Shown here one piece after another: positions 1 to 64,000 of a stretch of DNA of 64,000 bases. This stretch comes from a virus, in the UHGV virus genome UHGV-0311442; one strand, written 5' to 3'. Numbering within the stretch: position 1 is the stretch's first letter; every line of letters starts with the position of its first letter. The translations under genes and the position numbers were made by a program. Under the pieces are notes generated by a model. The model searched no databases and was not told the DNA's origin. It saw nothing but the letters and a program-made list of their open reading frames with translations.

Positions 1-1
1 G

Positions 2-1849
2 CTCACAGGCTCTCTGTATTCGCGTACTGAGCCAATTCAGAGTATTGCAGTTGACCCTGAGCGCGGTTATATCGGCTACGTTGATATTGTTGCCGGTGAA
101 TCTTACTCGAATAAAACCGTGAGTTTTGAAACCACGTTTGATTTCGGGAAAAGTACCGAGGTTAGTGAGCACATCGACGCTCGTAAAGCACACGGACTCA
201 GTTCTGTAGACTGGACGTTAACGGATAACCCACGGTTGCCGTTATTAAATCGTGCGATTGCTGAACCGAGAACGTGTATTTTTAGAAAAGCGTTAACGGC
301 CGGTACTGGTGATGTTTTTCATCTGGTAAGTCGTGGTCTTTATACCTACGCACACAACCAAAACGTGAAGTCCAGTCTTCAATACGTTGTGATACCTGAG
401 GGTGCTACACCGTATTGCTGGTTTACACCGTTTAACCCGAAAGAAAACAACGCGCCGACGTTCGAAGGTTCGTTTGCGTTCGACGTTGACGATGTCGGTG
501 GAACACAAGCACTCACGGCTGCACCGGATTTGGTGCTGTGTACGTCAACACAAGGTAGCAGCGTTAAACGTCGTTACGTACGTATTGACCTAACTGCCAA
601 AGCGTGTAAGCTGGGGATTGGTTCTCGTTCAGATTCTGCTGTTACGGATATCCCGTTAGTGATGGAGGAATCTGGGGAAACGGCGGTGGTGGCAACGTTT
701 AAGGATGTGTTGTTCAACGGCGAGGAAACCAACGCAGCGATACTCGACTTGATAGGCTGGGGTCCAAATAAAGACAAAATCTCTGCAAACCATGCGCCAC
801 GTGGTATGATTCGTTATCGTTACAACGTAAACACTCGGGTATTACGTTTAGCACTCTCATTCTCACAGTTCGGAACGACAACAGTTAAGCAACGTCAGTT
901 GGAAATTCAATTCCCGTTTGATTTAGTGGATTACTTCACCGGTGACGGTGTAGGGTTGTCGTTTAAAGAACTGTCTGCGAAATGCCGTGTAACGATTAGC
1001 CACGCACTGATTGATCCGGTCACGACTAAAATCGATATTGATAAGTACCATTACTTACGCTCGTTATTTGAGTCGTATTTGGACGCATCTGTTGGTTATT
1101 TGGCTGATACCAAAGACGTCGACTTTAGTCAGTCTGTGATTGACCCAGCGACTTATGAGATTAGTCAGAAATACCGCGTTACCGAAAGCATTGCGCTGCC
1201 GACCGGCCAGGGAAGTGTTGCTGTTTCCCATGACGGCCAGTTACCTGCGCAGTTCTTTGACCGTAAGCTTTCTCGTGGTGCTTTGATGGCCAAGAAAGGT
1301 GAACTTCATGCCTCCTGGAACAATGAGTGGAGTACATCCAAAGCTGCCGCAAACCGGTATCGGCATAAACTCATTCTACGCTTTGCGCAAGGTGCTGATA
1401 AACAGCAGTACCGTGTTGCAAAAGTGGCAGGAACGGTGAAGTGTAACTGGCCGGGTAAGGTGATTATCGGCGATGCTGGGAAGGACGCGTATGTATCAGC
1501 TATTGATAGCGTGCCGTTTGCGCTTTCGACCAGCGCGGACACAGGTAAAGCAGTTACCCTTACGCCAAAGGATCTACGTGTAGGGCAGGATATTTATATT
1601 GTCTTAGAACCACCGGGTAATAATCCTGAAGGCTACGAGCTTAACTTTACCTGTTCGTTAGATGTCACTGACGAGAACGGTGTTCGTCAAGACCAACTCA
1701 ATGCGCAGAGCTTCGAACTCCGTAGCGGCGAAAGTCAATTCTTAATGGAGAAACGCAATCCGTACCACATCACGAGTAAAGCGTGGAAGTGGATTTTGGC
1801 TGTACTGAAACGAGAACTTAACGGGAAGCAGTTAGGGAATCGTACTTAG
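2..1849 (+). CDS. Virion structural protein, probably 5'-truncated by the window edge (ORF-track start 119 is a GTG without RBS; frame is open back to nt 2)
   Basis: Long ORF in same-strand late block; no in-frame stop between nt 2 and 119; terminator hairpin follows the stop. Confidence 0.6.
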   Translation, partial: LTGSLYSRTEPIQSIAVDPERGYIGYVDIVAGESYSNKTVSFETTFDFGKSTEVSEHIDARKAHGLSSVDWTLTDNPRLPLLNRAIAEPRTCIFRKALTAGTGDVFHLVSRGLYTYAHNQNVKSSLQYVVIPEGATPYCWFTPFNPKENNAPTFEGSFAFDVDDVGGTQALTAAPDLVLCTSTQGSSVKRRYVRIDLTAKACKLGIGSRSDSAVTDIPLVMEESGETAVVATFKDVLFNGEETNAAILDLIGWGPNKDKISANHAPRGMIRYRYNVNTRVLRLALSFSQFGTTTVKQRQLEIQFPFDLVDYFTGDGVGLSFKELSAKCRVTISHALIDPVTTKIDIDKYHYLRSLFESYLDASVGYLADTKDVDFSQSVIDPATYEISQKYRVTESIALPTGQGSVAVSHDGQLPAQFFDRKLSRGALMAKKGELHASWNNEWSTSKAAANRYRHKLILRFAQGADKQQYRVAKVAGTVKCNWPGKVIIGDAGKDAYVSAIDSVPFALSTSADTGKAVTLTPKDLRVGQDIYIVLEPPGNNPEGYELNFTCSLDVTDENGVRQDQLNAQSFELRSGESQFLMEKRNPYHITSKAWKWILAVLKRELNGKQLGNRT

Positions 1850-1887
1850 GACAGGCTGCCTGCGGGCAGTTGTGTGTCCGTAGGTAA

Positions 1888-1925
1888 CCCCTCCCTGTAA
1901 TGGGGAGGGGTATCCATTTTATTTA
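1888..1925 (+). terminator. Rho-independent terminator
   Basis: GC stem cccctccc / gggagggg with 7-nt loop followed by T-rich tract; lies between stop at 1849 and RBS aggag at 1931. Confidence 0.55.
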
Positions 1926-1943
1926 AAAGTAGGAGTCTTTACG

Positions 1944-4900
1944 ATGCCGAGAGAAGACGCGGCGCAGTTTAACGGTACGCTAAGCACAGCGACGTACCCT
2001 AACCGATTTAACGTGGTCATTCCGCCTGAAGGACCTTTTTATCGTATCGGATTAAAACTCACAGTAGCCGACGATACCGCGCCTAACGGACGTCGTACTC
2101 TGATTGAGGGGTTGGACTACTATTTAGGCTATTACTTTAAAGAACTCGCAGAAGCTGAGCAAGATCAGATTTACGGCGGGTTCATGTTGCTGACCGCAAC
2201 AGAAATCGAATATGAGATTTTAGGGGTAGCACGCCAGTATCGTGTACCACAATCTGAAATCGGAAAGTTCTTAGTTCGTACTGACCTGAAAGACCCACGT
2301 AACGTGGACTGGTCAGAGTTAATGGCGTATGCGCCAGTTATTCAACCCATCGATCCTCCTGCTAACTTAGAAGAAGCTATTCTGAGGGATGAGGTTGTTA
2401 AAGCGTTAAACGATATCCGTAAGAAAATCGTTCAACGTTCAACAGAGTTAGATGCAGCGTTTACCGAAGTCACTAACCTGATTTACGAGAACGGTAAAAA
2501 GGTTTTCGACGAGGAGTTATACCAACACCACCTTAATCCTAACGCACACCAGTATACGACCACTGATGTTGGTGCCCTTCCGGTTTTGGGACGTGCTGTC
2601 GACGCTACAAAAGCGTTTGGACTGACGATTGACGAATTGGCTACGCTGATGGGTTCGGCGGGTATTGAGCAATCAGACGTTGATCAGTTAATGGGTGAAG
2701 CCCTTGGTACCGTTTACGGTCGTTGGGGTAGCACAAACGGTAACGAGCTGACGTTTAAAACCGCAGGCGGACACATCATCAGTATCCGTGGTGATAAGTG
2801 GTTAATTACCTCACCGCAACCGTTGGTGATTAAAGCAGACCAGGACAACAACGAATCGGGTTTGGCGGTTGAATTTAGTGCGGGACTGAATACGCTTTGG
2901 GTGCACTCTGGGACAGAACAGGATGTATTAGCGCCGGTTTACAACTCTGTGTATTTGGTTACACCAGAAATGGTGAACATGTACCTGACGTCTGTAACGT
3001 TACTTGAAGCAAATGCCTATTTCAAACCATCAGACAGCGTAAAACCATACGGTACAGCGAAGCAGTCTAATCCGCTAACGTTGAACGCGAATATTCCCAC
3101 AGCAACCGAGTCGGTTTATGGGGTGTTTTCGATTACGAATATCGCAACCTCCGTAGCACTAGGCACTGCTATTTCCCAAAAGGCGGTGACCGAATTAAAA
3201 GACCGGTTAGACTTGTACGTTGACGATGACTACACGGTTAACGGTAAAGGGTTTGTTAAGACAGGCGATAAAATGGTGTTAACCTTAACGAAAACCGATT
3301 TCGGTATCGATAAGATGGATAACACCATGCCGATCGCTAAACCGGTAACAAAAGCGTTAGCGAATGTGCTGAAAAATAAAAGTGTGAAGGAGCACACGCA
3401 CACTACCGCCGATTTGGATAATGTCCCGATTGGTAGTGCGACTGTAGATGGTATTTTACAGTTGTGGGATGCGATTGATGCCACGAATGATAAAGCCGTC
3501 ACGTCTCGTCAAGGGTGGTTGTTCGCAAAAGAGATCAAGAAGGTTTCCGATAAACTGAATACCATCTTACCTGCGTGGACTGTCGGTGGGGCGAAGTTCG
3601 GTAACAAAAACTTCTTACCCATTCCGGCACTCGGTAATTATTCAGGTTTTACAAAGAACCAGTCCTATCAGAAAGGCGTTGTAGGATATCAACAAGGTAA
3701 AGTTTATTCGTTACGTAATGCTTCTAATGGTGTACCTGGTACAGAGGCTATTTATTACGGTTATGCTGATATCAATACGTCGAATGCATTTGAGAACCCT
3801 CAGCAAACTTCGGTGAAATACCATCCTGCTGGGATGAGTAAATATCCTGGAGTGACCTTAAAAGCTATTTTGATCGGTGGTCAGGAAGCGATTATTTGTC
3901 TGGGTTCTGACAATAACCGTTATCTGGTCTTGTTCAATGGCTCGATGGACCACAGTAAGCACACAGTGGTGTGCCGTGTTACAATGCCGAATTATCGCGA
4001 TAATAGTCCCACTGGTTCAAACGAGATTCCGTGGAATCCTCGGCCAGAATCTGACGATGTTGTTCTGGTTGACGACCACGTTTACCTTCTTCGCTCCACG
4101 GTAAATAACGCTGCTTATGCCGTGGCGGCATGGCGTTTACGTAAAGCCGATTTGTCTACTAATGTTGCGTTAGAATTTGAACGTGTAACGTTAAATGGTG
4201 AAATGGGACAATTCGGAGATAACCTCTGCCTAAGAATTGGCCAGAAGACCGAAGAGTCGCAGACTGGTCAATTCTTCACGTATTACCCACCCGAGGCACG
4301 GGCTAAATGGACAATCGGTCACAACTTTGTCCATGGTCCAGAATGTAACCATGCTTGTGCGGTGCGTGACAGTGTGATTCGTGTGAATCATGTACCCACT
4401 GTGTGGTTTGCGGCTGCCGACGGTTCGACGATTAATTTCCGTCAATGGTCAACAAGTTTCACAATCGATACGTTAACGGGTAGAGTTACGTTGGAGGGTG
4501 CCGAACGTTTCCCCATTAAGGCTGATACTACCACACTGACGTTCGCGGATGGTTCAACTGTAGAAACCAGTCGTAAGTGGGGCGGTGGTCAAGCAAACAA
4601 TCGTTGTTTTGCAACGTATGCTAAACCTAACGGCACCGGAATGATGCTTTCCTGTTGGCAGGTTAACGATGCGGACCAGATGCCGAATGTTTCTATTAAA
4701 GGAACGCAAGGCAAAGAGTTTTTCGATTATTTGCGTTACGATAACCCGAACAATACCTCAGGCGAAGGAACGTTTACTTGGGATAAAGGCCGTGGTTCTA
4801 TCTATACCATCGGTCTTTCTCATCCTGTCGGTATCGGTGGTTCGAATAAGGTTTGGCTATCCAATCCACGCAACCGTTATACGATCGAAGTAGAAGTTGA

Positions 4901-7127
4901 CCCAAGTAAACCTTATGACGTTCCTGGATATAGCGGTTATGGCCCGAACAACAACCGTCGAGAAGTTGATGCAACCCTTTACGAACAGTTAAGCTGTATG
5001 GCTGCTTGCATGACTCCAGAGGAGCGTCACGGCCAGTTAAACGGTTGGTATTTGACGAAAGCGGAAACCTTCCCATATCGAAACATCTACGGTAACTTTG
5101 CCCTGTCATCAGAACGGCTGACGTTAGAGGAAGCGGATCGCCAGAAGATGATTAGGATGATTGTCGATGGTGCACCATCTGGTCAGGCAAACGGTTACGC
5201 GAACGAGCGCATCAGCGCAGCACACCAAAGCGGTAACGCGTTGTTTGCGCTCTGGTTGCTAGGCATTAACACTGTTTGTGAGTTCGACTTATTACAAGTC
5301 TCATGCATGAAAATCTTGAGTAACGGACGTCGAGTTCTCGACATCTATTATTTCATGGTGAGTCCGACTAAAGAAAACGGTTATCTACGTTTTAACTCGG
5401 CTACTTTCAAACTCGTTGATTGGTTCTTAGACCTTGATTACGGCTTAAGTTATCAGTCTCTGAGGGAAGAAGCGGGTAATAAAACGCGACGTGTAGGCCA
5501 GCCAATTTTTGCTTCTGCCGACGGTGTAAACTTCGGTCTATGGCTACCTTATACGCTGACAATACGGAATATCGGGGACCTAAATGCTTTGGGTTACGCT
5601 GCGAAGTATACCTTCGACCCTGGGTCGGGTTGGACTCGCGTTCCCGGTAAGTCACAATTGCGTCGGATGGCCCCTGCTCATAATCCCGAAACAGGCTGCT
5701 ACATGGGTGCGGGTAATTGGGACAAGATGGCACTAATTTTCTCTAAAGCAGATCGTGTCTTCTGTTCAGGTAACGCATATACAGCCGAAGAGTTCGTTAA
5801 TGACACCAGATTCACAACTGGGGGACAGGCGGTTATTATCGCTGGTGTGGAAACTGCCGAAGGTTGGATTCTATATTTGACGGAAGAGGTCAGGTTAGAT
5901 TTCGGTAGTAATAGCTATACATTACCGACGTGGTTGGTGGATTTAAGCAATGAATTCCCAGAAAACCATGCTAACCAGACGTTCTATGTTCATGCTGCTC
6001 TTGTAGGTTCGAAAGCTCAATATCAGATCGGTCTGGAAAAGCTGCCGGATACGAGTTCGCGATTATTTGTTGGTACAGTTACAACCGATAAAAAGCGCAT
6101 AGTTGCTATTAACATCGATAAAGTGAAACGGTTAGGCAGGGTTCGTGAATTAGAAGAACACGCTGCTGTTAGAGATCAGCACGACGTTGCAGCGGCGTAC
6201 GATCGAAAAACGGGTCCACTCCAAACCTTGGTTAACCAACCGCTGAAAGCCCCCACGGCATCTGCGGGCAAGGGTGCAGGGTATGCCGATGGTCAGAGAT
6301 GGAATGCGTTGACCGGGATCACAACACGTCCCAAACTGCCGATACAGGAAACCTACGCAGGTTATAAAAGTATCGGTAGAGTAGCGTATGAGAACTGCGC
6401 TGATCAGTTCTGGCAGAAAGCGGTCGCTGCAAACGTTGCAGCGGCTACTGCGTCTGAGAACAGTCAAGCGGCAGCCGCGAACATGAAGTGGTTGGGCGCG
6501 TATACGAAACCGACTACAGGTGCGAATGCATATCTGGCGCTGAGTCTGCGTGTTAAAGTGCCTGGTAATCCCGGCACCGCTAATCGTAGACTAAAAATCA
6601 GGCTTGCGGCTCCGACAGGTATAACCCAAGTTCGTTACGGGTTAAACCAGTCTGGTGGCACGATGACTGAACAGACAGTAACGTTAACTGCTAACAGTTA
6701 TCTGGAAAAAGAACACGCCGGATTTAAGCCAGCCGAAGAAGTCCGTGTACATGCTACGTTTGTCATTCCAAAAAATGAATACGATAGCTACCGTACGAAG
6801 TTCGGTGCTGTTCAGCTGATTGACGTTGAGTCGAACACTGTCATTAAACAGACAGATATCGACACACCGTTTATCGTGTATACCGACACGGAGTTAGCAG
6901 CGCAATCTGGTTTGGTGTATAAAGCGGTTAAGGGTCAGTTCCATCAACTCCCGTCTCAACCTGTCGTCATTGTAACTGATGGACAGACAGGGACTACGCC
7001 ACCGGTGAAAACCTCGTTTGCTGACGGGACATTAACGGTCTACGTGGCAACCACGTACGATGCGGTTAACCCAGCACAAACCCGCGATATCGATAAGCTC
7101 CAGTTCAATCTTATGTTTACATCTTAA
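1944..7127 (+). CDS. Giant (1727 aa) tail fibre / virion structural protein
   Basis: Uninterrupted 5.2-kb ORF with RBS aggag 8 nt upstream of ATG; sits directly upstream of fibre genes; no catalytic motif recognised. Confidence 0.8.
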   Translation: MPREDAAQFNGTLSTATYPNRFNVVIPPEGPFYRIGLKLTVADDTAPNGRRTLIEGLDYYLGYYFKELAEAEQDQIYGGFMLLTATEIEYEILGVARQYRVPQSEIGKFLVRTDLKDPRNVDWSELMAYAPVIQPIDPPANLEEAILRDEVVKALNDIRKKIVQRSTELDAAFTEVTNLIYENGKKVFDEELYQHHLNPNAHQYTTTDVGALPVLGRAVDATKAFGLTIDELATLMGSAGIEQSDVDQLMGEALGTVYGRWGSTNGNELTFKTAGGHIISIRGDKWLITSPQPLVIKADQDNNESGLAVEFSAGLNTLWVHSGTEQDVLAPVYNSVYLVTPEMVNMYLTSVTLLEANAYFKPSDSVKPYGTAKQSNPLTLNANIPTATESVYGVFSITNIATSVALGTAISQKAVTELKDRLDLYVDDDYTVNGKGFVKTGDKMVLTLTKTDFGIDKMDNTMPIAKPVTKALANVLKNKSVKEHTHTTADLDNVPIGSATVDGILQLWDAIDATNDKAVTSRQGWLFAKEIKKVSDKLNTILPAWTVGGAKFGNKNFLPIPALGNYSGFTKNQSYQKGVVGYQQGKVYSLRNASNGVPGTEAIYYGYADINTSNAFENPQQTSVKYHPAGMSKYPGVTLKAILIGGQEAIICLGSDNNRYLVLFNGSMDHSKHTVVCRVTMPNYRDNSPTGSNEIPWNPRPESDDVVLVDDHVYLLRSTVNNAAYAVAAWRLRKADLSTNVALEFERVTLNGEMGQFGDNLCLRIGQKTEESQTGQFFTYYPPEARAKWTIGHNFVHGPECNHACAVRDSVIRVNHVPTVWFAAADGSTINFRQWSTSFTIDTLTGRVTLEGAERFPIKADTTTLTFADGSTVETSRKWGGGQANNRCFATYAKPNGTGMMLSCWQVNDADQMPNVSIKGTQGKEFFDYLRYDNPNNTSGEGTFTWDKGRGSIYTIGLSHPVGIGGSNKVWLSNPRNRYTIEVEVDPSKPYDVPGYSGYGPNNNRREVDATLYEQLSCMAACMTPEERHGQLNGWYLTKAETFPYRNIYGNFALSSERLTLEEADRQKMIRMIVDGAPSGQANGYANERISAAHQSGNALFALWLLGINTVCEFDLLQVSCMKILSNGRRVLDIYYFMVSPTKENGYLRFNSATFKLVDWFLDLDYGLSYQSLREEAGNKTRRVGQPIFASADGVNFGLWLPYTLTIRNIGDLNALGYAAKYTFDPGSGWTRVPGKSQLRRMAPAHNPETGCYMGAGNWDKMALIFSKADRVFCSGNAYTAEEFVNDTRFTTGGQAVIIAGVETAEGWILYLTEEVRLDFGSNSYTLPTWLVDLSNEFPENHANQTFYVHAALVGSKAQYQIGLEKLPDTSSRLFVGTVTTDKKRIVAINIDKVKRLGRVRELEEHAAVRDQHDVAAAYDRKTGPLQTLVNQPLKAPTASAGKGAGYADGQRWNALTGITTRPKLPIQETYAGYKSIGRVAYENCADQFWQKAVAANVAAATASENSQAAAANMKWLGAYTKPTTGANAYLALSLRVKVPGNPGTANRRLKIRLAAPTGITQVRYGLNQSGGTMTEQTVTLTANSYLEKEHAGFKPAEEVRVHATFVIPKNEYDSYRTKFGAVQLIDVESNTVIKQTDIDTPFIVYTDTELAAQSGLVYKAVKGQFHQLPSQPVVIVTDGQTGTTPPVKTSFADGTLTVYVATTYDAVNPAQTRDIDKLQFNLMFTS

Positions 7128-7167
7128 CGCCACGAGACAAGGACGTCTCGGATTAAGGAGAGTGGCC

Positions 7168-8367
7168 ATGGCCTCCATTGTATATCAGTACCCTTTAGAT
7201 TTAACGGGAACCCTAACCTCTAACGCCGTGGAGCGTCAGGTTACGTTAGGTACAGGTAAAGTTAACCGTGCGTTTGCTTTTCCTGACGGACCGTTTTATG
7301 CTGATACGTTCCGCTTGCGGGTTGCCAATCGACCCGACGCGACGTATGAACGCGGAACGGACTATGAGTTGATTTTTGCACACCCGGGTTACGAGAAATT
7401 GACGAAGAACCGGGAAGTGGTAATGGCGGTTGTTGTAACGAACACCGCGATTCCGACCGATATCACGGTATCGGCGCAAGTAGTCGGTGGTCCGCAGTCT
7501 GCAAACGTGACTGCGATAGAACAGGCGATTGCCGAGTTGAATCTCGATAATCGAACTGTTGGCTTTAAAGACTTGCGAAATGTGCCGGACACGTTTCCTT
7601 CGGCACCAACGTATAAAGACGTCGGCGATATTTACGGCTTCGAATATATCATTACAGTGCTCGCTGGCATCAAAGATGCGATAACGGCGGGTGATGCTGT
7701 ACAGCTTGAGAACATCAAAGCGATTCTCGAAAGCCTGAAAAACGATTTCCTGGACGCGCTGAACGCGCACATTAACGCCACGGGTAATGTCCACCATCTG
7801 GATATTCATCAGGTTAACGGGTTAACAGAAACGGAGATCCGTGCACTTATCCGTGACGTACAATCTGCCATCGATGCAACCATTACTGATATTAATGCGT
7901 TGAAGAAAGCAGACGAAGCGTTAGGAAAACGTATTGATGCTGTTGTCAAATCTTTGGAAGCGTGGAACGACCAACTTAACATCGTTGCCCAAAACTACCA
8001 GAAGATGGCATTGGCATTGGCGAACCTAAATTCGCTAGTGTTACAGTTACAGAAAAATATCAACGATCTGAACACCAAACTCAACCAAGCGATTCAGCGC
8101 ATTGCTGCGTTAGAACAACGGGGTAATGAGTCCGATCAGAAAATTGATAATCTGCAACAAAACCTGGATGCGCTTAAACAACAGGTTGCGAATAACACGA
8201 ACGCAATCAGTCAGGCGAATCAGAACCTACAAAACCATATTGCGGCGGATAACCCGCACACAGGTTATCTCCACAAGAAATACGGCGGTGTGGTTCAGGC
8301 TCCAGTGCACGTTAACGCTAACTTGACGTCCCGTGATGACGTTCAGGCAGAAGCGGGTACGAAATAA
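7168..8367 (+). CDS. Coiled-coil fibre protein (fibritin / tail-fibre-like)
   Basis: RBS aaggagag then ATG at 7168 (ORF-track start 7060 lies inside the upstream gene); C-terminal half is heptad-rich, Q/N/L coiled coil. Confidence 0.75.
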   Translation: MASIVYQYPLDLTGTLTSNAVERQVTLGTGKVNRAFAFPDGPFYADTFRLRVANRPDATYERGTDYELIFAHPGYEKLTKNREVVMAVVVTNTAIPTDITVSAQVVGGPQSANVTAIEQAIAELNLDNRTVGFKDLRNVPDTFPSAPTYKDVGDIYGFEYIITVLAGIKDAITAGDAVQLENIKAILESLKNDFLDALNAHINATGNVHHLDIHQVNGLTETEIRALIRDVQSAIDATITDINALKKADEALGKRIDAVVKSLEAWNDQLNIVAQNYQKMALALANLNSLVLQLQKNINDLNTKLNQAIQRIAALEQRGNESDQKIDNLQQNLDALKQQVANNTNAISQANQNLQNHIAADNPHTGYLHKKYGGVVQAPVHVNANLTSRDDVQAEAGTK

Positions 8368-8376
8368 CTTTATTAC

Positions 8377-8422
8377 AGGAGGAACTATGCTTATGGGCGT
8401 AGTCCTCCATTCTTTTTTATTT
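8377..8422 (+). terminator. Rho-independent terminator separating the fibre genes from the Cys-rich peptide genes
   Basis: Stem ggaggaactatgc / gcgtagtcctcc followed by ttcttttttatttt. Confidence 0.6.
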
Positions 8423-8434
8423 TAAGGATACGTG

Positions 8435-8830
8435 ATGGCGATCAGTGTTAAAAATGTACGTGACCGAATCACCAACGTAGAGAACCAAATGGCAACTGGC
8501 CCACGTGTTGATCCGCAAGTTGCGTCGAAAGCACATAATGCCGCCGACACTTTTTCGGGTTGGACGCCAAGTCGGTTAGACTGCGGGGGAAGCTGTAGCT
8601 GGACGTGCTCAAACGGTTGTACGCATGGCTGTACGAGTTGTTCGGGCACCTGTACGTCGGTGTGTGTAGGTAGCTGCTCCTCTGCGTGCGGTAACCAGTG
8701 TACTGGATGTAGTTCAACGTGTTCTGGTGGCTGTTCAGGTTGCAGTGGGACCTGTGGAGGTGCTTGCTCGGGCCGTTGTTCTACGGGTTGTTCTGGTGCT
8801 TGCTCCGGTGGCTGTTCTGGCCCAACCTAA
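8435..8830 (+). CDS. Cys-rich repeat peptide 1 (~131 aa, ~26 Cys in CxxxC / CxxC repeats of C-S/T/G); candidate RiPP precursor or crosslinked structural protein
   Basis: RBS aagga 6 nt upstream of ATG; N-terminal ~50 aa leader-like and Cys-free, then the motif Y/L-D-C-G-G-S-C-S-W-T-C-S begins the Cys repeat core. Confidence 0.75.
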   Translation: MAISVKNVRDRITNVENQMATGPRVDPQVASKAHNAADTFSGWTPSRLDCGGSCSWTCSNGCTHGCTSCSGTCTSVCVGSCSSACGNQCTGCSSTCSGGCSGCSGTCGGACSGRCSTGCSGACSGGCSGPT

Positions 8831-8840
8831 GAGGTGAAAA

Positions 8841-9239
8841 ATGGCAATTGGATTACCTGCGCTACAAGCGCGGCTAAATAACATTGACAACACTGCATTG
8901 AAGAATACGGGTGCAGTACAAAACTATATTCGTGGGAAAGCGACGAACAACGCAGACCTATTCGGTGGGCAAGCTCGCAACCACTATGACTGCGGGGGAA
9001 GCTGTAGCTGGACCTGTTCGAGCTGTTCTGGTGGTTGTACAGGGAACGCATCAGGCGGCTGTGGCTCTTCCTGTTCTGCAAACTGTGTATCAGGTTGTAG
9101 CGCGGGCTGTAGTGGATGTTCGAATACCTGTTCTGGTGGCTGCTCAGGAAGCTGTACGGGGAGTTGTTCTAACTCGTGTGTAGGAAACTGTTCTGCAGGC
9201 TGCTCTGGTGCTTGCTCCGGTGGCTGTTCTGGGAGGTAA
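8841..9239 (+). CDS. Cys-rich repeat peptide 2 (132 aa), paralog of peptide 1
   Basis: RBS gaggtg; shares the YDCGGSCSWTCS motif and a 29-bp identical 3' DNA segment (GCSGACSGGCSG) with peptide 1. Confidence 0.75.
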   Translation: MAIGLPALQARLNNIDNTALKNTGAVQNYIRGKATNNADLFGGQARNHYDCGGSCSWTCSSCSGGCTGNASGGCGSSCSANCVSGCSAGCSGCSNTCSGGCSGSCTGSCSNSCVGNCSAGCSGACSGGCSGR

Positions 9240-9241
9240 TT

Positions 9242-9448
9242 GTGATTAGCCTTAAGAACCTTCGTGATCGGTTAGTAACAGCGGAAGGGTATATTACGAC
9301 CGCTAACGCAAACAACTATATTGCAAACCAGGGCACCGTGTCTTCAACCAATAACCTTGCCGGTTTACCTTTAAGCCATTATAACTGTAACGGCGGATGT
9401 AGCTGGTCGTGCAGTGGTAGCTGTAGTAAAGGTGCGGGGGGAAGGTAA
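9242..9448 (+). CDS. Cys-rich peptide 3 (68 aa, GTG start), short paralog with 4 Cys
   Basis: RBS gggagg 5 nt upstream of GTG 9242; N-terminus ISLKNLRDRL parallels peptide 1 (ISVKNVRDRI); core YNCNGGCSWSCSGSCS. Confidence 0.6.
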   Translation: MISLKNLRDRLVTAEGYITTANANNYIANQGTVSSTNNLAGLPLSHYNCNGGCSWSCSGSCSKGAGGR

Positions 9449-9597
9449 CTAAGCCCTCCAGTGGTAGTATGTCTATTACGCAATAACCGAGTTAATCGTA
9501 CGGGTTTACTACTGAGTTTCAAGTTACCGGTAGGCAATGGTGCGGTGGTTTCTATACCCTGAATGTCCGTTTGACCGTGAAATAATTGGAGCAATCA

Positions 9598-10485
9598 ATG
9601 AAGAATGATTTACATTTAGCGTACAAAACAATTTTCAATCATCCACTTCACATTTCTTCCCCTGATTCCGTACGTGCACACTTAGCAGATGAAGTTCGTC
9701 TGTTGACTCAGTTGCCGGGCGAATGGCCTAAAGTGCGCGGACGTTTCTTTACCGATCGTAAAAACTATCGTGTGGAAAATACGTTTAAGATTCGTGATCT
9801 GACGGCAGAAAGTGTAGTGGTCTTTACCGGTGACTCCGAGTTGCGTGGTAAACTGGTTGCGGGTAAATATTTCTTTAGTGACGGGATTTTGAATAACTCC
9901 GTAGATATGGAATTGTTCTTTACCCCATTTGAAGAAATGGGCGCAAAACCAGTTGCCCGTCGTTGGTGGTCGCCGGATTACTTAGGCTCGTTCCCGTATT
10001 TCTTTACCCTGGTAACACCAGAAACGAAGAACTATTTCGATACGGAATCGTATATCGAAATTGAAGGGTACGAAGCGTTAGGGATTAATTGCTTAGCGGA
10101 TTTAATGGCGTATAGCTATAAGTTCGTGTGGGATCGTGAACGTTCCGTGTGGGTTGCCCTGACGGATGAACACGAAATTACAAAACGCATCCGTAAGCCT
10201 TGGATGCAGCATTTGATTCAAACGCGTATTGGCGAGCATCCGTCAACAGAAGCGGATCTGGCAAAACTCGTTAGTTTCTTAATGACGAAAGTCACGTTAA
10301 CTGACGAAGAGAAAGCAGCAGTGTCGGCGGTGTTGGACCGTAACGTAACGTTAGCGGATTTAGAACGTTTAAATGTCCGTTATAAAGACCTTAATCGTAT
10401 TTTGGAAGCGTATAACTCTCCATTCTTGTTAACCCCTGGTGCTAACGTAGACGACGATCCTTTGTTCGCCATTGATTATATTTAA
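9598..10485 (+). CDS. Hypothetical protein inside the Cys-peptide / radical-SAM cluster (possible accessory or recognition factor)
   Basis: ORF with RBS ggag 6 nt upstream of ATG 9598 (ORF-track TTG at 9586 overlaps the RBS). Confidence 0.65.
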   Translation: MKNDLHLAYKTIFNHPLHISSPDSVRAHLADEVRLLTQLPGEWPKVRGRFFTDRKNYRVENTFKIRDLTAESVVVFTGDSELRGKLVAGKYFFSDGILNNSVDMELFFTPFEEMGAKPVARRWWSPDYLGSFPYFFTLVTPETKNYFDTESYIEIEGYEALGINCLADLMAYSYKFVWDRERSVWVALTDEHEITKRIRKPWMQHLIQTRIGEHPSTEADLAKLVSFLMTKVTLTDEEKAAVSAVLDRNVTLADLERLNVRYKDLNRILEAYNSPFLLTPGANVDDDPLFAIDYI

Positions 10486-10506
10486 AAACGACCGGAGTCA
10501 CCTGCA

Positions 10507-11430
10507 ATGACAACCAATGCAGAACCAAGGTTATCGAATCGTTTATACGATAAACCCACCGTATTGTCCGTAGTCGCTACGTCCAAGTGTAACCTGGATT
10601 GTAGCTTCTGCGGTGGAGCCTATTACATGAATCGTGAAGATTCTCCGCGAGAGTTTCAACGTGAGCGAATTTTGGAAGCGCTGGAAGCTAATCCAACCAT
10701 TACCGAAATTCAGTGGACGGGTGGTGAGCCATTACTGGCAACCCGTAAAATTGAGGCGTTTGTTGACGAATTAAAAGTGATTCGTCCAGAACTCAAACAC
10801 CAGTTGTATACCAATGGCTTAAAGATGCGTAAATCGCATCTCCCGTTGCTAAAACAGTTTGACAATGTCTACGTTAGCATCGATGGGTTTAAGTCGTCTG
10901 AGCGCCCGTTTATGCGCTTTATTGACGAAGGCTGTTACGAAGCACTGGAAACGATCTACGAGCTGGATAATGTCCAGACTTGGGGTGTCCTGACACGGGA
11001 CCGTTTAGGGGACAAACGCTGGCACGAAGATATTATTCAGCTGCACAGCGCGATTTACCATTACGGTTTCCGTGCAATGACGTTACTCTTAGATGCGAAA
11101 ATGCCAAAACCTTTATCGCCTGACCACGTCATGAACTTTATTTACGGCTACTATCAGGTTCAGGACAACATTGAACGTCTGAATGTAGTAAATGGACGTG
11201 AATGTGGCTTTACGGTAAGTAAAGTGTTTGAAGAAGGGTGTAACGTTTGCAGCGAAAGTCTTTGGATTAATGCAGACGGTGGTGAGCACCAACTCCAGAA
11301 TGCACCTAACGTTCTGGAATCGGGATGTAACCAACTGGCCTTCTCTATCGGTGTAGAGGCGTACGAATATATTCGTCGCGTAGTGATGGCAGGACGTAAT
11401 AGAGGGGCGGCAAATGAGCCAAGCAAATGA
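10507..11430 (+). CDS. Radical SAM enzyme (CxxxCxxC), candidate peptide-modifying maturase
   Basis: N-terminal CNLDCSFCGG cluster; GGEPLL SAM-binding motif; YTNG and SIDG motifs; four C-terminal Cys (possible twitch-like auxiliary cluster). Confidence 0.8.
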   Translation: MTTNAEPRLSNRLYDKPTVLSVVATSKCNLDCSFCGGAYYMNREDSPREFQRERILEALEANPTITEIQWTGGEPLLATRKIEAFVDELKVIRPELKHQLYTNGLKMRKSHLPLLKQFDNVYVSIDGFKSSERPFMRFIDEGCYEALETIYELDNVQTWGVLTRDRLGDKRWHEDIIQLHSAIYHYGFRAMTLLLDAKMPKPLSPDHVMNFIYGYYQVQDNIERLNVVNGRECGFTVSKVFEEGCNVCSESLWINADGGEHQLQNAPNVLESGCNQLAFSIGVEAYEYIRRVVMAGRNRGAANEPSK

Positions 11431-12736
11431 ATTCCCTAAGCAGTTAACGTATCAGATCGTAACCAACCTTTCGTGTAACCTGGACTGCGAATATTGTTAC
11501 GAACGTAAGTACCCGCGTAACAACAAAGCGGCCGACATTGTTGATTTCTTACACGCCTGTTTTGAACGTGATAAAAACGAACCGAATGTTGAAGTTATTA
11601 TCGACATTATCGGCGGTGAACCGTTCATGCAGCCTAAGTTGCTGCTGGCAGCGTTTGAAACCGCAGAGCAGTTGTGTAAAGAACACAACCGTCCGTTTAT
11701 GTTTAGTATCTCCACGAACGGGACCTTGTTAGATCGTCCGTTGAACCGTGAGATTGTAGAACGTTGGAAAGACAAACTTTCGGTTGGGGTTTCGATTGAT
11801 GGCTTGCCTGAGTCCCATGACCGTTATCGTATCTTCACAACAACGCGCCAGGGTTCTTACGAAGCCGCAGTACGTGGCTATAATTACTTAAAAGAGGTTG
11901 GCATTGCAGAACTCGGCGTAAAAGCGACCTTTACGTTAGAAACACTGCCGTTCTATGCTGCAGGGATGAAGTCATTAATTGACATTACTGGCGGTGGGAC
12001 AATTTCTGGGAACGTAACCTTCGAAGACGTTATGCCACGTAGCATGGCGACGTCAATCGCTTTACAGATGATGGATGTGATAGATTATTGGGTTGAGAAA
12101 GGATTACACACCAACCCACGTAATATCTTATCGCACATCATTCCAGAAGGGTTGGATTTCGATACGATTTGGGAACCGAACTGGCGTGACCAGTTACTGT
12201 ATAATGACACCGTACGGTTGAACCCAGAACGTTTACGTCCGTTCTGTGGGACGTTAACGCACATGACGTGCTTAGGATTTGACCGTAAGATCTTTGGCTG
12301 TAACCGCTTTATGTCAACGGTAACGTCGCGTTCTGCGGTGTTTGAGTTGGTAGGTCGGGAATTCGTCAGTCTGGACAACGGTAAATTGTTAGAAGAGATT
12401 CAAACGCAATATACCAACTACCCAGAGACCTGTTTAGGTTGTCCGATGAAACACGCTTGTGGTAGCTGTGCGGCGGCTTCTTACGAGAACGGGGAAGGAA
12501 CGTTAGAAGACCGTAAAGCGTATCACGCTGAACGTCGTCAGTGTGGCTGGACGACAGCGAAACTGATGGTGGCGGAATACTGGAAACAGAAGATGGGTAC
12601 GACGTCAGCAAAAGCGTTCCACGACACGAGCATGTGTTATTGCCCACGCTGTGTTCGTGAACGTGCCCAAAAGGAAAAATTATTAAGAGAAGCCAAAGAT
12701 GAAACCAATTCTGATCAACAATATTACGAAGCGTAG
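11414..12736 (+). CDS. Radical SAM enzyme with SPASM-like C-terminal domain, candidate peptide maturase
   Basis: CNLDCEYCY cluster; GGEPFM; STNGTLL; SIDGLPESHDRYR (SxDGxxxxHDxxR as in PqqE/anSME/AlbA-type enzymes); C-terminal CLGCPMKHACGSC plus further Cys; start overlaps upstream rSAM gene by 17 nt. Confidence 0.85.
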   Translation: MSQANEFPKQLTYQIVTNLSCNLDCEYCYERKYPRNNKAADIVDFLHACFERDKNEPNVEVIIDIIGGEPFMQPKLLLAAFETAEQLCKEHNRPFMFSISTNGTLLDRPLNREIVERWKDKLSVGVSIDGLPESHDRYRIFTTTRQGSYEAAVRGYNYLKEVGIAELGVKATFTLETLPFYAAGMKSLIDITGGGTISGNVTFEDVMPRSMATSIALQMMDVIDYWVEKGLHTNPRNILSHIIPEGLDFDTIWEPNWRDQLLYNDTVRLNPERLRPFCGTLTHMTCLGFDRKIFGCNRFMSTVTSRSAVFELVGREFVSLDNGKLLEEIQTQYTNYPETCLGCPMKHACGSCAAASYENGEGTLEDRKAYHAERRQCGWTTAKLMVAEYWKQKMGTTSAKAFHDTSMCYCPRCVRERAQKEKLLREAKDETNSDQQYYEA

Positions 12737-13271
12737 AATTCGACTTCTGGATAAGTTTCTGGAAAACAGTAAGCTATTCGGTTGTTATGTGGTGATTAAC
12801 GGTGAAGATTTTACCGATGACGTAAAACGCTTACTGATTCGTCACGGTGTGACTGTAATCATCCCAATGTACTGCACCGAACTTACTGACCTGTCGGTCG
12901 CGGAAATTGAAAAACGTAACCCAGGGTTTGAAGAACGGGTATTGGATTTCCCACGTCACAAAATTGCGTTTCTACGCCGCTCTTTAAGCGAACCCAGCGC
13001 AGAATCTATCACTGTGTTGGCATTGTCCTTCCCCGGCATTACTATCTTCGCAACACGTAACCCGAACTCACCGATTGATGGGTTTTACGATGAGCGAGAG
13101 AAATTTAATACCGTGATTTTTCCTGAGCTAACGCCAGAAGAATGCCAGGGTATCCGTATCGATTGGGAATCGGACTTCGACACAAGATTCCGTCATATCG
13201 ATTTTGAACTGTTAATCGAATTAGGGTTGATTAAAGGAGACGATGAATGTCTGCTACTGGTGAAGGCTTAA
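12699..13271 (+). CDS. Hypothetical protein (cluster-associated)
   Basis: ORF overlapping the 3' end of the rSAM gene; same operon. Confidence 0.55.
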   Translation: MKPILINNITKRRIRLLDKFLENSKLFGCYVVINGEDFTDDVKRLLIRHGVTVIIPMYCTELTDLSVAEIEKRNPGFEERVLDFPRHKIAFLRRSLSEPSAESITVLALSFPGITIFATRNPNSPIDGFYDEREKFNTVIFPELTPEECQGIRIDWESDFDTRFRHIDFELLIELGLIKGDDECLLLVKA

Positions 13272-13918
13272 CGAAAGAAGAAATCCGTCGCCGTTATTTT
13301 GCGCACGATTTACCGATTGACCGTCATGGTAACTACATGGAGAAAATCGGTAGTGAAGATCACGGCCGTACAGGGTTTTGTGCGTTACTGCACTATAAGT
13401 TGATTGATGGGATGTCTGATCGCGAAGCATTGGAACAAATGCGTAACTACGACATGTCTGAAATCGAAGCACGGTTTACGCTACAGAAAGCGAAAGACTT
13501 TGTTAACGACACGTTGGGGATTGACCTGGAAGAAATTCGTGCAGGTTTACGTTCCACGGTGCGGTACATCTTTACCGATGTTCAGAAAATTCTAAGCGCT
13601 CTGGAATTCCGTTATCAGGATGCGCGCTATGCTGAGATTCAGGTAGGTGATTTCACTTTCCAGGCAGATGAGAAGTCACAGGTAGCACTGAGTCGTTATA
13701 TCCAGTCAGAAACTGCGCCAGCGTATTGGTTAACGGCTAACAACACCCGTATCGAACCGTTTACGTTAGAACAGTGCAAGACGTTGCTGGCAGCAATCGT
13801 TGAGCGCGATCAAAGACTACACCACGCAATGTCTGAGCAGAAAAGAGAAGTCAGAGCTTGGGCTGAAGCACGTGATTACGATTCAATTAAAGCGTTTGCG
13901 TTAGAGCAAGGGCTGTAA
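13247..13918 (+). CDS. Hypothetical protein (cluster-associated)
   Basis: RBS aaggaga 6 nt upstream of ATG; last gene before the bidirectional terminator. Confidence 0.65.
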   Translation: MSATGEGLTKEEIRRRYFAHDLPIDRHGNYMEKIGSEDHGRTGFCALLHYKLIDGMSDREALEQMRNYDMSEIEARFTLQKAKDFVNDTLGIDLEEIRAGLRSTVRYIFTDVQKILSALEFRYQDARYAEIQVGDFTFQADEKSQVALSRYIQSETAPAYWLTANNTRIEPFTLEQCKTLLAAIVERDQRLHHAMSEQKREVRAWAEARDYDSIKAFALEQGL

Positions 13919-13939
13919 TCGACAGCGAAAAAAAATAGT

Positions 13940-13981
13940 ATACCTACCTCCTATTACGGGAGGTAGGTATTTTTATTTTTT
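13940..13981. terminator. Bidirectional rho-independent terminator between convergent genes
   Basis: Perfect 12-bp stem atacctacctcc / ggaggtaggtat flanked by an A-run upstream and a T-run downstream. Confidence 0.65.
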
Positions 13982-13982
13982 C

Positions 13983-14513
13983 TTAGGACGTAAAACCGTC
14001 CAGCTCACCGTTGGTGGTGGCCAGGTCAATACGATTATCAACAACTTTCGGCGTAATTACGAAAGTTGCCATTACACCTGGTTTATAACGGAGGTTCTTT
14101 TCAGTAACGGTGCACGTTACCGTACGCAGAGTGACGTTTTCATGTTCGTCTTTCTGGTCTTCGGTGTTGTACACAACGTCGCCTGGTGCGATAGCATCGT
14201 TCGGTTTAACTTTATTGATGTAATATTGTAACCAAGCGCGCAGTTCATTTTCTTGAACCCAGCGAGACAGATCGTCAGTTAGTTCAATACGGCCTACAAC
14301 ACCCGGTTCCAGACGATCGTAATGCAGTTCGATTGCACCTTTGAAATTCTCAGAACCTGGTAGTGCAGTCATGGTAACTTTGGTATTCTTACCTTCGCCT
14401 TCCAGCGCAGTAGGGAGACCAAAGGACACTTCTTTATCAGTTACCTGATGTGGTAGCTCAGTGTTAGCAGCATTATAAAGCGCGACCAACATCATCTGGT
14501 TAGTAGCGGCCAT
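13983..14513 (-). CDS. Paralog family A protein (176 aa), probable fibre-associated virion protein
   Basis: Tandem paralog of 14579..15109; both share architecture and C-terminal GELDGFT. Confidence 0.7.
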   Translation of the reverse strand: MAATNQMMLVALYNAANTELPHQVTDKEVSFGLPTALEGEGKNTKVTMTALPGSENFKGAIELHYDRLEPGVVGRIELTDDLSRWVQENELRAWLQYYINKVKPNDAIAPGDVVYNTEDQKDEHENVTLRTVTCTVTEKNLRYKPGVMATFVITPKVVDNRIDLATTNGELDGFTS

Positions 14514-14548
14514 TATCTTAAATCCTCAATAGTACGAGTTAAAGAAAT

Positions 14549-14574
14549 ATCGGGGAGGTTACCCCCCCCCCGAT
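14549..14574 (-). terminator. Hairpin terminator containing a C10/G10 homopolymer
   Basis: Stem atcgggg / ccccgat with a 10-nt C run (14562-14571); T-rich on minus strand after the stem. Confidence 0.45.
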
Positions 14575-14578
14575 TTAA

Positions 14579-15109
14579 TTATTCTTTAGGAGACGGTGCG
14601 GTGAAGCCATCCAGTTCACCTTCCAAACCGCTCAGTGCTACTTTCTCAGGAGCCGGAGGAGTAACTTTATACGTCGCGACAGTACCAGGCAGGAACTTCA
14701 AGTGGCCAGCCACAACCGTTACCACGTAAATGGTTTTGCCTTCTTCTTCACGAGAAATAGTTTGCAGGTCGTTTTCACCGAACTCGTCATCGGTGTACCC
14801 TTTCTCAGCCATGGCTGCGTTAACTTTCGCCAGGATCTTCGTTGGTGAATCGAAATCGGTAGTAGGTGCAGTTACTTCAACTTCACCAACGATGTCGCAG
14901 GAAAGACGAGTATAGTGGAATTCTTTCTCGCCTTTGAAGTTCTGGCTTTCTGCCTTGGCGGTCAGAGTAATTTTAGTGTTGCGGCCAGCTTCTCCGGTGA
15001 ACTCAGCGACAGCACTAAAATTAACATCATTTACAGTCAACTTAGAAGCAGTTTGGTTGTTTTTAGCAATTACAATCTCGATAAGCTGCTGTTGAAAAGT
15101 TTTAGCCAT
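14579..15109 (-). CDS. Paralog family A protein (176 aa)
   Basis: Paralog of 13983..14513. Confidence 0.7.
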   Translation of the reverse strand: MAKTFQQQLIEIVIAKNNQTASKLTVNDVNFSAVAEFTGEAGRNTKITLTAKAESQNFKGEKEFHYTRLSCDIVGEVEVTAPTTDFDSPTKILAKVNAAMAEKGYTDDEFGENDLQTISREEEGKTIYVVTVVAGHLKFLPGTVATYKVTPPAPEKVALSGLEGELDGFTAPSPKE

Positions 15110-15248
15110 TGTTTTACCTCGTAAGTAGTATGGGTGGTTTGCATAGTATTGTTCGGATTATAGAAGTGTTGTTAATAGTTATGACAGACAGCAGTAAGGG
15201 TTGTCTGTAAAATTATTATTTTTTAACTTTTTATAGAAGGGTGAAAAC

Positions 15249-15728
15249 ATGCTAAAACGTTTTCTACTTGTTGTAACTGCAGCACTTTCGTTGGCAAGCT
15301 GTGCCCTACAACCCACCGCTAACGGTCAATTCTCGACTGTACCCGTAGAGCCACACGACATGGTTATTTACACCTGTATGGGTGTTGAGCAAGATTTTGC
15401 AAATTACAAACCTGTCGTCAGTTCGACTAACCTAATGTTAGGTTCAGTAACTGTAGTCGATACTGGTGCTAACTGGGTAGCCACTTGGCCAAACGGTAAG
15501 ATTGAATCACCACAACTTTATAAAGATCTATTAGGTAAAGTTAATGGGAATATCGATCCTATCACGGGACAACGTTACTACCGTGTAAATGGACTACTTT
15601 CAAAAACGCCAACATTTGCGTATTCTACTTTAGAATATAAAACGGGCGATGGTAAAGGCATTACTTTCTTCCACTGTAAGGAAGGTGTAGCTCCTGACAG
15701 TGGAACAATGCTCCATCCTGCGGAATAA
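15249..15728 (+). CDS. Predicted lipoprotein (159 aa), moron-like gene on the opposite strand
   Basis: Signal peptide MLKRFLLVVTAALSLASC with lipobox L-A-S-C; RBS gaagggtg; own terminator downstream; only plus-strand gene within the minus-strand block. Confidence 0.7.
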   Translation: MLKRFLLVVTAALSLASCALQPTANGQFSTVPVEPHDMVIYTCMGVEQDFANYKPVVSSTNLMLGSVTVVDTGANWVATWPNGKIESPQLYKDLLGKVNGNIDPITGQRYYRVNGLLSKTPTFAYSTLEYKTGDGKGITFFHCKEGVAPDSGTMLHPAE

Positions 15729-15737
15729 TAAAAACTA

Positions 15738-15773
15738 CCCTACTCCCGATAAGGAGTAGGGTATATTGATTTT
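15738..15773 (+). terminator. Rho-independent terminator of the lipoprotein gene
   Basis: Stem ccctactcc / ggagtaggg followed by tatattgatttt. Confidence 0.6.
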
Positions 15774-15846
15774 AACCGTCAAATCGTGCGTAAAACGCAT
15801 TCTAAGCGTCTTTATACAAAATAAGGTATAAACGCCTTAGAAATAG

Positions 15847-16362
15847 TTAAATCTCGACTAAAGCGCTCCAATCGATTGGTTTTTGCTTAACCACTTTCAC
15901 AGTACCACGATTTGGTGACCAGAAAGTAATGTTAGGTTGATTACGAACGTCGATGTGTAACCAGCTGATGTCACATTCAATAAAGTGAATGAACGGAAAC
16001 TCATCAGGGTTAGCAGCGATATAGTCGTGAACCTGTTTTACGGTGCTATCCAACAACGTTGCATCAATTGCGTTACCGAATTTGTGTTGACTTCCTGAAT
16101 CGGCGTAAAGCTGTAACGCACGTTGTTTATAACTACCGCCCTTAGGCTTTTCTTGATTAATAAAGAAATCTAAAGTTCTTAGTCCGCGTTGTTGCGCAGC
16201 GGTTGAGTTAATCACCATTCTACCGAAACGGTTACGAATCTGTTGCAGTGAAATCATTAGCAACGGGTTCATAAACCGGATTGCAGAATCGCCGTATTTG
16301 GCAATATAAGACTGTGGTACTAACTCTCTGAGTTTAAAATTACTCGGATTTGGATGAAACAT
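15847..16362 (-). CDS. Peptidase M15-family cell-wall hydrolase (L-Ala-D-Glu / D-Ala-D-Ala peptidase-like)
   Basis: SQHKFGNAID (H-x3-G-x-A-x-D zinc-ligand motif) and downstream WLHIDV histidine, as in T5-type endolysins and VanY-like enzymes. Confidence 0.6.
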   Translation of the reverse strand: MFHPNPSNFKLRELVPQSYIAKYGDSAIRFMNPLLMISLQQIRNRFGRMVINSTAAQQRGLRTLDFFINQEKPKGGSYKQRALQLYADSGSQHKFGNAIDATLLDSTVKQVHDYIAANPDEFPFIHFIECDISWLHIDVRNQPNITFWSPNRGTVKVVKQKPIDWSALVEI

Positions 16363-17014
16363 CTTCCCTCCCAGACAGAAAAGCGCGTTTGATGTTCAGG
16401 TATTTGACATTAACGGGCTGATCTGTGGTGATATCAATACGTTCGTGGTCAGGGATTGCAGGTTCCTTAAACTCGCGAACGAATAAATAGTTTCGATTAT
16501 AATCTAACGTACGAAACGCGTTAGTGTTGTAGGATGGCTTTGCATTAGGATCTACGTAGGAATCCCAGCCGAATTCAACGACGGCCTTATAAAATGTTTG
16601 GCAGATATAAGGTGAGATTTCCAACGACTGCATAATACGCAGGAACGTTAAATCAGAGAACTCTTTATCGATAATACGCGAAACGTTACCACCCGGTGTC
16701 ATGGGATAGCTACGCTCCGTGTTACATTTTTGATAGAGTAGGTCGTGAATGCAGGCCGCAGGTGCCCACGGTCCGTCAGGATGGAAAATTCCCTGGAGGT
16801 GTTCAGGAATTGACGCTAAATCGGTAACGAACCCTTTCGGTGCTGTTAACCACAGTTGCGTGTCAGGCAATACACCCGTTAAATAAACCGCACGGTCTAA
16901 GTGTACGTGGTCGTGATAAATCTCACGTAACGTAAACGGATAATGGTAATCCTCCGTTAATACAAACCACTTATTGTCTAAACGTTTATATTGAAACTTC
17001 TCCATTACCCACAC
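16340..17014 (-). CDS. Hypothetical protein; TDLASIP...HDLLY motifs are reminiscent of DUF1353-type proteins
   Basis: ORF; probable ATG at 17005 with RBS ggaagg upstream. Confidence 0.6.
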   Translation of the reverse strand: MWVMEKFQYKRLDNKWFVLTEDYHYPFTLREIYHDHVHLDRAVYLTGVLPDTQLWLTAPKGFVTDLASIPEHLQGIFHPDGPWAPAACIHDLLYQKCNTERSYPMTPGGNVSRIIDKEFSDLTFLRIMQSLEISPYICQTFYKAVVEFGWDSYVDPNAKPSYNTNAFRTLDYNRNYLFVREFKEPAIPDHERIDITTDQPVNVKYLNIKRAFLSGREDVSSKSE

Positions 17015-17020
17015 CTTCCC

Positions 17021-17125
17021 TTATAGAAACCAGAAAAATTCGCATCCACGCTTTTCGTCTTTACGTTTTCGTCCAGACGTTAACGCTTTCCACAATAGTG
17101 CTAAGAGTTTAGCAAACCAGTTCAT
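17021..17125 (-). CDS. Small ORF (34 aa, MNWFAKLLALLWKALTSGRKRKDEKRGCEFFWFL), possible lysis-associated membrane peptide
   Basis: ATG overlaps the endolysin stop codon (ATGA coupling); amphipathic/hydrophobic N-terminus and basic C-terminus; below the 60-aa ORF-track cutoff. Confidence 0.3.
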   Translation of the reverse strand: MNWFAKLLALLWKALTSGRKRKDEKRGCEFFWFL

Positions 17126-17712
17126 TTTACTAACCCCGCCTTCACTACATAATCCGGCATTTCCCTGAACACACGTGCGTACCAGCCGTAAGCGAATTTT
17201 TCATTCTTCTTACGCTTTTCGGAGATTTCTGTGTAGTAGGTTACCTGGTGTGAGATTAACGCAAAGATTAAGATGCCTAACCCCTCGTCTTTACGGTAAT
17301 TCAGATAAGCATTCAGGGCACCTAGCGTTTTAGGTCCCATACCGCCGTCGGTGTCAATATCTGCGTAAAGTTTCCCTTCGTTATTTAAAACGTTCAGAAT
17401 ACGTTGTAACGATTTCACACAGTTAACGCGGCCAGAGTTAATAGCAAAATCAAACATCCGGTCTGCGAGTAAGGGTGAAATAGCTAAAATCTCATCGAGT
17501 TTAAGTTTCTTCCACCAACCGCGATCGTAAATATCAAACGCCTGCGCACGGGTCAGATCCTTCATTTTTCCTTTATACCCGTATTCGCGTGCAGTTGTTA
17601 GTGTTACACCGTGACAGGTTTCCCCACCTTTATCGTCAGGGTCGTTTACGTACCCGCCTTCTAAATCTGTTTTCGAAGCAATAATACCTTCTTTAGTCCA
17701 ACGTTCGGCCAT
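17122..17712 (-). CDS. Endolysin: GH108-family muramidase with C-terminal peptidoglycan-binding domain
   Basis: N-terminal EGGYVNDPDDKGGETCHGVT signature of glycoside hydrolase family 108; C-terminal region typical of the PG_binding_3-type domain. Confidence 0.8.
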   Translation of the reverse strand: MAERWTKEGIIASKTDLEGGYVNDPDDKGGETCHGVTLTTAREYGYKGKMKDLTRAQAFDIYDRGWWKKLKLDEILAISPLLADRMFDFAINSGRVNCVKSLQRILNVLNNEGKLYADIDTDGGMGPKTLGALNAYLNYRKDEGLGILIFALISHQVTYYTEISEKRKKNEKFAYGWYARVFREMPDYVVKAGLVK

Positions 17713-17773
17713 TTTGTTTAACTCCTCTTTTACACAAAAAAAGAAAAGAGGGTGGGATTACCCCACCCTGTCG

Positions 17774-18250
17774 TTATTTCTTCTTAGCGCGTGATGGCTT
17801 AGCTGGCGGTGTTTCAACAGTCGGTTTACGCGCAACGCGCACTGTAAAACCACCGACCCAGGTTAGGCACTCAGGACGGAAGAAAATGCCGTGCTCGATT
17901 GCACTGCCGCCCAGCGGTAACTCACCAACCTGCTCTACCCATACGTCGTCTTCAGTAAGGGTTAAGCCATACTGTTCGTTAATTACAGGCAACAGGTCCG
18001 CAGTCGTGGTGGCTGTTTCAACTAACAGTTTCGGCAATACGTTGAGGAAATACAAACCGGCATCGATGCGGTTATACTGGAACGTTTGCTTATTAGCATA
18101 ACCGAGATTCTTAACCGCCACAACCGTAATTTCGGTATTGTACGCACCGGTACTTACGACGGGCTCACCCAATGTAACTTTGGCGGTGTCGAACTCAGCG
18201 TCTGGGTTAGCCTTTTTAATAAGGTCGAAGATAGTTTCTTGACTGGTCAT
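17774..18250 (-). CDS. Paralog family A protein (158 aa)
   Basis: Shares the FQYNRID and ADLLPVINEQYGLTLTEDDV motifs with the other family members. Confidence 0.65.
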   Translation of the reverse strand: MTSQETIFDLIKKANPDAEFDTAKVTLGEPVVSTGAYNTEITVVAVKNLGYANKQTFQYNRIDAGLYFLNVLPKLLVETATTTADLLPVINEQYGLTLTEDDVWVEQVGELPLGGSAIEHGIFFRPECLTWVGGFTVRVARKPTVETPPAKPSRAKKK

Positions 18251-18263
18251 TACTGTAATCCTC

Positions 18264-19112
18264 TTAATCTAAGAATCCCGGTAAGACCGAATTAGTTTTA
18301 GCTAATTCAATCTTCGACTTCGGACGATCGGTACCGTTAAAGTGGATTAACAGATTACCGGTCAGGTTAGCACACAGTCCACTGAGTGCGAGTACCAGCA
18401 CACGTGTGTACTTTGTGTTTGCGCCTTCGTAACCTGCGGTAGGCCCATCGTAGATAACCTTAGCACCGTAGAGGTTATTAGCAGCGTTCTTAGGTACGCT
18501 TACCCATATCTCATCAACGACGTTAGTCAGTTTAGTGGCTAACTCAGCCAGGTCGACGGTGTCGTTAATGGTAATCGGATCAAGGTAATCTTTTTCTGCT
18601 GTGAAATCAATTGGATAAGAATAAACCGCAGCGTTACCTTTCTTAGTGGACGGATACTCTACCAGGTTTTCTAATTGAGTAACAGGTAACAGTTTAGCCA
18701 GATCAATAGGATCGCGTAGCGTAAGTGTTACTTCGCCACACCACTCGTAGGATTTCTCGTTAGCGGTAAGCTGATGGGTTTCACCTTCAACTTTCGCATC
18801 AACGATATCCGACGGCAGAATATTTAAATCGTATTTTGCATTGATTGCATTAAGCAAATCTGCAGCGGTTACAACACCGTCGTTACCAAACACCAACTCA
18901 CCTGTTAGGTATTCGGGCAAATTACGACGATGGTAAGTCACAGTTAAAGTAGTAGACTCATCGCCTTTGAGTTTAGAAGTCAGAACCACCTGGGTATCAA
19001 CCCCAGTACCAGTAGGTTCGCCGATATCAACATCACTGAAGGTCAATGGCGGAACAATATTGTTTTCAGTGTTGATGAGTTTTAGCAGTTTCTGTTTTGA
19101 CGTAAGAGACAT
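18264..19112 (-). CDS. Paralog family A protein (282 aa, extended C-terminus)
   Basis: TYHRRNL and AADLLNAINAKYDLNILPSDIV motifs. Confidence 0.65.
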   Translation of the reverse strand: MSLTSKQKLLKLINTENNIVPPLTFSDVDIGEPTGTGVDTQVVLTSKLKGDESTTLTVTYHRRNLPEYLTGELVFGNDGVVTAADLLNAINAKYDLNILPSDIVDAKVEGETHQLTANEKSYEWCGEVTLTLRDPIDLAKLLPVTQLENLVEYPSTKKGNAAVYSYPIDFTAEKDYLDPITINDTVDLAELATKLTNVVDEIWVSVPKNAANNLYGAKVIYDGPTAGYEGANTKYTRVLVLALSGLCANLTGNLLIHFNGTDRPKSKIELAKTNSVLPGFLD

Positions 19113-19244
19113 CGCGTTAACTCACAATAAGTAAAAAGGTTTAAGAGGTCGTTTTACATCCCTCAGCCAGCATAGGAATAGTCGAGTAGAGGGTAAGCAA
19201 AGTAGTGTCGAAATAACAAAAAAGAAAAGGGAAAGAAAATTAAT

Positions 19245-19272
19245 TCCGCTATAGACCGAAGCCTATAGCGGA
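19245..19272 (-). terminator. Rho-independent terminator
   Basis: Stem ccgctatag / ctatagcgg; T-run on minus strand after the stem. Confidence 0.55.
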
Positions 19273-19278
19273 GAGAGG

Positions 19279-19710
19279 TTAGCGAACGTTATGTGCTAAG
19301 TACATCAGAGAACGAGTGTCGGTGTCACGATAAGTTTGTGACATCTGGCTCAGTAACTTGTTGGCGGTAGGATCGCTATAAAGACGTTTTAACCATTCGT
19401 CAACCATTTCTGGTACAGTGTCGACCAGCAGTGGATAGTTAAGATTTTCCAGTGTGTATTCAACGAATTCGTGCATCAGATTCTGGTCACGATGCATGGT
19501 GTCACCTAACTCACCTGCGGGATACTCTTCACGAGGACGTTTACCCCAGCTGCAAATCTCCATATAGGCCGTGTTTACAATCTCTTTGTATTCCTCTAAC
19601 TTAAGTAAATCGAAGCCAGCATTCGGGCGGCAGAAACCTACTAAAACGCTCAGAGCAATAGGGTTGTTACGAACGTAGTTACGGATTTCATCATTTAATA
19701 CGAAAAACAT
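19279..19710 (-). CDS. Hypothetical protein (paralog of 20914..21342)
   Basis: Similar N-terminus and length to 20914..21342. Confidence 0.65.
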   Translation of the reverse strand: MFFVLNDEIRNYVRNNPIALSVLVGFCRPNAGFDLLKLEEYKEIVNTAYMEICSWGKRPREEYPAGELGDTMHRDQNLMHEFVEYTLENLNYPLLVDTVPEMVDEWLKRLYSDPTANKLLSQMSQTYRDTDTRSLMYLAHNVR

Positions 19711-19779
19711 TTTAATACTCCTTTAGGTAAATACAATAATGGAGGGGTGGTTTACCACCCCTTGTACGATTTTAGTTAA

Positions 19780-20892
19780 TTAACGAAATTTTTGACAAGC
19801 AGGGCAATCGCAGCCTATGCCAGATGATATTTCTCTAAAGATCGCGTCGATCGAGTGCTCATTATTCTTAAGAAAACGAGCTCCCGCCAAGTCACGCAGA
19901 TGAGTTTTTAACTTTCCGATAATACCGGGTTCATAGTTGAGTAGAATGGTAAGTGTATTGTCTGTGTAAGTCCACTGACGGACTTTCTCAGGAAACCAAC
20001 GAGCGATATCACGCATAAACTTATCGGCATCTTCTTTCCCAATAGTAGTGATTGTCAGAAGACGTAGACGATTGTCAACAATCTCATTAATGAGGTTGCT
20101 AATTTCTTCGTCAAGAGCAGCGTCCCACCATTTCCATTTAATGATGAGTTTTTCGCCCTCGAGTTTAGTCTCTACTTTGGTAGGATAGAAAGCTGTCAAG
20201 GTATCATTAATCGCTTCGGCCTCTGGGCCAGTGTAAGTAAAGGAATACGGTTCTTCGAACCATTTAATAACGTCAGGATCATTATCAACAAGCACGGTTA
20301 GCGTGCCGTCGACATAATTAGACCCACGAATTTTCTCCTTGTATTCGTGAACAGCACTACGCATGAGTTCATCAGCGGTATCTTTTCCGATACCATGAAT
20401 CGAAATAAGTCGAACGGCATCGTTATCGATCAGCTCAGCGATAGAACTAATTTCTTCCATGAGATTACGATCGTCTTTCTTCAATCGAACGACGATCTTA
20501 TCGTTATCCGAATAAATGCCTAAATCGTCGGGATAGAGGGTCTCTAACGCTTCTTTAATTTCCTTAATCTTCTTACCTTCGTACCAGAGGACGTGTGGTT
20601 CGTCTTTCTGCTGTTCTTCTACTTTCGGTTGTTCAGTCTCGGTCGTTTCCACCCGAGTGTTCGTGGTACCTTCTGCTGGGTTGAGTAACTCACCGATTTC
20701 TTTCGCGATAGTGTCGCAAAGATAATCGTTGCAGTGAGTCCAGTAGAATACGATGCTTTCATCGTTGACCTGCTCTACACGGAAATGTACACCTTTATCC
20801 AGGAATATGCGATAAAGTTGATCAAGTAACTGTGCTTCAGGAACCGGACGGATTTCAGTTTTAACGAGCGGGGTAATTTCGATATTAAACAT
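19780..20892 (-). CDS. Hypothetical protein with internal tandem domain duplication
   Basis: Two ~110-aa repeats (..RLISIHGIGKDTADELMRSAVHEYKEKIR.. and ..RLLTITTIGKEDADKFMRDIARWFPEKVR..). Confidence 0.7.
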   Translation of the reverse strand: MFNIEITPLVKTEIRPVPEAQLLDQLYRIFLDKGVHFRVEQVNDESIVFYWTHCNDYLCDTIAKEIGELLNPAEGTTNTRVETTETEQPKVEEQQKDEPHVLWYEGKKIKEIKEALETLYPDDLGIYSDNDKIVVRLKKDDRNLMEEISSIAELIDNDAVRLISIHGIGKDTADELMRSAVHEYKEKIRGSNYVDGTLTVLVDNDPDVIKWFEEPYSFTYTGPEAEAINDTLTAFYPTKVETKLEGEKLIIKWKWWDAALDEEISNLINEIVDNRLRLLTITTIGKEDADKFMRDIARWFPEKVRQWTYTDNTLTILLNYEPGIIGKLKTHLRDLAGARFLKNNEHSIDAIFREISSGIGCDCPACQKFR

Positions 20893-20913
20893 GTCATTTT
20901 TCCTTTTGGTAAA

Positions 20914-21342
20914 TTAGCTGTAATTGTGCTTAAAGAACTCTAAAGCACGCTGGTCGTTTGTAATCGCCGTTGTGGACATTCGTTTTAACGCCTGGCGGCA
21001 GTAAGGGTCGTTCAGAATACGTTGCTGCCAAGCGTTGACTATTTCCGTCACTGTTTCCCCTTCTACAGCAGTGTTAAGTTTATCGAGGCAGTGCCGTCCT
21101 AACAGAAACGCAACTGCGTAATCGGTAAACATCTCGGTGCCGAAATCCCCGTCGGGATAATCGCAACGTTTACGTACCGACGTTGCGGTAATGGAGTTAT
21201 AAGCGGTTTTTATTATCTCGTGGAACTGTTCCACCGTTAAGATGTTAACGTCAGTACCTGAAAGCGTAAGCGATGCCAGTACAGGAATACTGGCTGGGTA
21301 CTGACGGATGTAATCACGCAAATCTGAATTGAGCGTTTTCAT
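20914..21342 (-). CDS. Hypothetical protein (paralog of 19279..19710)
   Basis: ORF. Confidence 0.65.
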   Translation of the reverse strand: MKTLNSDLRDYIRQYPASIPVLASLTLSGTDVNILTVEQFHEIIKTAYNSITATSVRKRCDYPDGDFGTEMFTDYAVAFLLGRHCLDKLNTAVEGETVTEIVNAWQQRILNDPYCRQALKRMSTTAITNDQRALEFFKHNYS

Positions 21343-22090
21343 TCATGAACCCTTTTGTTTTTATCCAATATAAGCAATTTGCACCAACCTGAACTGGCTC
21401 GATCCTATCAAGTTCTTCCATCAGAGCCAGATAAGTTTGCCAAACGGTTTGACGTTCGAAGAAAAATGATGTTGTGCCATTAGACCTAAGACATGCACGT
21501 ACTAAGTGCTCGGTTTGTGAAAACTGTATATTAACGTTGTTCAGGACACGTTGTATAGTATCAGAGTCGTAATGCGCGAAACGATCTTTGTGTACCAGAA
21601 CCATCTCTATAGGCGAGGAATCGTCATTGACTGAAAAAGGTTCGTCAATGCGAATAAGGTTATTCCGGTGAGGTACCCCATCGTAACCGAGCGTATAGAC
21701 ATCCATACCTTCCCCCGGGTTACAGTCGAAATACTCCAGAATTTTATCAGCGTTTTTCTCCGCCGAACGTTTAAAGTAAACAATATAAACGGTATGACTA
21801 ATCTTCTCAACTTCGTATACTTTTTCGGAGAACGATCTGAAAATTGCCATGACGTTTAATCTTCCTTTGTCTTTAGCAACGTAACTTGCAACTAAACACG
21901 TTGCTTCACCACGAAGAACATCGTCAATGAACTCTTTTGCTCGTTTTAATTCATCCTCGTTAAAACCACCGATAGTGAGCTCATTCCCATAAATCTGATA
22001 AGCAAGATGTGGAGTAACGTTTTTCAGGAAACTCGTAATGATGTGCGTGTATGCCCAAAGACTACTATTCTTAAACTCGATAGTTTTCAT
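21314..22090 (-). CDS. Hypothetical protein
   Basis: ORF in same-strand array. Confidence 0.6.
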   Translation of the reverse strand: MKTIEFKNSSLWAYTHIITSFLKNVTPHLAYQIYGNELTIGGFNEDELKRAKEFIDDVLRGEATCLVASYVAKDKGRLNVMAIFRSFSEKVYEVEKISHTVYIVYFKRSAEKNADKILEYFDCNPGEGMDVYTLGYDGVPHRNNLIRIDEPFSVNDDSSPIEMVLVHKDRFAHYDSDTIQRVLNNVNIQFSQTEHLVRACLRSNGTTSFFFERQTVWQTYLALMEELDRIEPVQVGANCLYWIKTKGFMNENAQFRFA

Positions 22091-22134
22091 TTTATTTTCC
22101 TTTTGGTTTTACAAGCTGAAACGTTAATTTACGC

Positions 22135-22629
22135 TTAGAGGTGTTTTCCGATAACTTCCGAAACTAATTCGTAAAGGTCATCGTCACTGCACACGTCTAC
22201 GCTAATTCCGATATCGATACTACGACTGCGGAACCCTACTTTGAGCGTTTTACCGAATTCGGTTTGTAGGGCTTTATAGAGTCTATTCTTATCTTCTTTA
22301 AAGAGAGGAACAGGTAGTCTAACAGTGAACTTGTAATGTTCTTTCGAAACAAGTTCGTTAGAATAATTAAAACGTTTAGCCACACGGGTTCCGACAATCT
22401 GTGTTATCAGCTTAAACATTTCTTCGTCACTATACGGAGTTGCGCCATAACCGATATCAATAGAATTTCTACGGAATCCTGCGCAGAATAATGCACCGAA
22501 TTGCTCACGGAATTCTTTGTATAGAACATCTTTTTCTACATCCCACAGCCCGTAACCCAAGTCAACAGTGAATTTGTATTTTTCTTTGTCAACTAATTCG
22601 TTAGTGTAATCAAGTCTAGTGAAGTTCAT
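22135..22629 (-). CDS. Hypothetical protein made of two tandem ~80-aa repeats
   Basis: Repeat NELVxKExYKFTVxL...FRxRSIDIG present twice; RBS ggag. Confidence 0.7.
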   Translation of the reverse strand: MNFTRLDYTNELVDKEKYKFTVDLGYGLWDVEKDVLYKEFREQFGALFCAGFRRNSIDIGYGATPYSDEEMFKLITQIVGTRVAKRFNYSNELVSKEHYKFTVRLPVPLFKEDKNRLYKALQTEFGKTLKVGFRSRSIDIGISVDVCSDDDLYELVSEVIGKHL

Positions 22630-22659
22630 GGTATATTCTCCTAAAATGGTTTTCGTTAA

Positions 22660-22713
22660 GTGAGAGCTTTTGTACTCTCACCTAAGTAATATATATCTGA
22701 AATTATTTTTATT
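22660..22713 (-). promoter_or_regulatory. Conserved promoter-like motif plus 5'-UTR hairpin (copy 1 of 4)
   Basis: Plus-strand gtgagag..ctctcac hairpin followed by CTAAGTAATATATATCTGAAATTATTTTT; near-identical motif at 26566-26623, 46526-46579 and 41221-41263. Confidence 0.45.
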
Positions 22714-22993
22714 AAAAACCCGCAATAAAACTGCCTAGCGAGACACGTTGCAAGTATTTTGGTTTGCGTGCCAGGTAACAGTTCTTAGGATTACCTATTG
22801 CCATCTGTGCAACTGCACGTTCTAAACGCGGCGCTTCTAAGATGGCACGATAGTTCCCTTCGTAGTGCATCAACCACGCACACTCTTCAACAAAACGTTT
22901 TGCTTCTCGGTATTCTAACGTACGAATTAACTTCTTGCCCCGGTATTGTTTTACATCACCGTTTTGACAAAATACAATAGTTTCACGCTTCAT
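22712..22993 (-). CDS. Hypothetical protein
   Basis: ORF. Confidence 0.55.
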   Translation of the reverse strand: MKRETIVFCQNGDVKQYRGKKLIRTLEYREAKRFVEECAWLMHYEGNYRAILEAPRLERAVAQMAIGNPKNCYLARKPKYLQRVSLGSFIAGF

Positions 22994-23330
22994 TGATAAT
23001 CTCCCAGTTCGCTCTTATAATCTCACGTTTACAGTCTTCAATATCTTTACGGTAAAACGTCGTTTTTTCTTTTAATAGCTTTAATATCTCCTCTTTAGGC
23101 AATTTCCCCTCACAACCCAATTCAGCAATAGCACAAACGAGAACAGTCAAATATTCTACTGAACCGGTTTTCGCACGATATTCAGAGATAAGTTCTTGTT
23201 GTGTTTCAACGGTTTCTTCTAATAACTTGATATATTCTTCGTGCTTTGCGCACGCTTTGCATTTTCCGAAACCTAGCAATTTAAAAACCACTATTACCTC
23301 CTTTGGCAATCCAGGTCGCCACACGCACAT
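22983..23330 (-). CDS. Hypothetical protein
   Basis: ORF. Confidence 0.55.
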   Translation of the reverse strand: MCVWRPGLPKEVIVVFKLLGFGKCKACAKHEEYIKLLEETVETQQELISEYRAKTGSVEYLTVLVCAIAELGCEGKLPKEEILKLLKEKTTFYRKDIEDCKREIIRANWEIINEA

Positions 23331-23592
23331 GAGCGTCTTGAAAAGACGATATGAGCAAGATCACACCGCCTAACGTACGAGGGACGCGTAAGGCTTCGTA
23401 ACGACGGCAGTAAGAACGTACGCAATACTCGGAACCTAAGATAACGATTTCGCAGTATTCTGAACGAATAGGTAGTAGTTGAGAAACGAGTTTATCGCAC
23501 GTTTCTTTATTGTCTTCTAACAACCCACCACGGAGAATATAGTTGACAATGTTCTCAGGTACCGATGTGTTTGTGATTTTACTTTCCATCAT
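23281..23592 (-). CDS. Hypothetical protein
   Basis: ORF. Confidence 0.5.
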   Translation of the reverse strand: MMESKITNTSVPENIVNYILRGGLLEDNKETCDKLVSQLLPIRSEYCEIVILGSEYCVRSYCRRYEALRVPRTLGGVILLISSFQDAHVRVATWIAKGGNSGF

Positions 23593-23978
23593 TAAACTCC
23601 TATAGTGATCTCCGTAATGTGCATTCTTCGCATCTCACGGGTCATTCTGTCTATTGCTCGTTGACACTCGAATAAATTGTCGTAGTATTTCTGGGCGGTA
23701 ACGTTGAATATAATCCGACCTTCTTTCAATTGTTTAGCAACGACTTTTGTAGTTTCCGATTCAAACAGCAAACCACCTTCCCTGCCGATCTTAACTAAAA
23801 CGTCACGAATGATAACGTTTATAAGCTCACCATTTGGGGAAACCACGATTTCCGTATACCAATCGCCCTCGCTAACGATACGTTGTACCCTTTCACCGCA
23901 TAGCCAGTTTTTAACTTTCCCGTTAACATACAGTTGGGCTTTCAGTAACAAACGTCTTTTAATGTAAGATAAACGCAT
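23592..23978 (-). CDS. Hypothetical protein (tandem paralog pair, member 1)
   Basis: Shares SGDWYTEI...GREGG...NGTAQ motifs with 23982..24356. Confidence 0.65.
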   Translation of the reverse strand: MRLSYIKRRLLLKAQLYVNGKVKNWLCGERVQRIVSEGDWYTEIVVSPNGELINVIIRDVLVKIGREGGLLFESETTKVVAKQLKEGRIIFNVTAQKYYDNLFECQRAIDRMTREMRRMHITEITIGV

Positions 23979-23981
23979 CTT

Positions 23982-24356
23982 TTAAACCTCCACCGTAGTT
24001 CGTTCAGTTTCTTTAATAAACTTACTAAGCGATTCATTTAAACGTTTTACTCTTTCACCAAACTTAACTACTGTATCGTAAAGGCATTGTGCTGTACCGT
24101 TAAATAAAATCGGACCGTTTTTTAACTCCAGGGCAGAAACTTGATAGTATTCAGAGTTGAAGATTGCTCCTCCCTCGCGTCCTATTCTAACAACTACGTT
24201 ACGAACTTGTATGTTTTGTAACCCACCGTTTGCTAACGTAATAATCTCTGTATACCAGTCACCCGATTTAACTACCGTTGTGACATTCTTGCCGCAAGCC
24301 CAGGTTTTAAACGAAGTGTCTAGCCAACATCTGAATTTGTATAACAGTAATGACAT
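23982..24356 (-). CDS. Hypothetical protein (tandem paralog pair, member 2)
   Basis: Paralog of 23592..23978. Confidence 0.65.
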   Translation of the reverse strand: MSLLLYKFRCWLDTSFKTWACGKNVTTVVKSGDWYTEIITLANGGLQNIQVRNVVVRIGREGGAIFNSEYYQVSALELKNGPILFNGTAQCLYDTVVKFGERVKRLNESLSKFIKETERTTVEV

Positions 24357-24398
24357 ATCGTTACTCCTCCCTCTCAGGATTTCCTGAGAGGGGTTATA

Positions 24399-24680
24399 TC
24401 ACAGTTTCTCTTCTATTGTATCTAATCGAACTAACGCATCGTGACTGACTTTCCGTGCGTGTCCGATTGTCCCACCGAGGGCTTTTGTTGTTGGGTCTAA
24501 GGTATTCAGACGGTGATACTGATAATCGATATCACGTATACAACGCGCCTGTTGTTTTACCATCCGAATTAATAGTCGTTTGGTTTGACGATTGTTACTA
24601 AGCTCCTGCCGTAATCGCGTGTTTTCTTTATAAAGCTCCTGTTGACGTGAGTTAATTAAACCCAACAACCAATCTAACAT
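24399..24680 (-). CDS. Hypothetical coiled-coil protein
   Basis: ORF. Confidence 0.55.
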   Translation of the reverse strand: MLDWLLGLINSRQQELYKENTRLRQELSNNRQTKRLLIRMVKQQARCIRDIDYQYHRLNTLDPTTKALGGTIGHARKVSHDALVRLDTIEEKL

Positions 24681-24682
24681 TT

Positions 24683-25198
24683 TTACCCCCGGTGCAAGAA
24701 AATACGGTTAGTGTTTTCGAATTTCGGTTCTGTCCACTCTAGTTCCCAGTAAGCCTGGTTAATATCGCGAGACGTGAGTTTCAAATTCGAAACACCGGGG
24801 ATATCGATCTGCTGCAGTAAATTAATAATCGTCACCAGCTCTTTACGAGGACGGTTCCAGATAACTTCAAGATACTCTTTCAGACGCTCCGGATAAGCGA
24901 CAGGTCGAATATAAACTAGTCCAGCGGGATACTCAATTGCTGAGGGTGTTCTAGGCACTAACCAAACCCAGTCTTTTAATAACGGTCCTGGGTGATAGTT
25001 AGAGAGTTGAGTAAGCGCGTTTGCGACCGAACAACAACGGAAGTAGGTGATATCCCAATCGTGTTCATGGCAATTTCGCGCAACGATAACTTTTAAACGG
25101 TCAATAGGTTTACCGTCGATGGTCGTAACACCAGGTTGATTCGCCAGAATCTGACGTTCACGTTTAGTGTAAAGATTCATGTTAATATTTACTGACAT
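24683..25198 (-). CDS. Hypothetical protein
   Basis: ORF. Confidence 0.6.
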   Translation of the reverse strand: MSVNINMNLYTKRERQILANQPGVTTIDGKPIDRLKVIVARNCHEHDWDITYFRCCSVANALTQLSNYHPGPLLKDWVWLVPRTPSAIEYPAGLVYIRPVAYPERLKEYLEVIWNRPRKELVTIINLLQQIDIPGVSNLKLTSRDINQAYWELEWTEPKFENTNRIFLHRG

Positions 25199-25244
25199 TT
25201 AATGCTCCTTTAGGTAAATGGTGGGGTAATTAAGCTACGGTTCC

Positions 25245-25688
25245 TTAAATCATGCCTGGGAATTCGAAATCGATTTTATCTAAAAGTTTGTAGTCGTCTT
25301 TTAGCTGAAGCATTAGCGTATTCTTAAACAGTTCAAGCGAACCGATAAAGTAAGCCGTATAGCAGCTACCACGAACAGAAGAGGAAAGACCCAAGTCTCT
25401 TAAACACTGTTTCAAGATTTCATGTTCTTCAGCGGTACCGAAAAGTTGGAAATTGATAACGGTAATCTGTTTATTAATGATTGCCGATAACCATTCTTTA
25501 ATTCTTCTCGTGGTTATTCTTTCTTTGAAATCACTAGCTTCTGGCAGCCAGGTAATGTGAACAAACGGTGCATCGTAATCCACGAGAACTTTCTGCTGCC
25601 AACGTACTTGCATCAAACCACGAATACGGTTTGCTAACGTTTCAGAATCACAAAGTAGCATAATGCCGTTGGTAGTATTTGGTTTCAT
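25245..25688 (-). CDS. Hypothetical protein
   Basis: ORF. Confidence 0.6.
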   Translation of the reverse strand: MKPNTTNGIMLLCDSETLANRIRGLMQVRWQQKVLVDYDAPFVHITWLPEASDFKERITTRRIKEWLSAIINKQITVINFQLFGTAEEHEILKQCLRDLGLSSSVRGSCYTAYFIGSLELFKNTLMLQLKDDYKLLDKIDFEFPGMI

Positions 25689-26536
25689 AATTGCCCTTCC
25701 TTCTTAATGTAATCTTCAACCAACTTATCAAACACGATTTTTATCTTCTCGCGTTCTTCTTCGCCCAATTCACCGGAACAGGTTAGTCCGTTTATCTTTC
25801 CGTACCGTAATTCCAACACATACTTCAACCGATGACGTAAGGCTTGTTCAAAATGCGTTGGAATATAAATTGGTTCGAAGTTGTGCAATAAAATAAAATC
25901 GTCTTCGGTGTGTTTAGGAGGTTCGAATTTTACTCTATCTAAGATAGTAAGCCAGCGTTGTCTGTCGACTAGCCGATCGTCCCAATAAACAGGTTTTGTC
26001 TTAGAGGGGGTAAGTGTATTGTAGTCACTGGAATCGGAGATACGGAAATTTGCTGTGACGTAAGTCTTCGAGAGTAACGAGAGAAGACAAATCGTGCCTT
26101 CTTTAGGGTAGCTTAAAAGCTCTCCGAGTACGTCTTTAGCTTTCTTGAAGTAGTCTCTAATATAGTCTTCAGCAATTGGTTGAATTTCTACTTCCATACA
26201 GCTAATTTGGGGCCCGTCTATCCGTAAAGGAATTTTTAGTTCAGCAATATACTGCCTATCAGATGTATAAGCTCGCGTAATAATAGGGTACGTAACAGGC
26301 TTGGCCAAATGACGATATTCATCATTTCTAATGACTGAGTAACGTCCAAACCCGCCTTTATTCGATTTTGAAAAAGCGTAAAGGTCTTTTAGATACTCTA
26401 GATACTGGTCATCGGTCATTTCGTCGGTATTAAATTCACGAATGTAAAGTCGTTCAACAAATCCCTTTGTTTGTTCGTAGTAATAACTGGGGTCCCTATT
26501 TGCTAGAATGTGCGGGAGATAATACGGGTGTGACAT
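25685..26536 (-). CDS. Hypothetical protein
   Basis: ORF with RBS aaaggagg; preceded by the conserved promoter-like motif. Confidence 0.65.
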   Translation of the reverse strand: MSHPYYLPHILANRDPSYYYEQTKGFVERLYIREFNTDEMTDDQYLEYLKDLYAFSKSNKGGFGRYSVIRNDEYRHLAKPVTYPIITRAYTSDRQYIAELKIPLRIDGPQISCMEVEIQPIAEDYIRDYFKKAKDVLGELLSYPKEGTICLLSLLSKTYVTANFRISDSSDYNTLTPSKTKPVYWDDRLVDRQRWLTILDRVKFEPPKHTEDDFILLHNFEPIYIPTHFEQALRHRLKYVLELRYGKINGLTCSGELGEEEREKIKIVFDKLVEDYIKKEGQL

Positions 26537-26565
26537 CTAATCCTCCTTTCGGCTATAACTAATGG

Positions 26566-26623
26566 AGTGAACGTAAATTTCACTCTCCCCTAGGTAATAT
26601 ATATCTGAGAAAAAATATAAAAA
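26566..26623 (-). promoter_or_regulatory. Conserved promoter-like motif plus 5'-UTR hairpin (copy 2)
   Basis: Hairpin gagtgaa..ttcactc then TAGGTAATATATATCTGAGAAAAAATATAAAAA. Confidence 0.45.
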
Positions 26624-26652
26624 CCGTAGGATGGACTTAGTCCATCCTACGG
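26624..26652 (-). terminator. Rho-independent terminator of the tailspike gene
   Basis: Perfect stem ccgtaggatggac / gtccatcctacgg; T-run follows on minus strand. Confidence 0.6.
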
Positions 26653-26658
26653 TTTAAA

Positions 26659-28785
26659 TTAAATAACTACCCAGCTTTTACCATCGGAGCCAACTTGCAT
26701 TAGCGTAATACTTTCAGTGGTCTCAATGGGTTTGGCAAGACCTTCCGTCCCACCCTTTGGAGTGATGAGAACGTTCGAATTTTGCGGTTTAACGGTGATC
26801 GAACCAGCCTTATTTGCCACGATCTGTATATTTCTACCCACGCTATATTCTAGATCAGGAATAGTAAGTTGGCCGCCACGGTTGGTGGCTGGGAAATACA
26901 CATAAGACGATACATCTTCCTCAGATAACACTATACTACCAGAATCACGATTGACCGAGATCTCAAACTTAGAAATATCGATATCGTAGGCAGTAACTTT
27001 CGTAATATCTGTCAGAACCAATTCGTTCAAATTGGTCTTAGCTGTACTGTTCGCCAGATCAAATGGAGTGCCATTCTTGCCGTCAAGCACAGGCGTGACT
27101 TTGATTTTATTGTCACCCGGATAAATGATTTCAAACGTATGCCAGTTATTATCGTACGCACCAAAAGTTCCTAATTGCACATTCTGCTTTTTATGATGCA
27201 TCAGATAAAGATTCGTACCGTCGGTCTGTAAGAAAAAAGACATTAAGTACGGGTTCGTATCAGCCACACCAGCGTCAGCAAGTGTAGTACCAGAAGGTAG
27301 GTCGGACGCGGAAATACGCCAATAAAGTCCTAATCCGAAACGATCTGCTGCTAAATCACCTTTTAGTCTAAAAGTAACGGTCAGACGTCCACCGTAACGT
27401 ATCATGTCCGCAGCAGATGTCATTGACTTAGTTACATTCCAAGGTTTCATCGTTACAGCCTTTCTTAATTCGACGAAATGCCCGTTTCCATCCTCAGAAT
27501 CTTGCACGGTTACGTTACAATCAACGATATTGTTCCAACCCTGCCCTTTCAGGGAACCATCTCCACGACGTCCGTTATAACCCACAGACTCTACTAATGG
27601 GGTATAGCTTCTTACCACATTCATATTGTCTTTGAGCTCTTTAGTGTCGTTCTTCGTCAGGAGCATTGCACCATTCGCTGTTCTTGATAATATCTCAGCA
27701 GCTATTCTCTCTGAGATAATACCGCGTCGTGCCCAAGAACTGAAATGGCTATTCCTTGTTTCAGACGTCCAGTTTTTATTACTACGGGTGGCAGCACCGT
27801 AGTAGGCAGCACCAGCGATATCAGGATCGTCAGTGGGATCATTAGTCGGTACACGTTGGCCATTATCGTCGTACATGAATGGAACAAAAAAGATATTTTT
27901 TTGTTCATTGTTACGATAATTACCGTATATGGTTTCATATTGAACAGGATATTTTTCCTTCCAATAGTAGGTAGTGTCCCCGCAGATCCATGGTACTTCG
28001 GCGGTGTCGTACTCGGGCATCTGAGAGAGATGGTCAGAGAGATCAGTTCGGAAACGCTCTACCATTGCCATAAATAACGCTGGTTGTTGTGCGTAACCTA
28101 CTTTAGTCAGATCATACTCCCCCTGCATCCACACTACAGCCAAGAGTTTATTTTTAGGATTAACGTCCAGAGCTTTTTTGGTCCGGCTAACTAAATCTTT
28201 ATAAAGAGGTTTTTCCACCCCCCATACCGATGACGTCGCAGAGGCTCCTGTGGCTTCATCGAAGGTACCTTCTGCACCACCCGTGAAAGCAGAACCGCCG
28301 CGTGCGCAGGGTACTAGTAAGATACCAGCGTTGCTAGGAATATACGGGAGAAGACGCTTCGCGATGTGTAGACCTTGACCCACACATCCGTATTCACCTT
28401 TGTCCAAATTGGCTTTGGGGTGCGAGAATACGGACATATCTTGCACGTCGTGCAGACAGTGATCCGCTGGAATGACGTCGTTATACTTACAATCAGCACC
28501 ATTAGGCGTTACCTTCGCACGGCGCGCCATTTGTTTAATCCGCGGATCGGGAGCGTCCAACGTCGCTGGTAAAGGCAATCCTTCACCATAACTCATCGCA
28601 TTAGATTGCCCGGCTATAGGGATCACGAAGTAATAATCCGGTTCCGTCACCCCCCCCCCTTGAAGTTCTGCAATATCAATTTTATATTCTTTTTCTTCCT
28701 TAGAAAGGAGAACTACCGCACCTTTGAGATCGCCAGAGAAATTGTCGAGTTCATGGATACGTTTCTTTCCAATTGGTTGAACCAT
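26659..28785 (-). CDS. Tail fibre / tailspike with N-terminal SASA/SGNH-type carbohydrate O-acetylesterase domain
   Basis: IAGQSNAMSYG (GQSN block of sialate-O-acetylesterase-like esterases) near the N-terminus; ~700 aa; RBS ggagg before ATG 28785 (ORF-track TTG at 28797); G10 tract in codons for QGGGV. Confidence 0.7.
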   Translation of the reverse strand: MVQPIGKKRIHELDNFSGDLKGAVVLLSKEEKEYKIDIAELQGGGVTEPDYYFVIPIAGQSNAMSYGEGLPLPATLDAPDPRIKQMARRAKVTPNGADCKYNDVIPADHCLHDVQDMSVFSHPKANLDKGEYGCVGQGLHIAKRLLPYIPSNAGILLVPCARGGSAFTGGAEGTFDEATGASATSSVWGVEKPLYKDLVSRTKKALDVNPKNKLLAVVWMQGEYDLTKVGYAQQPALFMAMVERFRTDLSDHLSQMPEYDTAEVPWICGDTTYYWKEKYPVQYETIYGNYRNNEQKNIFFVPFMYDDNGQRVPTNDPTDDPDIAGAAYYGAATRSNKNWTSETRNSHFSSWARRGIISERIAAEILSRTANGAMLLTKNDTKELKDNMNVVRSYTPLVESVGYNGRRGDGSLKGQGWNNIVDCNVTVQDSEDGNGHFVELRKAVTMKPWNVTKSMTSAADMIRYGGRLTVTFRLKGDLAADRFGLGLYWRISASDLPSGTTLADAGVADTNPYLMSFFLQTDGTNLYLMHHKKQNVQLGTFGAYDNNWHTFEIIYPGDNKIKVTPVLDGKNGTPFDLANSTAKTNLNELVLTDITKVTAYDIDISKFEISVNRDSGSIVLSEEDVSSYVYFPATNRGGQLTIPDLEYSVGRNIQIVANKAGSITVKPQNSNVLITPKGGTEGLAKPIETTESITLMQVGSDGKSWVVI

Positions 28786-28820
28786 TGTAACCTCCAATTT
28801 TTAAACCAATACTCTTCCGG

Positions 28821-29069
28821 TTAGCGCGACATGCCGTTCTGTGATAAGGCAGTACTAACGATAAGTTTAACCGGGGTTTGTTCTTCCGTAATAGGGATTT
28901 CATCGAGATTGTTGATATCAATAGTAACATCATGGACTTTAGGCATTGTTACCAAGATAGTCAACATTACCACCGATGCTTTTGTGGAAGTATCCGCAAC
29001 GTAATATTTAACGTCCAGTAATTCGTTACTTTCAGATAAGTAGAGTATTTGCGGATAGATTGTTATCAA
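28821..29069 (-). CDS. Possible small ORF (82 aa) in the 320-nt gap between fibre genes
   Basis: Only ORF filling the gap; TTG start without a clear RBS. Confidence 0.25.
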   Translation of the reverse strand: MITIYPQILYLSESNELLDVKYYVADTSTKASVVMLTILVTMPKVHDVTIDINNLDEIPITEEQTPVKLIVSTALSQNGMSR

Positions 29070-29106
29070 TGTAAAAAAAATACCAACGCCATTTAAGTTT
29101 TAGCCA

Positions 29107-29622
29107 TTAATGATCTCCGAAGGTTAATGCACAATTATCTGCGGTAACGATTAAATCGTCGTCTTTTGTTACTGCGGCTTCTTCACTGTTACCGAAAACC
29201 AGAACAGAGAATTGACCTTTATAACCTAATGAATTAGGTGATACCTGTAACGTTACCGCGTCTTTTCCTACAGTGAAAGAATCATCTGTTAGATCTTCAG
29301 CTTGTAAGTTACTGCCACAAGCTGCGTTAATCGCTTCGATTAAATCGTGTGTGGTAAACCCTTCCCCGGCTACTTTTACCAGAATAGGTTGCTGGTTTAA
29401 CCACCGCTCTGCGGTTAAACGGTTGTAATAGATCTGCAACGTTCTGTTTCCAGGACGCTTAATCTTTACAACGGCAGTGGTATCACGATTCATTTCTTCA
29501 GTAGGATTTACGTTGCTGAACTCAACCTCGTTTTCTTGCAGATCGAGCTGAAGGTCGTAGTTGATCAGCGATATAACCATGTTAGTTGAAGTTAATGATA
29601 AATCTGGTGTGAATTGCCCCAT
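29107..29622 (-). CDS. Paralog family A protein (~171 aa)
   Basis: PDLSLTS...LINYD...IYYNRL...HDLIEAINAACGSNLQAEDL motifs; RBS ggagg before ATG 29622. Confidence 0.65.
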   Translation of the reverse strand: MGQFTPDLSLTSTNMVISLINYDLQLDLQENEVEFSNVNPTEEMNRDTTAVVKIKRPGNRTLQIYYNRLTAERWLNQQPILVKVAGEGFTTHDLIEAINAACGSNLQAEDLTDDSFTVGKDAVTLQVSPNSLGYKGQFSVLVFGNSEEAAVTKDDDLIVTADNCALTFGDH

Positions 29623-29720
29623 AAAGTTTACCTCCAACGGTTAGGGGAGTCATAAAATGTTGGCTAAAACATTTCACCCCTCCCCCGATTATGTTTTCAG
29701 GCACTATGACTTGAAAATAA

Positions 29721-30224
29721 TTAACTAATTCTCAAATCACGTAGTGCGCCTGTTGACTTCATCACGTTTTGGAACGCAGCGCTGATGTTATTAGTCCAGT
29801 AGTAATGCTGTCCGTTAATAACCTGCTGATAGGCCAGCGCGCAGGTGTTGCCACCTAAATTTACGGTAATGTTAGAGGCTCTGCCTCCTTGTAAGTAAAC
29901 CGCTAAAGTAGGCTTTGCGTTGGTAAATATCGTCGTTAGCATTAACTCGATACCTATTAAAGTCCCCACCCCGCAGTTACCCGCGTTTTGAATGGTCCCC
30001 TGATTTTTCTGGTTTAACGGCCAGCTTGGTCCTACTGCGCCCCATTTATTACCTAAAGAATCGCTATATGCAGCGGTTGCAATTTTACAGCCCATAGATC
30101 GTCCCACCATTTGACTCATCATAAAAGGTCTACCCAATCCTAATTTACTACCCGCAGCGCTCATCCATTGTTGGCCAGTTTCATTCTTAGCTGAAGATCC
30201 GTCCCATCCTGACGCTACCCCCAT
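29721..30224 (-). CDS. Tail-fibre tip / receptor-binding protein sharing its N-terminal module with 30241..31032
   Basis: N-terminus GWDGSSAKNETGQQWMSAAGSKLGLGRPFMMSQMVGRS parallels the N-terminus of the Gly-rich protein. Confidence 0.6.
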   Translation of the reverse strand: MGVASGWDGSSAKNETGQQWMSAAGSKLGLGRPFMMSQMVGRSMGCKIATAAYSDSLGNKWGAVGPSWPLNQKNQGTIQNAGNCGVGTLIGIELMLTTIFTNAKPTLAVYLQGGRASNITVNLGGNTCALAYQQVINGQHYYWTNNISAAFQNVMKSTGALRDLRIS

Positions 30225-30240
30225 CTACCCTCCTTTTTAA

Positions 30241-31032
30241 TTAAACACGTGAACCGTATATTGCACCTACTGCGTCCCATCTTGGCGCATTACCAGTAAC
30301 AGCTGCACCAGCTGCTCCGCCGTTATATTCTGTACCGTTACCTTGAGTATTACATCTTCCTCCACCAGCACCGACATTACCACCCGAACCGCCTGTATAT
30401 GCACTAAGAGACCCCTCACCAACAGATCCTCTACCAGGAGCGGAAATAGTACCAGCAGCCGCACCGGAACTCATATGAGAGGAAGACCCACCAGCACCGA
30501 ATGGGCGACCACCGCCACCACCAAATATTAGTCTACCCCTGTTACCGCCGCCACCGCCGCCACCGCCTCCGGCAATAGCGCCACGGTTGGTTATACGCAG
30601 TCTGTTTCCTATTCCGTTCTGTACTGCGGTTCCACCTGCACCGCCTGGCGAGTTAGAACCACCGTTGCCTCCTCTGCCGTATACTGTAACCCCAGGATTG
30701 ATGATGAGTGTAATATACGAATTTGGAAGATTGCTAGGGAATTCTAAACAAGGAACCCCGCTACTATAAGACACTAAATCCCCTGTAATGGTCACAACGA
30801 CAGCAGTAGAGCCTAAAGAACGTAAATAGTTAATAAGCGTATCTTTATTGTAATTGTGATTAGCTCCGATCGAATACTGAACCTCTTTTGATTTTCCCGC
30901 CAATTGCGACATCCAGCCTGGAACCGGCACACCGAGTGTGCGCATCGCGCCAGACATCCAACCATTACCAGCTTCAGCTTTTGCTGAAGAACCAATCCAT
31001 CCGGGAGTCGCTGATACAGACAAAATAACCAC
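30241..31032 (-). CDS. Glycine-rich adhesin-like protein (gp38-like glycine-rich motifs)
   Basis: Multiple poly-Gly tracts (GGGGGGGGGNRG, FGGGGGRPFGAGG) separated by variable segments; shared N-terminal module. Confidence 0.65.
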   Translation of the reverse strand: MVILSVSATPGWIGSSAKAEAGNGWMSGAMRTLGVPVPGWMSQLAGKSKEVQYSIGANHNYNKDTLINYLRSLGSTAVVVTITGDLVSYSSGVPCLEFPSNLPNSYITLIINPGVTVYGRGGNGGSNSPGGAGGTAVQNGIGNRLRITNRGAIAGGGGGGGGGNRGRLIFGGGGGRPFGAGGSSSHMSSGAAAGTISAPGRGSVGEGSLSAYTGGSGGNVGAGGGRCNTQGNGTEYNGGAAGAAVTGNAPRWDAVGAIYGSRV

Positions 31033-31078
31033 CTTATAACGTACTTGTGAGTCAGTGAGGGGAACCCCTCACTGATAA

Positions 31079-32170
31079 TTATAACTTGTTCTCGATTATC
31101 TCCGCCAACTCCTTTATTGCCTCAATAAGTAGAGCTATTTGGGCAGAGTTAGAGACCGTTAAAACGTCCTCACCATTAGCGTCTTTATAAGTAGAAACTG
31201 CTTCAGGTAACACTTTTTGTAAGGTCTGTGCTACAACGCCAGCCTCACGATGAACATTAGTGGATTTAAAGTTCTCCTTTTTGTCGTATATTAAACCTGA
31301 CAATTCCTTTACCTTCTCCAATGCATTAGTTATTGGAGAGAAATTACTTTTCAGCCGGGCGTCAGATCGTATATAAACGTCGTTAAAGTTACCGTTCCCA
31401 CCACAAACCCAAGTACCGTCGTTTTGCAAATAAGCATTGGCATCGGTGCCATTATCAGTACGTGAGTTGTTTATCATGTAAAAGCCGAATTGATAGTTAC
31501 CTAAACCACCAACAAAAAATTTCCTATCAGCATGGTCTTGTCTTAACAATGCCTGAGCAGAACTGGTTCCTACCGGATTAAGACCAAAAATAACGTTATG
31601 GTCTCTCATGCTAATCCAAGAACCTGAGTTGCTGTTAATAGAATATCTATTTGCATAAACCCAAGTATTGGTTCTTATATCTCCGGTAACGTTGAGAGGT
31701 TTATTGCTTTGAACAGCCCCACTCGTAAAGCGTAAAACATGAGCATTATTGGCGTAAACATCTAGAACGCCATCCCCGTTCTGCTTAAAGCCGGTGTCAT
31801 TATCCCCTAAAACTATGGAGTTCCCACCTAAAGCATTGGCGGTTCCAATACCCAATGCTCCATTCAATTGACCGCCAGATAATGGCAACGCCCCAACGTC
31901 GGCAGCAGTTGGCTTGTTTCTCGTATTGTACACGCGACGCCAACCTGGTGAGTAAGTATCGCCGTTAAATACGTAGATAAACTCCGCATTAGTGAGTGCG
32001 CCGGAGACGCTCGTCGTTGTGGCGGTCGTTATACGGATCGTGTAGTTGTTTGTGCTATTGCCATTACTAATCACTTCTATAACGGCCCCAGCTAACGGAA
32101 TAGCCCCCACAACCCGTCTCGCTGTGTGGTATGTGCGCACTAGCGGCATAAGCCCATGCACAGCGAGCAA
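31079..32170 (-). CDS. Tail-fibre distal segment with C-terminal intramolecular-chaperone (peptidase S74-like) domain
   Basis: C-terminus SDARLKSNFSPITNALEKVKELSGLIYDKKE...VSNSAQIALLIEAIKELAEI matches the auto-cleaving chaperone domain of phage fibres and endosialidases; no RBS-supported start; overlaps the upstream fibre ORF by ~100 nt. Confidence 0.65.
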   Translation of the reverse strand: MLAVHGLMPLVRTYHTARRVVGAIPLAGAVIEVISNGNSTNNYTIRITTATTTSVSGALTNAEFIYVFNGDTYSPGWRRVYNTRNKPTAADVGALPLSGGQLNGALGIGTANALGGNSIVLGDNDTGFKQNGDGVLDVYANNAHVLRFTSGAVQSNKPLNVTGDIRTNTWVYANRYSINSNSGSWISMRDHNVIFGLNPVGTSSAQALLRQDHADRKFFVGGLGNYQFGFYMINNSRTDNGTDANAYLQNDGTWVCGGNGNFNDVYIRSDARLKSNFSPITNALEKVKELSGLIYDKKENFKSTNVHREAGVVAQTLQKVLPEAVSTYKDANGEDVLTVSNSAQIALLIEAIKELAEIIENKL

Positions 32171-35100
32171 CCCACGATCTTGTGGTAAATGCGCCGTTAT
32201 TTTTCAATAACGTCACTAGCTGTGCTGTAGTTATTGCAGCGCCATCAGCGCCAGTTTCTAACCAACCACTAGGTGATGCCGGGCAACCTATATCGGCAGG
32301 CCCTAACGATATATTTCTAGTGCCGTCAAATGCGATACCGTTAATGGTACGAGCTGTCTGCAACTTTGTGGCCGTGGCTGCGTTTCCGGTAGTCGACTGA
32401 TTACCAGTCTGGTTTACACCAGGTAAACTGATGTCTTTAGTACCATCAAAAGCCACACCGCCTATATTTCGCGCAGTCTGAAGTTTAGTCGCTGTCGCAG
32501 CATTACCTGACGTATTCTGGTTACCGGCTTGGTTAACCCCCGGTAAATTGATATCCCCAGTACCGTCAAAGGTAACGCCACCTATTCTTCGAGCGGTTTT
32601 CAGTTTCGTCGCGGTAGCGGCATTGCCGGTAGTATCTTGATTACCTGTGGCATTTACGCCAGGAATGCTGTCACGGGCAGTATAAACTTGTGCCCAATCT
32701 GACCACGGTGCATCGTTAGTGTCTCGACGACTACGAATATAAACTGGCGCGTGCGCACCGCTCGTGCCAGACCAACCGATTAACAGTTCACCTTCACCCA
32801 CTGCGGTAGAGCCACCCAAATGCAGCAAGTTACCATAAGCGGTCGGATAACCGTTATTGTAAACTTCGTACATCTGAATACCGGGTGTACCTTTGTTTGA
32901 ACCGGATAGAGCAGTAACCCGACCACGGCCCACCAGGGTGTTGATATTGATGTCAGCAGAACCATCGAATCTCACGCCGTTAATATTTCTGGCAGTTTGA
33001 AGTTTAGTGGCTGTACCAGCATTACCCGTGGTGTTTTGATTACCCTGTTGGTTAACACCTGGGAGGTTAACGTCGCCGCTACCATCGAAGGCGACCCCAC
33101 CAATTCTACGCGCCGTCTTTAATTTAGTGGCGGTTGAAGCGTTGCCTGTTAACTCACCTGCTAACCCTTTTGCAAAGGTCTGTTTTTCTGCCCAGGTGTG
33201 CGAAGCGCTCAATACAGGCATCTGCCGTGGAGTAATAGTACGGTTACCTGGATTACCCGCAAGGCGAACAGCAAAGAATCGATAGTTGGCGGTAGACACT
33301 GTACTACGCCAAACCAACATACTCCGACCTGAGGATGCGCCATCTGATGGACCAACCAGAATGCTAACTAAGTTACCGTCAATAACACCCCAATCCATTC
33401 CCGCAGGAATGTTTTTCATGGTGTTAAGTGGTGTACAGATTAACTCGCCCGGTTTAAAGTCATAGGTTTGCCAGTCTAAAGGATCAACATTCGCGCGTTC
33501 ACCGCCGATACCTAATACCAACGGAAGCGAATACGATGTGAAAACCTCACGCCAGTCACTCCAAGCGTTACCCGTACGGATACGTTGGAATTTACGACCT
33601 TTAGTTTCTGCACCCGTACCGTATGTAGTATAATTCTGTTCGACCCCTGTACCGTCTAAGCGTAAGGTAACTTCACAAACGCCTAATATGGTTTCGCCAG
33701 AAGAACCGGTAAGTGGGCCGTTAGTTGCCTCACCAGTAACACTGAAACGACCCGGTTTAACGAGATCGTTAAAATTGGCTTTAAAGAAAGCACCGTCAGT
33801 CTGATAACCAACCTGAATCCAATCTTCCCATTGTGGGTTTGATGAATCCCACGTTGCAGTCAAACCACGGACATACATTGTACCACGACGCGTAGTGTAT
33901 CGCTGCAACCGTCCGAAAAGACCACCTTCCATTACTTCTAGTACGCCTTGCGCACCACCACCTTCTTCAGGGTAATGTCTGCTAAACACAGCCAGCGAAC
34001 TGCTTGAGTTTCGCCAGTTACCCATATGCTCAGCGCCACCCAGAGAGTTCAAGTCTATAGAGGTAGATAACGGACGTACACCAGTAGTTACCATTCTCCA
34101 CGGTGACCAGGGTCCATTGGCACCATTCCACGCACCTGACAACATACGGTTGTACACGTTACCATTACGACAGGTAAAACGTTGCGCACCGCTATAATTA
34201 CCGGCTTTATACACTTCCAGATAACCGACCGCACCGTCTTCTGGGAAGTGTTTTGCCATCGACGCATTGGTTGATGTCGACTTAGCCCACGTTCCTGTGT
34301 AATTGGCATCTGGAGCAAATGTGTTAATATCAGCATCTACAGGCATTTCGCCACGGAAACGCAGATAGGTATCAGGAGATAGGCCGATGTTTCGAGCAAA
34401 AGTTTCTTTATCTGGGATATCAGCGCCGTTAGAGTTTTTCTGTAACGCACCATTCGCTTTATCTACGGTGGTTCTTAATCCCAAGAAATTGATGATATCC
34501 GCAGTTGACCCTTTCGCTAACAAGGATCTGGCCGTTTCTGTAAAATCCGTTAATCCGACATTATTACTGCCGGTGAAATACATGAGTTTGTTTGCCGCTG
34601 TGGTGACTGCGGCAATAGCGGTGAGTAACGGACTGAGAGGTTGTTTCTGCGCAAGCTCCTCAGTAATCGTTGTTGCGAAGTTAGGGTCATTACCTAACGC
34701 CTCAGCTAATTCCGCTAAGGTATTTAGCGTCTCGGGTGAAGAACCAACCAATTCCGCGATTGCGTCACGCACCCAGGACGTTGTGGAGATACTCGTGTCG
34801 TTCGAGTCCTTCGGCGGTTTTGGGGATGTCGGCTTACCCGTAAAATTCGGCGAATGTTTATTGGCTTTTAACTGTAATTCGTCGTTCAGCTGTTTAACCG
34901 TGGACGGTGTGGCGGCCTCAGTCACAGATTCGCTAGTCAGTGTATTGTTAAGTTTAACAATGCCTTTACCGGTTGTAGTAGCGTCAACTAAACCCTGTGC
35001 AGCGATTTTCTCCGCACGTAGGGCGGCTGATTCCGATCGCGTTGCTGCACCTTCTGAACTTTCCTTATCTTTCGTGACCTGTGCAGCAATCTTCTCCACT

Positions 35101-35639
35101 GCGCCTTTACTGGCCTCAACTGAAGCCGCAGTATTTTCAACGCTGGTAGCCGTCTGTTGAACTTGTCCGGCCTGTTGCGTAACCGTTTCTGCTTTCTTAG
35201 TTACATCAGCCGCTGCAGCCGTCACCGATTGTTCGCTTGTAGCGATAGCTTGAGCTTTCTCATTTACCGACTGTAATACACTATCTACGGCAGTTTTCGC
35301 GGCTAAAACTTCAGCGTGTTTTTTGCTAACCTCAGCAGTTTTAGTGGCAACGGTTCCCGCTTGCTCGCTAACTGTGGAAGCTAACGTGTCAGTTTGTTGC
35401 TTCGCTGTTTCTGCTAAGTCTTTTGCTTGTGTGGCTTCTGTTGCAGACTGTTGCGATTTGGCCGCCGCCGTTTGTGCGTCAGCAACCGCGTTTCTGACGG
35501 TGTCAATATCCGCAACAATCTCGCGGACAGGTAACTGATAATCCCTTTCGTCTTTCGAAAAAAGTAAAACGCCTTCACCGATATCCCCGGTGTATGGACG
35601 TAAATCGTGTAAACGAATTTTCTTTACCGCTTTAGCCAT
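32067..35639 (-). CDS. Long tail fibre protein (1190 aa)
   Basis: N-terminal coiled coil; HSPNFTGKPTSP...TSWVRDAI side-fibre motif; five or more GNAxTATKLxTAR-IGGVxFDGSxDI repeats typical of myovirus tail fibres. Confidence 0.8.
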   Translation of the reverse strand: MAKAVKKIRLHDLRPYTGDIGEGVLLFSKDERDYQLPVREIVADIDTVRNAVADAQTAAAKSQQSATEATQAKDLAETAKQQTDTLASTVSEQAGTVATKTAEVSKKHAEVLAAKTAVDSVLQSVNEKAQAIATSEQSVTAAAADVTKKAETVTQQAGQVQQTATSVENTAASVEASKGAVEKIAAQVTKDKESSEGAATRSESAALRAEKIAAQGLVDATTTGKGIVKLNNTLTSESVTEAATPSTVKQLNDELQLKANKHSPNFTGKPTSPKPPKDSNDTSISTTSWVRDAIAELVGSSPETLNTLAELAEALGNDPNFATTITEELAQKQPLSPLLTAIAAVTTAANKLMYFTGSNNVGLTDFTETARSLLAKGSTADIINFLGLRTTVDKANGALQKNSNGADIPDKETFARNIGLSPDTYLRFRGEMPVDADINTFAPDANYTGTWAKSTSTNASMAKHFPEDGAVGYLEVYKAGNYSGAQRFTCRNGNVYNRMLSGAWNGANGPWSPWRMVTTGVRPLSTSIDLNSLGGAEHMGNWRNSSSSLAVFSRHYPEEGGGAQGVLEVMEGGLFGRLQRYTTRRGTMYVRGLTATWDSSNPQWEDWIQVGYQTDGAFFKANFNDLVKPGRFSVTGEATNGPLTGSSGETILGVCEVTLRLDGTGVEQNYTTYGTGAETKGRKFQRIRTGNAWSDWREVFTSYSLPLVLGIGGERANVDPLDWQTYDFKPGELICTPLNTMKNIPAGMDWGVIDGNLVSILVGPSDGASSGRSMLVWRSTVSTANYRFFAVRLAGNPGNRTITPRQMPVLSASHTWAEKQTFAKGLAGELTGNASTATKLKTARRIGGVAFDGSGDVNLPGVNQQGNQNTTGNAGTATKLQTARNINGVRFDGSADININTLVGRGRVTALSGSNKGTPGIQMYEVYNNGYPTAYGNLLHLGGSTAVGEGELLIGWSGTSGAHAPVYIRSRRDTNDAPWSDWAQVYTARDSIPGVNATGNQDTTGNAATATKLKTARRIGGVTFDGTGDINLPGVNQAGNQNTSGNAATATKLQTARNIGGVAFDGTKDISLPGVNQTGNQSTTGNAATATKLQTARTINGIAFDGTRNISLGPADIGCPASPSGWLETGADGAAITTAQLVTLLKNNGAFTTRSWVARCAWAYAASAHIPHSETGCGGYSVSWGRYRSD

Positions 35640-35841
35640 GATATTTAATTCTCTATCGGGAGCTAAAAGATCTGAGGAAGTGTTTTACCCCTCAACATTT
35701 TTATAAGCGGATTATTATACTGGTTTTAATCCATCATCTTCTAACGTGAAAGTGATGCCCAACTCCGCGCTTCATGATTTGGGATTTTTAAGTTTTGATA
35801 AAAGTTTGCTTTGGCCTCCATTACCGGTAAAACGGTCAAGT

Positions 35842-36402
35842 TCATGTAGCCGGGTTTTCTTCAGCTGTGTCGTCATCTGGAACCTCAAAGGTAAGAACGG
35901 CATCATCACCAATACAGAAGATCGCATCATCTTCGTTTGCTAATGCTCGTTCTGTTGTATCGAATAACGTCACCATAAACGCATTCATCCACGCAGGAGA
36001 ATCGTCAGCAACGTTAACAGCAATGGGTTCGTTACCTAAGGTGATATCTGCAGCACGTAAATCTTCGGGTTGTAAGTTCGTTCCGCAGAATTCATTTACA
36101 ACACCTAAAATGTCACGAAGGTTGTCTTCAGTACCGTCTAACGAAATCAAAATAGGTTCAGACGCTAACACTTCGTCCGCATCCAAACGGTCGTAATAAA
36201 CAACCACAGAAGCACCATCAGGTTTCCTGATTTTTGTAATCTCTGTCAGTGTGTTACGACGCGAAGTGGTCGGGGACGGGTTTGCCATAGTGTTGCTAAT
36301 ACGGATTTCGTTTAGAGACAACCGTGAACCGTTATCGTGGTTGATTAAAGCGACCACTAATTCGGCTGAGGCCAGACTTAAATCAGGTACGTAAGTAGTC
36401 AC
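35842..36402 (-). CDS. Paralog family A protein (~186 aa, GTG start)
   Basis: RBS gggagg 5 nt before GTG 36402 (ORF-track ATG 36447 reads through the upstream terminator); VYYDRL and CGTNLQPEDL motifs. Confidence 0.65.
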   Translation of the reverse strand: MTTYVPDLSLASAELVVALINHDNGSRLSLNEIRISNTMANPSPTTSRRNTLTEITKIRKPDGASVVVYYDRLDADEVLASEPILISLDGTEDNLRDILGVVNEFCGTNLQPEDLRAADITLGNEPIAVNVADDSPAWMNAFMVTLFDTTERALANEDDAIFCIGDDAVLTFEVPDDDTAEENPAT

Positions 36403-36439
36403 TAAAACCTCCCAGATCAAAAAAAAATAAAAACACCTA

Positions 36440-36460
36440 CCGCCCATAGAATCGGGCGGT
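36440..36460 (-). terminator. Rho-independent terminator
   Basis: Stem ccgccc / gggcgg followed by T9 on minus strand. Confidence 0.5.
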
Positions 36461-36489
36461 AGGCGGTCATTTTACAGCTAAATATCAAA

Positions 36490-36864
36490 TCAGACCGTTA
36501 GTTCTCCACATAACTCAACGTCGATACCGAACGTCATTCCCACTTCTTGAAGTTTGTTCGCCAGTAGGTGACGATGACAAAACTTACCTGCGGGACAATA
36601 GCACATCAAAACCAAATCTTCGTGTCTAAGCAACGAGACCAACGTTTCGGCATCGGTATCTAACAGTCGTTCGAGTTTGTACAAATACTTTACCGTGTAT
36701 TCACGCTCAGCGGCAGCGTCTTGGGCAGAATTTTTATACGCCATTAGGAAATCCCAGTCGGGGGCGAGTTCCTTTCGCCCTGACTTCACAGTGATATCCA
36801 CTGCGTGAAATCCTTTTTGCTTAGCTAACCGCCACTTAGCGAGTTGTAGCGTCCAGATACGCAT
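36490..36864 (-). CDS. Small conserved hypothetical protein with CYCPAGKFCHR Cys/His motif
   Basis: ORF; motif suggests possible metal binding; family not assigned. Confidence 0.55.
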   Translation of the reverse strand: MRIWTLQLAKWRLAKQKGFHAVDITVKSGRKELAPDWDFLMAYKNSAQDAAAEREYTVKYLYKLERLLDTDAETLVSLLRHEDLVLMCYCPAGKFCHRHLLANKLQEVGMTFGIDVELCGELTV

Positions 36865-37064
36865 TAGGAACGAGTCTGCGATTCAGCCATCAGCGCACAA
36901 CTTTTTACAGCCTGTGCATGAAGCTCTGTACCTGGTGTGTAATCCTTTATACAATCCTGATACAATTCACGTTTTGTTTCTAGAACACGATTATCGTACT
37001 CAGCACTTGCTAGTGCACCTGCGATAAGGATAAAAACTAGAATCGGCAACCAAATTTTCATCAT
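36864..37064 (-). CDS. Small secreted/membrane protein (66 aa)
   Basis: N-terminal hydrophobic signal-like segment MMKIWLPILVFILIAGALASA; paralog of the adjacent 69-aa ORF. Confidence 0.5.
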   Translation of the reverse strand: MMKIWLPILVFILIAGALASAEYDNRVLETKRELYQDCIKDYTPGTELHAQAVKSCALMAESQTRS

Positions 37065-37270
37065 CCATCTCCCATACGTTTAGCGTATTCCGTACACGCC
37101 ATTACTAATTCGGCGTAACGTGGATTATCTACAGTAGTACCTGACATACATTCACGGTAAAGGGTCTCTCTACGTGATTCGTCAGACGTCTTAACGTAGA
37201 ACATCAGCATCGATACAATCAGCGCAGTTGAAACAATTGCCGAGATGATATATCCGTCATTTATTTTCAT
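37061..37270 (-). CDS. Small membrane protein (69 aa)
   Basis: TM segment IISAIVSTALIVSMLMFYV; shares the LY..C...(9-13)...A...AC..A pattern with the neighbour. Confidence 0.5.
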   Translation of the reverse strand: MKINDGYIISAIVSTALIVSMLMFYVKTSDESRRETLYRECMSGTTVDNPRYAELVMACTEYAKRMGDG

Positions 37271-37787
37271 CTATAAAACACCATGGTTCTGGATAAAACT
37301 CTGTAAGTAAATCAACGTAAAAACTATGTAAATTTGTTAGCGTTATAACACGCCCTAACAAATCATGCTCAGTACGGTGATAAATCACTACAGAAGTTTC
37401 TGATACACGTTTAACATGTATATGGCCCACATCTTTAATGCTCTGATACAATCGTCCGAAATCGACCGTACCGACCGCATCAGATGAGTCCGTAACCGAG
37501 TACCGTATACGTGGGGTTTCATTCCCCACCATCGATAAAAATTCCGCTGCTGTTATTGCATAAACCTGCCCTGAAAAGGATAGGTGGGGAATTACCTCTT
37601 TACGTAATGCACTACTTGAAATCTTAGCAAAGACCTGAGTTTCCTTTAGGCGCATTATTTCGCCCAATTTCTTCAAGTCTTTGTTATAATTCAGAAAAGC
37701 AACCACCTTTTCATCGTGCGTAATCGGCGGCCATTCGACCGCCTTTGCCCGACATTGCCTAAACCAACTCACAAGTCGCGCTATCAC
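37257..37787 (-). CDS. Hypothetical protein
   Basis: ORF. Confidence 0.6.
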   Translation of the reverse strand: MIARLVSWFRQCRAKAVEWPPITHDEKVVAFLNYNKDLKKLGEIMRLKETQVFAKISSSALRKEVIPHLSFSGQVYAITAAEFLSMVGNETPRIRYSVTDSSDAVGTVDFGRLYQSIKDVGHIHVKRVSETSVVIYHRTEHDLLGRVITLTNLHSFYVDLLTEFYPEPWCFIDENK

Positions 37788-37789
37788 GT

Positions 37790-38482
37790 TTAGTAATCCT
37801 CTTCCTGATTCACTACCGATTGGATACGGGTTGCGACTTCGTTAGTGTCCAGGTCAGTTTCGTCTACTTTATCCACGAGCTTCTGTACTTTACGTACATG
37901 GGATTCAGTAACATCAAAACGACCACGATCGGCTAACAGCAACGTTACCATATCCTTACGCGAAACCATCAGTTCTTCTTCAGGTAAGTGTAAGGATTTG
38001 TCTAACAGACCCGAATGCATGAAGTTTTCCAGTAAGCGTTCTTCTCCCTGGTCAAAATCATAACGTTCGTTAGGTGCAGCAACAAAAGCGTAACCGAAGT
38101 AGTTTTCTTCCGTCTCACGTAGCGACTTGATGATCTTGTCACCGTGTTGACAGAAATCACTTAACGTGTAGTCGTCAAGCGTTGCCACGATGGTTTCTGC
38201 TTGCACGCCGTTATCTGTTTCGTACAGATGCGCAACCCAGAGTTTCCAGTTACGTGGCTCGTCAAACAAACCACCGATTAACATATCGGTAGCCGCCATG
38301 CGCATACGCGGTGACGTTGTAAACTGGAAACCACGACCTGCGTACGGACCGATAGGACGAATAGAGCTACCGACGAAAGTAATGCGGTTTAACGCATTCT
38401 CAGCAATAGTGTGCGCAGTGCGCTTAGCGGCTGCTTTCGGGTTATACTTTTTGTTACGAGGTTTCTTTTGTTTGGTAGCCAT
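37790..38482 (-). CDS. Hypothetical protein (basic N-terminus)
   Basis: ORF. Confidence 0.6.
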   Translation of the reverse strand: MATKQKKPRNKKYNPKAAAKRTAHTIAENALNRITFVGSSIRPIGPYAGRGFQFTTSPRMRMAATDMLIGGLFDEPRNWKLWVAHLYETDNGVQAETIVATLDDYTLSDFCQHGDKIIKSLRETEENYFGYAFVAAPNERYDFDQGEERLLENFMHSGLLDKSLHLPEEELMVSRKDMVTLLLADRGRFDVTESHVRKVQKLVDKVDETDLDTNEVATRIQSVVNQEEDY

Positions 38483-38964
38483 TATTTATTCTCAACTAAT
38501 ACGGTGTGAAATGCTTTATAAAGAGCTTGACGTGTCTCAACTAACGCAGGGCGATTAATCAAGCACATGTATCCGATTTTCCAAGACCAGTAAGAAGTGT
38601 CATCGGTATTTAATCCATAGTCAGGTTCAAGATATACCAAATCCGTGTATGCATCTGGTATATAAAGACGACACAAACTAAGATTCCAGAAATTCGGTAA
38701 ATCTGATTTTGCAAGTTCGGTCATAACCTGCATTGGAATCTGACTTCCAATAGCGTCTGTTGCAAAAACGATATGCAAATTTCCAGGTGACTTAGAATAC
38801 ATACCGTGACCTTCACAACTCCACATTGTCGCCAAGTGCGGATGGTCGTTGATTAGCTTGCAGGTGTCACGAACACCTTTTTCAATATAGCCGTTTTTAA
38901 CTGCAAACTGAGCACGCTCTTTAAATGACGCCAACCTTTCTGCATCAACAGAAAATTGATTCAT
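38482..38964 (-). CDS. Hypothetical protein
   Basis: ORF. Confidence 0.6.
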   Translation of the reverse strand: MNQFSVDAERLASFKERAQFAVKNGYIEKGVRDTCKLINDHPHLATMWSCEGHGMYSKSPGNLHIVFATDAIGSQIPMQVMTELAKSDLPNFWNLSLCRLYIPDAYTDLVYLEPDYGLNTDDTSYWSWKIGYMCLINRPALVETRQALYKAFHTVLVENK

Positions 38965-39467
38965 GTTGGGTTCTTCCCTAAAATTATCTCACGCATTTCC
39001 AGGTAGGTGTCAAACGGCACCACGGTGTCTTTATAACGTAGCGTTACGTAGGTTACAAAATGTTGGGGTGCCAGGAAAGGACGTTTTGGTGACCCGTCGT
39101 GATTGTAATACTGCTTCGGACGATATTTGTTGAAAATATCTTCCCGTGGGAACAATGATTTCTGAATAACCACTTCCCAACGGTGTGGCGTTTCCAAGAG
39201 CCCAATACGGATCAGCATACCGTCTACCCACCGGCTCATGTTTTCGGTTAATACGAAACTGACGTGGTGGTGCTGTACCTCTGCTAACGCGACTTCGGGT
39301 TCTTTATCCAGTCGCATTAATACCGCAAACAGTGGGCGATAATCAGAATCGTACAAGTCACGGAAAGCAGTTTTCTCACGCTGTTTAAACAACTCAACAA
39401 TTTCTTTAGATTCGAAGTAATTCATTTTGAAATCCCCAATTCGTAAGTAACTAAATCGAACAAACAC
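38961..39467 (-). CDS. Hypothetical protein
   Basis: ORF. Confidence 0.6.
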   Translation of the reverse strand: MFVRFSYLRIGDFKMNYFESKEIVELFKQREKTAFRDLYDSDYRPLFAVLMRLDKEPEVALAEVQHHHVSFVLTENMSRWVDGMLIRIGLLETPHRWEVVIQKSLFPREDIFNKYRPKQYYNHDGSPKRPFLAPQHFVTYVTLRYKDTVVPFDTYLEMREIILGKNPT

Positions 39468-39817
39468 ATTTCCAGCATCGCTTGATACAACGTGTGTTCC
39501 CCATTACCCACAAAACCATTGTTCAACATTTTATACGTATCTATTCCAAACATCGTCTTTACGTCTATAGGACGTTTTTCGAGAATACGTAATAGCGATA
39601 TTTCCATTACAATCCAATAAGCAGGCTCAACCTTAATTCTGAATAACGGATTGATTTTACTTATTGTTTTATCCCAAATATTAAACCAGCGAACCCATTC
39701 TGTGCTATTCTGGGGTTTACGCAATCTAAGACGCGTATACGGTGAGTTGTTATATTGGTCGATAAATGTCCTAACGACATCAGCTTTTCTTGACATTATA
39801 CCTATTATTGCGGTCAT
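39422..39817 (-). CDS. Hypothetical protein
   Basis: ORF. Confidence 0.55.
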   Translation of the reverse strand: MTAIIGIMSRKADVVRTFIDQYNNSPYTRLRLRKPQNSTEWVRWFNIWDKTISKINPLFRIKVEPAYWIVMEISLLRILEKRPIDVKTMFGIDTYKMLNNGFVGNGEHTLYQAMLEMCLFDLVTYELGISK

Positions 39818-39863
39818 CTCTATATTCTCCTAATCATTAAAATAGCCGCAGTTGTAAAAAAGA

Positions 39864-40385
39864 CTACGGGTTAAAAGGCAGCGGTTTGCAATCCCGCTTT
39901 TTCAACTCCTCTACTAACTCAGGTAATGTACACCAACGTTTAAATTGGTTGTTAGCTTTAAAGTGGCTGAGAATCTCCTCAATGCGCTCAATAGACCACT
40001 TCCCTTTCCCTACGTTGTCTAGATCCTTACGTACCGAGAGCGTCTCAATGGTAAACGCTAACTCTGAACTATCCGAGTGGTCGTACAACAATCTTACTGG
40101 TGTTGGTTGGTGTAGCGTAACACGCCACCCTGACTCTTTAGCCCAGTAGACGTCTTTAATTCGACCGCTGACGTCAATTACGGAACTGATATAAGTCCAA
40201 TCACTATCCAGTTTGTTCTTTTCGGCGGTTAATGCATCTTCTAATCGTAAGGAGTTAGGGGACGGAATCCACCAACCGTACTTACCGTAATAATCGTCTA
40301 TTACAGTAATACCTTCGTAATACAAATATTGTGTTTTTGTATTAACGAATATTTCATCGCCAATTAAAACCGCGTTTATCTTCAT
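39864..40385 (-). CDS. Hypothetical protein
   Basis: ORF. Confidence 0.6.
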   Translation of the reverse strand: MKINAVLIGDEIFVNTKTQYLYYEGITVIDDYYGKYGWWIPSPNSLRLEDALTAEKNKLDSDWTYISSVIDVSGRIKDVYWAKESGWRVTLHQPTPVRLLYDHSDSSELAFTIETLSVRKDLDNVGKGKWSIERIEEILSHFKANNQFKRWCTLPELVEELKKRDCKPLPFNP

Positions 40386-40870
40386 CGTAAGTGCTTCCTG
40401 TAAAACAAGTCATAGGCGGTCGAGCTAGATGGATCAATAGAACCTACCAATGGCATAATTTTCTTTTCTGATATTCCAGTTGCCCAAGCAGCTCGCGCAA
40501 AACCTCCGCCAGAACCCGTTGTCCAAACCGCATTTTTATTTATTACAAACGTTTTAAACTTATCTGCTACTAATGTCAGCCAATGTGTTTCTTTAGCCGT
40601 AAAAATGACGATTTGATCGTATATTCGCTCTTTTTCGATAAGATCCGCAAGCAAGGGCTCAACCTTCTTACGTTTATCCTCGTCTAAATATTCTTCTATA
40701 GCAGCGGTAATCGACATTTTCCAAAACTCGGTGTCCAGTACACGTTCACCTGTATAGAAAACAAACTTGTTTTTGTGTTTATGCAGTTTGGGCAATTCTT
40801 TAACCGTACCAGCATAATCCACAAGTCGGTCAGCTAAAATGTAATCCTTTGTTACCAATACCGTTGTCAT
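40382..40870 (-). CDS. HslV-like Ntn-hydrolase (proteasome beta-subunit homolog)
   Basis: RBS gaggtg before ATG 40870 gives N-terminus MTTVLV (Thr at +2 as in HslV MTTIV); C-terminal TGSGGGFARAAWATG matches HslV IGSGGPYAQAAARAL; ORF-track start 40984 reads through the upstream terminator. Confidence 0.55.
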   Translation of the reverse strand: MTTVLVTKDYILADRLVDYAGTVKELPKLHKHKNKFVFYTGERVLDTEFWKMSITAAIEEYLDEDKRKKVEPLLADLIEKERIYDQIVIFTAKETHWLTLVADKFKTFVINKNAVWTTGSGGGFARAAWATGISEKKIMPLVGSIDPSSSTAYDLFYRKHLR

Positions 40871-40897
40871 CACACACCTCGAAGAAAAATAAAAGTA

Positions 40898-40922
40898 CCC
40901 TCTCTCCAGACGGAGAGAGGGG
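40898..40922 (-). terminator. Rho-independent terminator (repeated hairpin, copy 1)
   Basis: ccctctctccagacggagagaggg palindrome with T-run on minus strand; near-identical copy at 41963-41988. Confidence 0.6.
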
Positions 40923-40928
40923 CACTGC

Positions 40929-41198
40929 TTAAATCTTACGGCTGCTACCGTAGCAGCCACAACCTGCTGTCGTTTTCGCAGCACTGACCGGTGCTAACGC
41001 AGCCATCGTACCATCGGCCTTAACAATGTGTAAGTTATTTACGCGAGTCAGACCTTTAAAGGTAATCTTCACACCCTTGCGTAAACTCTTCACATCAAAA
41101 CCGTCGAGTTTGAGTGTTTTAACCTTTTCAGGTTTACCTTCTTCGTAATAGGAAAGAACATTACCTGCACGTTTTTCAACAATATAAATCTTACCCAT
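40929..41198 (-). CDS. Hypothetical protein (89 aa)
   Basis: ORF preceded by the promoter-like motif. Confidence 0.55.
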   Translation of the reverse strand: MGKIYIVEKRAGNVLSYYEEGKPEKVKTLKLDGFDVKSLRKGVKITFKGLTRVNNLHIVKADGTMAALAPVSAAKTTAGCGCYGSSRKI

Positions 41199-41220
41199 TT
41201 TAGATTACTCCATTTAGTTA

Positions 41221-41263
41221 AGTGAGAATTCTCACATAGATGAAATATATCTTAAATTTTTTA
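41221..41263 (-). promoter_or_regulatory. Conserved promoter-like motif plus hairpin (copy 4, diverged)
   Basis: gtgagaattctcac palindrome then ATAGATGAAATATATCTTAAATTTTTT. Confidence 0.35.
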
Positions 41264-41271
41264 GACAATTA

Positions 41272-41592
41272 TCAGCATAGCGCGATGTTAACCGACTTAC
41301 CAGGTAGCGGGAAATGCTGAAGTTCTATCGATAGAAGTTTCCTGTCAATAGTCAGTATTTCATCAACGTTGGGCGTAAGACGGAATACAGCGCGCGGTAA
41401 CGTGAATGGCACATTCGACGAGCAGTTGTTTAACAGTATCTGATCCTGAGAATAGTCAATTTCTACCACCCTCGCAATTACCCAACGTTCGTGAATCTCA
41501 CCACCTAGAGGTGCGGCGAGTACCCGTTGCAAGCGCTGTGAATTCGTTTCATCGGTATTAGTGTGGTTTTGGTTCGACATAAGTTTCCCCAA
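41272..41592 (-). CDS. Hypothetical protein
   Basis: ORF. Confidence 0.55.
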   Translation of the reverse strand: MGKLMSNQNHTNTDETNSQRLQRVLAAPLGGEIHERWVIARVVEIDYSQDQILLNNCSSNVPFTLPRAVFRLTPNVDEILTIDRKLLSIELQHFPLPGKSVNIALC

Positions 41593-41893
41593 ACACGTAT
41601 ACGTGTTCAGTCACGTATGCAGATTCTGTTTCAAGCGTCGGTTTAGCGACACGCCACTTCCATGCGCCGGTTTCAGGATCTTGCCAGGACAACAAAAGAG
41701 AACCCTCACAAATTTCAGAGGTATCGACCTCAGGGTGGAACAACATGAATTCGTTTTCGTTGTCGTCCACTACGACGAATTGGCCTTCTTCTACCCTTTC
41801 GAACTTAGCAACACCTACTACAGTTGCCGGTTCCCCAACGGTAAACACCATTTCTTGTTTTGGTAAATCACGGTGAATCGCACTTAACCACAT
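41558..41893 (-). CDS. Hypothetical protein
   Basis: ORF. Confidence 0.55.
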   Translation of the reverse strand: MWLSAIHRDLPKQEMVFTVGEPATVVGVAKFERVEEGQFVVVDDNENEFMLFHPEVDTSEICEGSLLLSWQDPETGAWKWRVAKPTLETESAYVTEHVYVFGETYVEPKPH

Positions 41894-41962
41894 TTAAGCT
41901 GTTCCTCAATTAATTTTTGTTTACGTGTGCATAATTAGACACGAAAGCGTAAAAATAAATAC

Positions 41963-41988
41963 TCCCTCTCTCCAAACGGAGAGAGGGA
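41963..41988 (-). terminator. Rho-independent terminator (repeated hairpin, copy 2)
   Basis: tccctctctccaaacggagagaggga with T-run on minus strand. Confidence 0.6.
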
Positions 41989-41992
41989 AAGT

Positions 41993-42499
41993 TTACAGTA
42001 CGTTTTCTTCGCGATCGTCTACTAAAATAGAAGTAATCACATAGCGCGCTAAGCGACTGCGTGCTTCTTCCGTTTCTTCTTCAGAAGGTAGCTGTTCGCC
42101 CGCAGGTGCACACAACGTTAGCCCAGACTCACGAAGCTGTTCGGTATAGTCTTCCACGGCGGAGTCGAACGTACCGCGAATACCTGCTACCGCATCCATA
42201 ATCTCGTCGTTCGGAATAATGGATTCTTTTAGCACAGCGTGAGCATCCGTAGGCTCTACCATTTGCAGGTTCTGTTCTACCAGCAACGCCTGTTTCGCTA
42301 AGCTGTCGGTGATAAAGCAAGACAGAATCTTTTCGAAATCGTCTAACGAGAATTCGGTGTCTTCAGATGCCCCGGTAATCAGTTGCCCGTAGCGATTAAA
42401 GAATTCTTTACAACGTGTTTCGTAGTCAGCTTCTAAGTCGCGAACACCGAGATCAAAATCGTGCTGCTCAAGCTGATTAAAATCCAGAGTCTCTTTCAT
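41993..42499 (-). CDS. Hypothetical acidic protein
   Basis: ORF. Confidence 0.6.
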   Translation of the reverse strand: MKETLDFNQLEQHDFDLGVRDLEADYETRCKEFFNRYGQLITGASEDTEFSLDDFEKILSCFITDSLAKQALLVEQNLQMVEPTDAHAVLKESIIPNDEIMDAVAGIRGTFDSAVEDYTEQLRESGLTLCAPAGEQLPSEEETEEARSRLARYVITSILVDDREENVL

Positions 42500-42537
42500 C
42501 TCTAAGTCTCCAGTTAAGAGGTCATATTACCTGCTGG

Positions 42538-42765
42538 TTAGAGTGCCAACGTTAACCCGGTATGGGTTTCTACTGAACCAACACCGTCACGCGCTTTTGC
42601 TTTGGCGATGAGTTTGTCAATCACGCGCTGATGGCTACGAGTAATGACTTTACCTGGATAACCGATAATCAGCACGTTCTCAGTATTAATAACCGCCGAG
42701 AATTCGTTATCACCTGCGACGTAAGTAATCTTTTTGTCTTTGGTTACAATACGTTTGATTTCCAT
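42538..42765 (-). CDS. Hypothetical protein (75 aa)
   Basis: ORF. Confidence 0.5.
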   Translation of the reverse strand: MEIKRIVTKDKKITYVAGDNEFSAVINTENVLIIGYPGKVITRSHQRVIDKLIAKAKARDGVGSVETHTGLTLAL

Positions 42766-42774
42766 TCAATGTCC

Positions 42775-43548
42775 TTAAAAGATAAAATGGCCAGTTAATG
42801 CTTCTACTTCAACACCAGACATTGCTGGAGGTGCTGAGTATGGAAAAGTAAGACGCACGGTTGCACCCTTTAAATACGCAATACGGCAGTATGCGGTCAA
42901 GAGCGCATTCCCGTAAGTACGGTCGTTATAGAAGAAACCTTCGGTTGCAAACGTCTTTTCGTTGATTTTCGAATAGACTAAAATACCTTCAACTTTACCG
43001 TCTTTACGACAGCACAGCCCTTCGGCAGCCCCAATAGCTAACAATCCCAGGGAGTACGTATCCAAACTGACATTAGCCACCTTAGGAATCGTAAACGTTT
43101 CTTCTAACGTTAGAGATTCAATGTCAACTACATCAGGTAAATCGGTGGGAACTTCGGGTTCTTCAGTAAACGTCAGGTCATAGTCGATAGACGTCGGCTG
43201 CATACCCAAAAACGCCATTAACTGATCACGATGATTTAGGTCATTGGCAGGGTAGGCGACATCAAACATCTCCACATTTAACAACCGTTTGAGTTGTGCG
43301 AAATTGATGTTCTTCTTCGCAAACACAACGATTGCTGACATGTAGAAAATCTTACCGTCAGTGCGGCCGGAGAAGATTCCTTGCAGCTGATTCGTGTTCG
43401 AAAGAATGATAAAGGTCGGATCTTCAGATTCGCGAATGACGTCCTTTTCCAGTAACCCTTTCCGTACACGGGTTAGTGAAACCATTTTCCCGTCCACACC
43501 AATTGCTAAATGGTCATTACGATAATCGTGGATATCCACTATGCGCAT
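42775..43548 (-). CDS. Hypothetical protein
   Basis: ORF. Confidence 0.6.
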   Translation of the reverse strand: MRIVDIHDYRNDHLAIGVDGKMVSLTRVRKGLLEKDVIRESEDPTFIILSNTNQLQGIFSGRTDGKIFYMSAIVVFAKKNINFAQLKRLLNVEMFDVAYPANDLNHRDQLMAFLGMQPTSIDYDLTFTEEPEVPTDLPDVVDIESLTLEETFTIPKVANVSLDTYSLGLLAIGAAEGLCCRKDGKVEGILVYSKINEKTFATEGFFYNDRTYGNALLTAYCRIAYLKGATVRLTFPYSAPPAMSGVEVEALTGHFIF

Positions 43549-44363
43549 TAGAGCACTCCCAGTAATTCAGTCACTGTTTTCCGAGCGGCACCAGACGCAC
43601 CCATATAGCGACCAACTTCAATACTACGCCACTCAAAACCGTAATAAATTTCTCGGGTGAGTAGGGTGTCTGCATTTGACAAAACGACGCTGTTGCCACG
43701 TTCCACCTGCTGCTGTAGTAACTTGGCTAATTCACGATGATCCGTTTGTGAGAATTCTTTACGGTGGTATTGCGCATGTTTCGCGGTATCCGATAACGGA
43801 ATATAAGGAGGATCAGCATAAATCACGGCATCCTCAGGTGTCCGTGCTAATACAGAACGAAAGTCCTCACAAACAATTTCCAGATACTCAACTTCTGCGC
43901 AACGTTTAGCCCAATCCCGAATTTCTTCTAATGGATAATAAACGCCGTTCGGGTAACGTCCAAACGGAACATTGAACCCACCACTACTGTTATAACGACA
44001 CATCCCGTTATAACCGTGACGCATTAAGTATAAAAACATTGCAGCACGTTCAACTTCGGTCATCGTTTTACCGCTATTAAACAGTTCACGACGTTCCATA
44101 TACTTTACAGTGGTATTGCCGTCTAAGAACAACGGTTGCGATGCAGCGATCAGTTCTTCAGGCTGTTCACGCGCAACACAAAGTAAGCGTATCAAATCGG
44201 GGTTAGAATCCGATAGAATATACCGGCTGTAATTCGTATTTAGGAAAACAGACCCTGCGCCCACAAACGGTTCTACAAAGGTTGTACGTTTAGGTAAGAC
44301 CTTTTGTAATTCACCCAAAACGCGCGTTTTCCCACCCATCCATTTAATTATCGGTTTCCGCAT
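43548..44363 (-). CDS. dam: DNA adenine methyltransferase (Dam-type, GATC N6-adenine MTase)
   Basis: VEPFVGAGSVFLNT (SAM binding), LFLYLMRHGYNGMCRYNSSGGFNVPFGRY and catalytic DPPY motifs, co-linear with E. coli Dam. Confidence 0.9.
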   Translation of the reverse strand: MRKPIIKWMGGKTRVLGELQKVLPKRTTFVEPFVGAGSVFLNTNYSRYILSDSNPDLIRLLCVAREQPEELIAASQPLFLDGNTTVKYMERRELFNSGKTMTEVERAAMFLYLMRHGYNGMCRYNSSGGFNVPFGRYPNGVYYPLEEIRDWAKRCAEVEYLEIVCEDFRSVLARTPEDAVIYADPPYIPLSDTAKHAQYHRKEFSQTDHRELAKLLQQQVERGNSVVLSNADTLLTREIYYGFEWRSIEVGRYMGASGAARKTVTELLGVL

Positions 44364-45342
44364 TATATCCGCCTTGTAACGATGACACTTCGTCGACTAA
44401 CACCAATTTGACATGATTTTTCTGACGCTCCCAACTGACGACGTTTTCGTCACGCACTAAAACAAATTCGTATTCGTAGGGGCGGAATTTAAATAATTCG
44501 ACGGCCAGGTGCCTGAATGCAGGGTTGTTATTGAAACACCCTATCTCTAATGGTGCCGCTGTTGTCGATGCAATTTGTAGAGCACGATACAATAAAGTCC
44601 GTCCGATACCACGACCCCGATGTGTCTCACTTACCGCAATGGCTTTTAATTCACATTCGTTAAGATTACGCAATTTAACTTGCACCGCGCCCACAACATC
44701 GTTGCCGTCCATCCAAACGTAGGTGTGGTGGTTGACATGACGTACTAACTCCACCAACGTTTCGACTTGTGGCATGATTTGACGTGAGCGACTCACAGGG
44801 TCAGCGTTGATGTTTTCAACGACACTCGTACCCAAAAGCAACATAAGCTGTTCACGTTGTGCAGCGGTTAGCTCTTTATAAAAATCGCCGGAAATGTTCT
44901 TCACGTTTGTTGGTAGAGCGATATCCAATAACGAGCGTGTACCTAAACGATACGTAGTGTGGGTGTGTCTAAATCCTAAGTCATTAAGCTCAGCGATTTC
45001 TTCTACACCACTGGCGATTCGATTAAGATACGTAAAACCGGTATAGTCGAGTACCAGTAGCAGGTTCAGTTTGTTCAAACAACCCGGTACAATTTCATGC
45101 ATATACAAACAGTGTAACGTTGGGTCGCCGTAAATGTGTTTTGTGATGATAAACCCTTGGATTGTTTTTCCTTTTTGTAAAGAGAACGTATTCAGTTCAC
45201 TATTGCACAACGCCTCACGAATCACCGCGCCGTTAGGGCCCGATAAACATGCCTGAAGTTGAGGGTTGCGAATATCTCTACGTGCTAACCGACCTACTGT
45301 TAAATCCGTGGCGGTATGTTTTATAATCTTCATAAAAGCCAT
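44344..45342 (-). CDS. Protein with C-terminal GNAT acetyltransferase domain
   Basis: HRGRGIGRTLL acetyl-CoA binding motif (R/Q-x-x-G-x-G/A) near the C-terminus. Confidence 0.6.
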   Translation of the reverse strand: MAFMKIIKHTATDLTVGRLARRDIRNPQLQACLSGPNGAVIREALCNSELNTFSLQKGKTIQGFIITKHIYGDPTLHCLYMHEIVPGCLNKLNLLLVLDYTGFTYLNRIASGVEEIAELNDLGFRHTHTTYRLGTRSLLDIALPTNVKNISGDFYKELTAAQREQLMLLLGTSVVENINADPVSRSRQIMPQVETLVELVRHVNHHTYVWMDGNDVVGAVQVKLRNLNECELKAIAVSETHRGRGIGRTLLYRALQIASTTAAPLEIGCFNNNPAFRHLAVELFKFRPYEYEFVLVRDENVVSWERQKNHVKLVLVDEVSSLQGGYNAETDN

Positions 45343-45406
45343 GTTAATTACTCCTTAAAAGGTCGTCTCAAAACAATACGCTAAAGTTGTAAAAACAAAA
45401 AAGAAA

Positions 45407-45424
45407 GGGGAACCGAAGTTCCCC
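45407..45424 (-). terminator. Rho-independent terminator
   Basis: ggggaaccgaagttcccc hairpin with T-run on minus strand. Confidence 0.55.
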
Positions 45425-45436
45425 AATTATTAAACA

Positions 45437-46108
45437 TCATGCAGAAGGGGCAGAGTTTGTAAAAGCAAGATTGGGTGTCAAGCCAGCTTTCCCTAATTTT
45501 TCATACAGGTAATTGAAAAATCTGAGATGGGCGTCGTAGTGGCCAGCCGCTACTCGCTGACCGTAAACTTCTACCAAGTCAGGCGAAAACTTAATATGGC
45601 AGTTTTGTCTAGAGAACAAAGGTTGTTGCACCCCACCCTTAATTAAGATGCGATACTTTTTACCGTCGTCTGTTACGGCGTGAAGAATATTTGTACTGAA
45701 ATGGAAATAGATAGAAGGGTTAAAACACAACCAGGTGGCGGCAGTGATTAGTAAGTCAGCTAACTTAACAGCGATTTTGTCAAGTTCAGGCCCTTCAAAC
45801 TTATGCATTAACCGCAGAAGAATTTCAGTAATAACCGTGCCTGTAAGTAATTTGTCTCTATTGAGACCAGGTGCAACCGCCAAAACATCACCATTATAAG
45901 TGCAGACAAGTGTGAATAAGTTGAAAGGCTGGTCTTGATAAAGTTCGAAAACCAGGTCAGTATACGGGCTAAAAGTTAAGAATTTCACCCCGAGTATTTC
46001 ATTAACGCAGGGTAAAAGCTCAACTTTCACAGGCGGTTGTGCTTCGTTAACTTTAGTCTCGTTCTTTACAGTTTCTTCAATTACAGTTTTACCAATTTTC
46101 GGTGGCAT
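45437..46108 (-). CDS. Hypothetical protein
   Basis: ORF. Confidence 0.6.
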   Translation of the reverse strand: MPPKIGKTVIEETVKNETKVNEAQPPVKVELLPCVNEILGVKFLTFSPYTDLVFELYQDQPFNLFTLVCTYNGDVLAVAPGLNRDKLLTGTVITEILLRLMHKFEGPELDKIAVKLADLLITAATWLCFNPSIYFHFSTNILHAVTDDGKKYRILIKGGVQQPLFSRQNCHIKFSPDLVEVYGQRVAAGHYDAHLRFFNYLYEKLGKAGLTPNLAFTNSAPSA

Positions 46109-46129
46109 GATAATACTCCTTCAGGTTGA

Positions 46130-46489
46130 TTAGTGCGTTGCGGTGTTAGTGATAAAACGCACATTCTTCGTGGTGCGTTTAATGGACGTGTTTGCAACGT
46201 AGTCCAACGCTGATTCTACGTGAACGGTTACTGAGCAACGACCCTTAACGGAATTAAAACTAATCTGGTATTTCAGACGAATCGCATCAGCAACTTTCAT
46301 CATAATCGGCAAGCTTAAACGTTCTGAGTGATCGTTCTTAATAGACGAGATAACAGGTTGTGAAACTTTCGCAAGCTGGGCAAGTTCACGCTGGGTAATG
46401 TCTTTTGTGGTCAAGTGACGAATTACGTAAGACAAGTGAAGACCGAATTTACGTTTTGCCAGAACGATGGAATTGTGATTGTAAGCCAT
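46130..46489 (-). CDS. Putative HTH DNA-binding protein
   Basis: ITQRELAQLAKVSQPVISSIKN resembles an XRE-type helix-turn-helix; preceded by the promoter-like motif. Confidence 0.5.
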   Translation of the reverse strand: MAYNHNSIVLAKRKFGLHLSYVIRHLTTKDITQRELAQLAKVSQPVISSIKNDHSERLSLPIMMKVADAIRLKYQISFNSVKGRCSVTVHVESALDYVANTSIKRTTKNVRFITNTATH

Positions 46490-46525
46490 TGTAAATACTC
46501 CTTTAGGTTAACAAGTCGGTGTAAA

Positions 46526-46579
46526 GAGTTAGTTGTAACTCTCATCTAAGTAAAATATATCTGAGAAAAAATAAAATAT
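46526..46579 (-). promoter_or_regulatory. Conserved promoter-like motif plus 5'-UTR hairpin (copy 3)
   Basis: Hairpin gagtta..taactc then TCTAAGTAAAATATATCTGAGAAAAAATAAAATAT. Confidence 0.45.
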
Positions 46580-46603
46580 AGGTACCACCCAACGGTGGTA
46601 CCT
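46580..46603 (-). terminator. Rho-independent terminator
   Basis: aggtaccaccc / gggtggtacct hairpin with T-run on minus strand. Confidence 0.55.
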
Positions 46604-46609
46604 AAGCGG

Positions 46610-47233
46610 TTAGTTTGCTAAAATGTGCGTAACAATCTCAGCGGCTTTCAAACGGTAATCGTCATTCTGCGTTACTGGTAATAATGCGTGAAGACAACCA
46701 CCTTCTGTTAAGATGTGATGCGCGAAACGATAATGGTCGCGTAGGCCATCCCAACATTGATTGTCCATTAGATACTTAACCGTAAGTACCTCATCGTCCC
46801 AATTCTTACCTTGTTCTTCTACACGTTTCTTAAATCGCGCTAACGCTGTTGGGTAATCAACATCAGTCCAAACATAAAGGTCGGGTGCGTGGAAATGACG
46901 AGTTAGCTTACGTTGGAAAACTACGTCCTTGCCATCTGTCCCCTGATAAACAATCGTTGAAGGGCAAAAACGATCGAAAATGACGACATCGTACTCGTCA
47001 ACAACATGGTCTAACGTGTGAAGGAAGTCATCACACATTGCTTCAGCAATTTTTGTTTTCGAAGCAGACTGTACAACCAAGCTACGTGCACGAATACCCG
47101 CCTCGGTTTCAGACGTCGGATGGTTCCGAATACACACTTTTAATCCTGCGGACTCCAACATCGCTTTTACCATTTTACACAACGTTGATTTCCCAGAAAA
47201 ATCAGGACCATCAATAGACACGGTCTTAAGCAT
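46610..47233 (-). CDS. P-loop nucleoside-monophosphate (thymidylate-type) kinase
   Basis: Walker A IDGPDFSGKST and DRF (TMK DRY-like) motif. Confidence 0.6.
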   Translation of the reverse strand: MLKTVSIDGPDFSGKSTLCKMVKAMLESAGLKVCIRNHPTSETEAGIRARSLVVQSASKTKIAEAMCDDFLHTLDHVVDEYDVVIFDRFCPSTIVYQGTDGKDVVFQRKLTRHFHAPDLYVWTDVDYPTALARFKKRVEEQGKNWDDEVLTVKYLMDNQCWDGLRDHYRFAHHILTEGGCLHALLPVTQNDDYRLKAAEIVTHILAN

Positions 47234-47295
47234 TATTGTTTTACCTTTACGCGCTTTTAGATAAAAGGGGTGTAAAAAACACCCCTTAGTTTTAC

Positions 47296-47910
47296 TTACA
47301 ATTCAAAATATGTGGAAATTAAGCTCTCAAGGTTACGTTCTTCGTACACTTCCTTACTCGTAGGGTAACCGACGGTATGGTATTTCGCTGTAAAAGAAAT
47401 GGCCTTGTTTGCAACGACGTACCGGTCATCGATACTCACCTTTTCAGGATGCTTGAGGCTGAGCGTGACGGTACGTATATGGGTCACCTCAAAATCTTTG
47501 ATGATAACGCGATCTCTGTGTCGTGAGATAGCAAAATTGCTACTGCCCGCCACGAACTCCTCATAACCGCCGACCAATTTAAGAGCTGCTAAACATGCAG
47601 TATAAGCGGGATATTTATCAGCCAATAGTTGTTCTTTTGTTACAAAGAGTTTATAGTCTTCCTCATCGCGAAGGTATCTCAGCAATAATTGGGAACGGAA
47701 TTTCGACAACAGTCTTTCGTACTGCGATTCCCAGAGTTTTCCATTTTCAGTGAAGAGATGACCAACGGTATACTTTAATTTCTCACCTTCATAAATCAAA
47801 AGCGAATTTTTCGAGACAAAGCCCGCATTCTTTCTATTTTCGCCAATTTCATTTTCAGCAACTTCAACTAAAGTGTAGTTGTTAGGGAGTTCAAAGCGCT
47901 TAATTTCCAT
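47296..47910 (-). CDS. Hypothetical protein
   Basis: ORF. Confidence 0.6.
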   Translation of the reverse strand: MEIKRFELPNNYTLVEVAENEIGENRKNAGFVSKNSLLIYEGEKLKYTVGHLFTENGKLWESQYERLLSKFRSQLLLRYLRDEEDYKLFVTKEQLLADKYPAYTACLAALKLVGGYEEFVAGSSNFAISRHRDRVIIKDFEVTHIRTVTLSLKHPEKVSIDDRYVVANKAISFTAKYHTVGYPTSKEVYEERNLESLISTYFEL

Positions 47911-48038
47911 AATTTATCTCTCTTTAAATTGGTGAGTTACCGACTCACTACGGTTGTCACATTGATAATATCAATCTGTAATAAAATTTAGGGTAAAAAA
48001 AAAGAAACCCGCCCCTACCGTTAAGTAGGGGTAAGGTT

Positions 48039-48644
48039 TTATTGGTGATCAACAATCGGACCACTCCACACTTCTGACGTTTGTGGTGCGGTGAGGTTAG
48101 CAGCCTGTGCAGACGTTACGCACAGCAAGACTAACCCTTGTTTAGCAAGATAGTGTTGCATTCTTGCTGCCTCCACGGAGGTGTCCACAATAACGAGCTC
48201 AGCGCCACGTAGAAGCGTTAGAGCCGCTTGTCCCTCCTGTGGCGTGGTTAAAGCATCACTGTCGTCCAGAATGCGTTTAAGGCGGTTATACGCCAACCCA
48301 GTTACATTACTCCGACCTGCACGAAGATCAACAACCATATCGTTATATTCCCCCACCACTTGTTGCGTCGAATTGGGATAAAATCGAAACGCGGCACGGC
48401 GGCGTTTACGACGCACCTCAGAAATCGCGCGTTGTAAAACCAGCAAAACGTATTTCGGTGCCGCTTCGCTATTCGGTCGACGCATCTTGGCTAAACGCGC
48501 AGCTAAATCCAAAATTTTCGTTAAGGGATAGCGATGTTTAAACCCGTCACGTTCGATAGTAACGCCACGTTTAGGCAACTTGCCCGTTTTGTTGATATAC
48601 GATACTGTAATCAATAGTAATGAATCGAGAATCATCTCTGACAT
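48039..48644 (-). CDS. Hypothetical protein
   Basis: ORF followed by a terminator hairpin (48011-48030). Confidence 0.6.
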   Translation of the reverse strand: MSEMILDSLLLITVSYINKTGKLPKRGVTIERDGFKHRYPLTKILDLAARLAKMRRPNSEAAPKYVLLVLQRAISEVRRKRRRAAFRFYPNSTQQVVGEYNDMVVDLRAGRSNVTGLAYNRLKRILDDSDALTTPQEGQAALTLLRGAELVIVDTSVEAARMQHYLAKQGLVLLCVTSAQAANLTAPQTSEVWSGPIVDHQ

Positions 48645-48658
48645 TACAAGGCCCTCTC

Positions 48659-49030
48659 TTAGAACCCCTCAAGAACAGCTTTCACAAATTCGTAAACCGT
48701 GCGTCGGTGTTCTTCAAGCGGATAAACAAACTTAGAATAATCGTTGTTCCAGACAACCGGATAGAGGTCGCCATCACAACTTAAATAGCTCTTACGAACC
48801 ATGTAATAATCTAAACCTACACGGAAGTTTAACGACAGACTACCGTGTTTACTACAAACGTGTAACTGGAGCGATTTCACACCGTCGTGAGTTGGTGATT
48901 CAATCGTTTCCGCATACAATACATCCGAACACTGTTCTATAGCGCTAACGACATCTCTGAGGTTGTTGTCTGCATCGATGGTCGCTTTTCGGAGAGCGTC
49001 GGTGTATTGCTGAAGTTCTCGATAGAACAT
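48659..49030 (-). CDS. Hypothetical protein
   Basis: ORF; overlaps upstream gene by 94 nt. Confidence 0.5.
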   Translation of the reverse strand: MFYRELQQYTDALRKATIDADNNLRDVVSAIEQCSDVLYAETIESPTHDGVKSLQLHVCSKHGSLSLNFRVGLDYYMVRKSYLSCDGDLYPVVWNNDYSKFVYPLEEHRRTVYEFVKAVLEGF

Positions 49031-49569
49031 CCTGCTAATCTCCTGTCTCTACCGTATGGCAGAGGAAATGCTTTGTGTTCAAATTCTGCAACGACATACG
49101 CAGGATAGAACAAAAGGTATTTATAGAACGTAGACAACGTAACGTTTTTCTGGGTGGCTAAAAAGTAATTAAGATCGGGGTTGTCTGGAAAAGCAAAATG
49201 CAACCCTGTGTATACCTGACCTTTATACTCCCCATTAAAGGGTGTGACTGCACATCGTGGGTGTGTCGGCTCGACGTGTAACCAACGACTTCTTACGTGA
49301 TAAACGCCACGGACTGTCGCGTTTCGTGTTTTACCCAAATAACGGCAACGGATATTCTTTTCCCACGCCGCACGTTGAGTGGGTGAACCCAGAGAAACAA
49401 ACCGCGTTAAAGCTTCAGGTGTAAAGTAATCAAAAATGCCGGTCGGTAAACACCAACACGCTTTATCGATTCGTACCACTCTCCAACCAGGACGAAAACC
49501 CACAGCGTAACGCTCTACACCAAAAGTATATCTAGACCCGTCATGAAACGGTACTAATCTTGCAGCCAT
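48937..49569 (-). CDS. Hypothetical protein
   Basis: ORF. Confidence 0.55.
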   Translation of the reverse strand: MAARLVPFHDGSRYTFGVERYAVGFRPGWRVVRIDKACWCLPTGIFDYFTPEALTRFVSLGSPTQRAAWEKNIRCRYLGKTRNATVRGVYHVRSRWLHVEPTHPRCAVTPFNGEYKGQVYTGLHFAFPDNPDLNYFLATQKNVTLSTFYKYLLFYPAYVVAEFEHKAFPLPYGRDRRLAGCSIENFSNTPTLSEKRPSMQTTTSEMSLAL

Positions 49570-49570
49570 T

Positions 49571-50038
49571 TTAGATTTCCTTTATCATTTCCCTGCATTC
49601 GGTACGGAATCCCATTTTCTCATACAAGGAGATAGCTTTAACGTTGTTGTCTAACACATCCAGACTCATCCAACCACAACCTTTGGACTTTCCGTATTCA
49701 CGAACTTTGTCCATAAGCGCACGTCCTACCCCTTGAGAACGTGCTTCGGGAATCACATAGTAGTTCCCAATATAAACAAATGTGTCCTTCGAGCAAGAAC
49801 CTATTGAGAACGTCATGAAACCCAGAAGTTGTTCGTTGTCATCCACGGCACACGCACAGAGATAATCTTGGGGCCAAATCTCTTCTAAGTGTTCAATTGG
49901 GTTGAACGTGTCGCGACCGGTTAACTGACTAATACGCACTTTTTCTTCTGCGAACAGCATGTTGTGCAGTTTGAGTACCTGGTCGCCGTATAACTTTCCG
50001 TATTTACTGTCGGGTTTGAGAATAATAGTAATACGCAT
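49571..50038 (-). CDS. GNAT-family N-acetyltransferase
   Basis: ARSQGVGRALM motif A and typical ~155-aa length. Confidence 0.7.
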   Translation of the reverse strand: MRITIILKPDSKYGKLYGDQVLKLHNMLFAEEKVRISQLTGRDTFNPIEHLEEIWPQDYLCACAVDDNEQLLGFMTFSIGSCSKDTFVYIGNYYVIPEARSQGVGRALMDKVREYGKSKGCGWMSLDVLDNNVKAISLYEKMGFRTECREMIKEI

Positions 50039-51171
50039 TATTTAACCTCAATCAGCGACAACCTGCACCACACCAGTAACCCTTCCGCAACGCGCACTAA
50101 CGAGGTAGTAAACGCATCTTCTAAACGCAGTGCGTTTTTATAACGTACGGTAGCGTCGCGTAACTCCCGCCCTTCAAGCGACTTAAGTTCCTTACGCATA
50201 CGCTGAATTTCGTCATAAATTCCTGTATACCCTACACTACGTCGTTTCGCACCACGCTGACGTAACGCTCGGATAATGTTTCTAACGGCGTCGAGTGCTG
50301 AACCGATTTCGTGCAAGTTCAGAGATTTGATTGTGTGGCCAAAATCACCGTCGCGAGCAATCGCCCACTCAATCTTACCGTTGTTGTGTTCAACGACCAC
50401 CACGTTACCTGGCCACGGGTATGCTTTCACCGTTTTAAACGGATCGATAATACCGAACAGCCCTGCGCTTCGTTTAATCGCCCAGTTCGTTGACCGGCCC
50501 ACTTTCTCCAAACCACTCTCGGTAACTTTCTTGCTCTTACCGATTAACGTACGTGTTTTAACAGTATACTCGTTGACCATCGCATCCATTGCACTCAGGT
50601 TCTTACTGAACTCAATACATGCTTTTACGTTAGGCTTGTCTTCTAAACAAACTTTGGTTGTCCAACTTCCCGTGTCACAGTCAACCGGTTCTAAAGTGTC
50701 CTTGATACCGAGTAAACTTAAACGTGCTTCTAACTTCTGTAGCTTGCGCTCTAACGACGATGCTTTGGACGTCGCTTCTTTCAGTTCATTAATAACTTCT
50801 TTACCGGCGGCTTCCGCGAAGTCGATAAAACGTAAGGCCAATTGCTTAGAATGTTTACCTGCGAATTTTCCAGACGCTTTGGCTCCCGCCACTGCTGCTT
50901 TTCCAGCAACGCGTCCAACTCCCTTAACCGCTCTGCCGGTCGCACGCGCGACCGCTTTACCTACCCCTGCGTAAGGCTCGGTGTCCGCAACAAATTGCGC
51001 GCGTTCCATCATCGCTGCAGACTCCAACGCAACGTGGACATCATCTAAAGCCCACCGTTTTCGGATAGCGACAACCGCCGGATAATTGTCTTTAACATTA
51101 AGCGATTCTAACGCGACCAAACGATCGTAGTCATCGCAAAGGACTTCTAAATCGGAATCTAATGTTGACAT
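50038..51171 (-). CDS. Hypothetical protein
   Basis: ORF. Confidence 0.6.
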   Translation of the reverse strand: MSTLDSDLEVLCDDYDRLVALESLNVKDNYPAVVAIRKRWALDDVHVALESAAMMERAQFVADTEPYAGVGKAVARATGRAVKGVGRVAGKAAVAGAKASGKFAGKHSKQLALRFIDFAEAAGKEVINELKEATSKASSLERKLQKLEARLSLLGIKDTLEPVDCDTGSWTTKVCLEDKPNVKACIEFSKNLSAMDAMVNEYTVKTRTLIGKSKKVTESGLEKVGRSTNWAIKRSAGLFGIIDPFKTVKAYPWPGNVVVVEHNNGKIEWAIARDGDFGHTIKSLNLHEIGSALDAVRNIIRALRQRGAKRRSVGYTGIYDEIQRMRKELKSLEGRELRDATVRYKNALRLEDAFTTSLVRVAEGLLVWCRLSLIEVK

Positions 51172-51221
51172 CCTTTACCCCATTTTAAGCTAAAGCGGGG
51201 AGAAGCCCGCCCTGACTAACT

Positions 51222-51770
51222 TCATAATAAGCGTAGGTCTTCTAACCACTTAGATGCATCCGTAACATGATAATAACAAGGGATGTTCAGTGACTGTGCG
51301 TAGCGGACACCCATCGCCGTACCCCCTTTTGGATTTCCCTTTTTATCATGCTCAGCGTAATAATAGACGGCGTCTACATGATCGTCCAAAGAATCACCTG
51401 ATACAATATTTAAGTTTCGTCCATGCAACACCCAAGCTATTTCCGATAGCTTATCAGGATTAGGGTGAAGCGATGCCACAATCCCACGATAACGGACGTC
51501 TTGTGGAATAACGCGAAAATCCACATTCGGATGTAACTTACGTAACCACAACTTACGTTCGTCAGGCAAATAACAAATATGTGGTCCTGGTTCAGTACGT
51601 GCTAACATAAACTGTAATTGGTCTGGTCCTTTGTAACAACCGCCTGACCGCGTTTCGATACTGTGCTGTTTATTACGAAGAATTTTGAACCCGCGTTGCA
51701 ACACATCCAACATTTCATGCATCGTGTCTTCGGGCGTTTCTCGAGAACCAATAATAGCAATTTTATACAT
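51222..51770 (-). CDS. Hypothetical protein with N-terminal IAIIGSR Rossmann-like motif (SLOG/DprA-like fold?)
   Basis: ORF; motif only; followed by terminator hairpin 51816-51843. Confidence 0.4.
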   Translation of the reverse strand: MYKIAIIGSRETPEDTMHEMLDVLQRGFKILRNKQHSIETRSGGCYKGPDQLQFMLARTEPGPHICYLPDERKLWLRKLHPNVDFRVIPQDVRYRGIVASLHPNPDKLSEIAWVLHGRNLNIVSGDSLDDHVDAVYYYAEHDKKGNPKGGTAMGVRYAQSLNIPCYYHVTDASKWLEDLRLL

Positions 51771-51857
51771 TTGTCACCTCCATACTGAAGTTGTGAAGTG
51801 AAAAAAAAAGAAAGCAGGAGAGAACCTTTTCAGGGTTCTCTCCTATCGGTGATGTTA

Positions 51858-52520
51858 TCACGCTTCTAAACCACTTAAAACGACGGTCTCGAGTAACGCT
51901 TTGCCCATCCAGACGTCCAACTCACCATCTAAGCCCCCTAAAGGACGTTTATTCAGTTCGTTGTTGTAATTAAGTCCGTCAAGGGTTTTATTCGTAATAA
52001 TTTGCCCAATATGAAGCGGTAGAATAAATCGATTTCGTGCGCTATAAATAAACGAATCACATTCGTAAATTACCACATAGCGCTCGAGATCCTCATCATA
52101 CTCAACGTGACACTGCGAGCCCGTGTCCCATGCACGCGACAAAACCATACCACGGTCTTGACACATCTTCTCCACCGACACTTTCGCGGACTCTGCCCAT
52201 TTATCGTAATTTTTAGGTTGGCCGTTTTCGAAATCGAACCAATCCAGATACTTACCGGGAATATCAAGAAAGTCGTTCAATTGAAGTTTCGTGTAAGATA
52301 TCATCACCGCGTCGTTAATATCATTGCGGTTAGTTAACTTTACTCGATACCGACCTTCCGGTGTGGGTGCGCCTATTAAAGAAACATCCACTTTCTCAGC
52401 CGAAAGCTTTTTACGTACACTGCCGCTATTACAGTAACTAACGAGGTTGAGTAAGTTCTGTCTATGACCAACTTCAAAATCAATTACAAAAGACATACAA
52501 ACTCCGCGGGGGTTAATCAC
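51858..52520 (-). CDS. Hypothetical protein
   Basis: ORF. Confidence 0.6.
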   Translation of the reverse strand: MINPRGVCMSFVIDFEVGHRQNLLNLVSYCNSGSVRKKLSAEKVDVSLIGAPTPEGRYRVKLTNRNDINDAVMISYTKLQLNDFLDIPGKYLDWFDFENGQPKNYDKWAESAKVSVEKMCQDRGMVLSRAWDTGSQCHVEYDEDLERYVVIYECDSFIYSARNRFILPLHIGQIITNKTLDGLNYNNELNKRPLGGLDGELDVWMGKALLETVVLSGLEA

Positions 52521-52912
52521 TAATACCCGTATAATGGGTACCGTGCGGTGATCTCATCACCAACATAGAAAGTTAAACGTTGAACATTAATACTTTTATT
52601 TGCGTAGGGTACAGTTTCTAACGTTACCTTTACACTGGCAGAACAACTACCCGGATCAACAAACTGATATGTACGCCGTTTGATGTTTACCAAATAGTAG
52701 CCGCCTGCCGGGCACAATTCGGTTTTACCGTAATTTACCGTGGCGAACTCATCGTTTTGAACTGCAACAACTGGCTGGTCGGTAGATTTAAAAACGACGG
52801 GTTTATCGCCCGGCACTGTAGGTTCAAAACGACTAATATCGTGCGGTTTAAATTCCGCGAACGCGGAAAATGAAAGTAACGTTAGAAATAGGGTAATGAC
52901 AGTTCGTTTCAT
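52520..52912 (-). CDS. Secreted protein (signal peptide)
   Basis: N-terminus MKRTVITLFLTLLSFSAFA is a typical Sec signal peptide. Confidence 0.6.
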   Translation of the reverse strand: MKRTVITLFLTLLSFSAFAEFKPHDISRFEPTVPGDKPVVFKSTDQPVVAVQNDEFATVNYGKTELCPAGGYYLVNIKRRTYQFVDPGSCSASVKVTLETVPYANKSINVQRLTFYVGDEITARYPLYGY

Positions 52913-53388
52913 CGGTCTACCTCATCAAGATGATCGCGTAGCCATGGCATCGACTCTAAGCGCGGAATCATATTCCGTGTGTTCGGCGAAAACCATAGCG
53001 CTTCACGATATTTCTTTTTGAAACGTTCCCAGTGATACGAGAAAGGTTTGGGTGTAAAACCGCGCTCTTTTAGCACCTCCTCCCAAACCAAGTCTTTAAT
53101 AAAATCGTCCACTAAAATTAATACCAACACTTTCCATTTACTGCGTCGGTAGTGCCGTGTAAAAGATTTGCGGAGATCAGAAAAGTCCTCTCGACGACGA
53201 GAACGTACTGCTGGAGTTGCCTTCTCTTTAAATTGCGAACAAGGATTATGTTGTAGTATCGTTACAGGAACTCCCCGAACACGGCCTGTACGTAAATCAA
53301 CCTCGTGTGCGGGGATAACTTCAACGCAACGTAACACTTTTGCTTTATTGCCTTCCAAGCACCGCGTCTCATATTCGACACGAATCAT
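52909..53388 (-). CDS. Hypothetical basic protein
   Basis: ORF. Confidence 0.55.
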   Translation of the reverse strand: MIRVEYETRCLEGNKAKVLRCVEVIPAHEVDLRTGRVRGVPVTILQHNPCSQFKEKATPAVRSRRREDFSDLRKSFTRHYRRSKWKVLVLILVDDFIKDLVWEEVLKERGFTPKPFSYHWERFKKKYREALWFSPNTRNMIPRLESMPWLRDHLDEVDR

Positions 53389-53407
53389 TTTGGGCTCTCA
53401 ACTGTTT

Positions 53408-53884
53408 CTAATAAATCTTATCCGCAACAGAGAGAAAGATGGGGGTGTTTTCAATAAAATCCACCAAATATCCTTCTTCCGGCGGGGCGTATGACGAATC
53501 AACGTTACTGTTCGTCATACGAAAATACCGACGGGAGTCACTGGCAATAAACCATCGGTCTATTTGGAAGCCTTTTTTGGAAAAGAAACACAGTCCGTCA
53601 ATGTTTGAGGGATGCACACGACACATCACCATTTGACGATCTGAATTAAGTTGAACGTATTTCAGTAAAAAGGAACCTACACCGCTACGACGAGAACCTT
53701 CGGCCACTACCAGATAGATAAGATTCCCCGGCTCCCAGATTGCAACCCCATGTGTAATATCATCTTCAACGGCCAACGTAATTTTAACTGGCGTTTCTCG
53801 AATCGAATTTAAGTCTTTGACGTATTCACGTAATTCAGGAAATTTAGCGGAAATTTTGTCTTCGGTAATATCTAACTGCTGCAT
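53408..53884 (-). CDS. GNAT-family N-acetyltransferase
   Basis: RRSGVGSFLL motif A. Confidence 0.6.
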   Translation of the reverse strand: MQQLDITEDKISAKFPELREYVKDLNSIRETPVKITLAVEDDITHGVAIWEPGNLIYLVVAEGSRRSGVGSFLLKYVQLNSDRQMVMCRVHPSNIDGLCFFSKKGFQIDRWFIASDSRRYFRMTNSNVDSSYAPPEEGYLVDFIENTPIFLSVADKIY

Positions 53885-54564
53885 TATTGTTCCCCTATCG
53901 ATAAAACGTTTTTAACAAATTCATCCCACGTGGTGTTCCCACCAGAAGTAAATAAACTGCTAAGTGGAACGTTTCGATGCTGTGGAATAATCGCATCGAG
54001 TTTCGTTACTGGAACTTCGGCCCATAAAGCCCAACCGTACAACCCCTCCACTGTTTTTCTCTCACCACGTAGGGACGGCACCCACCAGGTAAACTGTATG
54101 AATCTTTTACCACGACAGATTTTAAGGCTGGTAGTAAAACCGTGGTCTAACATCCGAACGTCGTCAAACTTACAATTAATCGAGAAAAGACCATAACGGG
54201 CAAGCAATCTCCTTATCTGTAACATTAGGTCGTTTTGGTATTTGTTCAGTGTGACAGTGTCTACAAAAACCTGTCCCTTCCCGACCCCAAACCCTTTCTT
54301 TTCTAAATGCTCCGCCATTAAGGCAGACGTACTCCCCTCTACACCCGGACAATCTAGACTGCCGGATAAAGGTACTGCACGATAATAGCGATGGAGCGTC
54401 TCTTGAAAAGCCGCCGTAACAATTTTTTCCTCTTTAACGAAATCAACAATTTCCCCATTGGAGGTGACCAACGGTCCAACCTTCAGATCCTGAATAGGTA
54501 TCAGTAACGTTCTGGTCATTAAGCGTAATGGTTCCACAATAGCACTCCTTCTTTTAAGTCTCAC
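53884..54564 (-). CDS. Hypothetical protein
   Basis: ORF. Confidence 0.6.
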   Translation of the reverse strand: MRLKRRSAIVEPLRLMTRTLLIPIQDLKVGPLVTSNGEIVDFVKEEKIVTAAFQETLHRYYRAVPLSGSLDCPGVEGSTSALMAEHLEKKGFGVGKGQVFVDTVTLNKYQNDLMLQIRRLLARYGLFSINCKFDDVRMLDHGFTTSLKICRGKRFIQFTWWVPSLRGERKTVEGLYGWALWAEVPVTKLDAIIPQHRNVPLSSLFTSGGNTTWDEFVKNVLSIGEQ

Positions 54565-54626
54565 AGTATGTTTAAAAATTGTAAAAATAAAAAGAAGTAA
54601 CCTCTACCCGAAGGTAGAGGTTAATG

Positions 54627-55205
54627 TTATTTCGTTGTTGGGCTTTCTGTCTTCGACTTAAGCTGGCCTGATTTCTCAAGCTTCTTCTCAACAACTTTTG
54701 TGGCTATCTCAAGAGACTTATAAGCCAACGTTTTAATCGGCCAAGTCGCAAAAACAACCAATGCAAAGAACGGTACCAATGTCACAATCAGAACATCTAA
54801 ACTGTCTTCTGGAAAATGCTGGTGCGTGTCGTAACCCAGGAACCCGGTTACAATAACCGTCGCCAACGTCAGGAGGACAATAATGAACTTCTGGGGACCG
54901 GCTAATTTCGGCCATAAGGTTAGCATGGTTTCTTTGCTAATCTCATCCCCTAGAGATTCCACAGCGTCAGTTGCCTGCTGATGGAATTGTTCTGATATTT
55001 TGCCTAAGTTATCGATTAGCGTCGGGCGTAAGTCGGAAAGAATCTTTGTTCCCGAACGGGTAACGTCAACGTCGACGTCATCCCCATACGCCGCTTTCAA
55101 GAGTTTCGTTAACTGTTCAGACTGTTCTTTACTTAACTTTCTGTTTCCAGCTTGGATCAATAAGTCAAGTATTTCAGTGGGTAGTGCTTGTGTGCTCGGT
55201 TCCAT
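54627..55205 (-). CDS. Membrane protein (2 predicted TM helices)
   Basis: Hydrophobic segments FIIVLLTLATVIVTGFLGY and IVTLVPFFALVVFATWPI; terminator hairpin 54601-54620 downstream. Confidence 0.6.
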   Translation of the reverse strand: MEPSTQALPTEILDLLIQAGNRKLSKEQSEQLTKLLKAAYGDDVDVDVTRSGTKILSDLRPTLIDNLGKISEQFHQQATDAVESLGDEISKETMLTLWPKLAGPQKFIIVLLTLATVIVTGFLGYDTHQHFPEDSLDVLIVTLVPFFALVVFATWPIKTLAYKSLEIATKVVEKKLEKSGQLKSKTESPTTK

Positions 55206-55849
55206 TATCGTTTTCTCCGACGCCTTCTCCGCCTGGAGGTCTTAGTCGACTTTTGTTTAGGCGGTAGCAGGCTGTTTAAGTTTAACAGATTTACCCTGAC
55301 GAAAATATTTCCCACCGCCACAGCATCAATACTGTGCTCATCTAACGTTGTAATATCAAACAAAGCATGTTCGCGATAGAGCTTGGTCACGGCCCGAAAC
55401 ATATCGGTTTTATCCGTCCCCTTCGCTTCCACCCCAACGAATGATTTTACAATGATAGGATTGAAGCCGTGTAAAATTTTCTCCGGGTAAACGTCCCACA
55501 AAGTACGTCGCAACATTAATTGTAGTTCGACACCAGATTCATAAGCGGAGAGTTTTGCTCTCCGCATAAACGGTGTCTCTGTTGCAACGAAAGTTGGGCA
55601 GGCAATCCGAAGAAATTCACGGTAACAAGCTTCGAGCTTAACTAAACGATCGTCACGTTTACCGACACACTCTGCAAACGCATTTGGATGCGTTGGGTCT
55701 AATACATGCATGGTATCAGCCCAAACCACTTCGGCTTGATCGCTGCCGTATTCCCAATCCAATACTGCCATACCAAGATGGCTCGTACCGGGGTCTATTG
55801 CCGCGATTCTTACCATCTTATCTGGAAGTCTCGGCTCGGGTATCAACAT
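55205..55849 (-). CDS. RuvC-like Holliday-junction resolvase with poly-Arg C-terminal tail
   Basis: N-terminal RIAAIDPGTSHLGMAVL (RuvC-fold xIDPGxxxxGxAV motif); C-terminus KTSRRRRRRRKR. Confidence 0.65.
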   Translation of the reverse strand: MLIPEPRLPDKMVRIAAIDPGTSHLGMAVLDWEYGSDQAEVVWADTMHVLDPTHPNAFAECVGKRDDRLVKLEACYREFLRIACPTFVATETPFMRRAKLSAYESGVELQLMLRRTLWDVYPEKILHGFNPIIVKSFVGVEAKGTDKTDMFRAVTKLYREHALFDITTLDEHSIDAVAVGNIFVRVNLLNLNSLLPPKQKSTKTSRRRRRRRKR

Positions 55850-56736
55850 CAGTTAGCTGTCCCCAGGAAGAACGGTGCAGGCTGTCCGATACGAATGGTC
55901 AAAGACAATTTGTCATTCGTCTGTGCCAGGTTGGTAAACATCGAAATATAGTACAACGCCTGAACACCGATCGCCTCGTTATAGCTGAATTTAGACCCAG
56001 TTGCAGAATCCCCGGACGCGACCTGGTCTAACCCTGAGCAGAGCGCCAGTTCAGAGATAATTGAACTACGCGGGCTACCACGCATAATGCTCGTTACGTT
56101 CATATATTCCTGAACATCAAAGTCTGTCCACGGAATAACCAGGTCAGCACCTGACTCCACATAACGGCCATCTGGGATTGCAACGGTACCATCGTCGTCG
56201 TAATCGTAGTCCGGCAATACTTTCGGTACGGGGTTTAATTCCGTGTCTGTGTACACAAAGTCTTCGACGGTCTCAACACCGTTCTCACGCCTGATATCGT
56301 AATCGGTGGTTTTTACAGCGCGCATGTCGATGCGTTTTAAATAATACGCCCAGTATTCGCGTTTGTTAAACGTTTCCAAAGTACGAAAAGCGTAGTTCTT
56401 ACGTTGTTCGTCAGACAGATCATTGTCTTTTGTACGCAGGACAAACGGAACGCGGGAAAACATCCCGGAAGCAATAGGTTCTTTACCTACAGGCACAACG
56501 TCAGCCACCACATCAGAGGTGTCGACCATATGGCCACGGTTGCCAATTGCCATGTACTGCAAATGAGGACGCGCTTTACCGTCCGGCACTGGCGTTTGCA
56601 TGAGTTTATAAAACTCATTCAGTGTGGATTTTTGCGGGTATTGCACGTCAGCACCGGTAATTAATGCGGTAGCCAAACGCATCGCATTAAGCGTTACCGT
56701 CGAGAGTTTACCGTCGTAAACTTTGACATTAGACAT
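55849..56736 (-). CDS. Hypothetical protein, possibly virion structural
   Basis: ORF adjacent to a family A paralog. Confidence 0.55.
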   Translation of the reverse strand: MSNVKVYDGKLSTVTLNAMRLATALITGADVQYPQKSTLNEFYKLMQTPVPDGKARPHLQYMAIGNRGHMVDTSDVVADVVPVGKEPIASGMFSRVPFVLRTKDNDLSDEQRKNYAFRTLETFNKREYWAYYLKRIDMRAVKTTDYDIRRENGVETVEDFVYTDTELNPVPKVLPDYDYDDDGTVAIPDGRYVESGADLVIPWTDFDVQEYMNVTSIMRGSPRSSIISELALCSGLDQVASGDSATGSKFSYNEAIGVQALYYISMFTNLAQTNDKLSLTIRIGQPAPFFLGTAN

Positions 56737-57256
56737 TGATTAATTCTCCTGGGCGGAACCCATCCAACGCCAATTTCGTCACAAGAGACGCCAATTTGCG
56801 TGGGGTGGAATCAGTAAATACGACCGGAATCGTTCCTTTAAAAGACAAATGATTCGGGACGAGACGAACATCATAAGAATCCAGCTCCTCTGAAATCGGC
56901 TCAATCATAATGTCGTCGGCACGCAGGTCAATCCCTGTTTGCGCAACGATATAATCAGCCAACTCTTCGCTGGACGTTACTGCGCCTTTCGGTACACTCA
57001 CCGGTTCATCGGCCAGGAACGTTGCCAAATCAACGCGAGTTAAAATGAATTCCTGGTTTCCGACAACGCCGTTACGGAAGACGGCAGCAACCTTTGATTC
57101 TAGTCCGTAACGTTGACGTTCTGCTAAAGTTAGTGGTTGAACGCCGTTTGCGTTAAACTCGATGTTATCAGCAGTATAGGATAGACTAAATACGTAGTTA
57201 ATCCGGTCTACTAAAATTTGTTTAGGTGCTTTCGTTAAATCGACACGATATGCCAT
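56729..57256 (-). CDS. Paralog family A protein (175 aa)
   Basis: FILTRVDL and SSEELADYIVAQTGIDLRADDIM motifs. Confidence 0.6.
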   Translation of the reverse strand: MAYRVDLTKAPKQILVDRINYVFSLSYTADNIEFNANGVQPLTLAERQRYGLESKVAAVFRNGVVGNQEFILTRVDLATFLADEPVSVPKGAVTSSEELADYIVAQTGIDLRADDIMIEPISEELDSYDVRLVPNHLSFKGTIPVVFTDSTPRKLASLVTKLALDGFRPGELINV

Positions 57257-57263
57257 GATTCTC

Positions 57264-59447
57264 TCACTTAGGTAGCTGGTCTAACGTAAACCCTTCGAGA
57301 TCGTTAATTTTCACCTGTTCGTTTAACGCCCAGTCGTCAAGTGAAGACTTGACCTTAACAACCCCGGTGGTCGGTTCATTAATATCCACCACGACTTGCT
57401 GATTCACTCTCACACGGATACCCATGTAAATGTTCATCCGTAGTTTGATGTGTTGCGGCATGGACAACTCTTTAATCACCGGCGCAGCGGGAAGCACTTT
57501 GTCCGTCGTCATGTGTTGATGTCGCGTAACTGACTGTACGCCTAAGAGAGGTTCAATGATGGTAACTGTACCCTCCCCACTCATAGGGATATCCCCTAAG
57601 ATCGGACAAAGCGGGTCCATAACGTCGTAAGAATCTGACCCCATCCGCGCAGCAAAATGTACGGTATACGACGAAAGCTTGGTCATCAATCGAACCATCG
57701 CGCGCTGTATTTCAGATTGCGAAATGGTTGCACGCGTTTCAAGGTTTGTTGCGGTGTTCAATGCATCGACTGCAATATCTTGCCACGTCTCTGCAGAGAC
57801 CAACGTATAGTCTAACCCAAAGGTCTTAAAGAACTCGTCGTAGTTACGATACTTTAACTTTAAATCACAGCGATAATCGCGATAATGGTAATCGAACAGC
57901 ATTAAACCCGCAGCACGATCGGGAATCTTACGGCGGTTTTGGCTGTAACGCCAACGGCGTCGCTTCTGTAAGATAATTTCATTAATCGTATCGTAAAGTT
58001 CGTCGGCACTGAGAATGGTCCCGACTACCTCGGTGTGGGTGTCGGTGTAGTAGTTAATCAGCGCATCGAAACGGTGTTCCCAACTCGGGATAAGATGTTG
58101 TTCCATTTCATCGAAGGGCACCCAACGTTTAATCAACACATCAAAAACGTTAAATACGGGGATTTCTTCAAGGGCAACATCGGAGTAACCTTTATACGCC
58201 GCGTACAAAAACAGTGCCAACAGTTCTTTCGAACTTAACTTTAATGTATCGCCGTTCGTTGGGTTAAGAATCTCGTGGTAGATGTTGTATTTTCCCTTCG
58301 CTACCAAATGTACCCATTCATTAAAGAGGTTATGTGTGTATTCAAAACGCTCAATAGCTTCTGGGTCAACGGCGGTTACTTCTACGAGCTTCGTCGTTAA
58401 GTTAGGATATTGTGTCAGACTCAGTCGCGTGTCTAAGTCTTCTTGGTACTCTGGTTCGTACGCCGGGTTGTTATACGCTAACCCCACCTCTTTTTGGATT
58501 ATGTCCGTAGTGGTAACAATATCCAAATCGCGTCCAGAGTCTTTCTCTGTGTAGTTTAAAGATTGCTGATAACCGATAGGCAACGGTGTTAAGGTTGAAT
58601 CGTCATCATCTTTCGGTTCGTGAATCTGCTGCGCAACATTATACCCAACCGCAGGCATTCCCCAGCCTGTCAGTAGCGCATCGATTTGCCAATCGAAGAT
58701 CTCCTCTTTCCCTGAATTGCGTTCCCAGTATCGAATATTTCGATAAAGAATGAATTTTTGTTTCTGAGTCAGGTACGGCATAAACTCATGCAGTTCCTGG
58801 TGCGAAGCTAAAAATTCGGTAACGAAGAAAGAGTGTGTTTCTGTCGTATGCTGTAAAGAAGAACGAATATAACCAATTATGCCCGGTAGCTGCGGAAACA
58901 ACATGCAGTAGAAAGCTAACACAAACGCATCGTTGTGGACCTTCCAACCCTCAGCCATGTACCGGACGTGGGCTGCACGAATTCTCGCTTCCAGTCGGCT
59001 AATCAATGACGTCTCTTGTGATTCTACTAACGAACTGTCGTAGTACAAAATAGAACAATCGTCTACACGTAACGCGTAATTTAAATCGATTGGCGTAAAG
59101 ACGCCGCGAATATAAACCGCGTATTCGGGATAAGTTGCGATCAACGCCTCGATATACTCGACATTCGAACGAAAAACGTTAGAGGTCTTTTTATGACGGG
59201 ACAGGTTGGCTGTCGTTAATTCTATCTGCTCTTGCGTGTCGAGCGACGTGATGTAAATGGGTTTATCCATTTCGTGACGTTGTCCTGCTAAATGCAGGTA
59301 GTATCGCCACGTACTACGGTTATCGGAAACGAAACCGCCGTTCTCGGTTATTGCCAGATTCATCTGTTGTGCGATTGATTCTGATTTAATAATCAGCGAT
59401 TTCGCCAACGCGATGTTCTGATCACGAAATATGTTAAATCTCTGCAT
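57264..59447 (-). CDS. Hypothetical large protein (~727 aa), possibly virion structural
   Basis: ATG at 59447 (ORF-track TTG at 59459); 11 nt from the divergent plus-strand gene. Confidence 0.65.
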   Translation of the reverse strand: MQRFNIFRDQNIALAKSLIIKSESIAQQMNLAITENGGFVSDNRSTWRYYLHLAGQRHEMDKPIYITSLDTQEQIELTTANLSRHKKTSNVFRSNVEYIEALIATYPEYAVYIRGVFTPIDLNYALRVDDCSILYYDSSLVESQETSLISRLEARIRAAHVRYMAEGWKVHNDAFVLAFYCMLFPQLPGIIGYIRSSLQHTTETHSFFVTEFLASHQELHEFMPYLTQKQKFILYRNIRYWERNSGKEEIFDWQIDALLTGWGMPAVGYNVAQQIHEPKDDDDSTLTPLPIGYQQSLNYTEKDSGRDLDIVTTTDIIQKEVGLAYNNPAYEPEYQEDLDTRLSLTQYPNLTTKLVEVTAVDPEAIERFEYTHNLFNEWVHLVAKGKYNIYHEILNPTNGDTLKLSSKELLALFLYAAYKGYSDVALEEIPVFNVFDVLIKRWVPFDEMEQHLIPSWEHRFDALINYYTDTHTEVVGTILSADELYDTINEIILQKRRRWRYSQNRRKIPDRAAGLMLFDYHYRDYRCDLKLKYRNYDEFFKTFGLDYTLVSAETWQDIAVDALNTATNLETRATISQSEIQRAMVRLMTKLSSYTVHFAARMGSDSYDVMDPLCPILGDIPMSGEGTVTIIEPLLGVQSVTRHQHMTTDKVLPAAPVIKELSMPQHIKLRMNIYMGIRVRVNQQVVVDINEPTTGVVKVKSSLDDWALNEQVKINDLEGFTLDQLPK

Positions 59448-59458
59448 CGGAGACCCCA

Positions 59459-62176
59459 ATGGACGATATTAGTAAATTAACGGGCGACCCCGCCGTAGCT
59501 GCAATTCTTCGTAAAACTACGGGCCCAGCACCCCAGCAACAACGCGGTACGCGTAGCGAGGGTGGTTCTACGCCAACACGTCAGGAACTTGCAGGAATTG
59601 TAAGTTCGCGTATTCGTACTATCAAAAATGCGGAACGTATCTTTGATGCGTTACCTGAACTCGAAACGATTGTTACCATTGCAACTTCGAGCTTGCTGTC
59701 GACAAAAGACTTAATCAACACCACGTTGATTTACGACAACATCGCAGACATTCCAATTGACTTACGCAATGACCTACTGACACCAACGCGTGATTATCAT
59801 GATAACGTACGTCAATTACCTAAGAAATTATATCAGTGGATTTACGACGCGTTAAAAACAAAAGGCGCAAGTCCAGTGATGATAATCTCGGACAACGGAT
59901 TTGACCAGTTGTTCGGTTTAGACGCCAAAGTCGCTACCGAGTCCGTACGTCGTTCTCAAGCTGCCTTTTTCGAAGACCAGCTCGGTATTCTCGGCCCAAT
60001 CAACGGGCAAGAAGACGGGCAACGCGTAGGTGTGGAATCTATACTGAGTCGTGTTCGTGGCCCTGTTAAAGGACCACAGTCGCTGAAAATCAATTTCAGT
60101 AACCACGATAAGATGTTCTCAGATAAGTTCGAAATGGACATCTCGATCACCGACAACCCACGTATCACGTTACTACCCCATGCTTATCGTCGAATCGCTC
60201 ATGAGAACGCACGTACTGGTCTCTACGGCCAATTAGAGCAAGCCGCATATGAAAAGCCTGCCACACCGACAGGTGCTACGCCGTATGAAGTTAATCAACA
60301 GTTTAACGATCGTCAGCGTGACGCGGCTGAAAAAGGCTTCATTAACTTAGGCGATCTGAACGAAGCGTACAAAGGTACACCAAAAACTCAGACTTATGGT
60401 GATATTCCGATTATTTCGATGAATGAAAACAACCAAATCGAATATTTCGAATGTCTATTGCCTGCTGAGTCTACCGCACCGTTGGTTATCGGCGACGACG
60501 TTCGTAACCCTATTGGGTTTCTGACCATTATTGACGATATGGGTAACTTCATCAACTCACGTTCTTCACTTTACGGGGACGCGAACTTTATGAACTACCT
60601 TAATAACGATGGCATGACGGACAGTATTATCAACCGCTCTAATTTAGGTTTGGGTAATACCTCTCGTATAACGCCAGAGATCGCCAACCGTTTAAGTGCC
60701 CGTTGTAGCGAGATTGCTGAGAACGAATTTACCCGTGCGTTAAGCCAGGCATTGGGTGGAGCTGAAATCAGCATGAAAATTACCGAAACTTTCGGTCGTA
60801 TTCTGCTGGCACGTCACCTCGCAAAACGTCACACACAGGTTGTCTATATCCCGGCTAATAACTTGTGCTACTTTGCAACGGACTTTAACGAAGATGGTAT
60901 TGGGGTGTCTATCACCGAACGTTCCTTTATCATCTCTACGGTCAGGATGGCACTGTTGTTCGCAACGATGAACTCCTCAGTGTTGAACTCAGCACGTCAC
61001 ATGCAATACGACATTGAGTTATCGCCAGACGATATGAACGGTCAGAAAACGGTTGACCAAGTTAAATCAGATATTCTCAACTCCTATAACCGTCGTTTAC
61101 CGATGTGGGGTGATATCAATGACGCTTGGTCAATGGGGGCTAATGCCGGGATTGCATTTAACGTGACGGGTAACGAATACTACGCCAGTCATAAAGTGTC
61201 GGTTTCGGACACAACGCCTGAGTATAAAGTGCCCGATCAACAAATCGATGAAAACTTACTCCGTCGTACTTGTCACATCGCGTGTGTAGACCCGGATCTT
61301 GTTTTGACGCCGGAAAACCTGGAATTTGCTTCACAGATTTATTCCAAGTCACTGCTGGTGACTCAGCAAATCGTGAAAAAACAAGAAATTCTGTCTACGC
61401 CGTTAACACGCTACGTGACAAACAGTTTGCAAGCCTCTCCTAAGTTACAAGCAGAGCTGATTCGTGTTATCGTTGAATATATTCGCAATCAAAATCCTAA
61501 TGTAACAGGTGAAGACTTGACCAAACAAACGTCAGAGTATCTGGCGAAGTTCATCAATGGCATGAAGGTCACCTTACCACCACCAGACACATCAGCTTCT
61601 TCTTCACAAGCGGATCTGTTTGATAAACGCTATGAGTTCATTGAGAAACTGGCGGATCTGGTTGTTACCGACGATATTTCGAATATGCTTCAGAATGAAG
61701 GTATCGAAATGCAGCCTGATGATCTCAAGACGATGATTAAATCGTTCTATACGCGTAACTGGCTACGCAATCAGGGCATCGAAACCGATCTGTTTGATTT
61801 GATCTACGACGAAGATAAGCGTGGTGAAAACGTCAAGATGATTTCTGATGAAATCGCAGCAGCATCGAAGACGCTGATTCAGTTAGCTAAGCGAACAACA
61901 GGTAAAGTTGAAACCTTAGCAAAAGCGGCTGATTTGAATCCTGAGGACGCCAATAGCTTCGGCGGGGGTAGCGACTTCGGTGGCGGCTCTGAAGACGACG
62001 GTGGCTTAGGGGGCGATGAGGACTTAGGTGGCGACGATATGGGCGGTGATGAAGACTTGGACATGTCTGATGATGAAACGACGGAAACCGATACGACAAC
62101 GGAAGAAGACGTTTCTGCTGAAGACACAGACGAGACGGATACCGGTACAGACGACAACGCCGACGAAACTCTCTAA
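59459..62176 (+). CDS. Large protein (905 aa) with poly-acidic Gly/Asp/Glu/Thr C-terminal tail
   Basis: Long ORF; last ~90 aa are GGGSDFGGGSEDDGGLGGDEDLGGDDMGGDEDLDMSDDETTETDTTTEEDVSAEDTDETD; bidirectional terminator follows. Confidence 0.75.
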   Translation: MDDISKLTGDPAVAAILRKTTGPAPQQQRGTRSEGGSTPTRQELAGIVSSRIRTIKNAERIFDALPELETIVTIATSSLLSTKDLINTTLIYDNIADIPIDLRNDLLTPTRDYHDNVRQLPKKLYQWIYDALKTKGASPVMIISDNGFDQLFGLDAKVATESVRRSQAAFFEDQLGILGPINGQEDGQRVGVESILSRVRGPVKGPQSLKINFSNHDKMFSDKFEMDISITDNPRITLLPHAYRRIAHENARTGLYGQLEQAAYEKPATPTGATPYEVNQQFNDRQRDAAEKGFINLGDLNEAYKGTPKTQTYGDIPIISMNENNQIEYFECLLPAESTAPLVIGDDVRNPIGFLTIIDDMGNFINSRSSLYGDANFMNYLNNDGMTDSIINRSNLGLGNTSRITPEIANRLSARCSEIAENEFTRALSQALGGAEISMKITETFGRILLARHLAKRHTQVVYIPANNLCYFATDFNEDGIGVSITERSFIISTVRMALLFATMNSSVLNSARHMQYDIELSPDDMNGQKTVDQVKSDILNSYNRRLPMWGDINDAWSMGANAGIAFNVTGNEYYASHKVSVSDTTPEYKVPDQQIDENLLRRTCHIACVDPDLVLTPENLEFASQIYSKSLLVTQQIVKKQEILSTPLTRYVTNSLQASPKLQAELIRVIVEYIRNQNPNVTGEDLTKQTSEYLAKFINGMKVTLPPPDTSASSSQADLFDKRYEFIEKLADLVVTDDISNMLQNEGIEMQPDDLKTMIKSFYTRNWLRNQGIETDLFDLIYDEDKRGENVKMISDEIAAASKTLIQLAKRTTGKVETLAKAADLNPEDANSFGGGSDFGGGSEDDGGLGGDEDLGGDDMGGDEDLDMSDDETTETDTTTEEDVSAEDTDETDTGTDDNADETL

Positions 62177-62202
62177 ATAGCAAAAAAAATAATTCGAGCT
62201 TA

Positions 62203-62243
62203 CTCCGACCCTTCTGGGGTCGGAGTGGCTTTTCTTTTTTTTC
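62203..62243. terminator. Bidirectional rho-independent terminator
   Basis: Stem ctccgaccc / gggtcggag flanked by an A-run upstream and T-run downstream. Confidence 0.6.
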
Positions 62244-62541
62244 ACCACGCTATCTCGTCTTTCTTAATAGCAAGGTCTAGCATCACTCCTATTGCTAAGG
62301 GATCGTTATCGTACGCCGTCAGTTTCGCTAACAGTTCCGACTGACCTGATTTCTTGACGGCTTTCAGTAGCTCATTACGGGCATTATAGTAGATAAGCCA
62401 GTATCTACCGTGATTGATTTTGGTGTTTGAATGCTCTAATAAGTAGCGATTAAACTCCATGGTTGCTTTGGTTTCAGGTAACTCAAAACGAAAACGTGGG
62501 CTACGTTCGTAGTCTACATTAATAACGACATATTTAATCAT
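62242..62541 (-). CDS. Hypothetical protein
   Basis: ORF. Confidence 0.55.
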   Translation of the reverse strand: MIKYVVINVDYERSPRFRFELPETKATMEFNRYLLEHSNTKINHGRYWLIYYNARNELLKAVKKSGQSELLAKLTAYDNDPLAIGVMLDLAIKKDEIAW

Positions 62542-62628
62542 TTCCTCATTCCCTCACTATAGTGGGCGGCTATAATAAATTGGGGAATAAAAATAAAGGA
62601 GGAGAGCCGAAGCTCTCCTGTGGGGCGA

Positions 62629-62913
62629 TTAGACAATAGCGGCAATACGTTCTTCTAACAACAACTTCTCTGCGGCCATTACCTCCAGTTCCGCAGTGAT
62701 CAGTTTCACTTGGCGATCGTCAATGAAAATTGGGCGTTTTTCAATGAACTGTTCGCGTTCGTGCATCCGAACTTGGAGTTGGTATAATTCCAGATTAAGT
62801 TGTTGCTTTAAACGAGCGGCGGTATCAATCTCCTTTAACTCAATTTTTGTATTACTATAATCAACATAGGCTGCCATGTTACTGTCCTGTGGTGTCTGTA
62901 GATTAGGGGGCAC
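62629..62913 (-). CDS. Hypothetical coiled-coil protein
   Basis: ORF (GTG start with aagggg RBS); terminator hairpin 62598-62619 downstream. Confidence 0.55.
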   Translation of the reverse strand: MPPNLQTPQDSNMAAYVDYSNTKIELKEIDTAARLKQQLNLELYQLQVRMHEREQFIEKRPIFIDDRQVKLITAELEVMAAEKLLLEERIAAIV

Positions 62914-62921
62914 GAAGCCCC

Positions 62922-63968
62922 TTAGTAACGCACTGGTGCGGTAATTTCACCATTGCTAAGCAGTGTATACGATGCCGACGGGGTAGCCAGCTTCACAATA
63001 GCTTCAGGTGCGCGTTGGTTAATTGCTTCATAGATACCGACAATAGGTTCAAACGCATTACCGAAGGAGGAAATCTCTACGATATTGCGTCCTTTTGCAG
63101 ACGGGTAATCCGCAGGCAGCTGGATAGTGTAAGTTACGCGGCAAATTTCAATAGCACGATCGTTAGATTTCAGACGGAAGTGCAGCTTACGAACAGAACG
63201 TGCAACCAGCAAGCACAGTTCGCGGAAGAAATCCGCAGCCGTGGTTACGCCATTTTCACCGATAGTGCGCGGGAACAGCGTGTCACGGAAGTATTCGAGA
63301 TCGCTTAAGTTACAATCGAATTGTACAAATTTCGTACCTGGAATTCCTTTACCGTAGTTTGTCGCAACAGAAATCGCGTTATGAACCAAAACCGTGAGTG
63401 TTGCGTTAAACTGCTGACAAAACTCCACACAGCTTTGTTTCAGTGTATCCGGCTCCTCTGCCTGAGTATTGAAATATTGCAGTAGGCGCTCAGACATTTT
63501 ACGGATGCGGAACACCTCATCGATCGTACGCTTCAGCATTTCTTCCGGATCGTCAATATCGCGAATATCTTCGATACCATCGATTGCCTGGCGGGTGGCA
63601 GTATAAAATTCTTGAAGGTAAGTTTTGCTCGAATCCGTACTCACCATCGGGAACAATTTATACTCGCTTTCGGTTTTCACCATCACATCCGCTTCATCAT
63701 AAACGCAATAATCGACGTCTTCATTATCGATGATTTCGTCAACCTTTTCTGACCAATTGTGATGGCTAGAATACGGTGAATTTTTGATGCGTTCATTGAG
63801 TTCTTTCGGCGTAAGAATATTTTTCTTAATCTGTTCTCTAAGTTCGTGATCTAAATAGTCTTCCACAATTTCCACCCGGAAATGATCGATGATAGGTTTA
63901 TTGTAACGTTCGACAAGTTCTTCGATAGTTTTCTCGTCGAGCTCACGCGGCTTGTTAGCTTCCACCAT
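62922..63968 (-). CDS. Hypothetical protein, possibly virion structural; may extend past the window end
   Basis: ATG at 63968 lacks a clear RBS and the frame stays open to nt 64000. Confidence 0.6.
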   Translation of the reverse strand: MVEANKPRELDEKTIEELVERYNKPIIDHFRVEIVEDYLDHELREQIKKNILTPKELNERIKNSPYSSHHNWSEKVDEIIDNEDVDYCVYDEADVMVKTESEYKLFPMVSTDSSKTYLQEFYTATRQAIDGIEDIRDIDDPEEMLKRTIDEVFRIRKMSERLLQYFNTQAEEPDTLKQSCVEFCQQFNATLTVLVHNAISVATNYGKGIPGTKFVQFDCNLSDLEYFRDTLFPRTIGENGVTTAADFFRELCLLVARSVRKLHFRLKSNDRAIEICRVTYTIQLPADYPSAKGRNIVEISSFGNAFEPIVGIYEAINQRAPEAIVKLATPSASYTLLSNGEITAPVRY

Positions 63969-64000
63969 AGACTGCGAAACAGTCGGTTTAGGCTGTGCCT

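What the first reader, a model, noticed from the sequence alone, without database searches (positions are those of the whole stretch)
10507..12736. Two different radical-SAM enzymes encoded back to back with a 17-nt overlap
rSAM-1 (307 aa) has the canonical cluster and four C-terminal Cys (twitch-like?); rSAM-2 (440 aa) has a fuller SPASM-like CxxCx5CxxC arrangement plus extra Cys. Two distinct maturases could install different crosslink types or act on different peptides of the triplet. The overlapping coding ends imply translational coupling and stoichiometric co-expression.
Basis: partly seen in the sequence, partly recalled or inferred. Interest (0 to 1): 0.8.

Follow-up and report, generated by a model that had tools for sequence, protein, structure and literature searches.

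The report
Radical-SAM pair that matures phage tail-fibre tips
Two adjacent iron-sulfur "radical SAM" enzymes in a giant Salmonella-type phage belong to a conserved four-part gene module that sits next to tail-fibre genes in very different phages, and most likely chemically cross-links a cysteine-every-fourth-residue fibre tip, a kind of virion protein modification I found no description of.

Summary
rSAM-1 (10507-11430, 307 aa) and rSAM-2 (11414-12736, 440 aa) are intact, different radical-SAM enzymes that overlap by 17 nt. The window comes from an SPN3US-like jumbo phage, where the pair is already annotated as "putative radical SAM protein 1/2".

New here is the context.
- rSAM-2 is a full SPASM enzyme, sister to the CXXX-repeat (TIGR04115), PapB and CteB thioether maturases.
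- rSAM-1 is a small phage-restricted family with only three conserved C-terminal Cys and a twitch-like predicted fold.
- The three upstream Cys-rich genes carry (C-S-G-x)n repeats behind a tail-fibre-like junction.
- In a Deferribacter lambda-like prophage, a Campylobacter P2-like prophage and three metagenomic contigs (two of unplaced phage type, one of jumbo-phage size), the same repeat domain is the C-terminus of a tail-fibre or fibre-like protein.
- There it is followed by a phrog_8030-like protein, a small rSAM and a large rSAM. In one contig the two rSAMs are fused.

The pair is therefore most likely a tail-fibre-tip maturation module and not a bacteriocin pathway. Thioether cross-linking is inferred and not shown. 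"One enzyme per peptide" is weakened, because the pair also occurs where there is a single substrate.

The parts
1944..7127 (+). Giant tail/baseplate-fibre protein (1727 aa), homolog of SPN3US gp168
   Evidence: Syntenic with SPN3US gp168. gp168 is a tail protein of the virion, similar to phiKZ gp131 at the baseplate periphery and fibres (PMC5105663; virion MS).
7168..8367 (+). Virion structural protein with a coiled coil, homolog of SPN3US gp167 (ORF opens at 7060; probable start MASIVYQ at 7168)
   Evidence: phrog_2163 at E 8e-103. SPN3US gp167 was detected in virions.
8435..8830 (+). Cys-repeat mini-fibre protein 1 (131 aa): ~49-aa fibre-like N-terminal segment plus 21 Cys at period 4
   Evidence: 17 of 20 Cys-Cys spacings are exactly 4. 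phrog_6085 at E 2e-40. Conserved in SPN3US, the Erwinia phages and CR5.
8841..9239 (+). Cys-repeat mini-fibre protein 2 (132 aa, 20 Cys)
   Evidence: TIGR04114 CXXX-repeat model scores 19.4 bits against a cut-off of 20. The junction KATNNADLFGGQARNHYDCGGSCSWTCS is 61% identical to the junction of the Deferribacter prophage fibre.
9242..9448 (+). Cys-repeat mini-fibre protein 3 (68 aa, GTG start, only 4 Cys)
   Evidence: The SD GGGAGG lies inside the end of gene 2. Orthologs are present in SPN3US, pEa_SNUABM_29, Asesino and L092. phrog_6085 at E 4e-24.
9598..10485 (+). phrog_8030-family protein (295 aa), proposed adaptor or chaperone of the module
10507..11430 (+). rSAM-1: small radical-SAM enzyme with a twitch-like C-terminus
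   Evidence: PF04055 at 53 bits. Invariant C28/C32/C35, G72-G73-E74, C248 and G273-C274, with C245 near-invariant. AF2 pLDDT 88; the best folds are CteB, SuiB and anSME. The family is confined to phage contigs.
11414..12736 (+). rSAM-2: SPASM-domain radical-SAM maturase
   Evidence: PF04055 at 57 bits. Full-length alignment to TIGR04115 (115 bits) and PapB (117 bits), both below their cut-offs. Conserved C21/25/28 plus C278, C286, C296, C340, C343, C349, C352 and C377. The best PDB sequence match is CteB, 5wgg.
12699..13271 (+). phrog_7988 protein (190 aa), overlaps rSAM-2 by 38 nt; function unknown, syntenic in all relatives
13247..13918 (+). DUF4376 protein (223 aa) with weak tail-fibre PHROG hits; last gene of the unit
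   Evidence: PF14301 at E 5e-11. phrog_1807 and phrog_2837, both tail families.
13940..13970 (.). Bidirectional intrinsic-terminator-like hairpin closing the + strand unit
   Evidence: 13-bp stem followed by a T-run on both strands. No terminator-like site lies between the fibre genes and the rSAM genes.

Best explanation
The two radical-SAM genes are the catalytic half of a conserved phage module that matures a tail-fibre tip.

The module has four parts:
1. A protein ending in a Cys-every-fourth-residue (C-S-G-x)n domain, preceded by a fibre-type junction (..A-x-N-A-x-x-L-x-G..Y-x-C-x-x-x-C-S-W-[ST]-C).
2. A phrog_8030-like protein.
3. A small twitch-like rSAM (rSAM-1).
4. A large SPASM rSAM (rSAM-2).

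In this SPN3US-like jumbo phage the repeat domain is carried on three small free-standing proteins (131, 132 and 68 aa), encoded between the virion fibre genes and the enzymes. In other phages it is the C-terminus of the fibre protein itself.

Proposed mechanism (inferred):
- During late infection, in the reducing cytoplasm, the phrog_8030-like protein presents the repeat domain. Neither enzyme has an N-terminal recognition domain.
- rSAM-2 uses its SAM cluster and two auxiliary [4Fe-4S] clusters to abstract H atoms and couple Cys thiols to carbons of neighbouring Ser, Gly or Thr residues. This would give many thioether cross-links, within a chain or between the chains of the fibre.
- rSAM-1 has one auxiliary site held by only three Cys and therefore probably an open iron. 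It carries out a second radical step on the same domain, either a different regiochemistry or subset of Cys, or epimerisation.
- The product would be a covalently stapled, redox-independent fibre tip or baseplate accessory. The enzymes and the adaptor stay out of the virion.

Shown here: the gene anatomy, the conserved ligands, the family relationships, the recurrence of the module next to fibres, and the absence of the SPN3US enzyme and adaptor orthologs from virions.

Inferred: the enzyme-substrate pairing, the thioether chemistry, the role of the adaptor, and incorporation of the products into the virion.
For: 1. Enzymes intact. Both have CxxxCxxC and GGE invariant across homologs, and Pfam scores are above threshold.

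2. Family of rSAM-2. It aligns end to end with TIGR04115, the 'CXXX-repeat target' maturase, and with PapB. Its best PDB sequence match is the thioether synthase CteB. Bona fide TIGR04115 enzymes (437-489 bits) lie next to CXXX-repeat peptides in bacterial loci.

3. Substrate candidates. The window peptides have 20-21 Cys at period 4 with consensus C-S-G-[GST], and peptide 2 scores 19.4 bits on TIGR04114 against a cut-off of 20.

4. Link to the tail fibre.
- The closest non-jumbo homologs of rSAM-2 (P0124, P0147, P0126, P0150) all lie directly after a tail-fibre or fibre-like gene whose C-terminus is a CXXX-repeat domain, together with a phrog_8030-like gene and a small rSAM.
- The Campylobacter fibre hits tail-fibre PHROGs at E 1e-55.
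- The fibre C-termini of L088, L090 and L157 hit phrog_6085, the family of the window peptides, at E 4e-12, 9e-6 and 3e-14.
- Peptide 2 against the L088 fibre junction is 61% identical over 36 aa.
- The small rSAM of L088 is homologous to rSAM-1 over its full length (hhalign probability 98.9%, E 1e-17).
- The L088 adaptor is homologous to phrog_8030 (probability 97.3%).
- The small and large rSAMs are fused in L087.
- A genuine TIGR04115 enzyme with a free 156-aa CXXX protein sits between tail-fibre and endolysin genes in a Bacillota prophage.

5. Co-occurrence. rSAM-1, rSAM-2 and full-length peptide matches are each found in 62 isolate records, all from the SPN3US/phiEaH2/CR5 group and from no other cultured phages.

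6. One transcription unit with the fibre genes is likely. There is no terminator-like site before 13940-13970.

7. In SPN3US, gp167-gp171 are virion proteins, while gp163, gp164 (the rSAMs) and gp165 are not, as expected for maturation factors.

8. No peptidase or exporter is present in the unit.
Against: - No experiment shows any modification, and no mass-spectrometry evidence places the Cys-rich proteins in a virion. They were never annotated in SPN3US, and their cores have ~1 Lys/Arg, so they would be nearly invisible to tryptic MS.
- rSAM-2 scores far below the curated cut-offs of TIGR04115 and PapB (115 and 117 bits against 350 and 340). The cores contain no Asp or Glu, so PapB-type chemistry cannot apply as such.
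- The canonical bacterial CXXX system pairs its rSAM with a TIGR04119 domain that is unrelated to rSAM-1 or phrog_8030. Extrapolating chemistry from that family is therefore indirect, and to my knowledge that family is itself uncharacterised.
- The function of rSAM-1 is not constrained beyond 'radical enzyme with one probable auxiliary site'.
- Several bacterial CXXX loci sit next to ABC transporters (L007, L030), so exported products exist in this wider family.
- The fibre identity of the L088, L090, L087 and L157 proteins rests on position, repeat character and partial PHROG hits. Only L089 has a strong tail-fibre domain hit.
Confidence: 0.6

Rival explanations
1. Classical RiPP. The three Cys-rich products are leader-core precursor peptides, and the two rSAMs turn them into a diffusible sacti- or ranthipeptide (bacteriocin, signal or host-manipulating factor) that is released at lysis and has no structural role.
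For: The layout looks like leader plus repetitive core. rSAM-2 is nearest to RiPP maturases. Bacterial CXXX-repeat loci with genuine TIGR04115 enzymes sit beside ABC transporters.
Against: There is no protease, exporter or immunity gene in the unit. Cores of 80 residues with 20 Cys are atypical of diffusible RiPPs. In five independent phage lineages the same domain is covalently part of a fibre or fibre-like protein next to the same enzymes. The unit is embedded between virion fibre genes and tail-related genes.
Confidence: 0.12
2. Division of labour by substrate. Each rSAM matures a different member of the peptide triplet, or installs its cross-link type on a separate peptide.
For: The three peptides fall into two long types and one short type that are conserved as distinct orthologous groups. 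Close relatives L092 and L093 carry an additional small-rSAM paralog inserted directly after peptide 1. L090 has three rSAMs.
Against: The small+large pair is present where there is one CXXX-bearing protein only (L088, L089), and it is fused into one polypeptide in L087. That fits two steps on one substrate better. The number of rSAMs does not track the number of peptides: three peptides with two enzymes here, and one fibre with three enzymes in L090.
Confidence: 0.15
3. The Cys-repeat domain is a metal- or Fe-S-binding domain, or a transient assembly domain comparable to an intramolecular chaperone. It trimerises the fibre and is later removed. The rSAMs would serve assembly or cleavage and would not produce permanent cross-links.
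For: The module occupies the position where tail-fibre assembly chaperones are usually encoded. The Cys density resembles that of metal-binding proteins. The SPN3US virion proteome lists no product from this interval, although the genes were not in the search database.
Against: Two radical enzymes of the peptide cross-linking clade are an unlikely requirement for simple metal binding. The free-standing 131-132-aa versions have nothing to be cleaved from.
Confidence: 0.1
4. rSAM-1 is unrelated to the peptides, for example a nucleotide-modifying, cofactor-making or viperin-like enzyme that merely lies next to rSAM-2.
For: Weak N-terminal hits to MoaA, viperin and QueE models, and viperin structures among the Foldseek matches.
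Against: All those hits cover only the generic rSAM core and fall far below their cut-offs. The top folds are the peptide maturases CteB, SuiB and anSME. The family is always adjacent to, or fused with, the large SPASM enzyme and a CXXX fibre domain across distant phages.
Confidence: 0.03

Closest known systems
CXXX-repeat peptide maturation system of NCBIfam (TIGR04114 target, TIGR04115 radical SAM/SPASM maturase, TIGR04119 second maturase domain)
   Same: The substrate has Cys at period 4 with small residues and an early C-x-W-T-C unit. The SPASM rSAM aligns end to end with rSAM-2. One genuine member (L009, 449 bits) sits in a prophage tail-fibre/lysis module.
   Different: rSAM-2 and its phage and prophage relatives score 105-160 bits against a cut-off of 350. 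The partner is a small rSAM plus a phrog_8030-like protein, not TIGR04119, and no homology to TIGR04119 was found. The repeat domain is attached to, or derived from, a tail fibre. To my knowledge the family's chemistry has not been established.
PapB/PapA (freyrasin) ranthipeptide system
   Same: A SPASM rSAM without an N-terminal recognition domain. The substrate has six CXXXD repeats, each giving one thioether, and the substrate Cys binds auxiliary cluster 1 (PMC12373016). It is the best NCBIfam hit of rSAM-2.
   Different: The score is 117 bits against a cut-off of 340. The acceptor Asp or Glu required by PapB is absent from all phage cores (0 D/E in 13 peptides). PapB has no second rSAM.
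CteB/SCIFF thioether synthase (PDB 5wgg)
   Same: Best solved-structure match by sequence for rSAM-2 and by predicted fold for rSAM-1. The substrate is a Cys-rich peptide.
   Different: CteB carries an N-terminal recognition domain that both phage enzymes lack, since their CxxxCxxC motif starts at residue 21-28. rSAM-1 has only an abbreviated C-terminal domain with three conserved Cys.
His-Xaa-Ser system HxsB/HxsC (TIGR03978/TIGR03977)
   Same: A short-period repeat peptide is served by a pair of rSAMs, one large SPASM type and one small of ~290 aa, plus an extra protein of unknown role. rSAM-2 hits HxsB (75 bits) and rSAM-1 hits HxsC (39 bits).
   Different: Both scores are far below the cut-offs of 370 and 268. 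The repeat is different (HXS against CXXX). The Hxs system is bacterial, with no phage or fibre context.
Tail-fibre assembly chaperones and C-terminal intramolecular chaperone domains (e.g. P2 gpG, T4 gp38/gp57A; from established phage biology)
   Same: The genes lie immediately downstream of the fibre gene, are needed for maturation of the distal fibre tip, and are not themselves in the virion.
   Different: Known chaperones act non-covalently or by autoproteolysis. None is a radical enzyme. No sequence or fold similarity was detected.
SkfB and other twitch-domain rSAMs
   Same: Best PDB sequence hit of rSAM-1. It has a single auxiliary site, with Cys flanking a predicted beta-hairpin and helix.
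   Different: Only three conserved Cys. The NF033640 twitch model scores 38 bits against a cut-off of 170. The family is phage-restricted.

Membership tests
Radical SAM superfamily (PF04055) | CxxxCxxC motif ligating the SAM-binding [4Fe-4S] cluster | tested here: met
   rSAM-1 C28/C32/C35 and rSAM-2 C21/C25/C28 are invariant in 27 and 26 aligned homologs.
Radical SAM superfamily (PF04055) | Profile score above Pfam's gathering threshold, and the GGE SAM-binding motif | tested here: met
   53 and 57 bits against 29.5. G72-G73-E74 and G67-G68-E69 are invariant.
Radical SAM superfamily (PF04055) | Reductive cleavage of SAM to the 5'-deoxyadenosyl radical | not testable with these tools
   Needs anaerobic reconstitution and a SAM-cleavage assay.
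SPASM-domain rSAM (rSAM-2) | Seven- or eight-Cys C-terminal motif (C-x9-15-G-x4-C ... C-x2-C-x5-C-x3-C ... C) for two auxiliary clusters | tested here: met
   C278, C286-x9-C296, C340-x2-C343-x5-C349-x2-C352 and C377 are conserved. The spacing of the last pair is x2 where the canonical motif has x3.
SPASM-domain rSAM (rSAM-2) | Match to a dedicated SPASM profile | tested here: inconclusive
   No separate Pfam SPASM hit at E<=0.1. The full-length TIGR04115 alignment (residues 10-371 on profile positions 3-345 of 359) does cover that region.
TIGR04115 CXXX-repeat-target maturase | Score at or above the curated cut-off (350 bits) | tested here: not met
   114.7 bits. Genuine members in L007, L009 and L015 score 437-489 bits.
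TIGR04115 CXXX-repeat-target maturase | Encoded next to a CXXX-repeat target | tested here: met
   Three CXXX-repeat genes lie 1-2.5 kb upstream in the same unit. The same pairing holds in all relatives examined.
TIGR04114 CXXX-repeat target | Score at or above the cut-off (20 bits); tandem CXXX units | tested here: inconclusive
   Peptide 2 scores 19.4 bits and peptide 1 scores 14.4 bits, both just below the cut-off. By direct count, 182 CxxxC and 23 CxxC spacings occur in 13 phage peptides.
PapB-family ranthipeptide maturase (NF047865) | Score at or above 340 bits; substrate with a Cys donor and a downstream Asp or Glu acceptor | tested here: not met
   116.8 bits. No Asp or Glu occurs in any core. 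The PapB acceptor requirement is taken from PMC12373016.
Twitch-domain rSAM (rSAM-1) | One auxiliary cluster ligated by Cys around a beta-hairpin-helix element following the rSAM core | tested here: inconclusive
   Three conserved Cys (C245, C248, C274) flank the predicted strands 251-254 and 260-262 and helix 275-281. A fourth ligand was not identified. NF033640 scores 38 bits against 170.
HxsB/HxsC paired rSAM system | Scores above the cut-offs; His-Xaa-Ser repeat substrate | tested here: not met
   75 bits against 370 and 39 bits against 268. The substrate repeat is CXXX.
Classical exported RiPP gene cluster | Leader peptidase and/or dedicated exporter or immunity gene in the cluster | tested here: not met
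   Pfam, NCBIfam and PHROG scans of every gene from 7060 to 13918 show none.
Phage tail-fibre module component | Conserved position among tail-fibre or baseplate genes in unrelated phages, and homology of the substrate to fibre proteins | tested here: met
Phage tail-fibre module component | Physical presence of the modified Cys-repeat proteins in the tail or virion | not tested
   Published SPN3US virion MS used an annotation that lacks these genes. The raw data could not be re-searched here.

The most novel reading that the evidence does not exclude
Phages of several morphotypes (SPN3US-like jumbo myoviruses, P2-like myoviruses, lambda-J-type siphoviruses, Bacillota prophages) build part of their receptor-binding fibre from a Cys-every-fourth-residue domain. 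A dedicated radical-SAM pair plus an orphan adaptor covalently cross-links this domain in the cytoplasm. This would be the first RiPP-type radical post-translational modification of a virion structural protein. It would give a redox-independent 'stapled' fibre tip, and the small rSAM-1 family would represent a new phage-only enzyme activity.
Probability: 0.5. Interest if true: 0.9.

Novelty: new variant of a known kind. Interest (0 to 1): 0.77.

Why it matters
If correct, it extends radical-SAM peptide cross-linking from small secreted natural products to the structural proteins of virus particles. It also identifies a new way for phages to stabilise or diversify their host-recognition organelle, made in a reducing cytoplasm where disulfides cannot form.

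It gives a concrete function to two genes that have been annotated only as "putative radical SAM protein" in SPN3US-like phages since 2011. It explains three Cys-rich genes that are unannotated or annotated in the wrong frame. It defines a small phage-only rSAM family and an orphan-fold partner.

SPN3US is an established genetic and proteomic model with amber mutants and virion MS, so the hypothesis is directly testable. It also bears on engineering host range in therapeutic jumbo phages, and it offers enzymes that may install many thioethers in a simple repeat scaffold.

Tried and rejected
- Literature. Ten full-text searches (SPN3US or phiEaH2 with radical SAM; CXXX-repeat; TIGR04115; ranthipeptide with phage; radical SAM with tail fiber or thioether) found no description of this module. 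The radical-SAM genes in Campylobacter phage CP220 and in a cyanophage are unrelated contexts. The search was badly designed and is uninformative.
- The genome-contig scan was saturated by the generic CNLxCxYC pattern and returned mostly unrelated SPASM enzymes. It was useful only for the CXXX loci that happened to be included.
- The look-up of encoding contigs failed five times before it worked.
- Pfam found nothing in the peptide N-termini. tblastn of the N-terminus found no fibre outside the SPN3US group at E<=1. The fibre link came only from the prophage loci.
- I tested whether the canonical second maturase domain TIGR04119 corresponds to phrog_8030 or to rSAM-1. It does not.
- The 149-nt spacer 9449-9597 was checked as a possible attenuator. 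It has no significant fold (z = 0.27) and is not conserved.
- The sigma-70 promoter scan is at background level and is uninformative for a phiKZ-like phage.
- A PapB-type Cys-Asp chemistry was rejected for lack of acidic acceptors.
- Cluster-ligand geometry in the rSAM-1 model could not be measured, because coordinates are not exposed.
Full report
**Observation**

The window carries two forward-strand ORFs exactly as described.
- rSAM-1 is 10507-11430 (307 aa) with CNLDCSFC.
- rSAM-2 is 11414-12736 (440 aa) with CNLDCEYC and CLGCPMKHACGSC.

They overlap by 17 nt, and a GAGGGG ribosome-binding site precedes the second start. Both exceed the Pfam Radical_SAM threshold, at 53 and 57 bits against 29.5. 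They share only 25% identity over their first ~150 residues. They are therefore two distinct enzymes and not recent duplicates.

**Where the window comes from**

The region is about 72% identical in DNA to Salmonella phage SPN3US and to Erwinia phage pEa_SNUABM_29. At protein level it is 99% identical to a 225-kb IMG/VR contig (L091) and to contigs in Salmonella assemblies. It is therefore an SPN3US-like (phiKZ-related) jumbo phage that is not among sequenced isolates.

In SPN3US the two genes are gp164 and gp163, annotated only as "putative radical SAM superfamily protein 2/1". The gene order is identical in SPN3US, pEa_SNUABM_29, Cronobacter phage CR5, Erwinia phages Wellington and Asesino:
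1. giant fibre protein
2. virion structural protein
3. Cys-rich genes
4. phrog_8030 protein
5. small rSAM
6. large rSAM
7. phrog_7988 protein
8. DUF4376 protein

**The enzymes**

*rSAM-2.*
- It aligns over its whole length with NCBIfam TIGR04115 ("radical SAM peptide maturase, CXXX-repeat target family") and with the PapB ranthipeptide maturase model. Both scores are far below the cut-offs, at 115 and 117 bits against 350 and 340.
- Its best solved relative by sequence is the thioether synthase CteB (5wgg), followed by anSME.
- An alignment of 26 homologs shows the SAM-cluster Cys invariant, together with a complete SPASM set: C278, C286, C296, C340, C343, C349, C352 and C377.
- The SPN3US-like clade alone adds a C-terminal CxCxxC.

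*rSAM-1.*
- It gives only generic N-terminal core hits.
- Its family is tiny. Only 41 hits were found in 5.8 billion sequences, mostly on contigs of jumbo-phage size. About 16 clusters reach E<1e-30 among 1.84 billion representatives. It occurs in 62 phage isolate records, all in the SPN3US/phiEaH2/CR5 group.
- Invariant positions are C28/C32/C35, GGE, C248 and G273-C274. C245 is near-invariant.
- The AlphaFold model is confident (pLDDT 88). After the rSAM barrel it shows a beta-hairpin and helix flanked by the three Cys.
- Foldseek ranks CteB, SuiB and anSME first.

rSAM-1 is therefore a minimal, twitch-like member of the peptide-modifying branch, with a three-Cys auxiliary site. An open iron at that site is an inference.

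**The candidate substrates**

Immediately upstream lie three genes: 8435-8830, 8841-9239 and 9242-9448. Each has a ~48-aa N-terminal segment. This is followed by 21, 20 or 4 Cys spaced almost perfectly every fourth residue.

Across 13 orthologs the unit is C-S-G-[G/S/T]. There is no Asp or Glu in any core, and about one Lys or Arg per core. They fall in phrog_6085 and brush the TIGR04114 CXXX-repeat model, at 19.4 bits against a cut-off of 20.

In SPN3US these genes are unannotated, or annotated in the wrong frame as gp166. The published virion proteome could therefore not have detected them. That proteome does contain gp167-gp171 (fibre and tail proteins) but not gp163, gp164 or gp165 (PMC5694885 Supplementary Table 1). 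gp168 is a tail protein related to phiKZ gp131 at the baseplate periphery (PMC5105663).

**The decisive comparison**

The closest homologs of rSAM-2 outside the jumbo-phage clade are 33-40% identical to it. I fetched their genomic contexts.

| Locus | Source | Module |
|---|---|---|
| L088 | Deferribacter abyssi prophage (after a GpJ-like tail-tip gene) | 302-aa fibre-type protein ending ...KATNADQLGGQAGSYYRCSDCSWTCSSSCTGSC..., then a 250-aa protein, a 263-aa rSAM and the 385-aa SPASM rSAM |
| L089 | Campylobacter pinnipediorum P2-like prophage | Bona fide tail fibre (PF12571; tail-fibre PHROGs at E 1e-55) ending GCNGCSGSCSGSCSSGCTACSGCSGSCSG, then a 250-aa protein, the large rSAM, a 284-aa rSAM, DUF1353, sheath and tube |
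| L090 | Metagenomic contig (GpJ-like gene upstream) | Fibre with the CXXX C-terminus, adaptor, and three rSAMs |
| L087 | Metagenomic contig | Fibre with the CXXX C-terminus, adaptor, and the small and large rSAM fused in one 668-aa protein |
| L157 | 213-kb IMG/VR contig | 568-aa fibre with the CXXX C-terminus, then a small rSAM with an extra domain and a large rSAM |

The homologies are measurable.
- The window's peptide 2 against the L088 fibre junction is 61% identical over 36 residues.
- The fibre C-termini of L088, L090 and L157 hit phrog_6085 at E 4e-12, 9e-6 and 3e-14.
- The small rSAM of L088 matches the rSAM-1 profile over its full length, including the C-terminal CxC...GC (probability 98.9%, E 1e-17).
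- The 250-277-aa proteins match phrog_8030 (probability 97.3%).

Separately, a Bacillota prophage (L009) has a free 156-aa CXXX protein and a genuine TIGR04115 enzyme (449 bits) between tail-fibre and endolysin genes.

The unit of conservation is therefore a four-part module: [fibre-type junction + CXXX-repeat domain] + [phrog_8030-like] + [small rSAM] + [large SPASM rSAM]. It always sits where tail-fibre accessory genes sit. In the window's phage the repeat domain has become three free-standing mini-proteins.

**Mechanism**

The best-supported reading is that rSAM-1 and rSAM-2 mature a fibre-tip domain. This rests on three things: the module's recurrence, the fusion, and the absence of the SPN3US enzyme orthologs from virions.

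By analogy with its nearest characterised relatives, rSAM-2 most likely forms Cys-to-carbon thioethers. PapB makes six thioethers in CXXXD repeats with the substrate Cys bound to auxiliary cluster 1 (PMC12373016). CteB is the other characterised relative.

The acceptor cannot be Asp or Glu here. Ser, Gly or Thr carbons, or inter-chain links in a trimeric fibre, are the candidates.

Neither enzyme has an N-terminal recognition domain, since the motifs start at residue 21-28. The orphan-fold phrog_8030 protein is therefore the natural candidate for substrate presentation.

rSAM-1 would perform a second radical step on the same domain. All of this chemistry is inference.

No terminator-like site separates the fibre genes from the cassette, and a strong bidirectional hairpin at 13940-13970 closes the unit. 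This fits late co-expression with the fibres.

**Rivals**

- *Diffusible RiPP or bacteriocin.* This is disfavoured by the lack of protease, exporter and immunity genes and by the fusion of the domain to fibre proteins elsewhere. Bacterial CXXX loci with ABC transporters do exist, however.
It is kept alive by an extra small-rSAM paralog next to peptide 1 in close relatives (L092 and L093).
- *Metal-binding or transient assembly role for the domain.* This cannot be excluded.
- *A non-peptide role for rSAM-1.* This is unlikely, given its fixed association.

**Comparison with known systems**

The module works like a CXXX-repeat, PapB or SCIFF thioether system, and its two-rSAM architecture resembles HxsB/HxsC. 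It fails the membership cut-offs of all of them. It also replaces the canonical TIGR04119 partner with unrelated proteins.

Ten literature searches found no description of radical-SAM modification of phage fibres or of this module. The library does not cover all journals.

**Verdict**

The finding as written, two adjacent rSAM genes, is real but already visible in public annotations. Its significance lies in the tail-fibre context found here. I rate it a new variant of a known kind, with interest 0.77. About 0.6 confidence applies to the overall explanation, roughly 0.8 to the enzyme-substrate pairing, and roughly 0.5 to thioether chemistry and virion incorporation.

Noticed in passing
L001 (SPN3US NC_027402) 4950-5342, 5353-5757, 5773-5979; annotated gp166/ACQ60_gp100 at L001 5426-5761: In the SPN3US GenBank and RefSeq records the three Cys-rich genes are missing, and the one annotated CDS in the interval is an out-of-frame ORF. 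Many other records in the group annotate 'none' or wrong-strand ORFs here. Published proteomics could therefore not detect these products.
   Followed up: partly
window 12650-12667 (rSAM-2 residues 413-418, CYCPRC) and the C-terminal tail to 12736: rSAM-2 of the SPN3US-like clade has an extra conserved CxCxxC plus an acidic ...QFYEA tail. This is absent from the prophage and bacterial homologs. It could be an additional metal site or a substrate-like element.
   Followed up: partly
L092 2483-3394 and L093 (IMG/VR contigs, ~80% aa relatives): Close relatives carry a second small-rSAM paralog (303 aa, P0012 type, ~60% identical to rSAM-1), inserted between Cys-rich gene 1 and gene 2. The window lacks it.
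   Followed up: partly
L087 3834-5840; L090 4306-7134; L157 4998-7543: The enzyme complement varies. The small and large rSAM are fused in one 668-aa protein (L087). L090 has three consecutive rSAMs. L157 has a 472-aa small rSAM with an extra C-terminal domain.
   Followed up: partly
window 16340-17014 (-); L089 8068-8433: A DUF1353 protein (55 bits), annotated 'tail assembly chaperone' in SPN3US RefSeq, lies ~2.4 kb downstream on the other strand. In the Campylobacter prophage a DUF1353 gene directly follows the rSAM pair. It may be a further accessory of the same fibre system.
   Followed up: no
window 13983-14513 (-) and 14579-15109 (-): Tandem 176-aa paralogs (DUF7941) correspond to SPN3US gp160, one of the most abundant head proteins in the virion proteome. 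They are transcribed convergently with the fibre/rSAM unit.
   Followed up: no
window 9449-9597: A 149-nt non-coding spacer lies between Cys-rich gene 3 and the phrog_8030 gene. It is an insertion relative to SPN3US and L092 (~20 nt there), with partial similarity in L094. It has no significant RNA fold (z = 0.27).
   Followed up: yes
protein hits P0053-P0075, P0001, P0008, P0025: Many Salmonella enterica and E. coli 'genome' assemblies contain ~220-245-kb contigs encoding this cassette. SPN3US-like jumbo phages are therefore frequently co-sequenced with, or carried by, isolates, through pseudolysogeny, a carrier state or contamination.
   Followed up: no
L015 9110-9885; L007, L030: Bacterial CXXX-repeat loci with genuine TIGR04115+TIGR04119 fusion enzymes (721-738 aa) can also carry three tandem precursor genes (L015) and can sit beside ABC transporters. 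This is a non-phage, probably exported branch of the same substrate type.
   Followed up: partly
window 12699-13271 and 13247-13918: The genes after rSAM-2 (phrog_7988 and DUF4376) overlap their upstream neighbours by 38 and 25 nt and are syntenic in all jumbo relatives. They are absent from the prophage versions of the module, and their role is unknown.
   Followed up: no

Follow-up and report, generated by a model that had tools for sequence, protein, structure and literature searches.

Seven small open reading frames (ORFs) of similar sequence lie scattered along the window, by which we mean the whole 64,000-nucleotide stretch of viral DNA analysed (UHGV virus genome UHGV-0311442), and they raise the question of whether they form one family and what such a family does in the virion. 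The window is DNA of an SPN3US/phiEaH2-like jumbo phage (Chimalliviridae). On the minus strand all seven ORFs were open at exactly the coordinates proposed earlier from the sequence alone, and the starts of 29107-29622 and 35842-36402 agreed with the gene calls of relatives (171 aa and 186 aa). They form a real paralog family which is already known as Pfam DUF7941 (PF25613), virion proteins of phiKZ-like jumbo phages; it is the "Paralog family B" of SPN3US and takes in phiKZ gp126/gp127 and Goslar gp22/gp23. The copies, called below by their first coordinate, are the following.

13983 to 14513, minus strand: short DUF7941 paralog of the phrog_4862 subtype, 176 aa (Pfam 38.4 bits)
14579 to 15109, minus strand: short DUF7941 paralog of the phrog_4862 subtype, 176 aa (Pfam 37.8 bits; phrog_4862 3e-42)
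17774 to 18250, minus strand: short DUF7941 paralog, 158 aa (Pfam 105.2 bits; PHROG 1037 1.4e-31; independent HMM 2.3e-19)
18264 to 19112, minus strand: long DUF7941 paralog, 282 aa (Pfam 182.3 bits, profile positions 5-275 of 276)
29107 to 29622, minus strand: short DUF7941 paralog of the gp122 subtype, 171 aa (Pfam 62.9 bits; phrog_2935 1.7e-26)
35842 to 36402, minus strand: short DUF7941 paralog of the gp122 subtype, 186 aa, GTG start (Pfam 68.4 bits)
56729 to 57256, minus strand: short DUF7941 paralog, 175 aa (Pfam 50.5 bits; phrog_2935 2.5e-48)

All seven copies scored above the Pfam gathering score of 27 bits and matched the related PHROGs 1037, 2935, 3589 and 4862 ('virion structural protein'). 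An independent HMM, made from 45 long homologues that included 18264 and its orthologues and excluded the other six copies, was searched against the 227 ORFs of the window and found those six at E = 2e-19 to 1e-4; the seven copies were its top seven, cleanly parted from the other 220 ORFs (next ORF 0.14, noise from 2.7). That the shared motifs are a chance or compositional likeness among unrelated small ORFs could be argued from BLASTP, which left 13983 and 14579 unconnected to the other five copies and gave weak values for several other pairs (E 1e-3 to 1e-2), and from the alignment of the seven, where the R of Y-x-R is the sole invariant residue besides the start methionine. This explanation has next to no probability and is refuted by the Pfam scores, the independent HMM, the structure matches in BFVD and profile-profile alignment with hhalign, which joined 13983/14579 to the main family over 155 columns (95.9% probability, E = 6.5e-9); the SPN3US family has, besides, been recognised experimentally. 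The profile of the seven copies matched PDB 9xqd_0 (PHIKZ127) at E = 1.6e-8, and the family HMM matched SPN3US gp83, gp122, gp138-145 and gp148.

The motifs that had been read from the sequence alone were present in the alignment consensus (L-x-x-L-I-N, V-x-F, N-T-x-x-x-T, Y-x-R-L and T-x-x-D-L-x-x-x-I-N-x-x-x-G-x-x-L-x-x-x-D) and the kinship of the copies has firm statistical support. The last of these had been taken for a C-terminal block; it lies instead in mid-protein, at about residues 80-105 of about 175, and is absent from 13983 and 14579 in the alignment. The real common C-terminal element is the linker motif L-x-G-F. Common to all copies is a globular N-terminal domain (NTD) of about 140 residues; in six of the seven it is followed by a flexible stretch that holds a short hydrophobic motif (L-x-G-F in four, L-T-F-G/E in two), the motif of 29107 and 35842 differing from L-x-G-F. 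In HMM and hhalign alignments the C-terminal tails of the short copies are homologous to the linker of the long ones, and the motif is kept in orthologues though adjacent residues vary. The pattern [LM][DEPNQ]GF occurs within the last 25 residues of 6 of the 227 window ORFs against 0.26 expected. In the protein P0157 three NTDs follow one another in tandem, connected through the same motif, with 'QLAGFIYNGSP' and 'IMDGFVYNNESP' between the domains; covalently concatenated NTD-linker-NTD proteins exist in nature.

The long copy 18264 comprises an NTD (about residues 1-135), a linker (136-160) with the motif IDLAKLLPVTQLENLVEYP (window 18651-18707), an additional globular C-terminal domain (CTD, about 160-260) and a disordered tail bearing a second motif, KIELAKTNSVLPGF (window 18273-18314). 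Its SPN3US orthologue is gp138 (45% identity, BLASTP 1e-72). When its AF2 model (pLDDT 79) was compared with the PDB, the sole significant fold match was the NTD of phiKZ gp127 (9xqd_0; E = 3e-6, target-normalised TM 0.66), and phmmer against the same entry gave E = 4e-7 with the CTD included. For 13983 the AF2 model (pLDDT 88.8) has its secondary-structure elements in the order of the 18264 NTD; it found no fold match in the PDB, and Foldseek against BFVD returned 56 matches at E <= 1e-3 among chimallivirus virion proteins (e.g. RAY, Phabio, PhiPA3). Family membership, domain architecture and the fold match to phiKZ gp127 are results of the present analysis.

Among the short copies of this region, 13983 and 14579 share 33% identity and consist of an NTD and a tail with RIDLATTNGELDGF (window 13992-14033) and KVALSGLEGELDGF (window 14603-14644), respectively; hhalign aligned the tail of 13983 with the linker of 18264, and the Pfam match of 14579 covers only the N-terminal part (4-94). 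In 17774 a basic tail rich in Pro and Lys, KPTVETPPAKPSRAKKK (window 17777-17827), comes after the NTD and lacks the L-x-G-F motif; within SPN3US this copy is closest to the N-terminal part of gp141 (39% identity). The four copies of this region surround an endolysin. The neighbours of 17774 and 18264 are the GH108 endolysin and an unknown ORF, those of 13983 and 14579 a DUF4376 protein and an unknown ORF.

The SPN3US orthologue of copy 56729 (NTD and linker-type tail KLASLVTKLALDGF, window 56756-56797) is gp83 (64% identity), whose tail was aligned to the linker by the long-family HMM. The copy is located between two baseplate genes.

57264 to 59459, minus strand: baseplate wedge protein, homologue of phiKZ gp128, SPN3US gp82 and Goslar gp35 (phmmer against 9xqs_C, PHIKZ128, E = 1e-82)
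55849 to 56736, minus strand: spoke/band protein DUF7208, homologue of phiKZ gp139, Goslar gp32 and SPN3US gp84 (Pfam 334.5 bits; phmmer against 9xpg_A, PHIKZ139, E = 1e-33)

The wedge-DUF7941-spoke order is kept in SPN3US, phiKZ and Goslar and in five further chimalliviruses (Phobos, Special G, PCH45, Totoro and PA1C). The wedge protein shares 83% identity with its phiEaH2 counterpart and 76% with that of SPN3US. A linker-like motif, WALNEQVKINDLEGF (window 57288-57332), is present in its non-homologous C-terminal tail, and some relatives have up to six copies there. A wedge tail bearing the linker motif of the family is a new lead.

The remaining two copies, of the gp122 subtype, bracket a variable cassette of fibre, gp38 and esterase genes, a layout which is conserved in relatives while the content of the cassette varies. 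Its genes are given here as context and are not family members.

31079 to 35639, minus strand: T-even-like long tail fibre (PHROG tail-fibre matches; Peptidase_S74 domain)
29721 to 31032, minus strand: two gp38-type adhesin genes (Pfam)
26659 to 28797, minus strand: SASA-family carbohydrate esterase with a DUF6645 domain, 712 aa (Pfam)

Copy 35842 is the orthologue of SPN3US gp122 (45% identity), its tail having AIFCIGDDAVLTFE (window 35884-35925) and then an acidic end; it is placed directly upstream of the long fibre gene, adjoining a 1190-aa fibre ORF, and gene calls for the relatives L004 and L007 put a 186-aa orthologue in this position. The fibre is split here into two overlapping ORFs (32067-35639 and 31079-32170), with a frame change near window 32107, and is a single ORF of 1476-1477 aa in relatives. 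The adhesins at 30241-31032 (GP38 and Gp38_N) and 29721-30224 (Gp38_N) differ among relatives in number (one or two), type and length. Copy 29107, the tail of which ends in DLIVTADNCALTFG(DH) (window 29116-29157), is 34% identical to 35842 (E = 2e-33) and 32% to SPN3US gp122; it has the adhesins upstream of it and the esterase downstream, a position kept in L004, L006 and L007. The esterase of L004 starts 4 nt past the DUF7941 stop codon, and a 206-aa protein stands in its place in L006 and L007. The pair probably links to or cooperates with the receptor-binding proteins of the cassette.

The view of an expanded, virion-associated paralog family was borne out; mass spectrometry has detected orthologues in the virions of SPN3US and Goslar. 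Most orthologues are stoichiometric parts of the virion and abundant in it: gp141 and gp160 rank with the most plentiful proteins of SPN3US, and a Goslar virion contains about 580 copies of gp22 and 2140 of gp23. Purified Goslar gp22 self-assembles into filaments of micron length, and AF3 predicts that the linker docks head-to-tail on the next NTD; the Goslar baseplate displayed no DUF7941 density, and the 'fibre cloud' stands in the preprint explicitly as a proposal. The cryo-EM atlas of phiKZ has gp128 touching a band of gp139 dimers that ends at gp127 on the baseplate periphery, where gp127 was modelled at the edge of the fibre-attachment platform, one copy per star lobe, by docking an AF3 model in a map of about 4.4 A.

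Following this published work on Goslar and phiKZ, we consider it rather probable that the copies build baseplate-anchored DUF7941 filaments polymerised head-to-tail, which is the best explanation overall. The L-x-G-F linker of one protomer would dock on the NTD of the next, so that paralogs could chain into flexible homo- or hetero-filaments outside the virion; some of these, at least, would be anchored at the outer baseplate where the gp139-like spoke protein ends, and they may raise host encounter and binding. An outward, host-facing role is favoured by the fusion of family members to enzymatic or carbohydrate-binding domains and by the position of 29107 and 35842 on the two sides of the variable cassette. 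Counting against the filament explanation are the missing DUF7941 density in the Goslar baseplate, the placement of phiKZ gp127 by docking a model at about 4.4 A with only one copy per lobe, the lack of the motif in 17774, the different motif in 29107 and 35842, and the missing PDB fold match of 13983. The wedge-DUF7941-spoke order, the conservation of the linker motif and the concatenated proteins come, like family membership, from the present analysis; virion incorporation, the gp22 filaments and the baseplate position of gp127 are taken from the literature and would apply to these copies by analogy. Self-assembly and outer-baseplate placement make filament subunits likelier than fibre chaperones, and the high copy number together with the gp22 filaments gives the family the look of a filament subunit and not of a chaperone or adaptor for classical fibres.

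The sequence-only reading had regarded the copies as adaptors or assembly factors, each beside a fibre or tailspike gene, in a family grown in step with the fibre repertoire. Only 29107 and 35842 have such a neighbour; the other five copies do not adjoin any fibre gene, and the Pfam search revealed no similarity to known tail-fibre assembly or chaperone families in any copy. At the array locus two copies occur here against at least 12-17 in related phages, and the loci examined displayed no matching change in fibre genes, so the number of copies shows no visible link with that of the fibres. The main paralogs are also far too abundant for a one-to-one adaptor, and one of them forms filaments alone. 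As an account of the whole family this idea is thus doubtful, though the conserved cassette bracketing, the placement of phiKZ gp127 on the fibre-attachment platform, the close spacing in L004 and the fusions of DUF7941 to enzymatic or binding domains in Goslar and other phages (a 'Rosetta stone' argument for a functional tie) all speak for it. For the gp122 subtype an adaptor-like role is plausible, because SPN3US gp122 is a trace protein seen in tailed particles only, together with the fibre proteins gp123 and gp124, and because its relatives bracket the cassette.

Somewhat less doubtful, yet still unlikely, is that these are head or neck components, whether capsid-surface decoration, head fibres or internal proteins that enter the capsid and leave it together with the DNA. 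The SPN3US literature classes Paralog family B in this way, and Ali et al. 2017 marked gp141 and gp160 'Head ejection?'. In the tailless mutant 255(am107) the head/WT ratio is 1.06-1.67 for gp83, gp138-154 and gp160, compared with 0.018 for the wedge gp82 and 0.056 for the spoke gp84 (SPN3US Table S2), and the tailless mutant 64_112(am27) had the same outcome; most orthologues therefore need no tail or baseplate to co-purify with capsids. A homologue of a head protein (48659-49030) could, by its L-E-G-F end, conceivably serve as a head-side docking site. Against a head location stand the phiKZ atlas, with gp127 at the baseplate periphery, the tail dependence of SPN3US gp91, gp122 and gp237, and the absence of Family B from a list of eight head proteins that the SPN3US prohead protease cleaves, a list which does name the major ejection proteins gp53 and gp54. 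Members elsewhere occur as fusions with glycoside hydrolase, carbohydrate-binding, LRR or LamG-like domains, which would make little sense inside a capsid, and micron-length filaments could simply travel with tailless heads in CsCl gradients or adhere to them. The presence of most orthologues in tailless SPN3US heads nevertheless conflicts with the baseplate placement that forms part of the filament explanation.

The seven members had been presented as the entire family; all were confirmed, and the number is probably an undercount.

51858 to 52520, minus strand: probable divergent eighth member, 220 aa as listed (HMM of the seven copies E = 1.4e-5, residues 9-86)

The true start of this ORF is likely Met9 at 52496. 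Sequence comparison suggests a divergent copy: hhalign against the family gave 83% probability (E = 8e-6, 68 columns), the long HMM matched in two stretches, one of them over the linker, and the N-terminal subdomain has Y-x-K-L in place of Y-x-R-L, with a linker-like motif, HIGQIITNKTLDGLNY, at window 51966-52013. A Pfam match was not obtained. The ORF is the orthologue of SPN3US gp91 (45% identity), which proteomics of SPN3US identified as a tail-dependent virion protein. Another small ORF, at 48659-49030, ends in L-E-G-F and is a homologue of SPN3US gp97, a small head protein.

All seven open reading frames that the sequence-only reading had grouped into one paralog family are open on the minus strand at the coordinates listed below, and the starts chosen for 29107-29622 (171 aa) and 35842-36402 (186 aa, GTG start) yield lengths that agree with those of the orthologues annotated in related contigs. 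Each copy belongs to the Pfam family DUF7941 (PF25613), where membership was defined as a whole-protein score above the curated gathering threshold of 27 bits.

DUF7941 copies of the window, named in the text by their start coordinates. NTD and CTD are the N- and C-terminal globular domains; the motif is a short hydrophobic linker element, L-x-G-F or a variant; percentages are protein identities.
13983-14513, minus strand: NTD and linker, Goslar gp23 type; 38.4 bits
14579-15109, minus strand: NTD and linker, Goslar gp23 type; 37.8 bits
17774-18250, minus strand: NTD and basic tail without the motif; resembles the N-terminal part of SPN3US gp141 (39%); 105.2 bits
18264-19112, minus strand: NTD, linker and CTD, Goslar gp22 type, with an extra C-terminal motif copy (SVLPGF); positional orthologue of SPN3US gp138 (45%); 182.3 bits
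29107-29622, minus strand: different conserved tail with the variant L-T-F-G/E; extra gp122-type copy (32%); 62.9 bits
35842-36402, minus strand: different conserved tail with the variant L-T-F-G/E; positional orthologue of SPN3US gp122 (45%); 68.4 bits
56729-57256, minus strand: NTD and linker, Goslar gp23 type; positional orthologue of SPN3US gp83 (64%); 50.5 bits

The observation is real, with two of its details wrong. Most of the motifs that had been claimed recur in a MAFFT consensus of the seven copies (L-x-x-L-I-N, V-x-F, N-T-x-x-x-x-T, Y-x-R-L and T-x-x-D-L-x-x-x-I-N-A-x-x-G-x-x-L-x-x-x-D), but the block that had been called C-terminal lies at about residues 80-105. In the same alignment the T-x-x-D-L...D block is missing from 13983 and 14579, and the arginine of Y-x-R is the sole invariant residue apart from the start methionine. 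BLASTP among the window ORFs gave two strong pairs (13983/14579, 1e-22; 29107/35842, 2e-33) and weak links among 17774, 18264, 29107, 35842 and 56729 (3e-6 to 1e-2), with no link between the 13983/14579 pair and the other five copies. This gap is closed by profile methods: the Pfam model aligns with the N-terminal 70-90 residues only of 13983 and 14579, and hhalign matched the profile of this pair to that of the remaining copies over 155 columns (95.9% probability, E = 6.5e-9). Besides, all seven copies match four PHROGs that are related to one another (1037, 2935, 3589 and 4862), and the annotation of three of these is 'virion structural protein'.

An independent HMM built from 45 long homologues, in which the six short window copies were not included, was searched against the 227 window ORFs and ranked these six right behind 18264 (E = 2e-19 to 1e-4). 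The next ORF was 51858-52520 (E = 0.14), followed by noise from 2.7 onwards. At its N-terminus 51858-52520 was also matched by the HMM of the seven copies (E = 1.4e-5), with an hhalign probability of 83%; it carries the linker-like motif T-L-D-G-L-N-Y and had no match in the Pfam search. It is probably a divergent eighth member, so the count of seven would be low by one. No further members, and no N-terminal DUF7941 modules on large window proteins, were found besides it. The ORF 62922-63968, a weak BLAST match of 18264 (E = 0.024), found no support as a member in either HMM (E = 1.2 and 4.1), and the ORFs 15249-15728, 15847-16362, 16340-17014, 17122-17712 and 19279-19710, considered as degenerate members, proved to be a GH108 endolysin, a DUF1353 protein, a phrog_894 protein and unknowns.

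Megablast of 13000-20000 against GenBank phages returned only a 450-bp match of 76% identity, so no close genome was available for direct annotation transfer. This match (15848-16301, to Salmonella phages STsAS and SPAsTU) lies within ORF 15847-16362, a member of the 'endolysin'-annotated family phrog_894 that adjoins the GH108/PG_binding_3 endolysin and the DUF1353 gene. Judged from its proteins, the window is that of an SPN3US/phiEaH2 relative among the phiKZ-like jumbo phages (Chimalliviridae). The 731-aa product of 57264-59459 shares 83% identity with a phiEaH2 protein and 76% with an SPN3US protein, and near-identical proteins are present on contigs of 221-227 kb from Salmonella, E. coli and Shigella assemblies and metagenomes. 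The same gene had been considered for the major capsid protein on account of its size and position; it is a homologue of the phiKZ wedge protein gp128, and the SPN3US capsid protein is gp75.

As had been suggested by the sequence-only reading, the HMM of the seven copies was searched against phage proteins, where it matched SPN3US gp83 (2.7e-37) and gp141, gp138, gp122, gp139, gp148, gp140, gp145, gp143, gp142 and gp144 (all at E <= 1.5e-10), that is gp83, gp122, gp138-145 and gp148. By these profile matches the seven copies correspond to SPN3US Paralog family B, which is DUF7941, and the family is not new. Paralog family B was described in 2016-2017 with 17-20 members as possibly the largest paralog family of any phage (Thomas et al. 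2016, Ali et al. 2017, PMC10052503). It comprises gp83, gp138-154 and gp160, with gp122 as a candidate member. As SPN3US is not cited in the recent preprint on phage Goslar (bioRxiv 10.64898/2026.04.21.720040), the link between DUF7941 and Paralog family B is drawn here from our own HMM, and it connects two literatures which that preprint leaves apart.

A profile search of 1.84 billion cluster representatives matched 2953 clusters at E <= 1e-3, of which 1366 remained at E <= 1e-10. The best 150 matches are mostly proteins of 260-320 aa with NTD and CTD, and include fusions to LamG-like and other domains. DUF7941 has also been reported in Spiroplasma (Spaid-like) proteins in a 2026 paper (PMC13375240), and it is probably too strong a statement that the module is exclusive to chimalliviruses. 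One protein from the profile search (P0165, 1496 aa, rich in Lys and Asn) has at least 8 tandem repeats resembling the N-terminal subdomain of DUF7941 and looks like a Mollicute surface repeat protein.

In the virions of nucleus-forming jumbo phages, a group that attracts interest in phage therapy and anti-defence biology, DUF7941 proteins rank among the most abundant components. Goslar encodes ten of them, and each of its virions contains ~580 copies of gp22 and ~2140 of gp23; in AlphaFold 3 predictions the disordered linker of one protomer, together with the CTD if present, docks head-to-tail on the next NTD, and purified gp22, the only protein for which this was shown, forms filaments (bioRxiv 10.64898/2026.04.21.720040, April 2026). 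The authors of that study put forward a 'DUF7941 fibre cloud' with its anchor at the baseplate periphery, and list phiKZ gp126, gp127 and gp143 as further family members (bioRxiv 10.64898/2026.04.21.720040). The window resembles Goslar in having copies with NTD, linker and CTD (18264, as gp22) and with NTD and linker only (13983, 14579 and 56729, as gp23), and in having multiple copies that are in part clustered by the portal, wedge and spoke genes. However, its proteins have low identity to those of Goslar and were found by profiles only, and while three of the 10 Goslar copies are fused to carbohydrate-binding, hydrolase or LRR domains, the window has no such fusions, and its enzymatic and adhesin functions are encoded by separate neighbouring genes.

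The assignment was also followed at the level of fold, for which residues 1-150 of phiKZ gp127 (PDB 9XQD) served as the reference NTD. The profile of the seven copies matched PHIKZ127 (PDB 9xqd chain 0) at E = 1.6e-8, and 18264 alone matched the same chain at 4e-7 with the CTD included. The AlphaFold2 model of 18264 (49-sequence alignment, pLDDT 79) comprises the NTD (1-135), a low-confidence linker (151-155), a second domain (160-260) and a disordered tail (267-282), and its sole significant fold match in the PDB was the phiKZ gp127 NTD (9xqd_0; E = 3.2e-6, probability 1.00, target-normalised TM 0.66). The model of 13983 (pLDDT 88.8) has its secondary-structure elements in the same order as the 18264 NTD, and Foldseek against the PDB returned nothing significant for it, phiKZ gp127 (9xqd_0) included. 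Its fold-level membership therefore rests on the predicted viral structures of BFVD, 56 of which matched at E <= 1e-3; these are chimallivirus virion proteins, among them structural ones of RAY, Phabio, PhiPA3, Eowyn and PhiEaH1, and longer fusion proteins.

In profile alignments, short-copy C-terminal tails fall on the segment that links the two domains in long copies. The tail 'RIDLAT--TNGELDGFT' of 13983 aligns with 'PIDLAKLLPVTQLENLVEYPS' of 18264, and 'RKLAQLVTKRALDG' of SPN3US gp83 with the linker consensus 'kndLeelvvndiLde'. The tail motifs are kept in orthologues although the preceding residues vary, and the pattern [LM][DEPNQ]GF occurs within the last 25 residues of six of the 227 window ORFs, compared with 0.26 expected from shuffling. 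One of the six ORFs with a C-terminal [LM]xGF pattern is 48659-49030 (minus strand, 123 aa), a homologue of SPN3US gp97, which ends in ...VKAVLEGF (...AAVVAGF in SPN3US); gp97 was a low-abundance 'Head' protein in SPN3US proteomics. The C-terminal L-E-G-F of 48659-49030 could have arisen by chance, or DUF7941 proteins may dock there on the head side; in the latter case it might explain co-purification of DUF7941 proteins with tailless heads.

The linker also joins NTDs within single polypeptides. A protein from the large profile search (P0157) consists of three tandem NTDs (3-144, 175-314 and 347-485) connected by 'QLAGFIYNGSP' and 'IMDGFVYNNESP' and ends in 'IMTFDGG', and a second one (P0154) similarly has three tandem NTDs. 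By the gene-fusion ('Rosetta stone') argument, such covalent NTD-linker-NTD concatemers give independent support for the head-to-tail arrangement. By analogy with these three-NTD proteins carrying the linker motif and with the filaments of Goslar gp22, the window copies may self-associate.

The gene neighbourhood points to the baseplate for at least one copy. The gene 56729-57256 lies between the wedge gene 57264-59459 (phmmer against PHIKZ128, E = 1e-82) and the spoke gene 55849-56736 (DUF7208; against PHIKZ139, E = 1e-33), with a divergent portal gene at 59459-62176, and the order portal, wedge, DUF7941 and spoke is as in SPN3US. A DUF7941 gene directly downstream of the wedge gene was found in SPN3US, phiKZ, Goslar, Phobos, Special G, PCH45, Totoro and PA1C, and in Goslar and phiKZ it directly follows the portal and wedge genes. 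In the cryo-EM atlas of phiKZ, each star lobe has a single gp127, placed where a band of gp139 dimers running from the wedge gp128 terminates (Nat Commun 2026, PMC13250141). The neighbours of 56729 are homologues of the phiKZ baseplate proteins with which a DUF7941 protein is in contact. The window and phiKZ gp127/gp126 agree in an NTD homologous by sequence and fold and in genes placed directly downstream of wedge gp128 and by the portal. They differ in that only three DUF7941 proteins are reported in phiKZ, that its spoke gene gp139 is not adjacent, whereas the spoke gene of the window directly follows 56729, and that phiKZ has no L-x-G-F tail on gp127, whose last part is the CTD, and no motif on its wedge tail.

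Outside the region conserved with phiKZ gp128, the C-terminal tail of the window wedge protein (WALNEQVKINDLEGFTLDQLPK; gene 57264-59459) itself carries a linker-like motif (window 57288-57332), reading 'KINDLEGFTLDQLPK' here and 'DRDMDGFRLDQLPK' in SPN3US gp82. Across phages the wedge tails hold one to six copies of L-x-G-L/F(-W): one in the window and in SPN3US, three in tandem in Goslar gp35 (residues 705-753), four in Special G and six in Totoro; the PCH45 tail is among the carriers and that of Phobos has a degenerate form. The motif is absent from the wedge tails of phiKZ, PA1C, OBP, RSL2 and Aphrodite1, and the Goslar preprint makes no mention of it. Its number shows no simple correlation with that of DUF7941 paralogs (Goslar 3 and 10, SPN3US 1 and 21, phiKZ 0 and 3). 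We tentatively suggest that the linker motif (roughly hydrophobic-x6-8-L-x-G-F/L) is a portable docking peptide which determines filament assembly, and, just as speculatively, that the wedge tail might be the anchor that nucleates DUF7941 chains. If so, copies without the motif (17774) would cap the chains, copies with two motifs (18264) would branch them, and the L-T-F-G variants (29107 and 35842) would recruit the fibre and adhesin cassette. Being present on the wedge tail too, the motif offers a concrete mutable handle on filament building and anchoring.

Membership, architecture, gene order and motif conservation were observed in the window itself, and together with the work on orthologues they are consistent with the copies being subunits of flexible, external, head-to-tail filaments, a reading which is the best supported and which we consider fairly probable. 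Virion incorporation, filament formation and a baseplate location would carry over from those orthologues. The linker motif would act as the docking element, at least one attachment point would lie at the outer baseplate, and we infer that the filaments serve host encounter and recognition, with the gp122-type pair (29107 and 35842) probably linking to or cooperating with the adjacent receptor-binding proteins. The sequence-only reading had proposed fibre adaptor or assembly proteins. Its association of these virion proteins with the host-recognition apparatus stands, but a role as fibre chaperones or one-to-one adaptors is less favoured than self-assembling filament subunits, as Pfam and PHROG searches matched no copy to fibre-chaperone or assembly families (Tfa/Caudo_TAP, T4 gp38-type, gp57A-type) and the chaperone- and adhesin-type domains of the window (Gp38_N/GP38, Peptidase_S74, DUF4376 and DUF1353) are encoded on separate neighbouring genes. 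Some phages assemble branched receptor-binding complexes by modular docking adaptors (for example the N-terminal modules of Ackermannviridae/CBA120 tailspikes and G7C gp66), in which small modular domains and short docking segments hang several interchangeable receptor-binding proteins on one attachment point. The likeness of these adaptors to the DUF7941 copies is conceptual, as they build defined branched complexes, not long high-copy filaments, and no sequence or fold similarity to them was found in Pfam or in PDB fold searches of the 18264 and 13983 models.

The location and function of DUF7941 proteins are disputed between the head (SPN3US) and a baseplate-anchored 'fibre cloud' (phiKZ and Goslar). 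The SPN3US authors class Paralog family B as head proteins, and in proteomics of two different tailless mutants gp83, gp138-154 and gp160, which are abundant in virions, had equal or higher relative abundance in purified heads, while the wedge gp82 and the spoke gp84 were lost. By contrast, gp91, gp122 and gp237 behave as tail-dependent: gp91 occurs in tailed particles only, and the 22 spectral matches to gp122 came from wild-type virions, with none from heads. A wedge-tail anchor alone cannot account for these results on SPN3US heads. The conflict leaves two explanations: a large part of the family may be bound to the head or neck, or, as we infer, self-assembled filaments may co-purify with heads. 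On account of this conflict, our confidence in the baseplate-filament mechanism is kept no higher than fairly probable.

SPN3US is the closest characterised relative, with the same surrounding gene order, and the window adds a compact natural variant, having 7-8 copies of easily distinguished subtypes compared with 20-21. The SPN3US copies include a 17-gene tandem array, which in the window is reduced to two genes (18264 and 17774) followed by the endolysin. The cluster 13983-19112 holds, in order, 18264, 17774, the GH108/PG_binding_3 endolysin, the DUF1353 protein, two unknown ORFs, 14579 and 13983; the endolysin, the DUF1353 gene and the phrog_894 ORF interrupt what is a pure DUF7941 array in SPN3US. 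As the equivalent locus has 17 tandem copies in SPN3US, at least 12 in a 224-kb relative, which has two short ones ending in ELDGF in addition, and few here, the array is highly plastic and, in the window phage, contracted. At this locus of the 224-kb relative (L018, 4581-20523), ten long DUF7941 genes stand in tandem, along with two short convergent copies and with fusion members of 460 aa and 509 aa interleaved with pairs of non-DUF7941 genes of ~295-340 aa (like SPN3US gp146/147/149); (A/G)ELDGF is the ending of every fusion member and short copy there, and LHYN that of the CTD-bearing copies.

The second gp122-type copy of the window (29107) is absent from the examined part of SPN3US. Together, 35842 and 29107 bracket a swappable host-range cassette of T-even type, with a long fibre, two gp38-type adhesins and a SASA-family esterase. 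In three related loci (L004, L006 and L007) both flanking DUF7941 genes are kept and the cassette varies, with one or two adhesins, differing lengths, and either the esterase or a 206-aa protein in its place. In the window, this T-even-style cassette of a chimallivirus comprises a gp37-like fibre tip (Peptidase_S74), GP38/Gp38_N adhesins (29721-31032) and a SASA esterase with DUF6645 (26659-28797). The long tail-fibre gene (31079-35639) is split into the overlapping ORFs 32067-35639 (1190 aa) and 31079-32170 (363 aa). The fibre is one ORF of 1476-1477 aa in L004 and L007, and tblastn places the frame switch at about residue 1217, near window position 32107; the change may reflect an indel introduced by sequencing or assembly, a genuine mutation that inactivates the gene, or programmed frameshifting. 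On the other side of the DUF7941 cluster, a radical SAM gene (11414-12736, plus strand; phrog_1802, E = 1e-114) stands amid virion structural and fibre genes, between the cluster and the phiKZ gp131-like large fibre proteins (119-8367).

Follow-up and report, generated by a model that had tools for sequence, protein, structure and literature searches.

We found that the peptidoglycan hydrolase genes at positions 15847-17712 of the window (that is, the whole stretch of 64,000 nucleotides of viral DNA analysed, from UHGV-0311442) form part of a putative four-gene operon. We think, with a little more confidence than doubt, that this operon is a multi-enzyme lysis module for progeny release, and not a pair of lysins lying among fibre genes. 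The source of the window is an SPN3US-like (phiKZ-type) jumbo phage. Extra wall hydrolases are known in jumbo phages, and the presence of two lysins is unsurprising. The same genes, uncharacterised, were already known in SPN3US and its relatives. What is new is the four-gene operon itself, the constant member of which is phospholipase-A2-like yet is labelled a tail assembly chaperone, and the recurrence of its architecture (hydrolase, small membrane protein and DUF1353 protein) in the lysis cassettes of unrelated phages.

An earlier note on this DNA described a GH108 muramidase with a peptidoglycan-binding domain and an M15 metallopeptidase, and both genes were found exactly where it had put them, by Pfam, PDB, AF2 and motif analyses. 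The DUF1353 gene and the 34-aa ORF that lie between the two hydrolase genes were missed in that reading, and both change what the locus is. The features of the locus are as follows, in the direction of the minus strand.

15847-17712, minus strand: putative operon of four ORFs, bracketed by terminator-like hairpins
17749..17769, minus-strand T-run after it: 5' hairpin, GC-rich, 9 pairs with 6 GC, tail CTTTTCTTTT
17122..17712, minus strand: GH108 N-acetylmuramidase of 196 aa, with Pfam, PHROG and PDB matches and an SD-like AGAGGAG upstream of the ATG
17021..17125, minus strand: previously unannotated ORF of 34 aa, MNWFAKLLALLWKALTSGRKRKDEKRGCEFFWFL, the ATG of which overlaps the GH108 stop codon (ATGA)
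16340..17005, minus strand: DUF1353 protein of 221 aa, with ATG at 17005 (the ORF list extends to a GTG at 17014)
15847..16362, minus strand: candidate stand-alone M15/LAS-fold zinc peptidase of 171 aa, assigned from fold, motif and family members
15736..15763, both strands: 3' hairpin; minus strand, 12 pairs (6 GC); plus strand, 11 pairs

The four ORFs share one strand. Besides the ATGA overlap, the DUF1353 gene and the M15-like gene overlap by 23 nt, and SD-like sites are present. The 5' hairpin, 36 nt ahead of the GH108 start, is likely to end transcription of the upstream paralog genes and to mark the 5' boundary of the operon. The bidirectional 3' hairpin is located between the 3' end of the M15-like gene and a convergent lipoprotein gene, and it is likely to be the 3' boundary. 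The promoter and terminator calls, including these hairpins, are predictions at the consensus level only.

In SPN3US, gp156-gp157-gp158, for which no assigned function was found in the literature, are ordered and oriented in the same way with respect to their radical-SAM, DUF4376 and gp160 neighbours. In all of the operon genes, the divergence from close relatives is dominated by the third codon position. This pattern, together with the synteny with SPN3US, indicates that the gene arrangement is not due to chance. In their DNA, the two phages nevertheless show only a distant similarity. The window has two gp160-like copies and only two family-B paralogs upstream, whereas SPN3US has one and seventeen, respectively, and a second small ORF with a transmembrane domain in SPN3US is missing from the window. 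A megablast search of the locus against the phage collection gave nothing beyond one match of 450 nt, meaning that the collection holds no close isolate.

The GH108 protein was the most readily assigned of the products. It matched PF05838 (Glyco_hydro_108) with 84.3 bits (cut-off 21.2; 8.7e-24) and, at its C-terminus, PF09374 (PG_binding_3) with 60.6 bits (cut-off 24.6; 1.7e-16). It also matched PHROG 315, 'endolysin' (2e-43), and the PDB entries 6V40 and 6V3Z (E 8e-45 and 4e-43), and it shares about 50% identity with TtsA-type enzymes of known structure. Its EGGYV motif is aligned with the EGGYV of 6V40 and 6V3Z, and Glu18 in the sequence L17-E18-G19-G20-Y21 is the putative catalytic residue. 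Judged from these matches, the combination of GH108 and PG_binding_3 is a canonical endolysin architecture of the N4 gp61/TtsA type, near to TtsA/Sen1395. Neither a signal peptide nor a transmembrane segment was found in the protein. Its homologue in SPN3US is gp156 (61% identity), and its nearest relatives outside the jumbo phages, with 66% identity, belong to unrelated Cronobacter and Pectobacterium phages of about 150 kb.

The 171-aa protein showed no match to Pfam (E<=1) or NCBIfam, and a direct sequence search of the PDB gave a chance hit only. Its membership in M15 is therefore argued from its fold, its motif and its family members. The AF2 model (pLDDT 94.3) has the DD-peptidase (LAS) fold. 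The motifs are S91-x-H93-x2-G96-x-A98-x-D100 and W134-x-H136-x-D138, of which SxHxxGxAxD aligns with VanX and MepK; an hhalign comparison with the single MepK sequence (E 0.003, 10% probability) is to be read as a correspondence of motif only. As for the family members, PF08291 was matched by 16 of 24 close and 31 of 74 distant ones, and others matched PF13539 or PF05951. The zinc ligands, on which the earlier note had made its M15 assignment depend, were found to be conserved: H93, D100 and H136 are invariant among the 24 closer homologues, and in a set of 74 representatives (<=50% identity) the two histidines stay invariant, with D100 at least 90% conserved. We thus consider it credible, from model and motif, that the protein is an M15/LAS-fold zinc peptidase of the MepK/M15A-like type. 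Its kin would include the Streptomyces albus DD-peptidase (1LBU), E. coli MepK and VldE, as well as the phage endolysins Ply500, LysB4 and T5 Lys, although the similarity to such enzymes is too low for a direct match of its sequence to Pfam or the PDB. The protein differs from known M15/LAS enzymes by a helical N-terminal region of about 60 residues, and the jumbo-phage members of the family differ from them by a C-terminal beta extension of about 25 residues.

The M15-like family is large (about 1,950 clusters), and 149 of its top 150 representatives are stand-alone proteins of 115-204 aa. The window protein is likewise stand-alone, with no fusion to any structural protein. Its homologue in SPN3US, gp158, is 78% identical, and a comparison of the gene with that of one relative showed 27 nucleotide differences and no amino acid change. 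It is credible, as far as the sequences tell, that the GH108 and M15-like proteins are probably active peptidoglycan hydrolases acting on different bonds, one as a glycosidase and the other as a metallopeptidase.

The DUF1353 protein matched PF07087 with 54.9 bits (cut-off 22.5). The best match of its predicted structure was a fungal phospholipase A2 (PLA2), and a helical core like that of the Group XIII/XIV secreted PLA2s is present. A profile of its homologues gave no match when searched against PDB sequences. The residues H87, D88 and D118 show no variation among 36 homologues, and, as read from the motif, they would be the counterparts of H70, D71 and D85 of TtaP. The protein also has a C-terminal extension of about 70 aa. 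SPN3US gp157 is its homologue (59% identity), and conservation of DUF1353 extends over many phiKZ-like lineages. In other proteins DUF1353 is fused either to NlpC/P60, a COG5526 lysozyme-family domain or OmpA_C, or to Caudo_TAP and DUF4376. Modelling and residue conservation thus suggest that the protein is probably phospholipase-A2-like and is mislabelled in the databases, where PHROG 1158 and RefSeq call it a 'tail assembly chaperone'.

If the public annotation were right, DUF1353 would be a tail (fibre) assembly chaperone, the M15-like protein would be a non-catalytic or structural relic, and the GH108 protein would be the sole enzyme that matters. The tail-fibre neighbours of some DUF1353 loci and the fusions to Caudo_TAP agree with the chaperone label, as the missing direct Pfam match of the 171-aa protein agrees with a relic. 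However, we found no experimental basis for the label, the founding member of the family (TtaP) is an enzyme, and the PLA2 fold and the invariant H-D/D residues do not suit a chaperone. The zinc and catalytic motif is kept across the M15-like family, and the divergence of its gene is almost wholly synonymous. We therefore regard the public annotation as very improbable.

The 34-aa peptide has an N-terminal amphipathic helix of about 16 residues, a net charge of +5 and a hydrophobic moment of 0.47, and a full transmembrane segment is absent from it. Compared with close relatives, its ORF shows 11-12 nucleotide differences in 105 nt with one amino acid change, which indicates that it is under purifying selection. 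In SPN3US a related small ORF (NWFA...RRKR, unannotated) overlaps the end of gp156, and other relatives have a different single-helix ORF of 30-52 aa at the same position.

We propose that these four genes would work as follows. They would be expressed as one late transcription unit, and the products would be directed against different parts of the Gram-negative envelope. The GH108/PG_binding_3 enzyme would bind to the sacculus and cleave the MurNAc-GlcNAc glycan bond, and the M15/LAS zinc peptidase would cut peptide stems or cross-links. As a TtaP-like PLA2, the DUF1353 protein would convert membrane phospholipid to lysophospholipid and weaken the membranes, most plausibly the outer one, while the cationic amphipathic peptide of 34 aa may help at the membrane. 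Since the products have no signal peptide, a membrane lesion would be needed, made for example by a holin encoded elsewhere. It counts against a lysis module that neither a recognisable holin nor a spanin was found within the operon and that the 34-aa peptide falls short of a full transmembrane segment. Scanning of flanking ORFs with Pfam and PHROG also gave no match to a holin family. The convergent lipoprotein was considered as an o-spanin, but this found no support; with 159 aa it is larger than is typical, it has no i-spanin partner, and it falls in PHROG 9559, a family without a functional label.

The surroundings of the operon bear on whether its products act at lysis or at entry. The flanking paralogs, which the earlier note took to be fibre-associated, are DUF7941 proteins corresponding to paralog family B of SPN3US, and this family was assigned to the head by the proteomics of tailless mutants (PMC5105663, PMC5694885). 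Paralogs of the fibre/baseplate kind (gp168-170 type) are placed at 119-8367 of the window. That is, the operon is set among virion genes, between head-paralog and fibre-paralog genes, with a DUF4376 gene about 2 kb away.

Virion proteomics of the SPN3US homologues gave a mixed picture. The GH108 homologue gp156 was absent from all virion proteomes. For the DUF1353 homologue gp157, wild-type virions purified on CsCl yielded 4 peptides and 9 spectra (25% coverage), and the protein was labelled 'Head'. The M15-like gp158 gave 2-3 spectra in the 2016 study; in 2017 it gave 0 spectra in the wild type, 4-7 spectra (30-37% coverage) in mutant particles and none in tailless ones, and the SPN3US authors judged its association with particles to be non-specific. 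The SPN3US proteomics papers of 2020 and 2023 and a jumbo-phage review gave no relevant virion or phospholipase evidence.

From such data it can be argued that the roles are split; that is, the GH108 enzyme would serve lysis, and the coupled DUF1353 and M15 proteins would be packaged at low copy and act at infection, with local opening of peptidoglycan and remodelling of membrane lipid at genome and protein ejection, and possibly in connection with the membrane-bound early-infection vesicle of phiKZ-like phages. The presence of gp157 in wild-type virions and of gp158 in some particles, but never of gp156, is what such a division would produce, and these spectra and the virion-gene surroundings count against a lysis module. 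The fusions of DUF1353 to Caudo_TAP and DUF4376 and the nearby DUF4376 gene agree with split roles, as does the position of the M15-like gene between capsid and tail-tube genes in VP2-like podophages. However, spectra this few lie at the level of noise, and contamination of particle preparations with abundant late proteins is common. In addition, gp158 was both deemed non-specific and missing from the wild-type virions of 2017. An SLT domain is already present in a giant tail protein of phiKZ-like phages (a second SLT match was obtained by tblastn in the SPN3US and CR5 records), the M15-like family is stand-alone, and DUF1353 occurs within true lysis cassettes of small phages. Neither the Goslar virion-structure preprint nor the EPI-vesicle preprint mentions a phospholipase, peptidase or lysozyme. 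Taken comprehensively, we consider split roles possible and yet unlikely.

The earlier note left open whether one of the two hydrolases is a virion-associated entry lysin or both form a dual-specificity lysis pair. The lysis pair fits better because of the shared operon, the small stand-alone M15 family, the occurrence of DUF1353 in lysis cassettes, and Vibrio phage J2, a podophage of 39.5 kb in which the M15-like protein is the only annotated lysin. The entry-lysin scenario for the M15 protein is weak, given the trace and inconsistent spectra of gp158.

The partners of DUF1353 vary among related phages. The GH108-DUF1353-M15 arrangement is found in window-type and SPN3US-type phages, GH108-DUF1353 without M15 in Erwinia Caitlin/Huxley-type phages, and DUF1353-M15 without GH108 in CR5/Derbicus/Phobos-type phages. 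DUF1353 is thus the constant core, next to which the wall hydrolases appear both to replace and to supplement each other. In addition, SPN3US and CR5 have a separate stand-alone SLT transglycosylase of the phiKZ gp144 type, located away from the operon, which could be the main endolysin of these relatives. The idea that the M15 protein is the sole endolysin of CR5-type phages was rejected, as CR5 also has an annotated transglycosylase of 285 aa.

The separate SLT in relatives weighs against a lysis module and in favour of accessory lysins, in which case the true phiKZ-type SLT/holin/spanin cassette would lie elsewhere and the operon would be a shuffled auxiliary set that is not required. Such a set might give broader activity on modified walls, for example the 3-3 cross-linked peptidoglycan of stationary phase. 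TtsA is reported to favour L,D-cross-linked peptidoglycan, and M15A enzymes of the MepK type are L,D-endopeptidases, in agreement with their annotation. The varying hydrolase partners and the 66% identity of the GH108 protein to those of the Cronobacter and Pectobacterium phages, which suggests exchange, also speak for an auxiliary set. In contrast, purifying selection on all four ORFs is strong, DUF1353 is kept across many phiKZ-like lineages, and the SLT role in SPN3US-like phages is equally presumptive. We think an auxiliary set improbable; it differs from the lysis module in degree (auxiliary versus essential) and not in mechanism.

The lysis module also draws on the company that DUF1353 keeps elsewhere. 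Within two neighbours on either side of 23 non-redundant small DUF1353 loci, holins, amidases, a lysozyme and SLT are included, together with HNH, terminase and fibre genes. This census is suggestive of a linkage to lysis but does not decide it; in a wider sample the enrichment of lysis genes near DUF1353 was modest, which tells against the module. Fusobacterium phage phiRTG5 has in a row an M15_4 endolysin, a 97-aa protein with a transmembrane domain, DUF1353 and a Phage_holin_4_1 holin (Pfam-confirmed). In Caulobacter phage DMCA the row consists of an M15_4 peptidase, a Pro-rich lipoprotein of 88 aa resembling an o-spanin, and DUF1353. Both share with the window a peptidoglycan hydrolase, a small membrane protein and DUF1353, but GH108 is missing from them, Peptidase_M15_4 being their only hydrolase. 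Their DUF1353 proteins, at 147-149 aa, are short, and both phages have small genomes with no relation to the jumbo phages.

The pairing of a peptidoglycan hydrolase with a lipid esterase is known from LysA and LysB of mycobacteriophages, which breach the outer lipid layer at lysis. LysB is, however, an alpha/beta-hydrolase, a cutinase-like mycolyl-arabinogalactan esterase and not a PLA2, and the host envelope differs. Within the same broad phage group, the lysis cassette of phiKZ (gp141/141.1/142/143/144) is clustered and multigenic like the operon described here. It is a proven cassette made up of an SLT transglycosylase (gp144), a class III holin, a regulator and a two-component spanin (PMC12894885), and no counterpart of these was recognised among the four genes.

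In the typhoid toxin islet, TtsA (GH108) and TtaP (DUF1353) represent the same two families and are encoded together. TtaP has proven PLA2 activity, and the release of toxin by TtsA needs an added perturbation of the outer membrane (PMC11525133). By analogy, the PLA2 and the cationic peptide could supply such a perturbation here. The islet is bacterial, exports toxin without lysis, and is missing both the M15 peptidase and the small peptide gene; TtaP has 125 aa as compared to the 221 aa of the window protein with its C-terminal extension. Deletion of ttaP in S. Typhi gave no envelope phenotype, which counts against the lysis module. The islet was itself counted among the recurrences of the wall hydrolase and DUF1353 architecture. 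We infer that its TtsA-TtaP pair was derived from a phage GH108-DUF1353 module, which is not stated in the TtaP paper. If so, TtaP would gain a hypothesis for its role, that is, perturbation of the outer membrane for muramidase-dependent release.

We tentatively raise a wider idea, which we hold to be possible but on balance doubtful: phage DUF1353 proteins would be PLA2s that constitute an unrecognised class of envelope-disrupting enzymes, modular with GH108/M15 hydrolases and small membrane peptides, and TtsA-TtaP would be a domesticated copy. In Gram-negative hosts, DUF1353 would then act at lysis by destroying membrane lipid, functionally comparable to spanins, disruptin or LysB; alternatively, phiKZ-like capsids would carry it to remodel the host membrane at entry. 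If the lipid hydrolysis is real, phage lysis would gain a new enzymatic means of disrupting the outer membrane, and the widespread 'tail assembly chaperone' annotation would be corrected. With its three predicted activities (glycosidase, peptidase and lipase) and a cationic peptide, the operon may also be relevant to the design of enzybiotics against Gram-negative bacteria.

The window interval 15847-17712 is filled by four minus-strand ORFs. The earlier note had reported a GH108 muramidase and an M15 metallopeptidase here; both genes are indeed present, but the DUF1353 gene and the 34-codon ORF lying between them had been overlooked. The operon and its borders are as follows.

17769-17749, terminator-like hairpin (consensus-level prediction), 36 nt upstream of the GH108 gene
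17712-17122, minus strand, GH108 muramidase, 196 aa
17125-17021, minus strand, unannotated 34-codon ORF (peptide MNWFAKLLALLWKALTSGRKRKDEKRGCEFFWFL), its ATG overlapping the GH108 stop codon
17005-16340, minus strand, DUF1353 protein, 221 aa (PF07087, 6.9e-15)
16362-15847, minus strand, M15-like peptidase, 171 aa (AF2 model, conserved zinc motifs, Peptidase_M15_3 matches of family members)
15763-15736, bidirectional terminator-like hairpin (consensus-level prediction), just downstream of the M15 gene

The first overlap is ATGA, that between the DUF1353 and M15 genes spans 23 nt, and an SD-like sequence precedes each of the four starts. In all three enzyme genes, third codon positions carry most of the divergence from close relatives; the M15 gene differs from that of one relative (L009) at 27 nt with no amino-acid change. 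We consider it somewhat likely that this operon is a multi-enzyme lysis module; its activities, timing and localisation are inferred.

The GH108 protein matched Glyco_hydro_108 and PG_binding_3 well over threshold, PHROG 315 ("endolysin"), and two solved structures, 6V40 (E = 8e-45) and 6V3Z (E = 4e-43), named Sen1395; the EGGY catalytic motif lines up in these structure matches. These matches bear out the previously claimed muramidase with a peptidoglycan-binding domain. We take the two structures to be those of TtsA/Sen1395 of Geiger et al. 2020, TtsA being the muramidase of the bacterial typhoid toxin islet. Neither a signal peptide nor a membrane segment was found in this 196-aa protein.

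The 171-aa protein itself gave no Pfam or NCBIfam match and no meaningful PDB sequence match, and its "M15" label therefore needed testing. Its AF2 model, built from a 24-sequence alignment, has a pLDDT of 94.3, and R62, H93, G96, A98, D100, E129, W134, H136, D138, V139 and R140 are invariant in that alignment. An exhaustive profile search gave a family of about 1,950 clusters, almost all of them small stand-alone proteins. Across the 74 representatives sharing no more than 50% identity, invariance persisted for H93 and H136, and S91, G96, A98, D100, E129, W134, D138 and R140 were at least 90% conserved. The motifs SQHKFGNAID and WLHID correspond to SYHTKGQAMD and FVHID of E. coli MepK, an M15A L,D-endopeptidase, and a VanX profile match aligns on the first of them. 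Peptidase_M15_3 was matched by 16 of the 24 close and 31 of the 74 distant family members, and some others matched M15_4 or M15_2. The motif conservation and these matches indicate that the zinc ligands are present. H93, D100 and H136 are conserved in the family, and the M15 identity stands; the lack of zinc ligands, which the earlier note had named as refuting evidence, is not seen. In VP2-like podophages, among them the 39.5-kb Vibrio phage J2 (gp12, L091 8540-9013), the homologue is the sole lysin annotated, and its gene lies between those for the major head protein and the tail tubular protein, an odd site for an endolysin.

The DUF1353 protein of the window, from a family widespread among phiKZ-like phages, is named "tail assembly chaperone" by PHROG 1158 and public records. 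The sole functional study of the family concerns TtaP of the typhoid toxin islet, a phospholipase A2 (PLA2) with the catalytic set H70/D71/D85 and with group XIV secreted PLA2s as distant relatives (PMC11525133). In the window protein, H87-D88 and D118 are invariant in 36 homologues. Fusion partners of DUF1353 (CDART) include NlpC/P60, a COG5526 lysozyme-family domain, OmpA_C, MliC, DUF4376 and Caudo_TAP. The "tail assembly" label may stem from the Caudo_TAP fusion, and a tail assembly chaperone, as annotated, is a poorly supported alternative.

Judged from its sequence, the 34-codon ORF is a real gene, since it differs from those of relatives at 11-12 of 105 nt with one amino-acid change only. 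It encodes a cationic peptide of net charge +5 whose N-terminal helix is amphipathic. A related unannotated ORF is also found in SPN3US, and in other relatives that position is taken by a different single-helix ORF of 30-52 aa. In every relative examined, the GH108-DUF1353 intergenic region holds one or two ORFs of 30-52 aa, each with a single hydrophobic helix (SPN3US, L001, 5052-5159 and 5250-5342; relatives L015-L020, about 5850-6010), and these fall into at least three unrelated sequence types. The first is unannotated in RefSeq SPN3US, and only the second is annotated in SPLA3.

In the lysis module that we favour, the muramidase would cut glycan strands and the M15 peptidase would cut peptide stems or cross-links. 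The PLA2-like DUF1353 enzyme, perhaps with the cationic peptide, would attack membrane lipid. In this way the outer membrane would be perturbed, which TtsA-type muramidases are known to require (PMC11525133). The pairing of GH108 with DUF1353 parallels the TtsA/TtaP islet. The lysin pair by itself is ordinary, being already in public genomes, uncharacterised. What is new here is how we read the operon: with a PLA2-like core that recurs in lysis cassettes, and with a parallel to the TtsA/TtaP pair. The literature searched contained none of these points.

In jumbo relatives, DUF1353 is constant and the neighbouring wall hydrolases are variable.

GH108-DUF1353-M15: window-type and SPN3US-type phages
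GH108-DUF1353: Erwinia Caitlin/Huxley-type phages
DUF1353-M15: CR5/Derbicus/Phobos-type phages

The hydrolase/DUF1353 architecture recurs in recognisable lysis cassettes of non-jumbo phages.

Fusobacterium phage phiRTG5: M15_4 endolysin, 97-aa TMD protein, DUF1353, Phage_holin_4_1 holin
Caulobacter phage DMCA: M15_4 peptidase, 88-aa proline-rich o-spanin-like lipoprotein, DUF1353

Within two genes on either side of DUF1353 in a sample of 23 non-redundant small viral loci, we found three holins, two amidases, one lysozyme and one SLT, and also HNH, small-terminase and tail-fibre genes.

The main rival explanation, which we think rather unlikely, is that the virion carries DUF1353 and M15 as a coupled pair that works at entry. 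Wild-type SPN3US virions contained gp157, the DUF1353 homologue (4 peptides, 9 spectra, 25% coverage, label "Head"), which was missed in several mutants. For the M15 homologue gp158, the 2016 data comprise 2-3 spectra from tailed particles, with none from tailless or gp241-minus ones; in 2017 the counts were 0 for the wild type and 4-7 for mutants, and the authors considered its association non-specific. The GH108 homologue gp156 is absent from all SPN3US virion lists. A lesser rival makes the operon auxiliary to an SLT-based cassette elsewhere. SPN3US and CR5 also have a stand-alone SLT transglycosylase (240-285 aa), followed by small ORFs.

SPN3US 175058-175780 (L097 3501-4223)
CR5_178 (L095 14945-15799)

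A second SLT match in both phages probably lies in the giant tail protein. With these genes besides the operon hydrolases, these phages have three or four wall-hydrolase domains. The stand-alone SLT gene and its small ORFs, outside the window, are a candidate phiKZ-type lysis cassette; the proven cassette of phiKZ comprises spanins, holin, regulator and the SLT endolysin gp144 (PMC12894885).

The flanking genes had been described as fibre-associated paralogs. They encode DUF7941 proteins instead, corresponding to SPN3US paralog family B, which was found in tailless particles and assigned to the head (PMC5105663, PMC5694885); the fibre/baseplate family (gp168-170 type) lies at 119-8367.

10507-12736 and 12699-13918, plus strand, two adjacent radical-SAM proteins, 67% identical to gp164 and 83% to gp163
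13983-14513 and 14579-15109, minus strand, two 176-aa DUF7941 proteins, a tandem duplicate of gp160 homologues
15249-15728, plus strand, predicted lipoprotein, 159 aa (MLKRFLLVVTAALSLASC, lipobox LASC), PHROG 9559 of unknown function

The gp160-like copies share 33% identity, their identities to gp160 being 36% and 45%, and a strong hairpin (14574-14549) lies between them. The SPN3US head contains gp160 in great abundance ("head ejection?"), at an estimated >300 copies per capsid (PMC5105663, PMC5694885). The lipoprotein gene and the M15 gene are convergent and have the bidirectional hairpin (15736-15763) in common. Its product, 49% identical to gp159, could be an outer-membrane lipoprotein for lysis, superinfection exclusion or lysin immunity, among which we have no preference. 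After the radical-SAM pair come homologues of gp162 and gp161, the latter a DUF4376 protein. In SPN3US, in CR5 and in an uncultivated contig of 222 kb (L090), this block adjoins the DUF1353 gene.

The window derives from a jumbo phage of the phiKZ-like kind, a relative of Salmonella phage SPN3US. Its region 7060-17712 has the gene order of SPN3US gp167-gp156, inverted, with protein identities of 36%-83%. In DNA, no isolate matches more than about 450 nt of the 5.3-kb locus, at 76% identity; in uncultivated contigs of about 150-225 kb (IMG/VR), the DUF1353 protein is 94-98% identical to that of the window. Synteny with SPN3US stops past two DUF7941 paralogs. Other genes of the window are listed below.

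19279-22090, minus strand, two paralogs of 142 and 143 aa, 32% mutually identical (the one scanned matches PHROG 8484), on either side of a 370-aa protein that weakly matches helix-hairpin-helix
26659-28797, minus strand, highly conserved, unannotated 712-aa protein, PHROG 143 (unknown function, E = 1.5e-246) and several sub-families
31079-35639, minus strand, two large genes with very strong tail-fibre PHROG matches, including T4-type "long tail fiber distal subunit" families

Such fibre families are unexpected in a phiKZ-like genome, which suggests that the module at 31079-35639 was acquired.
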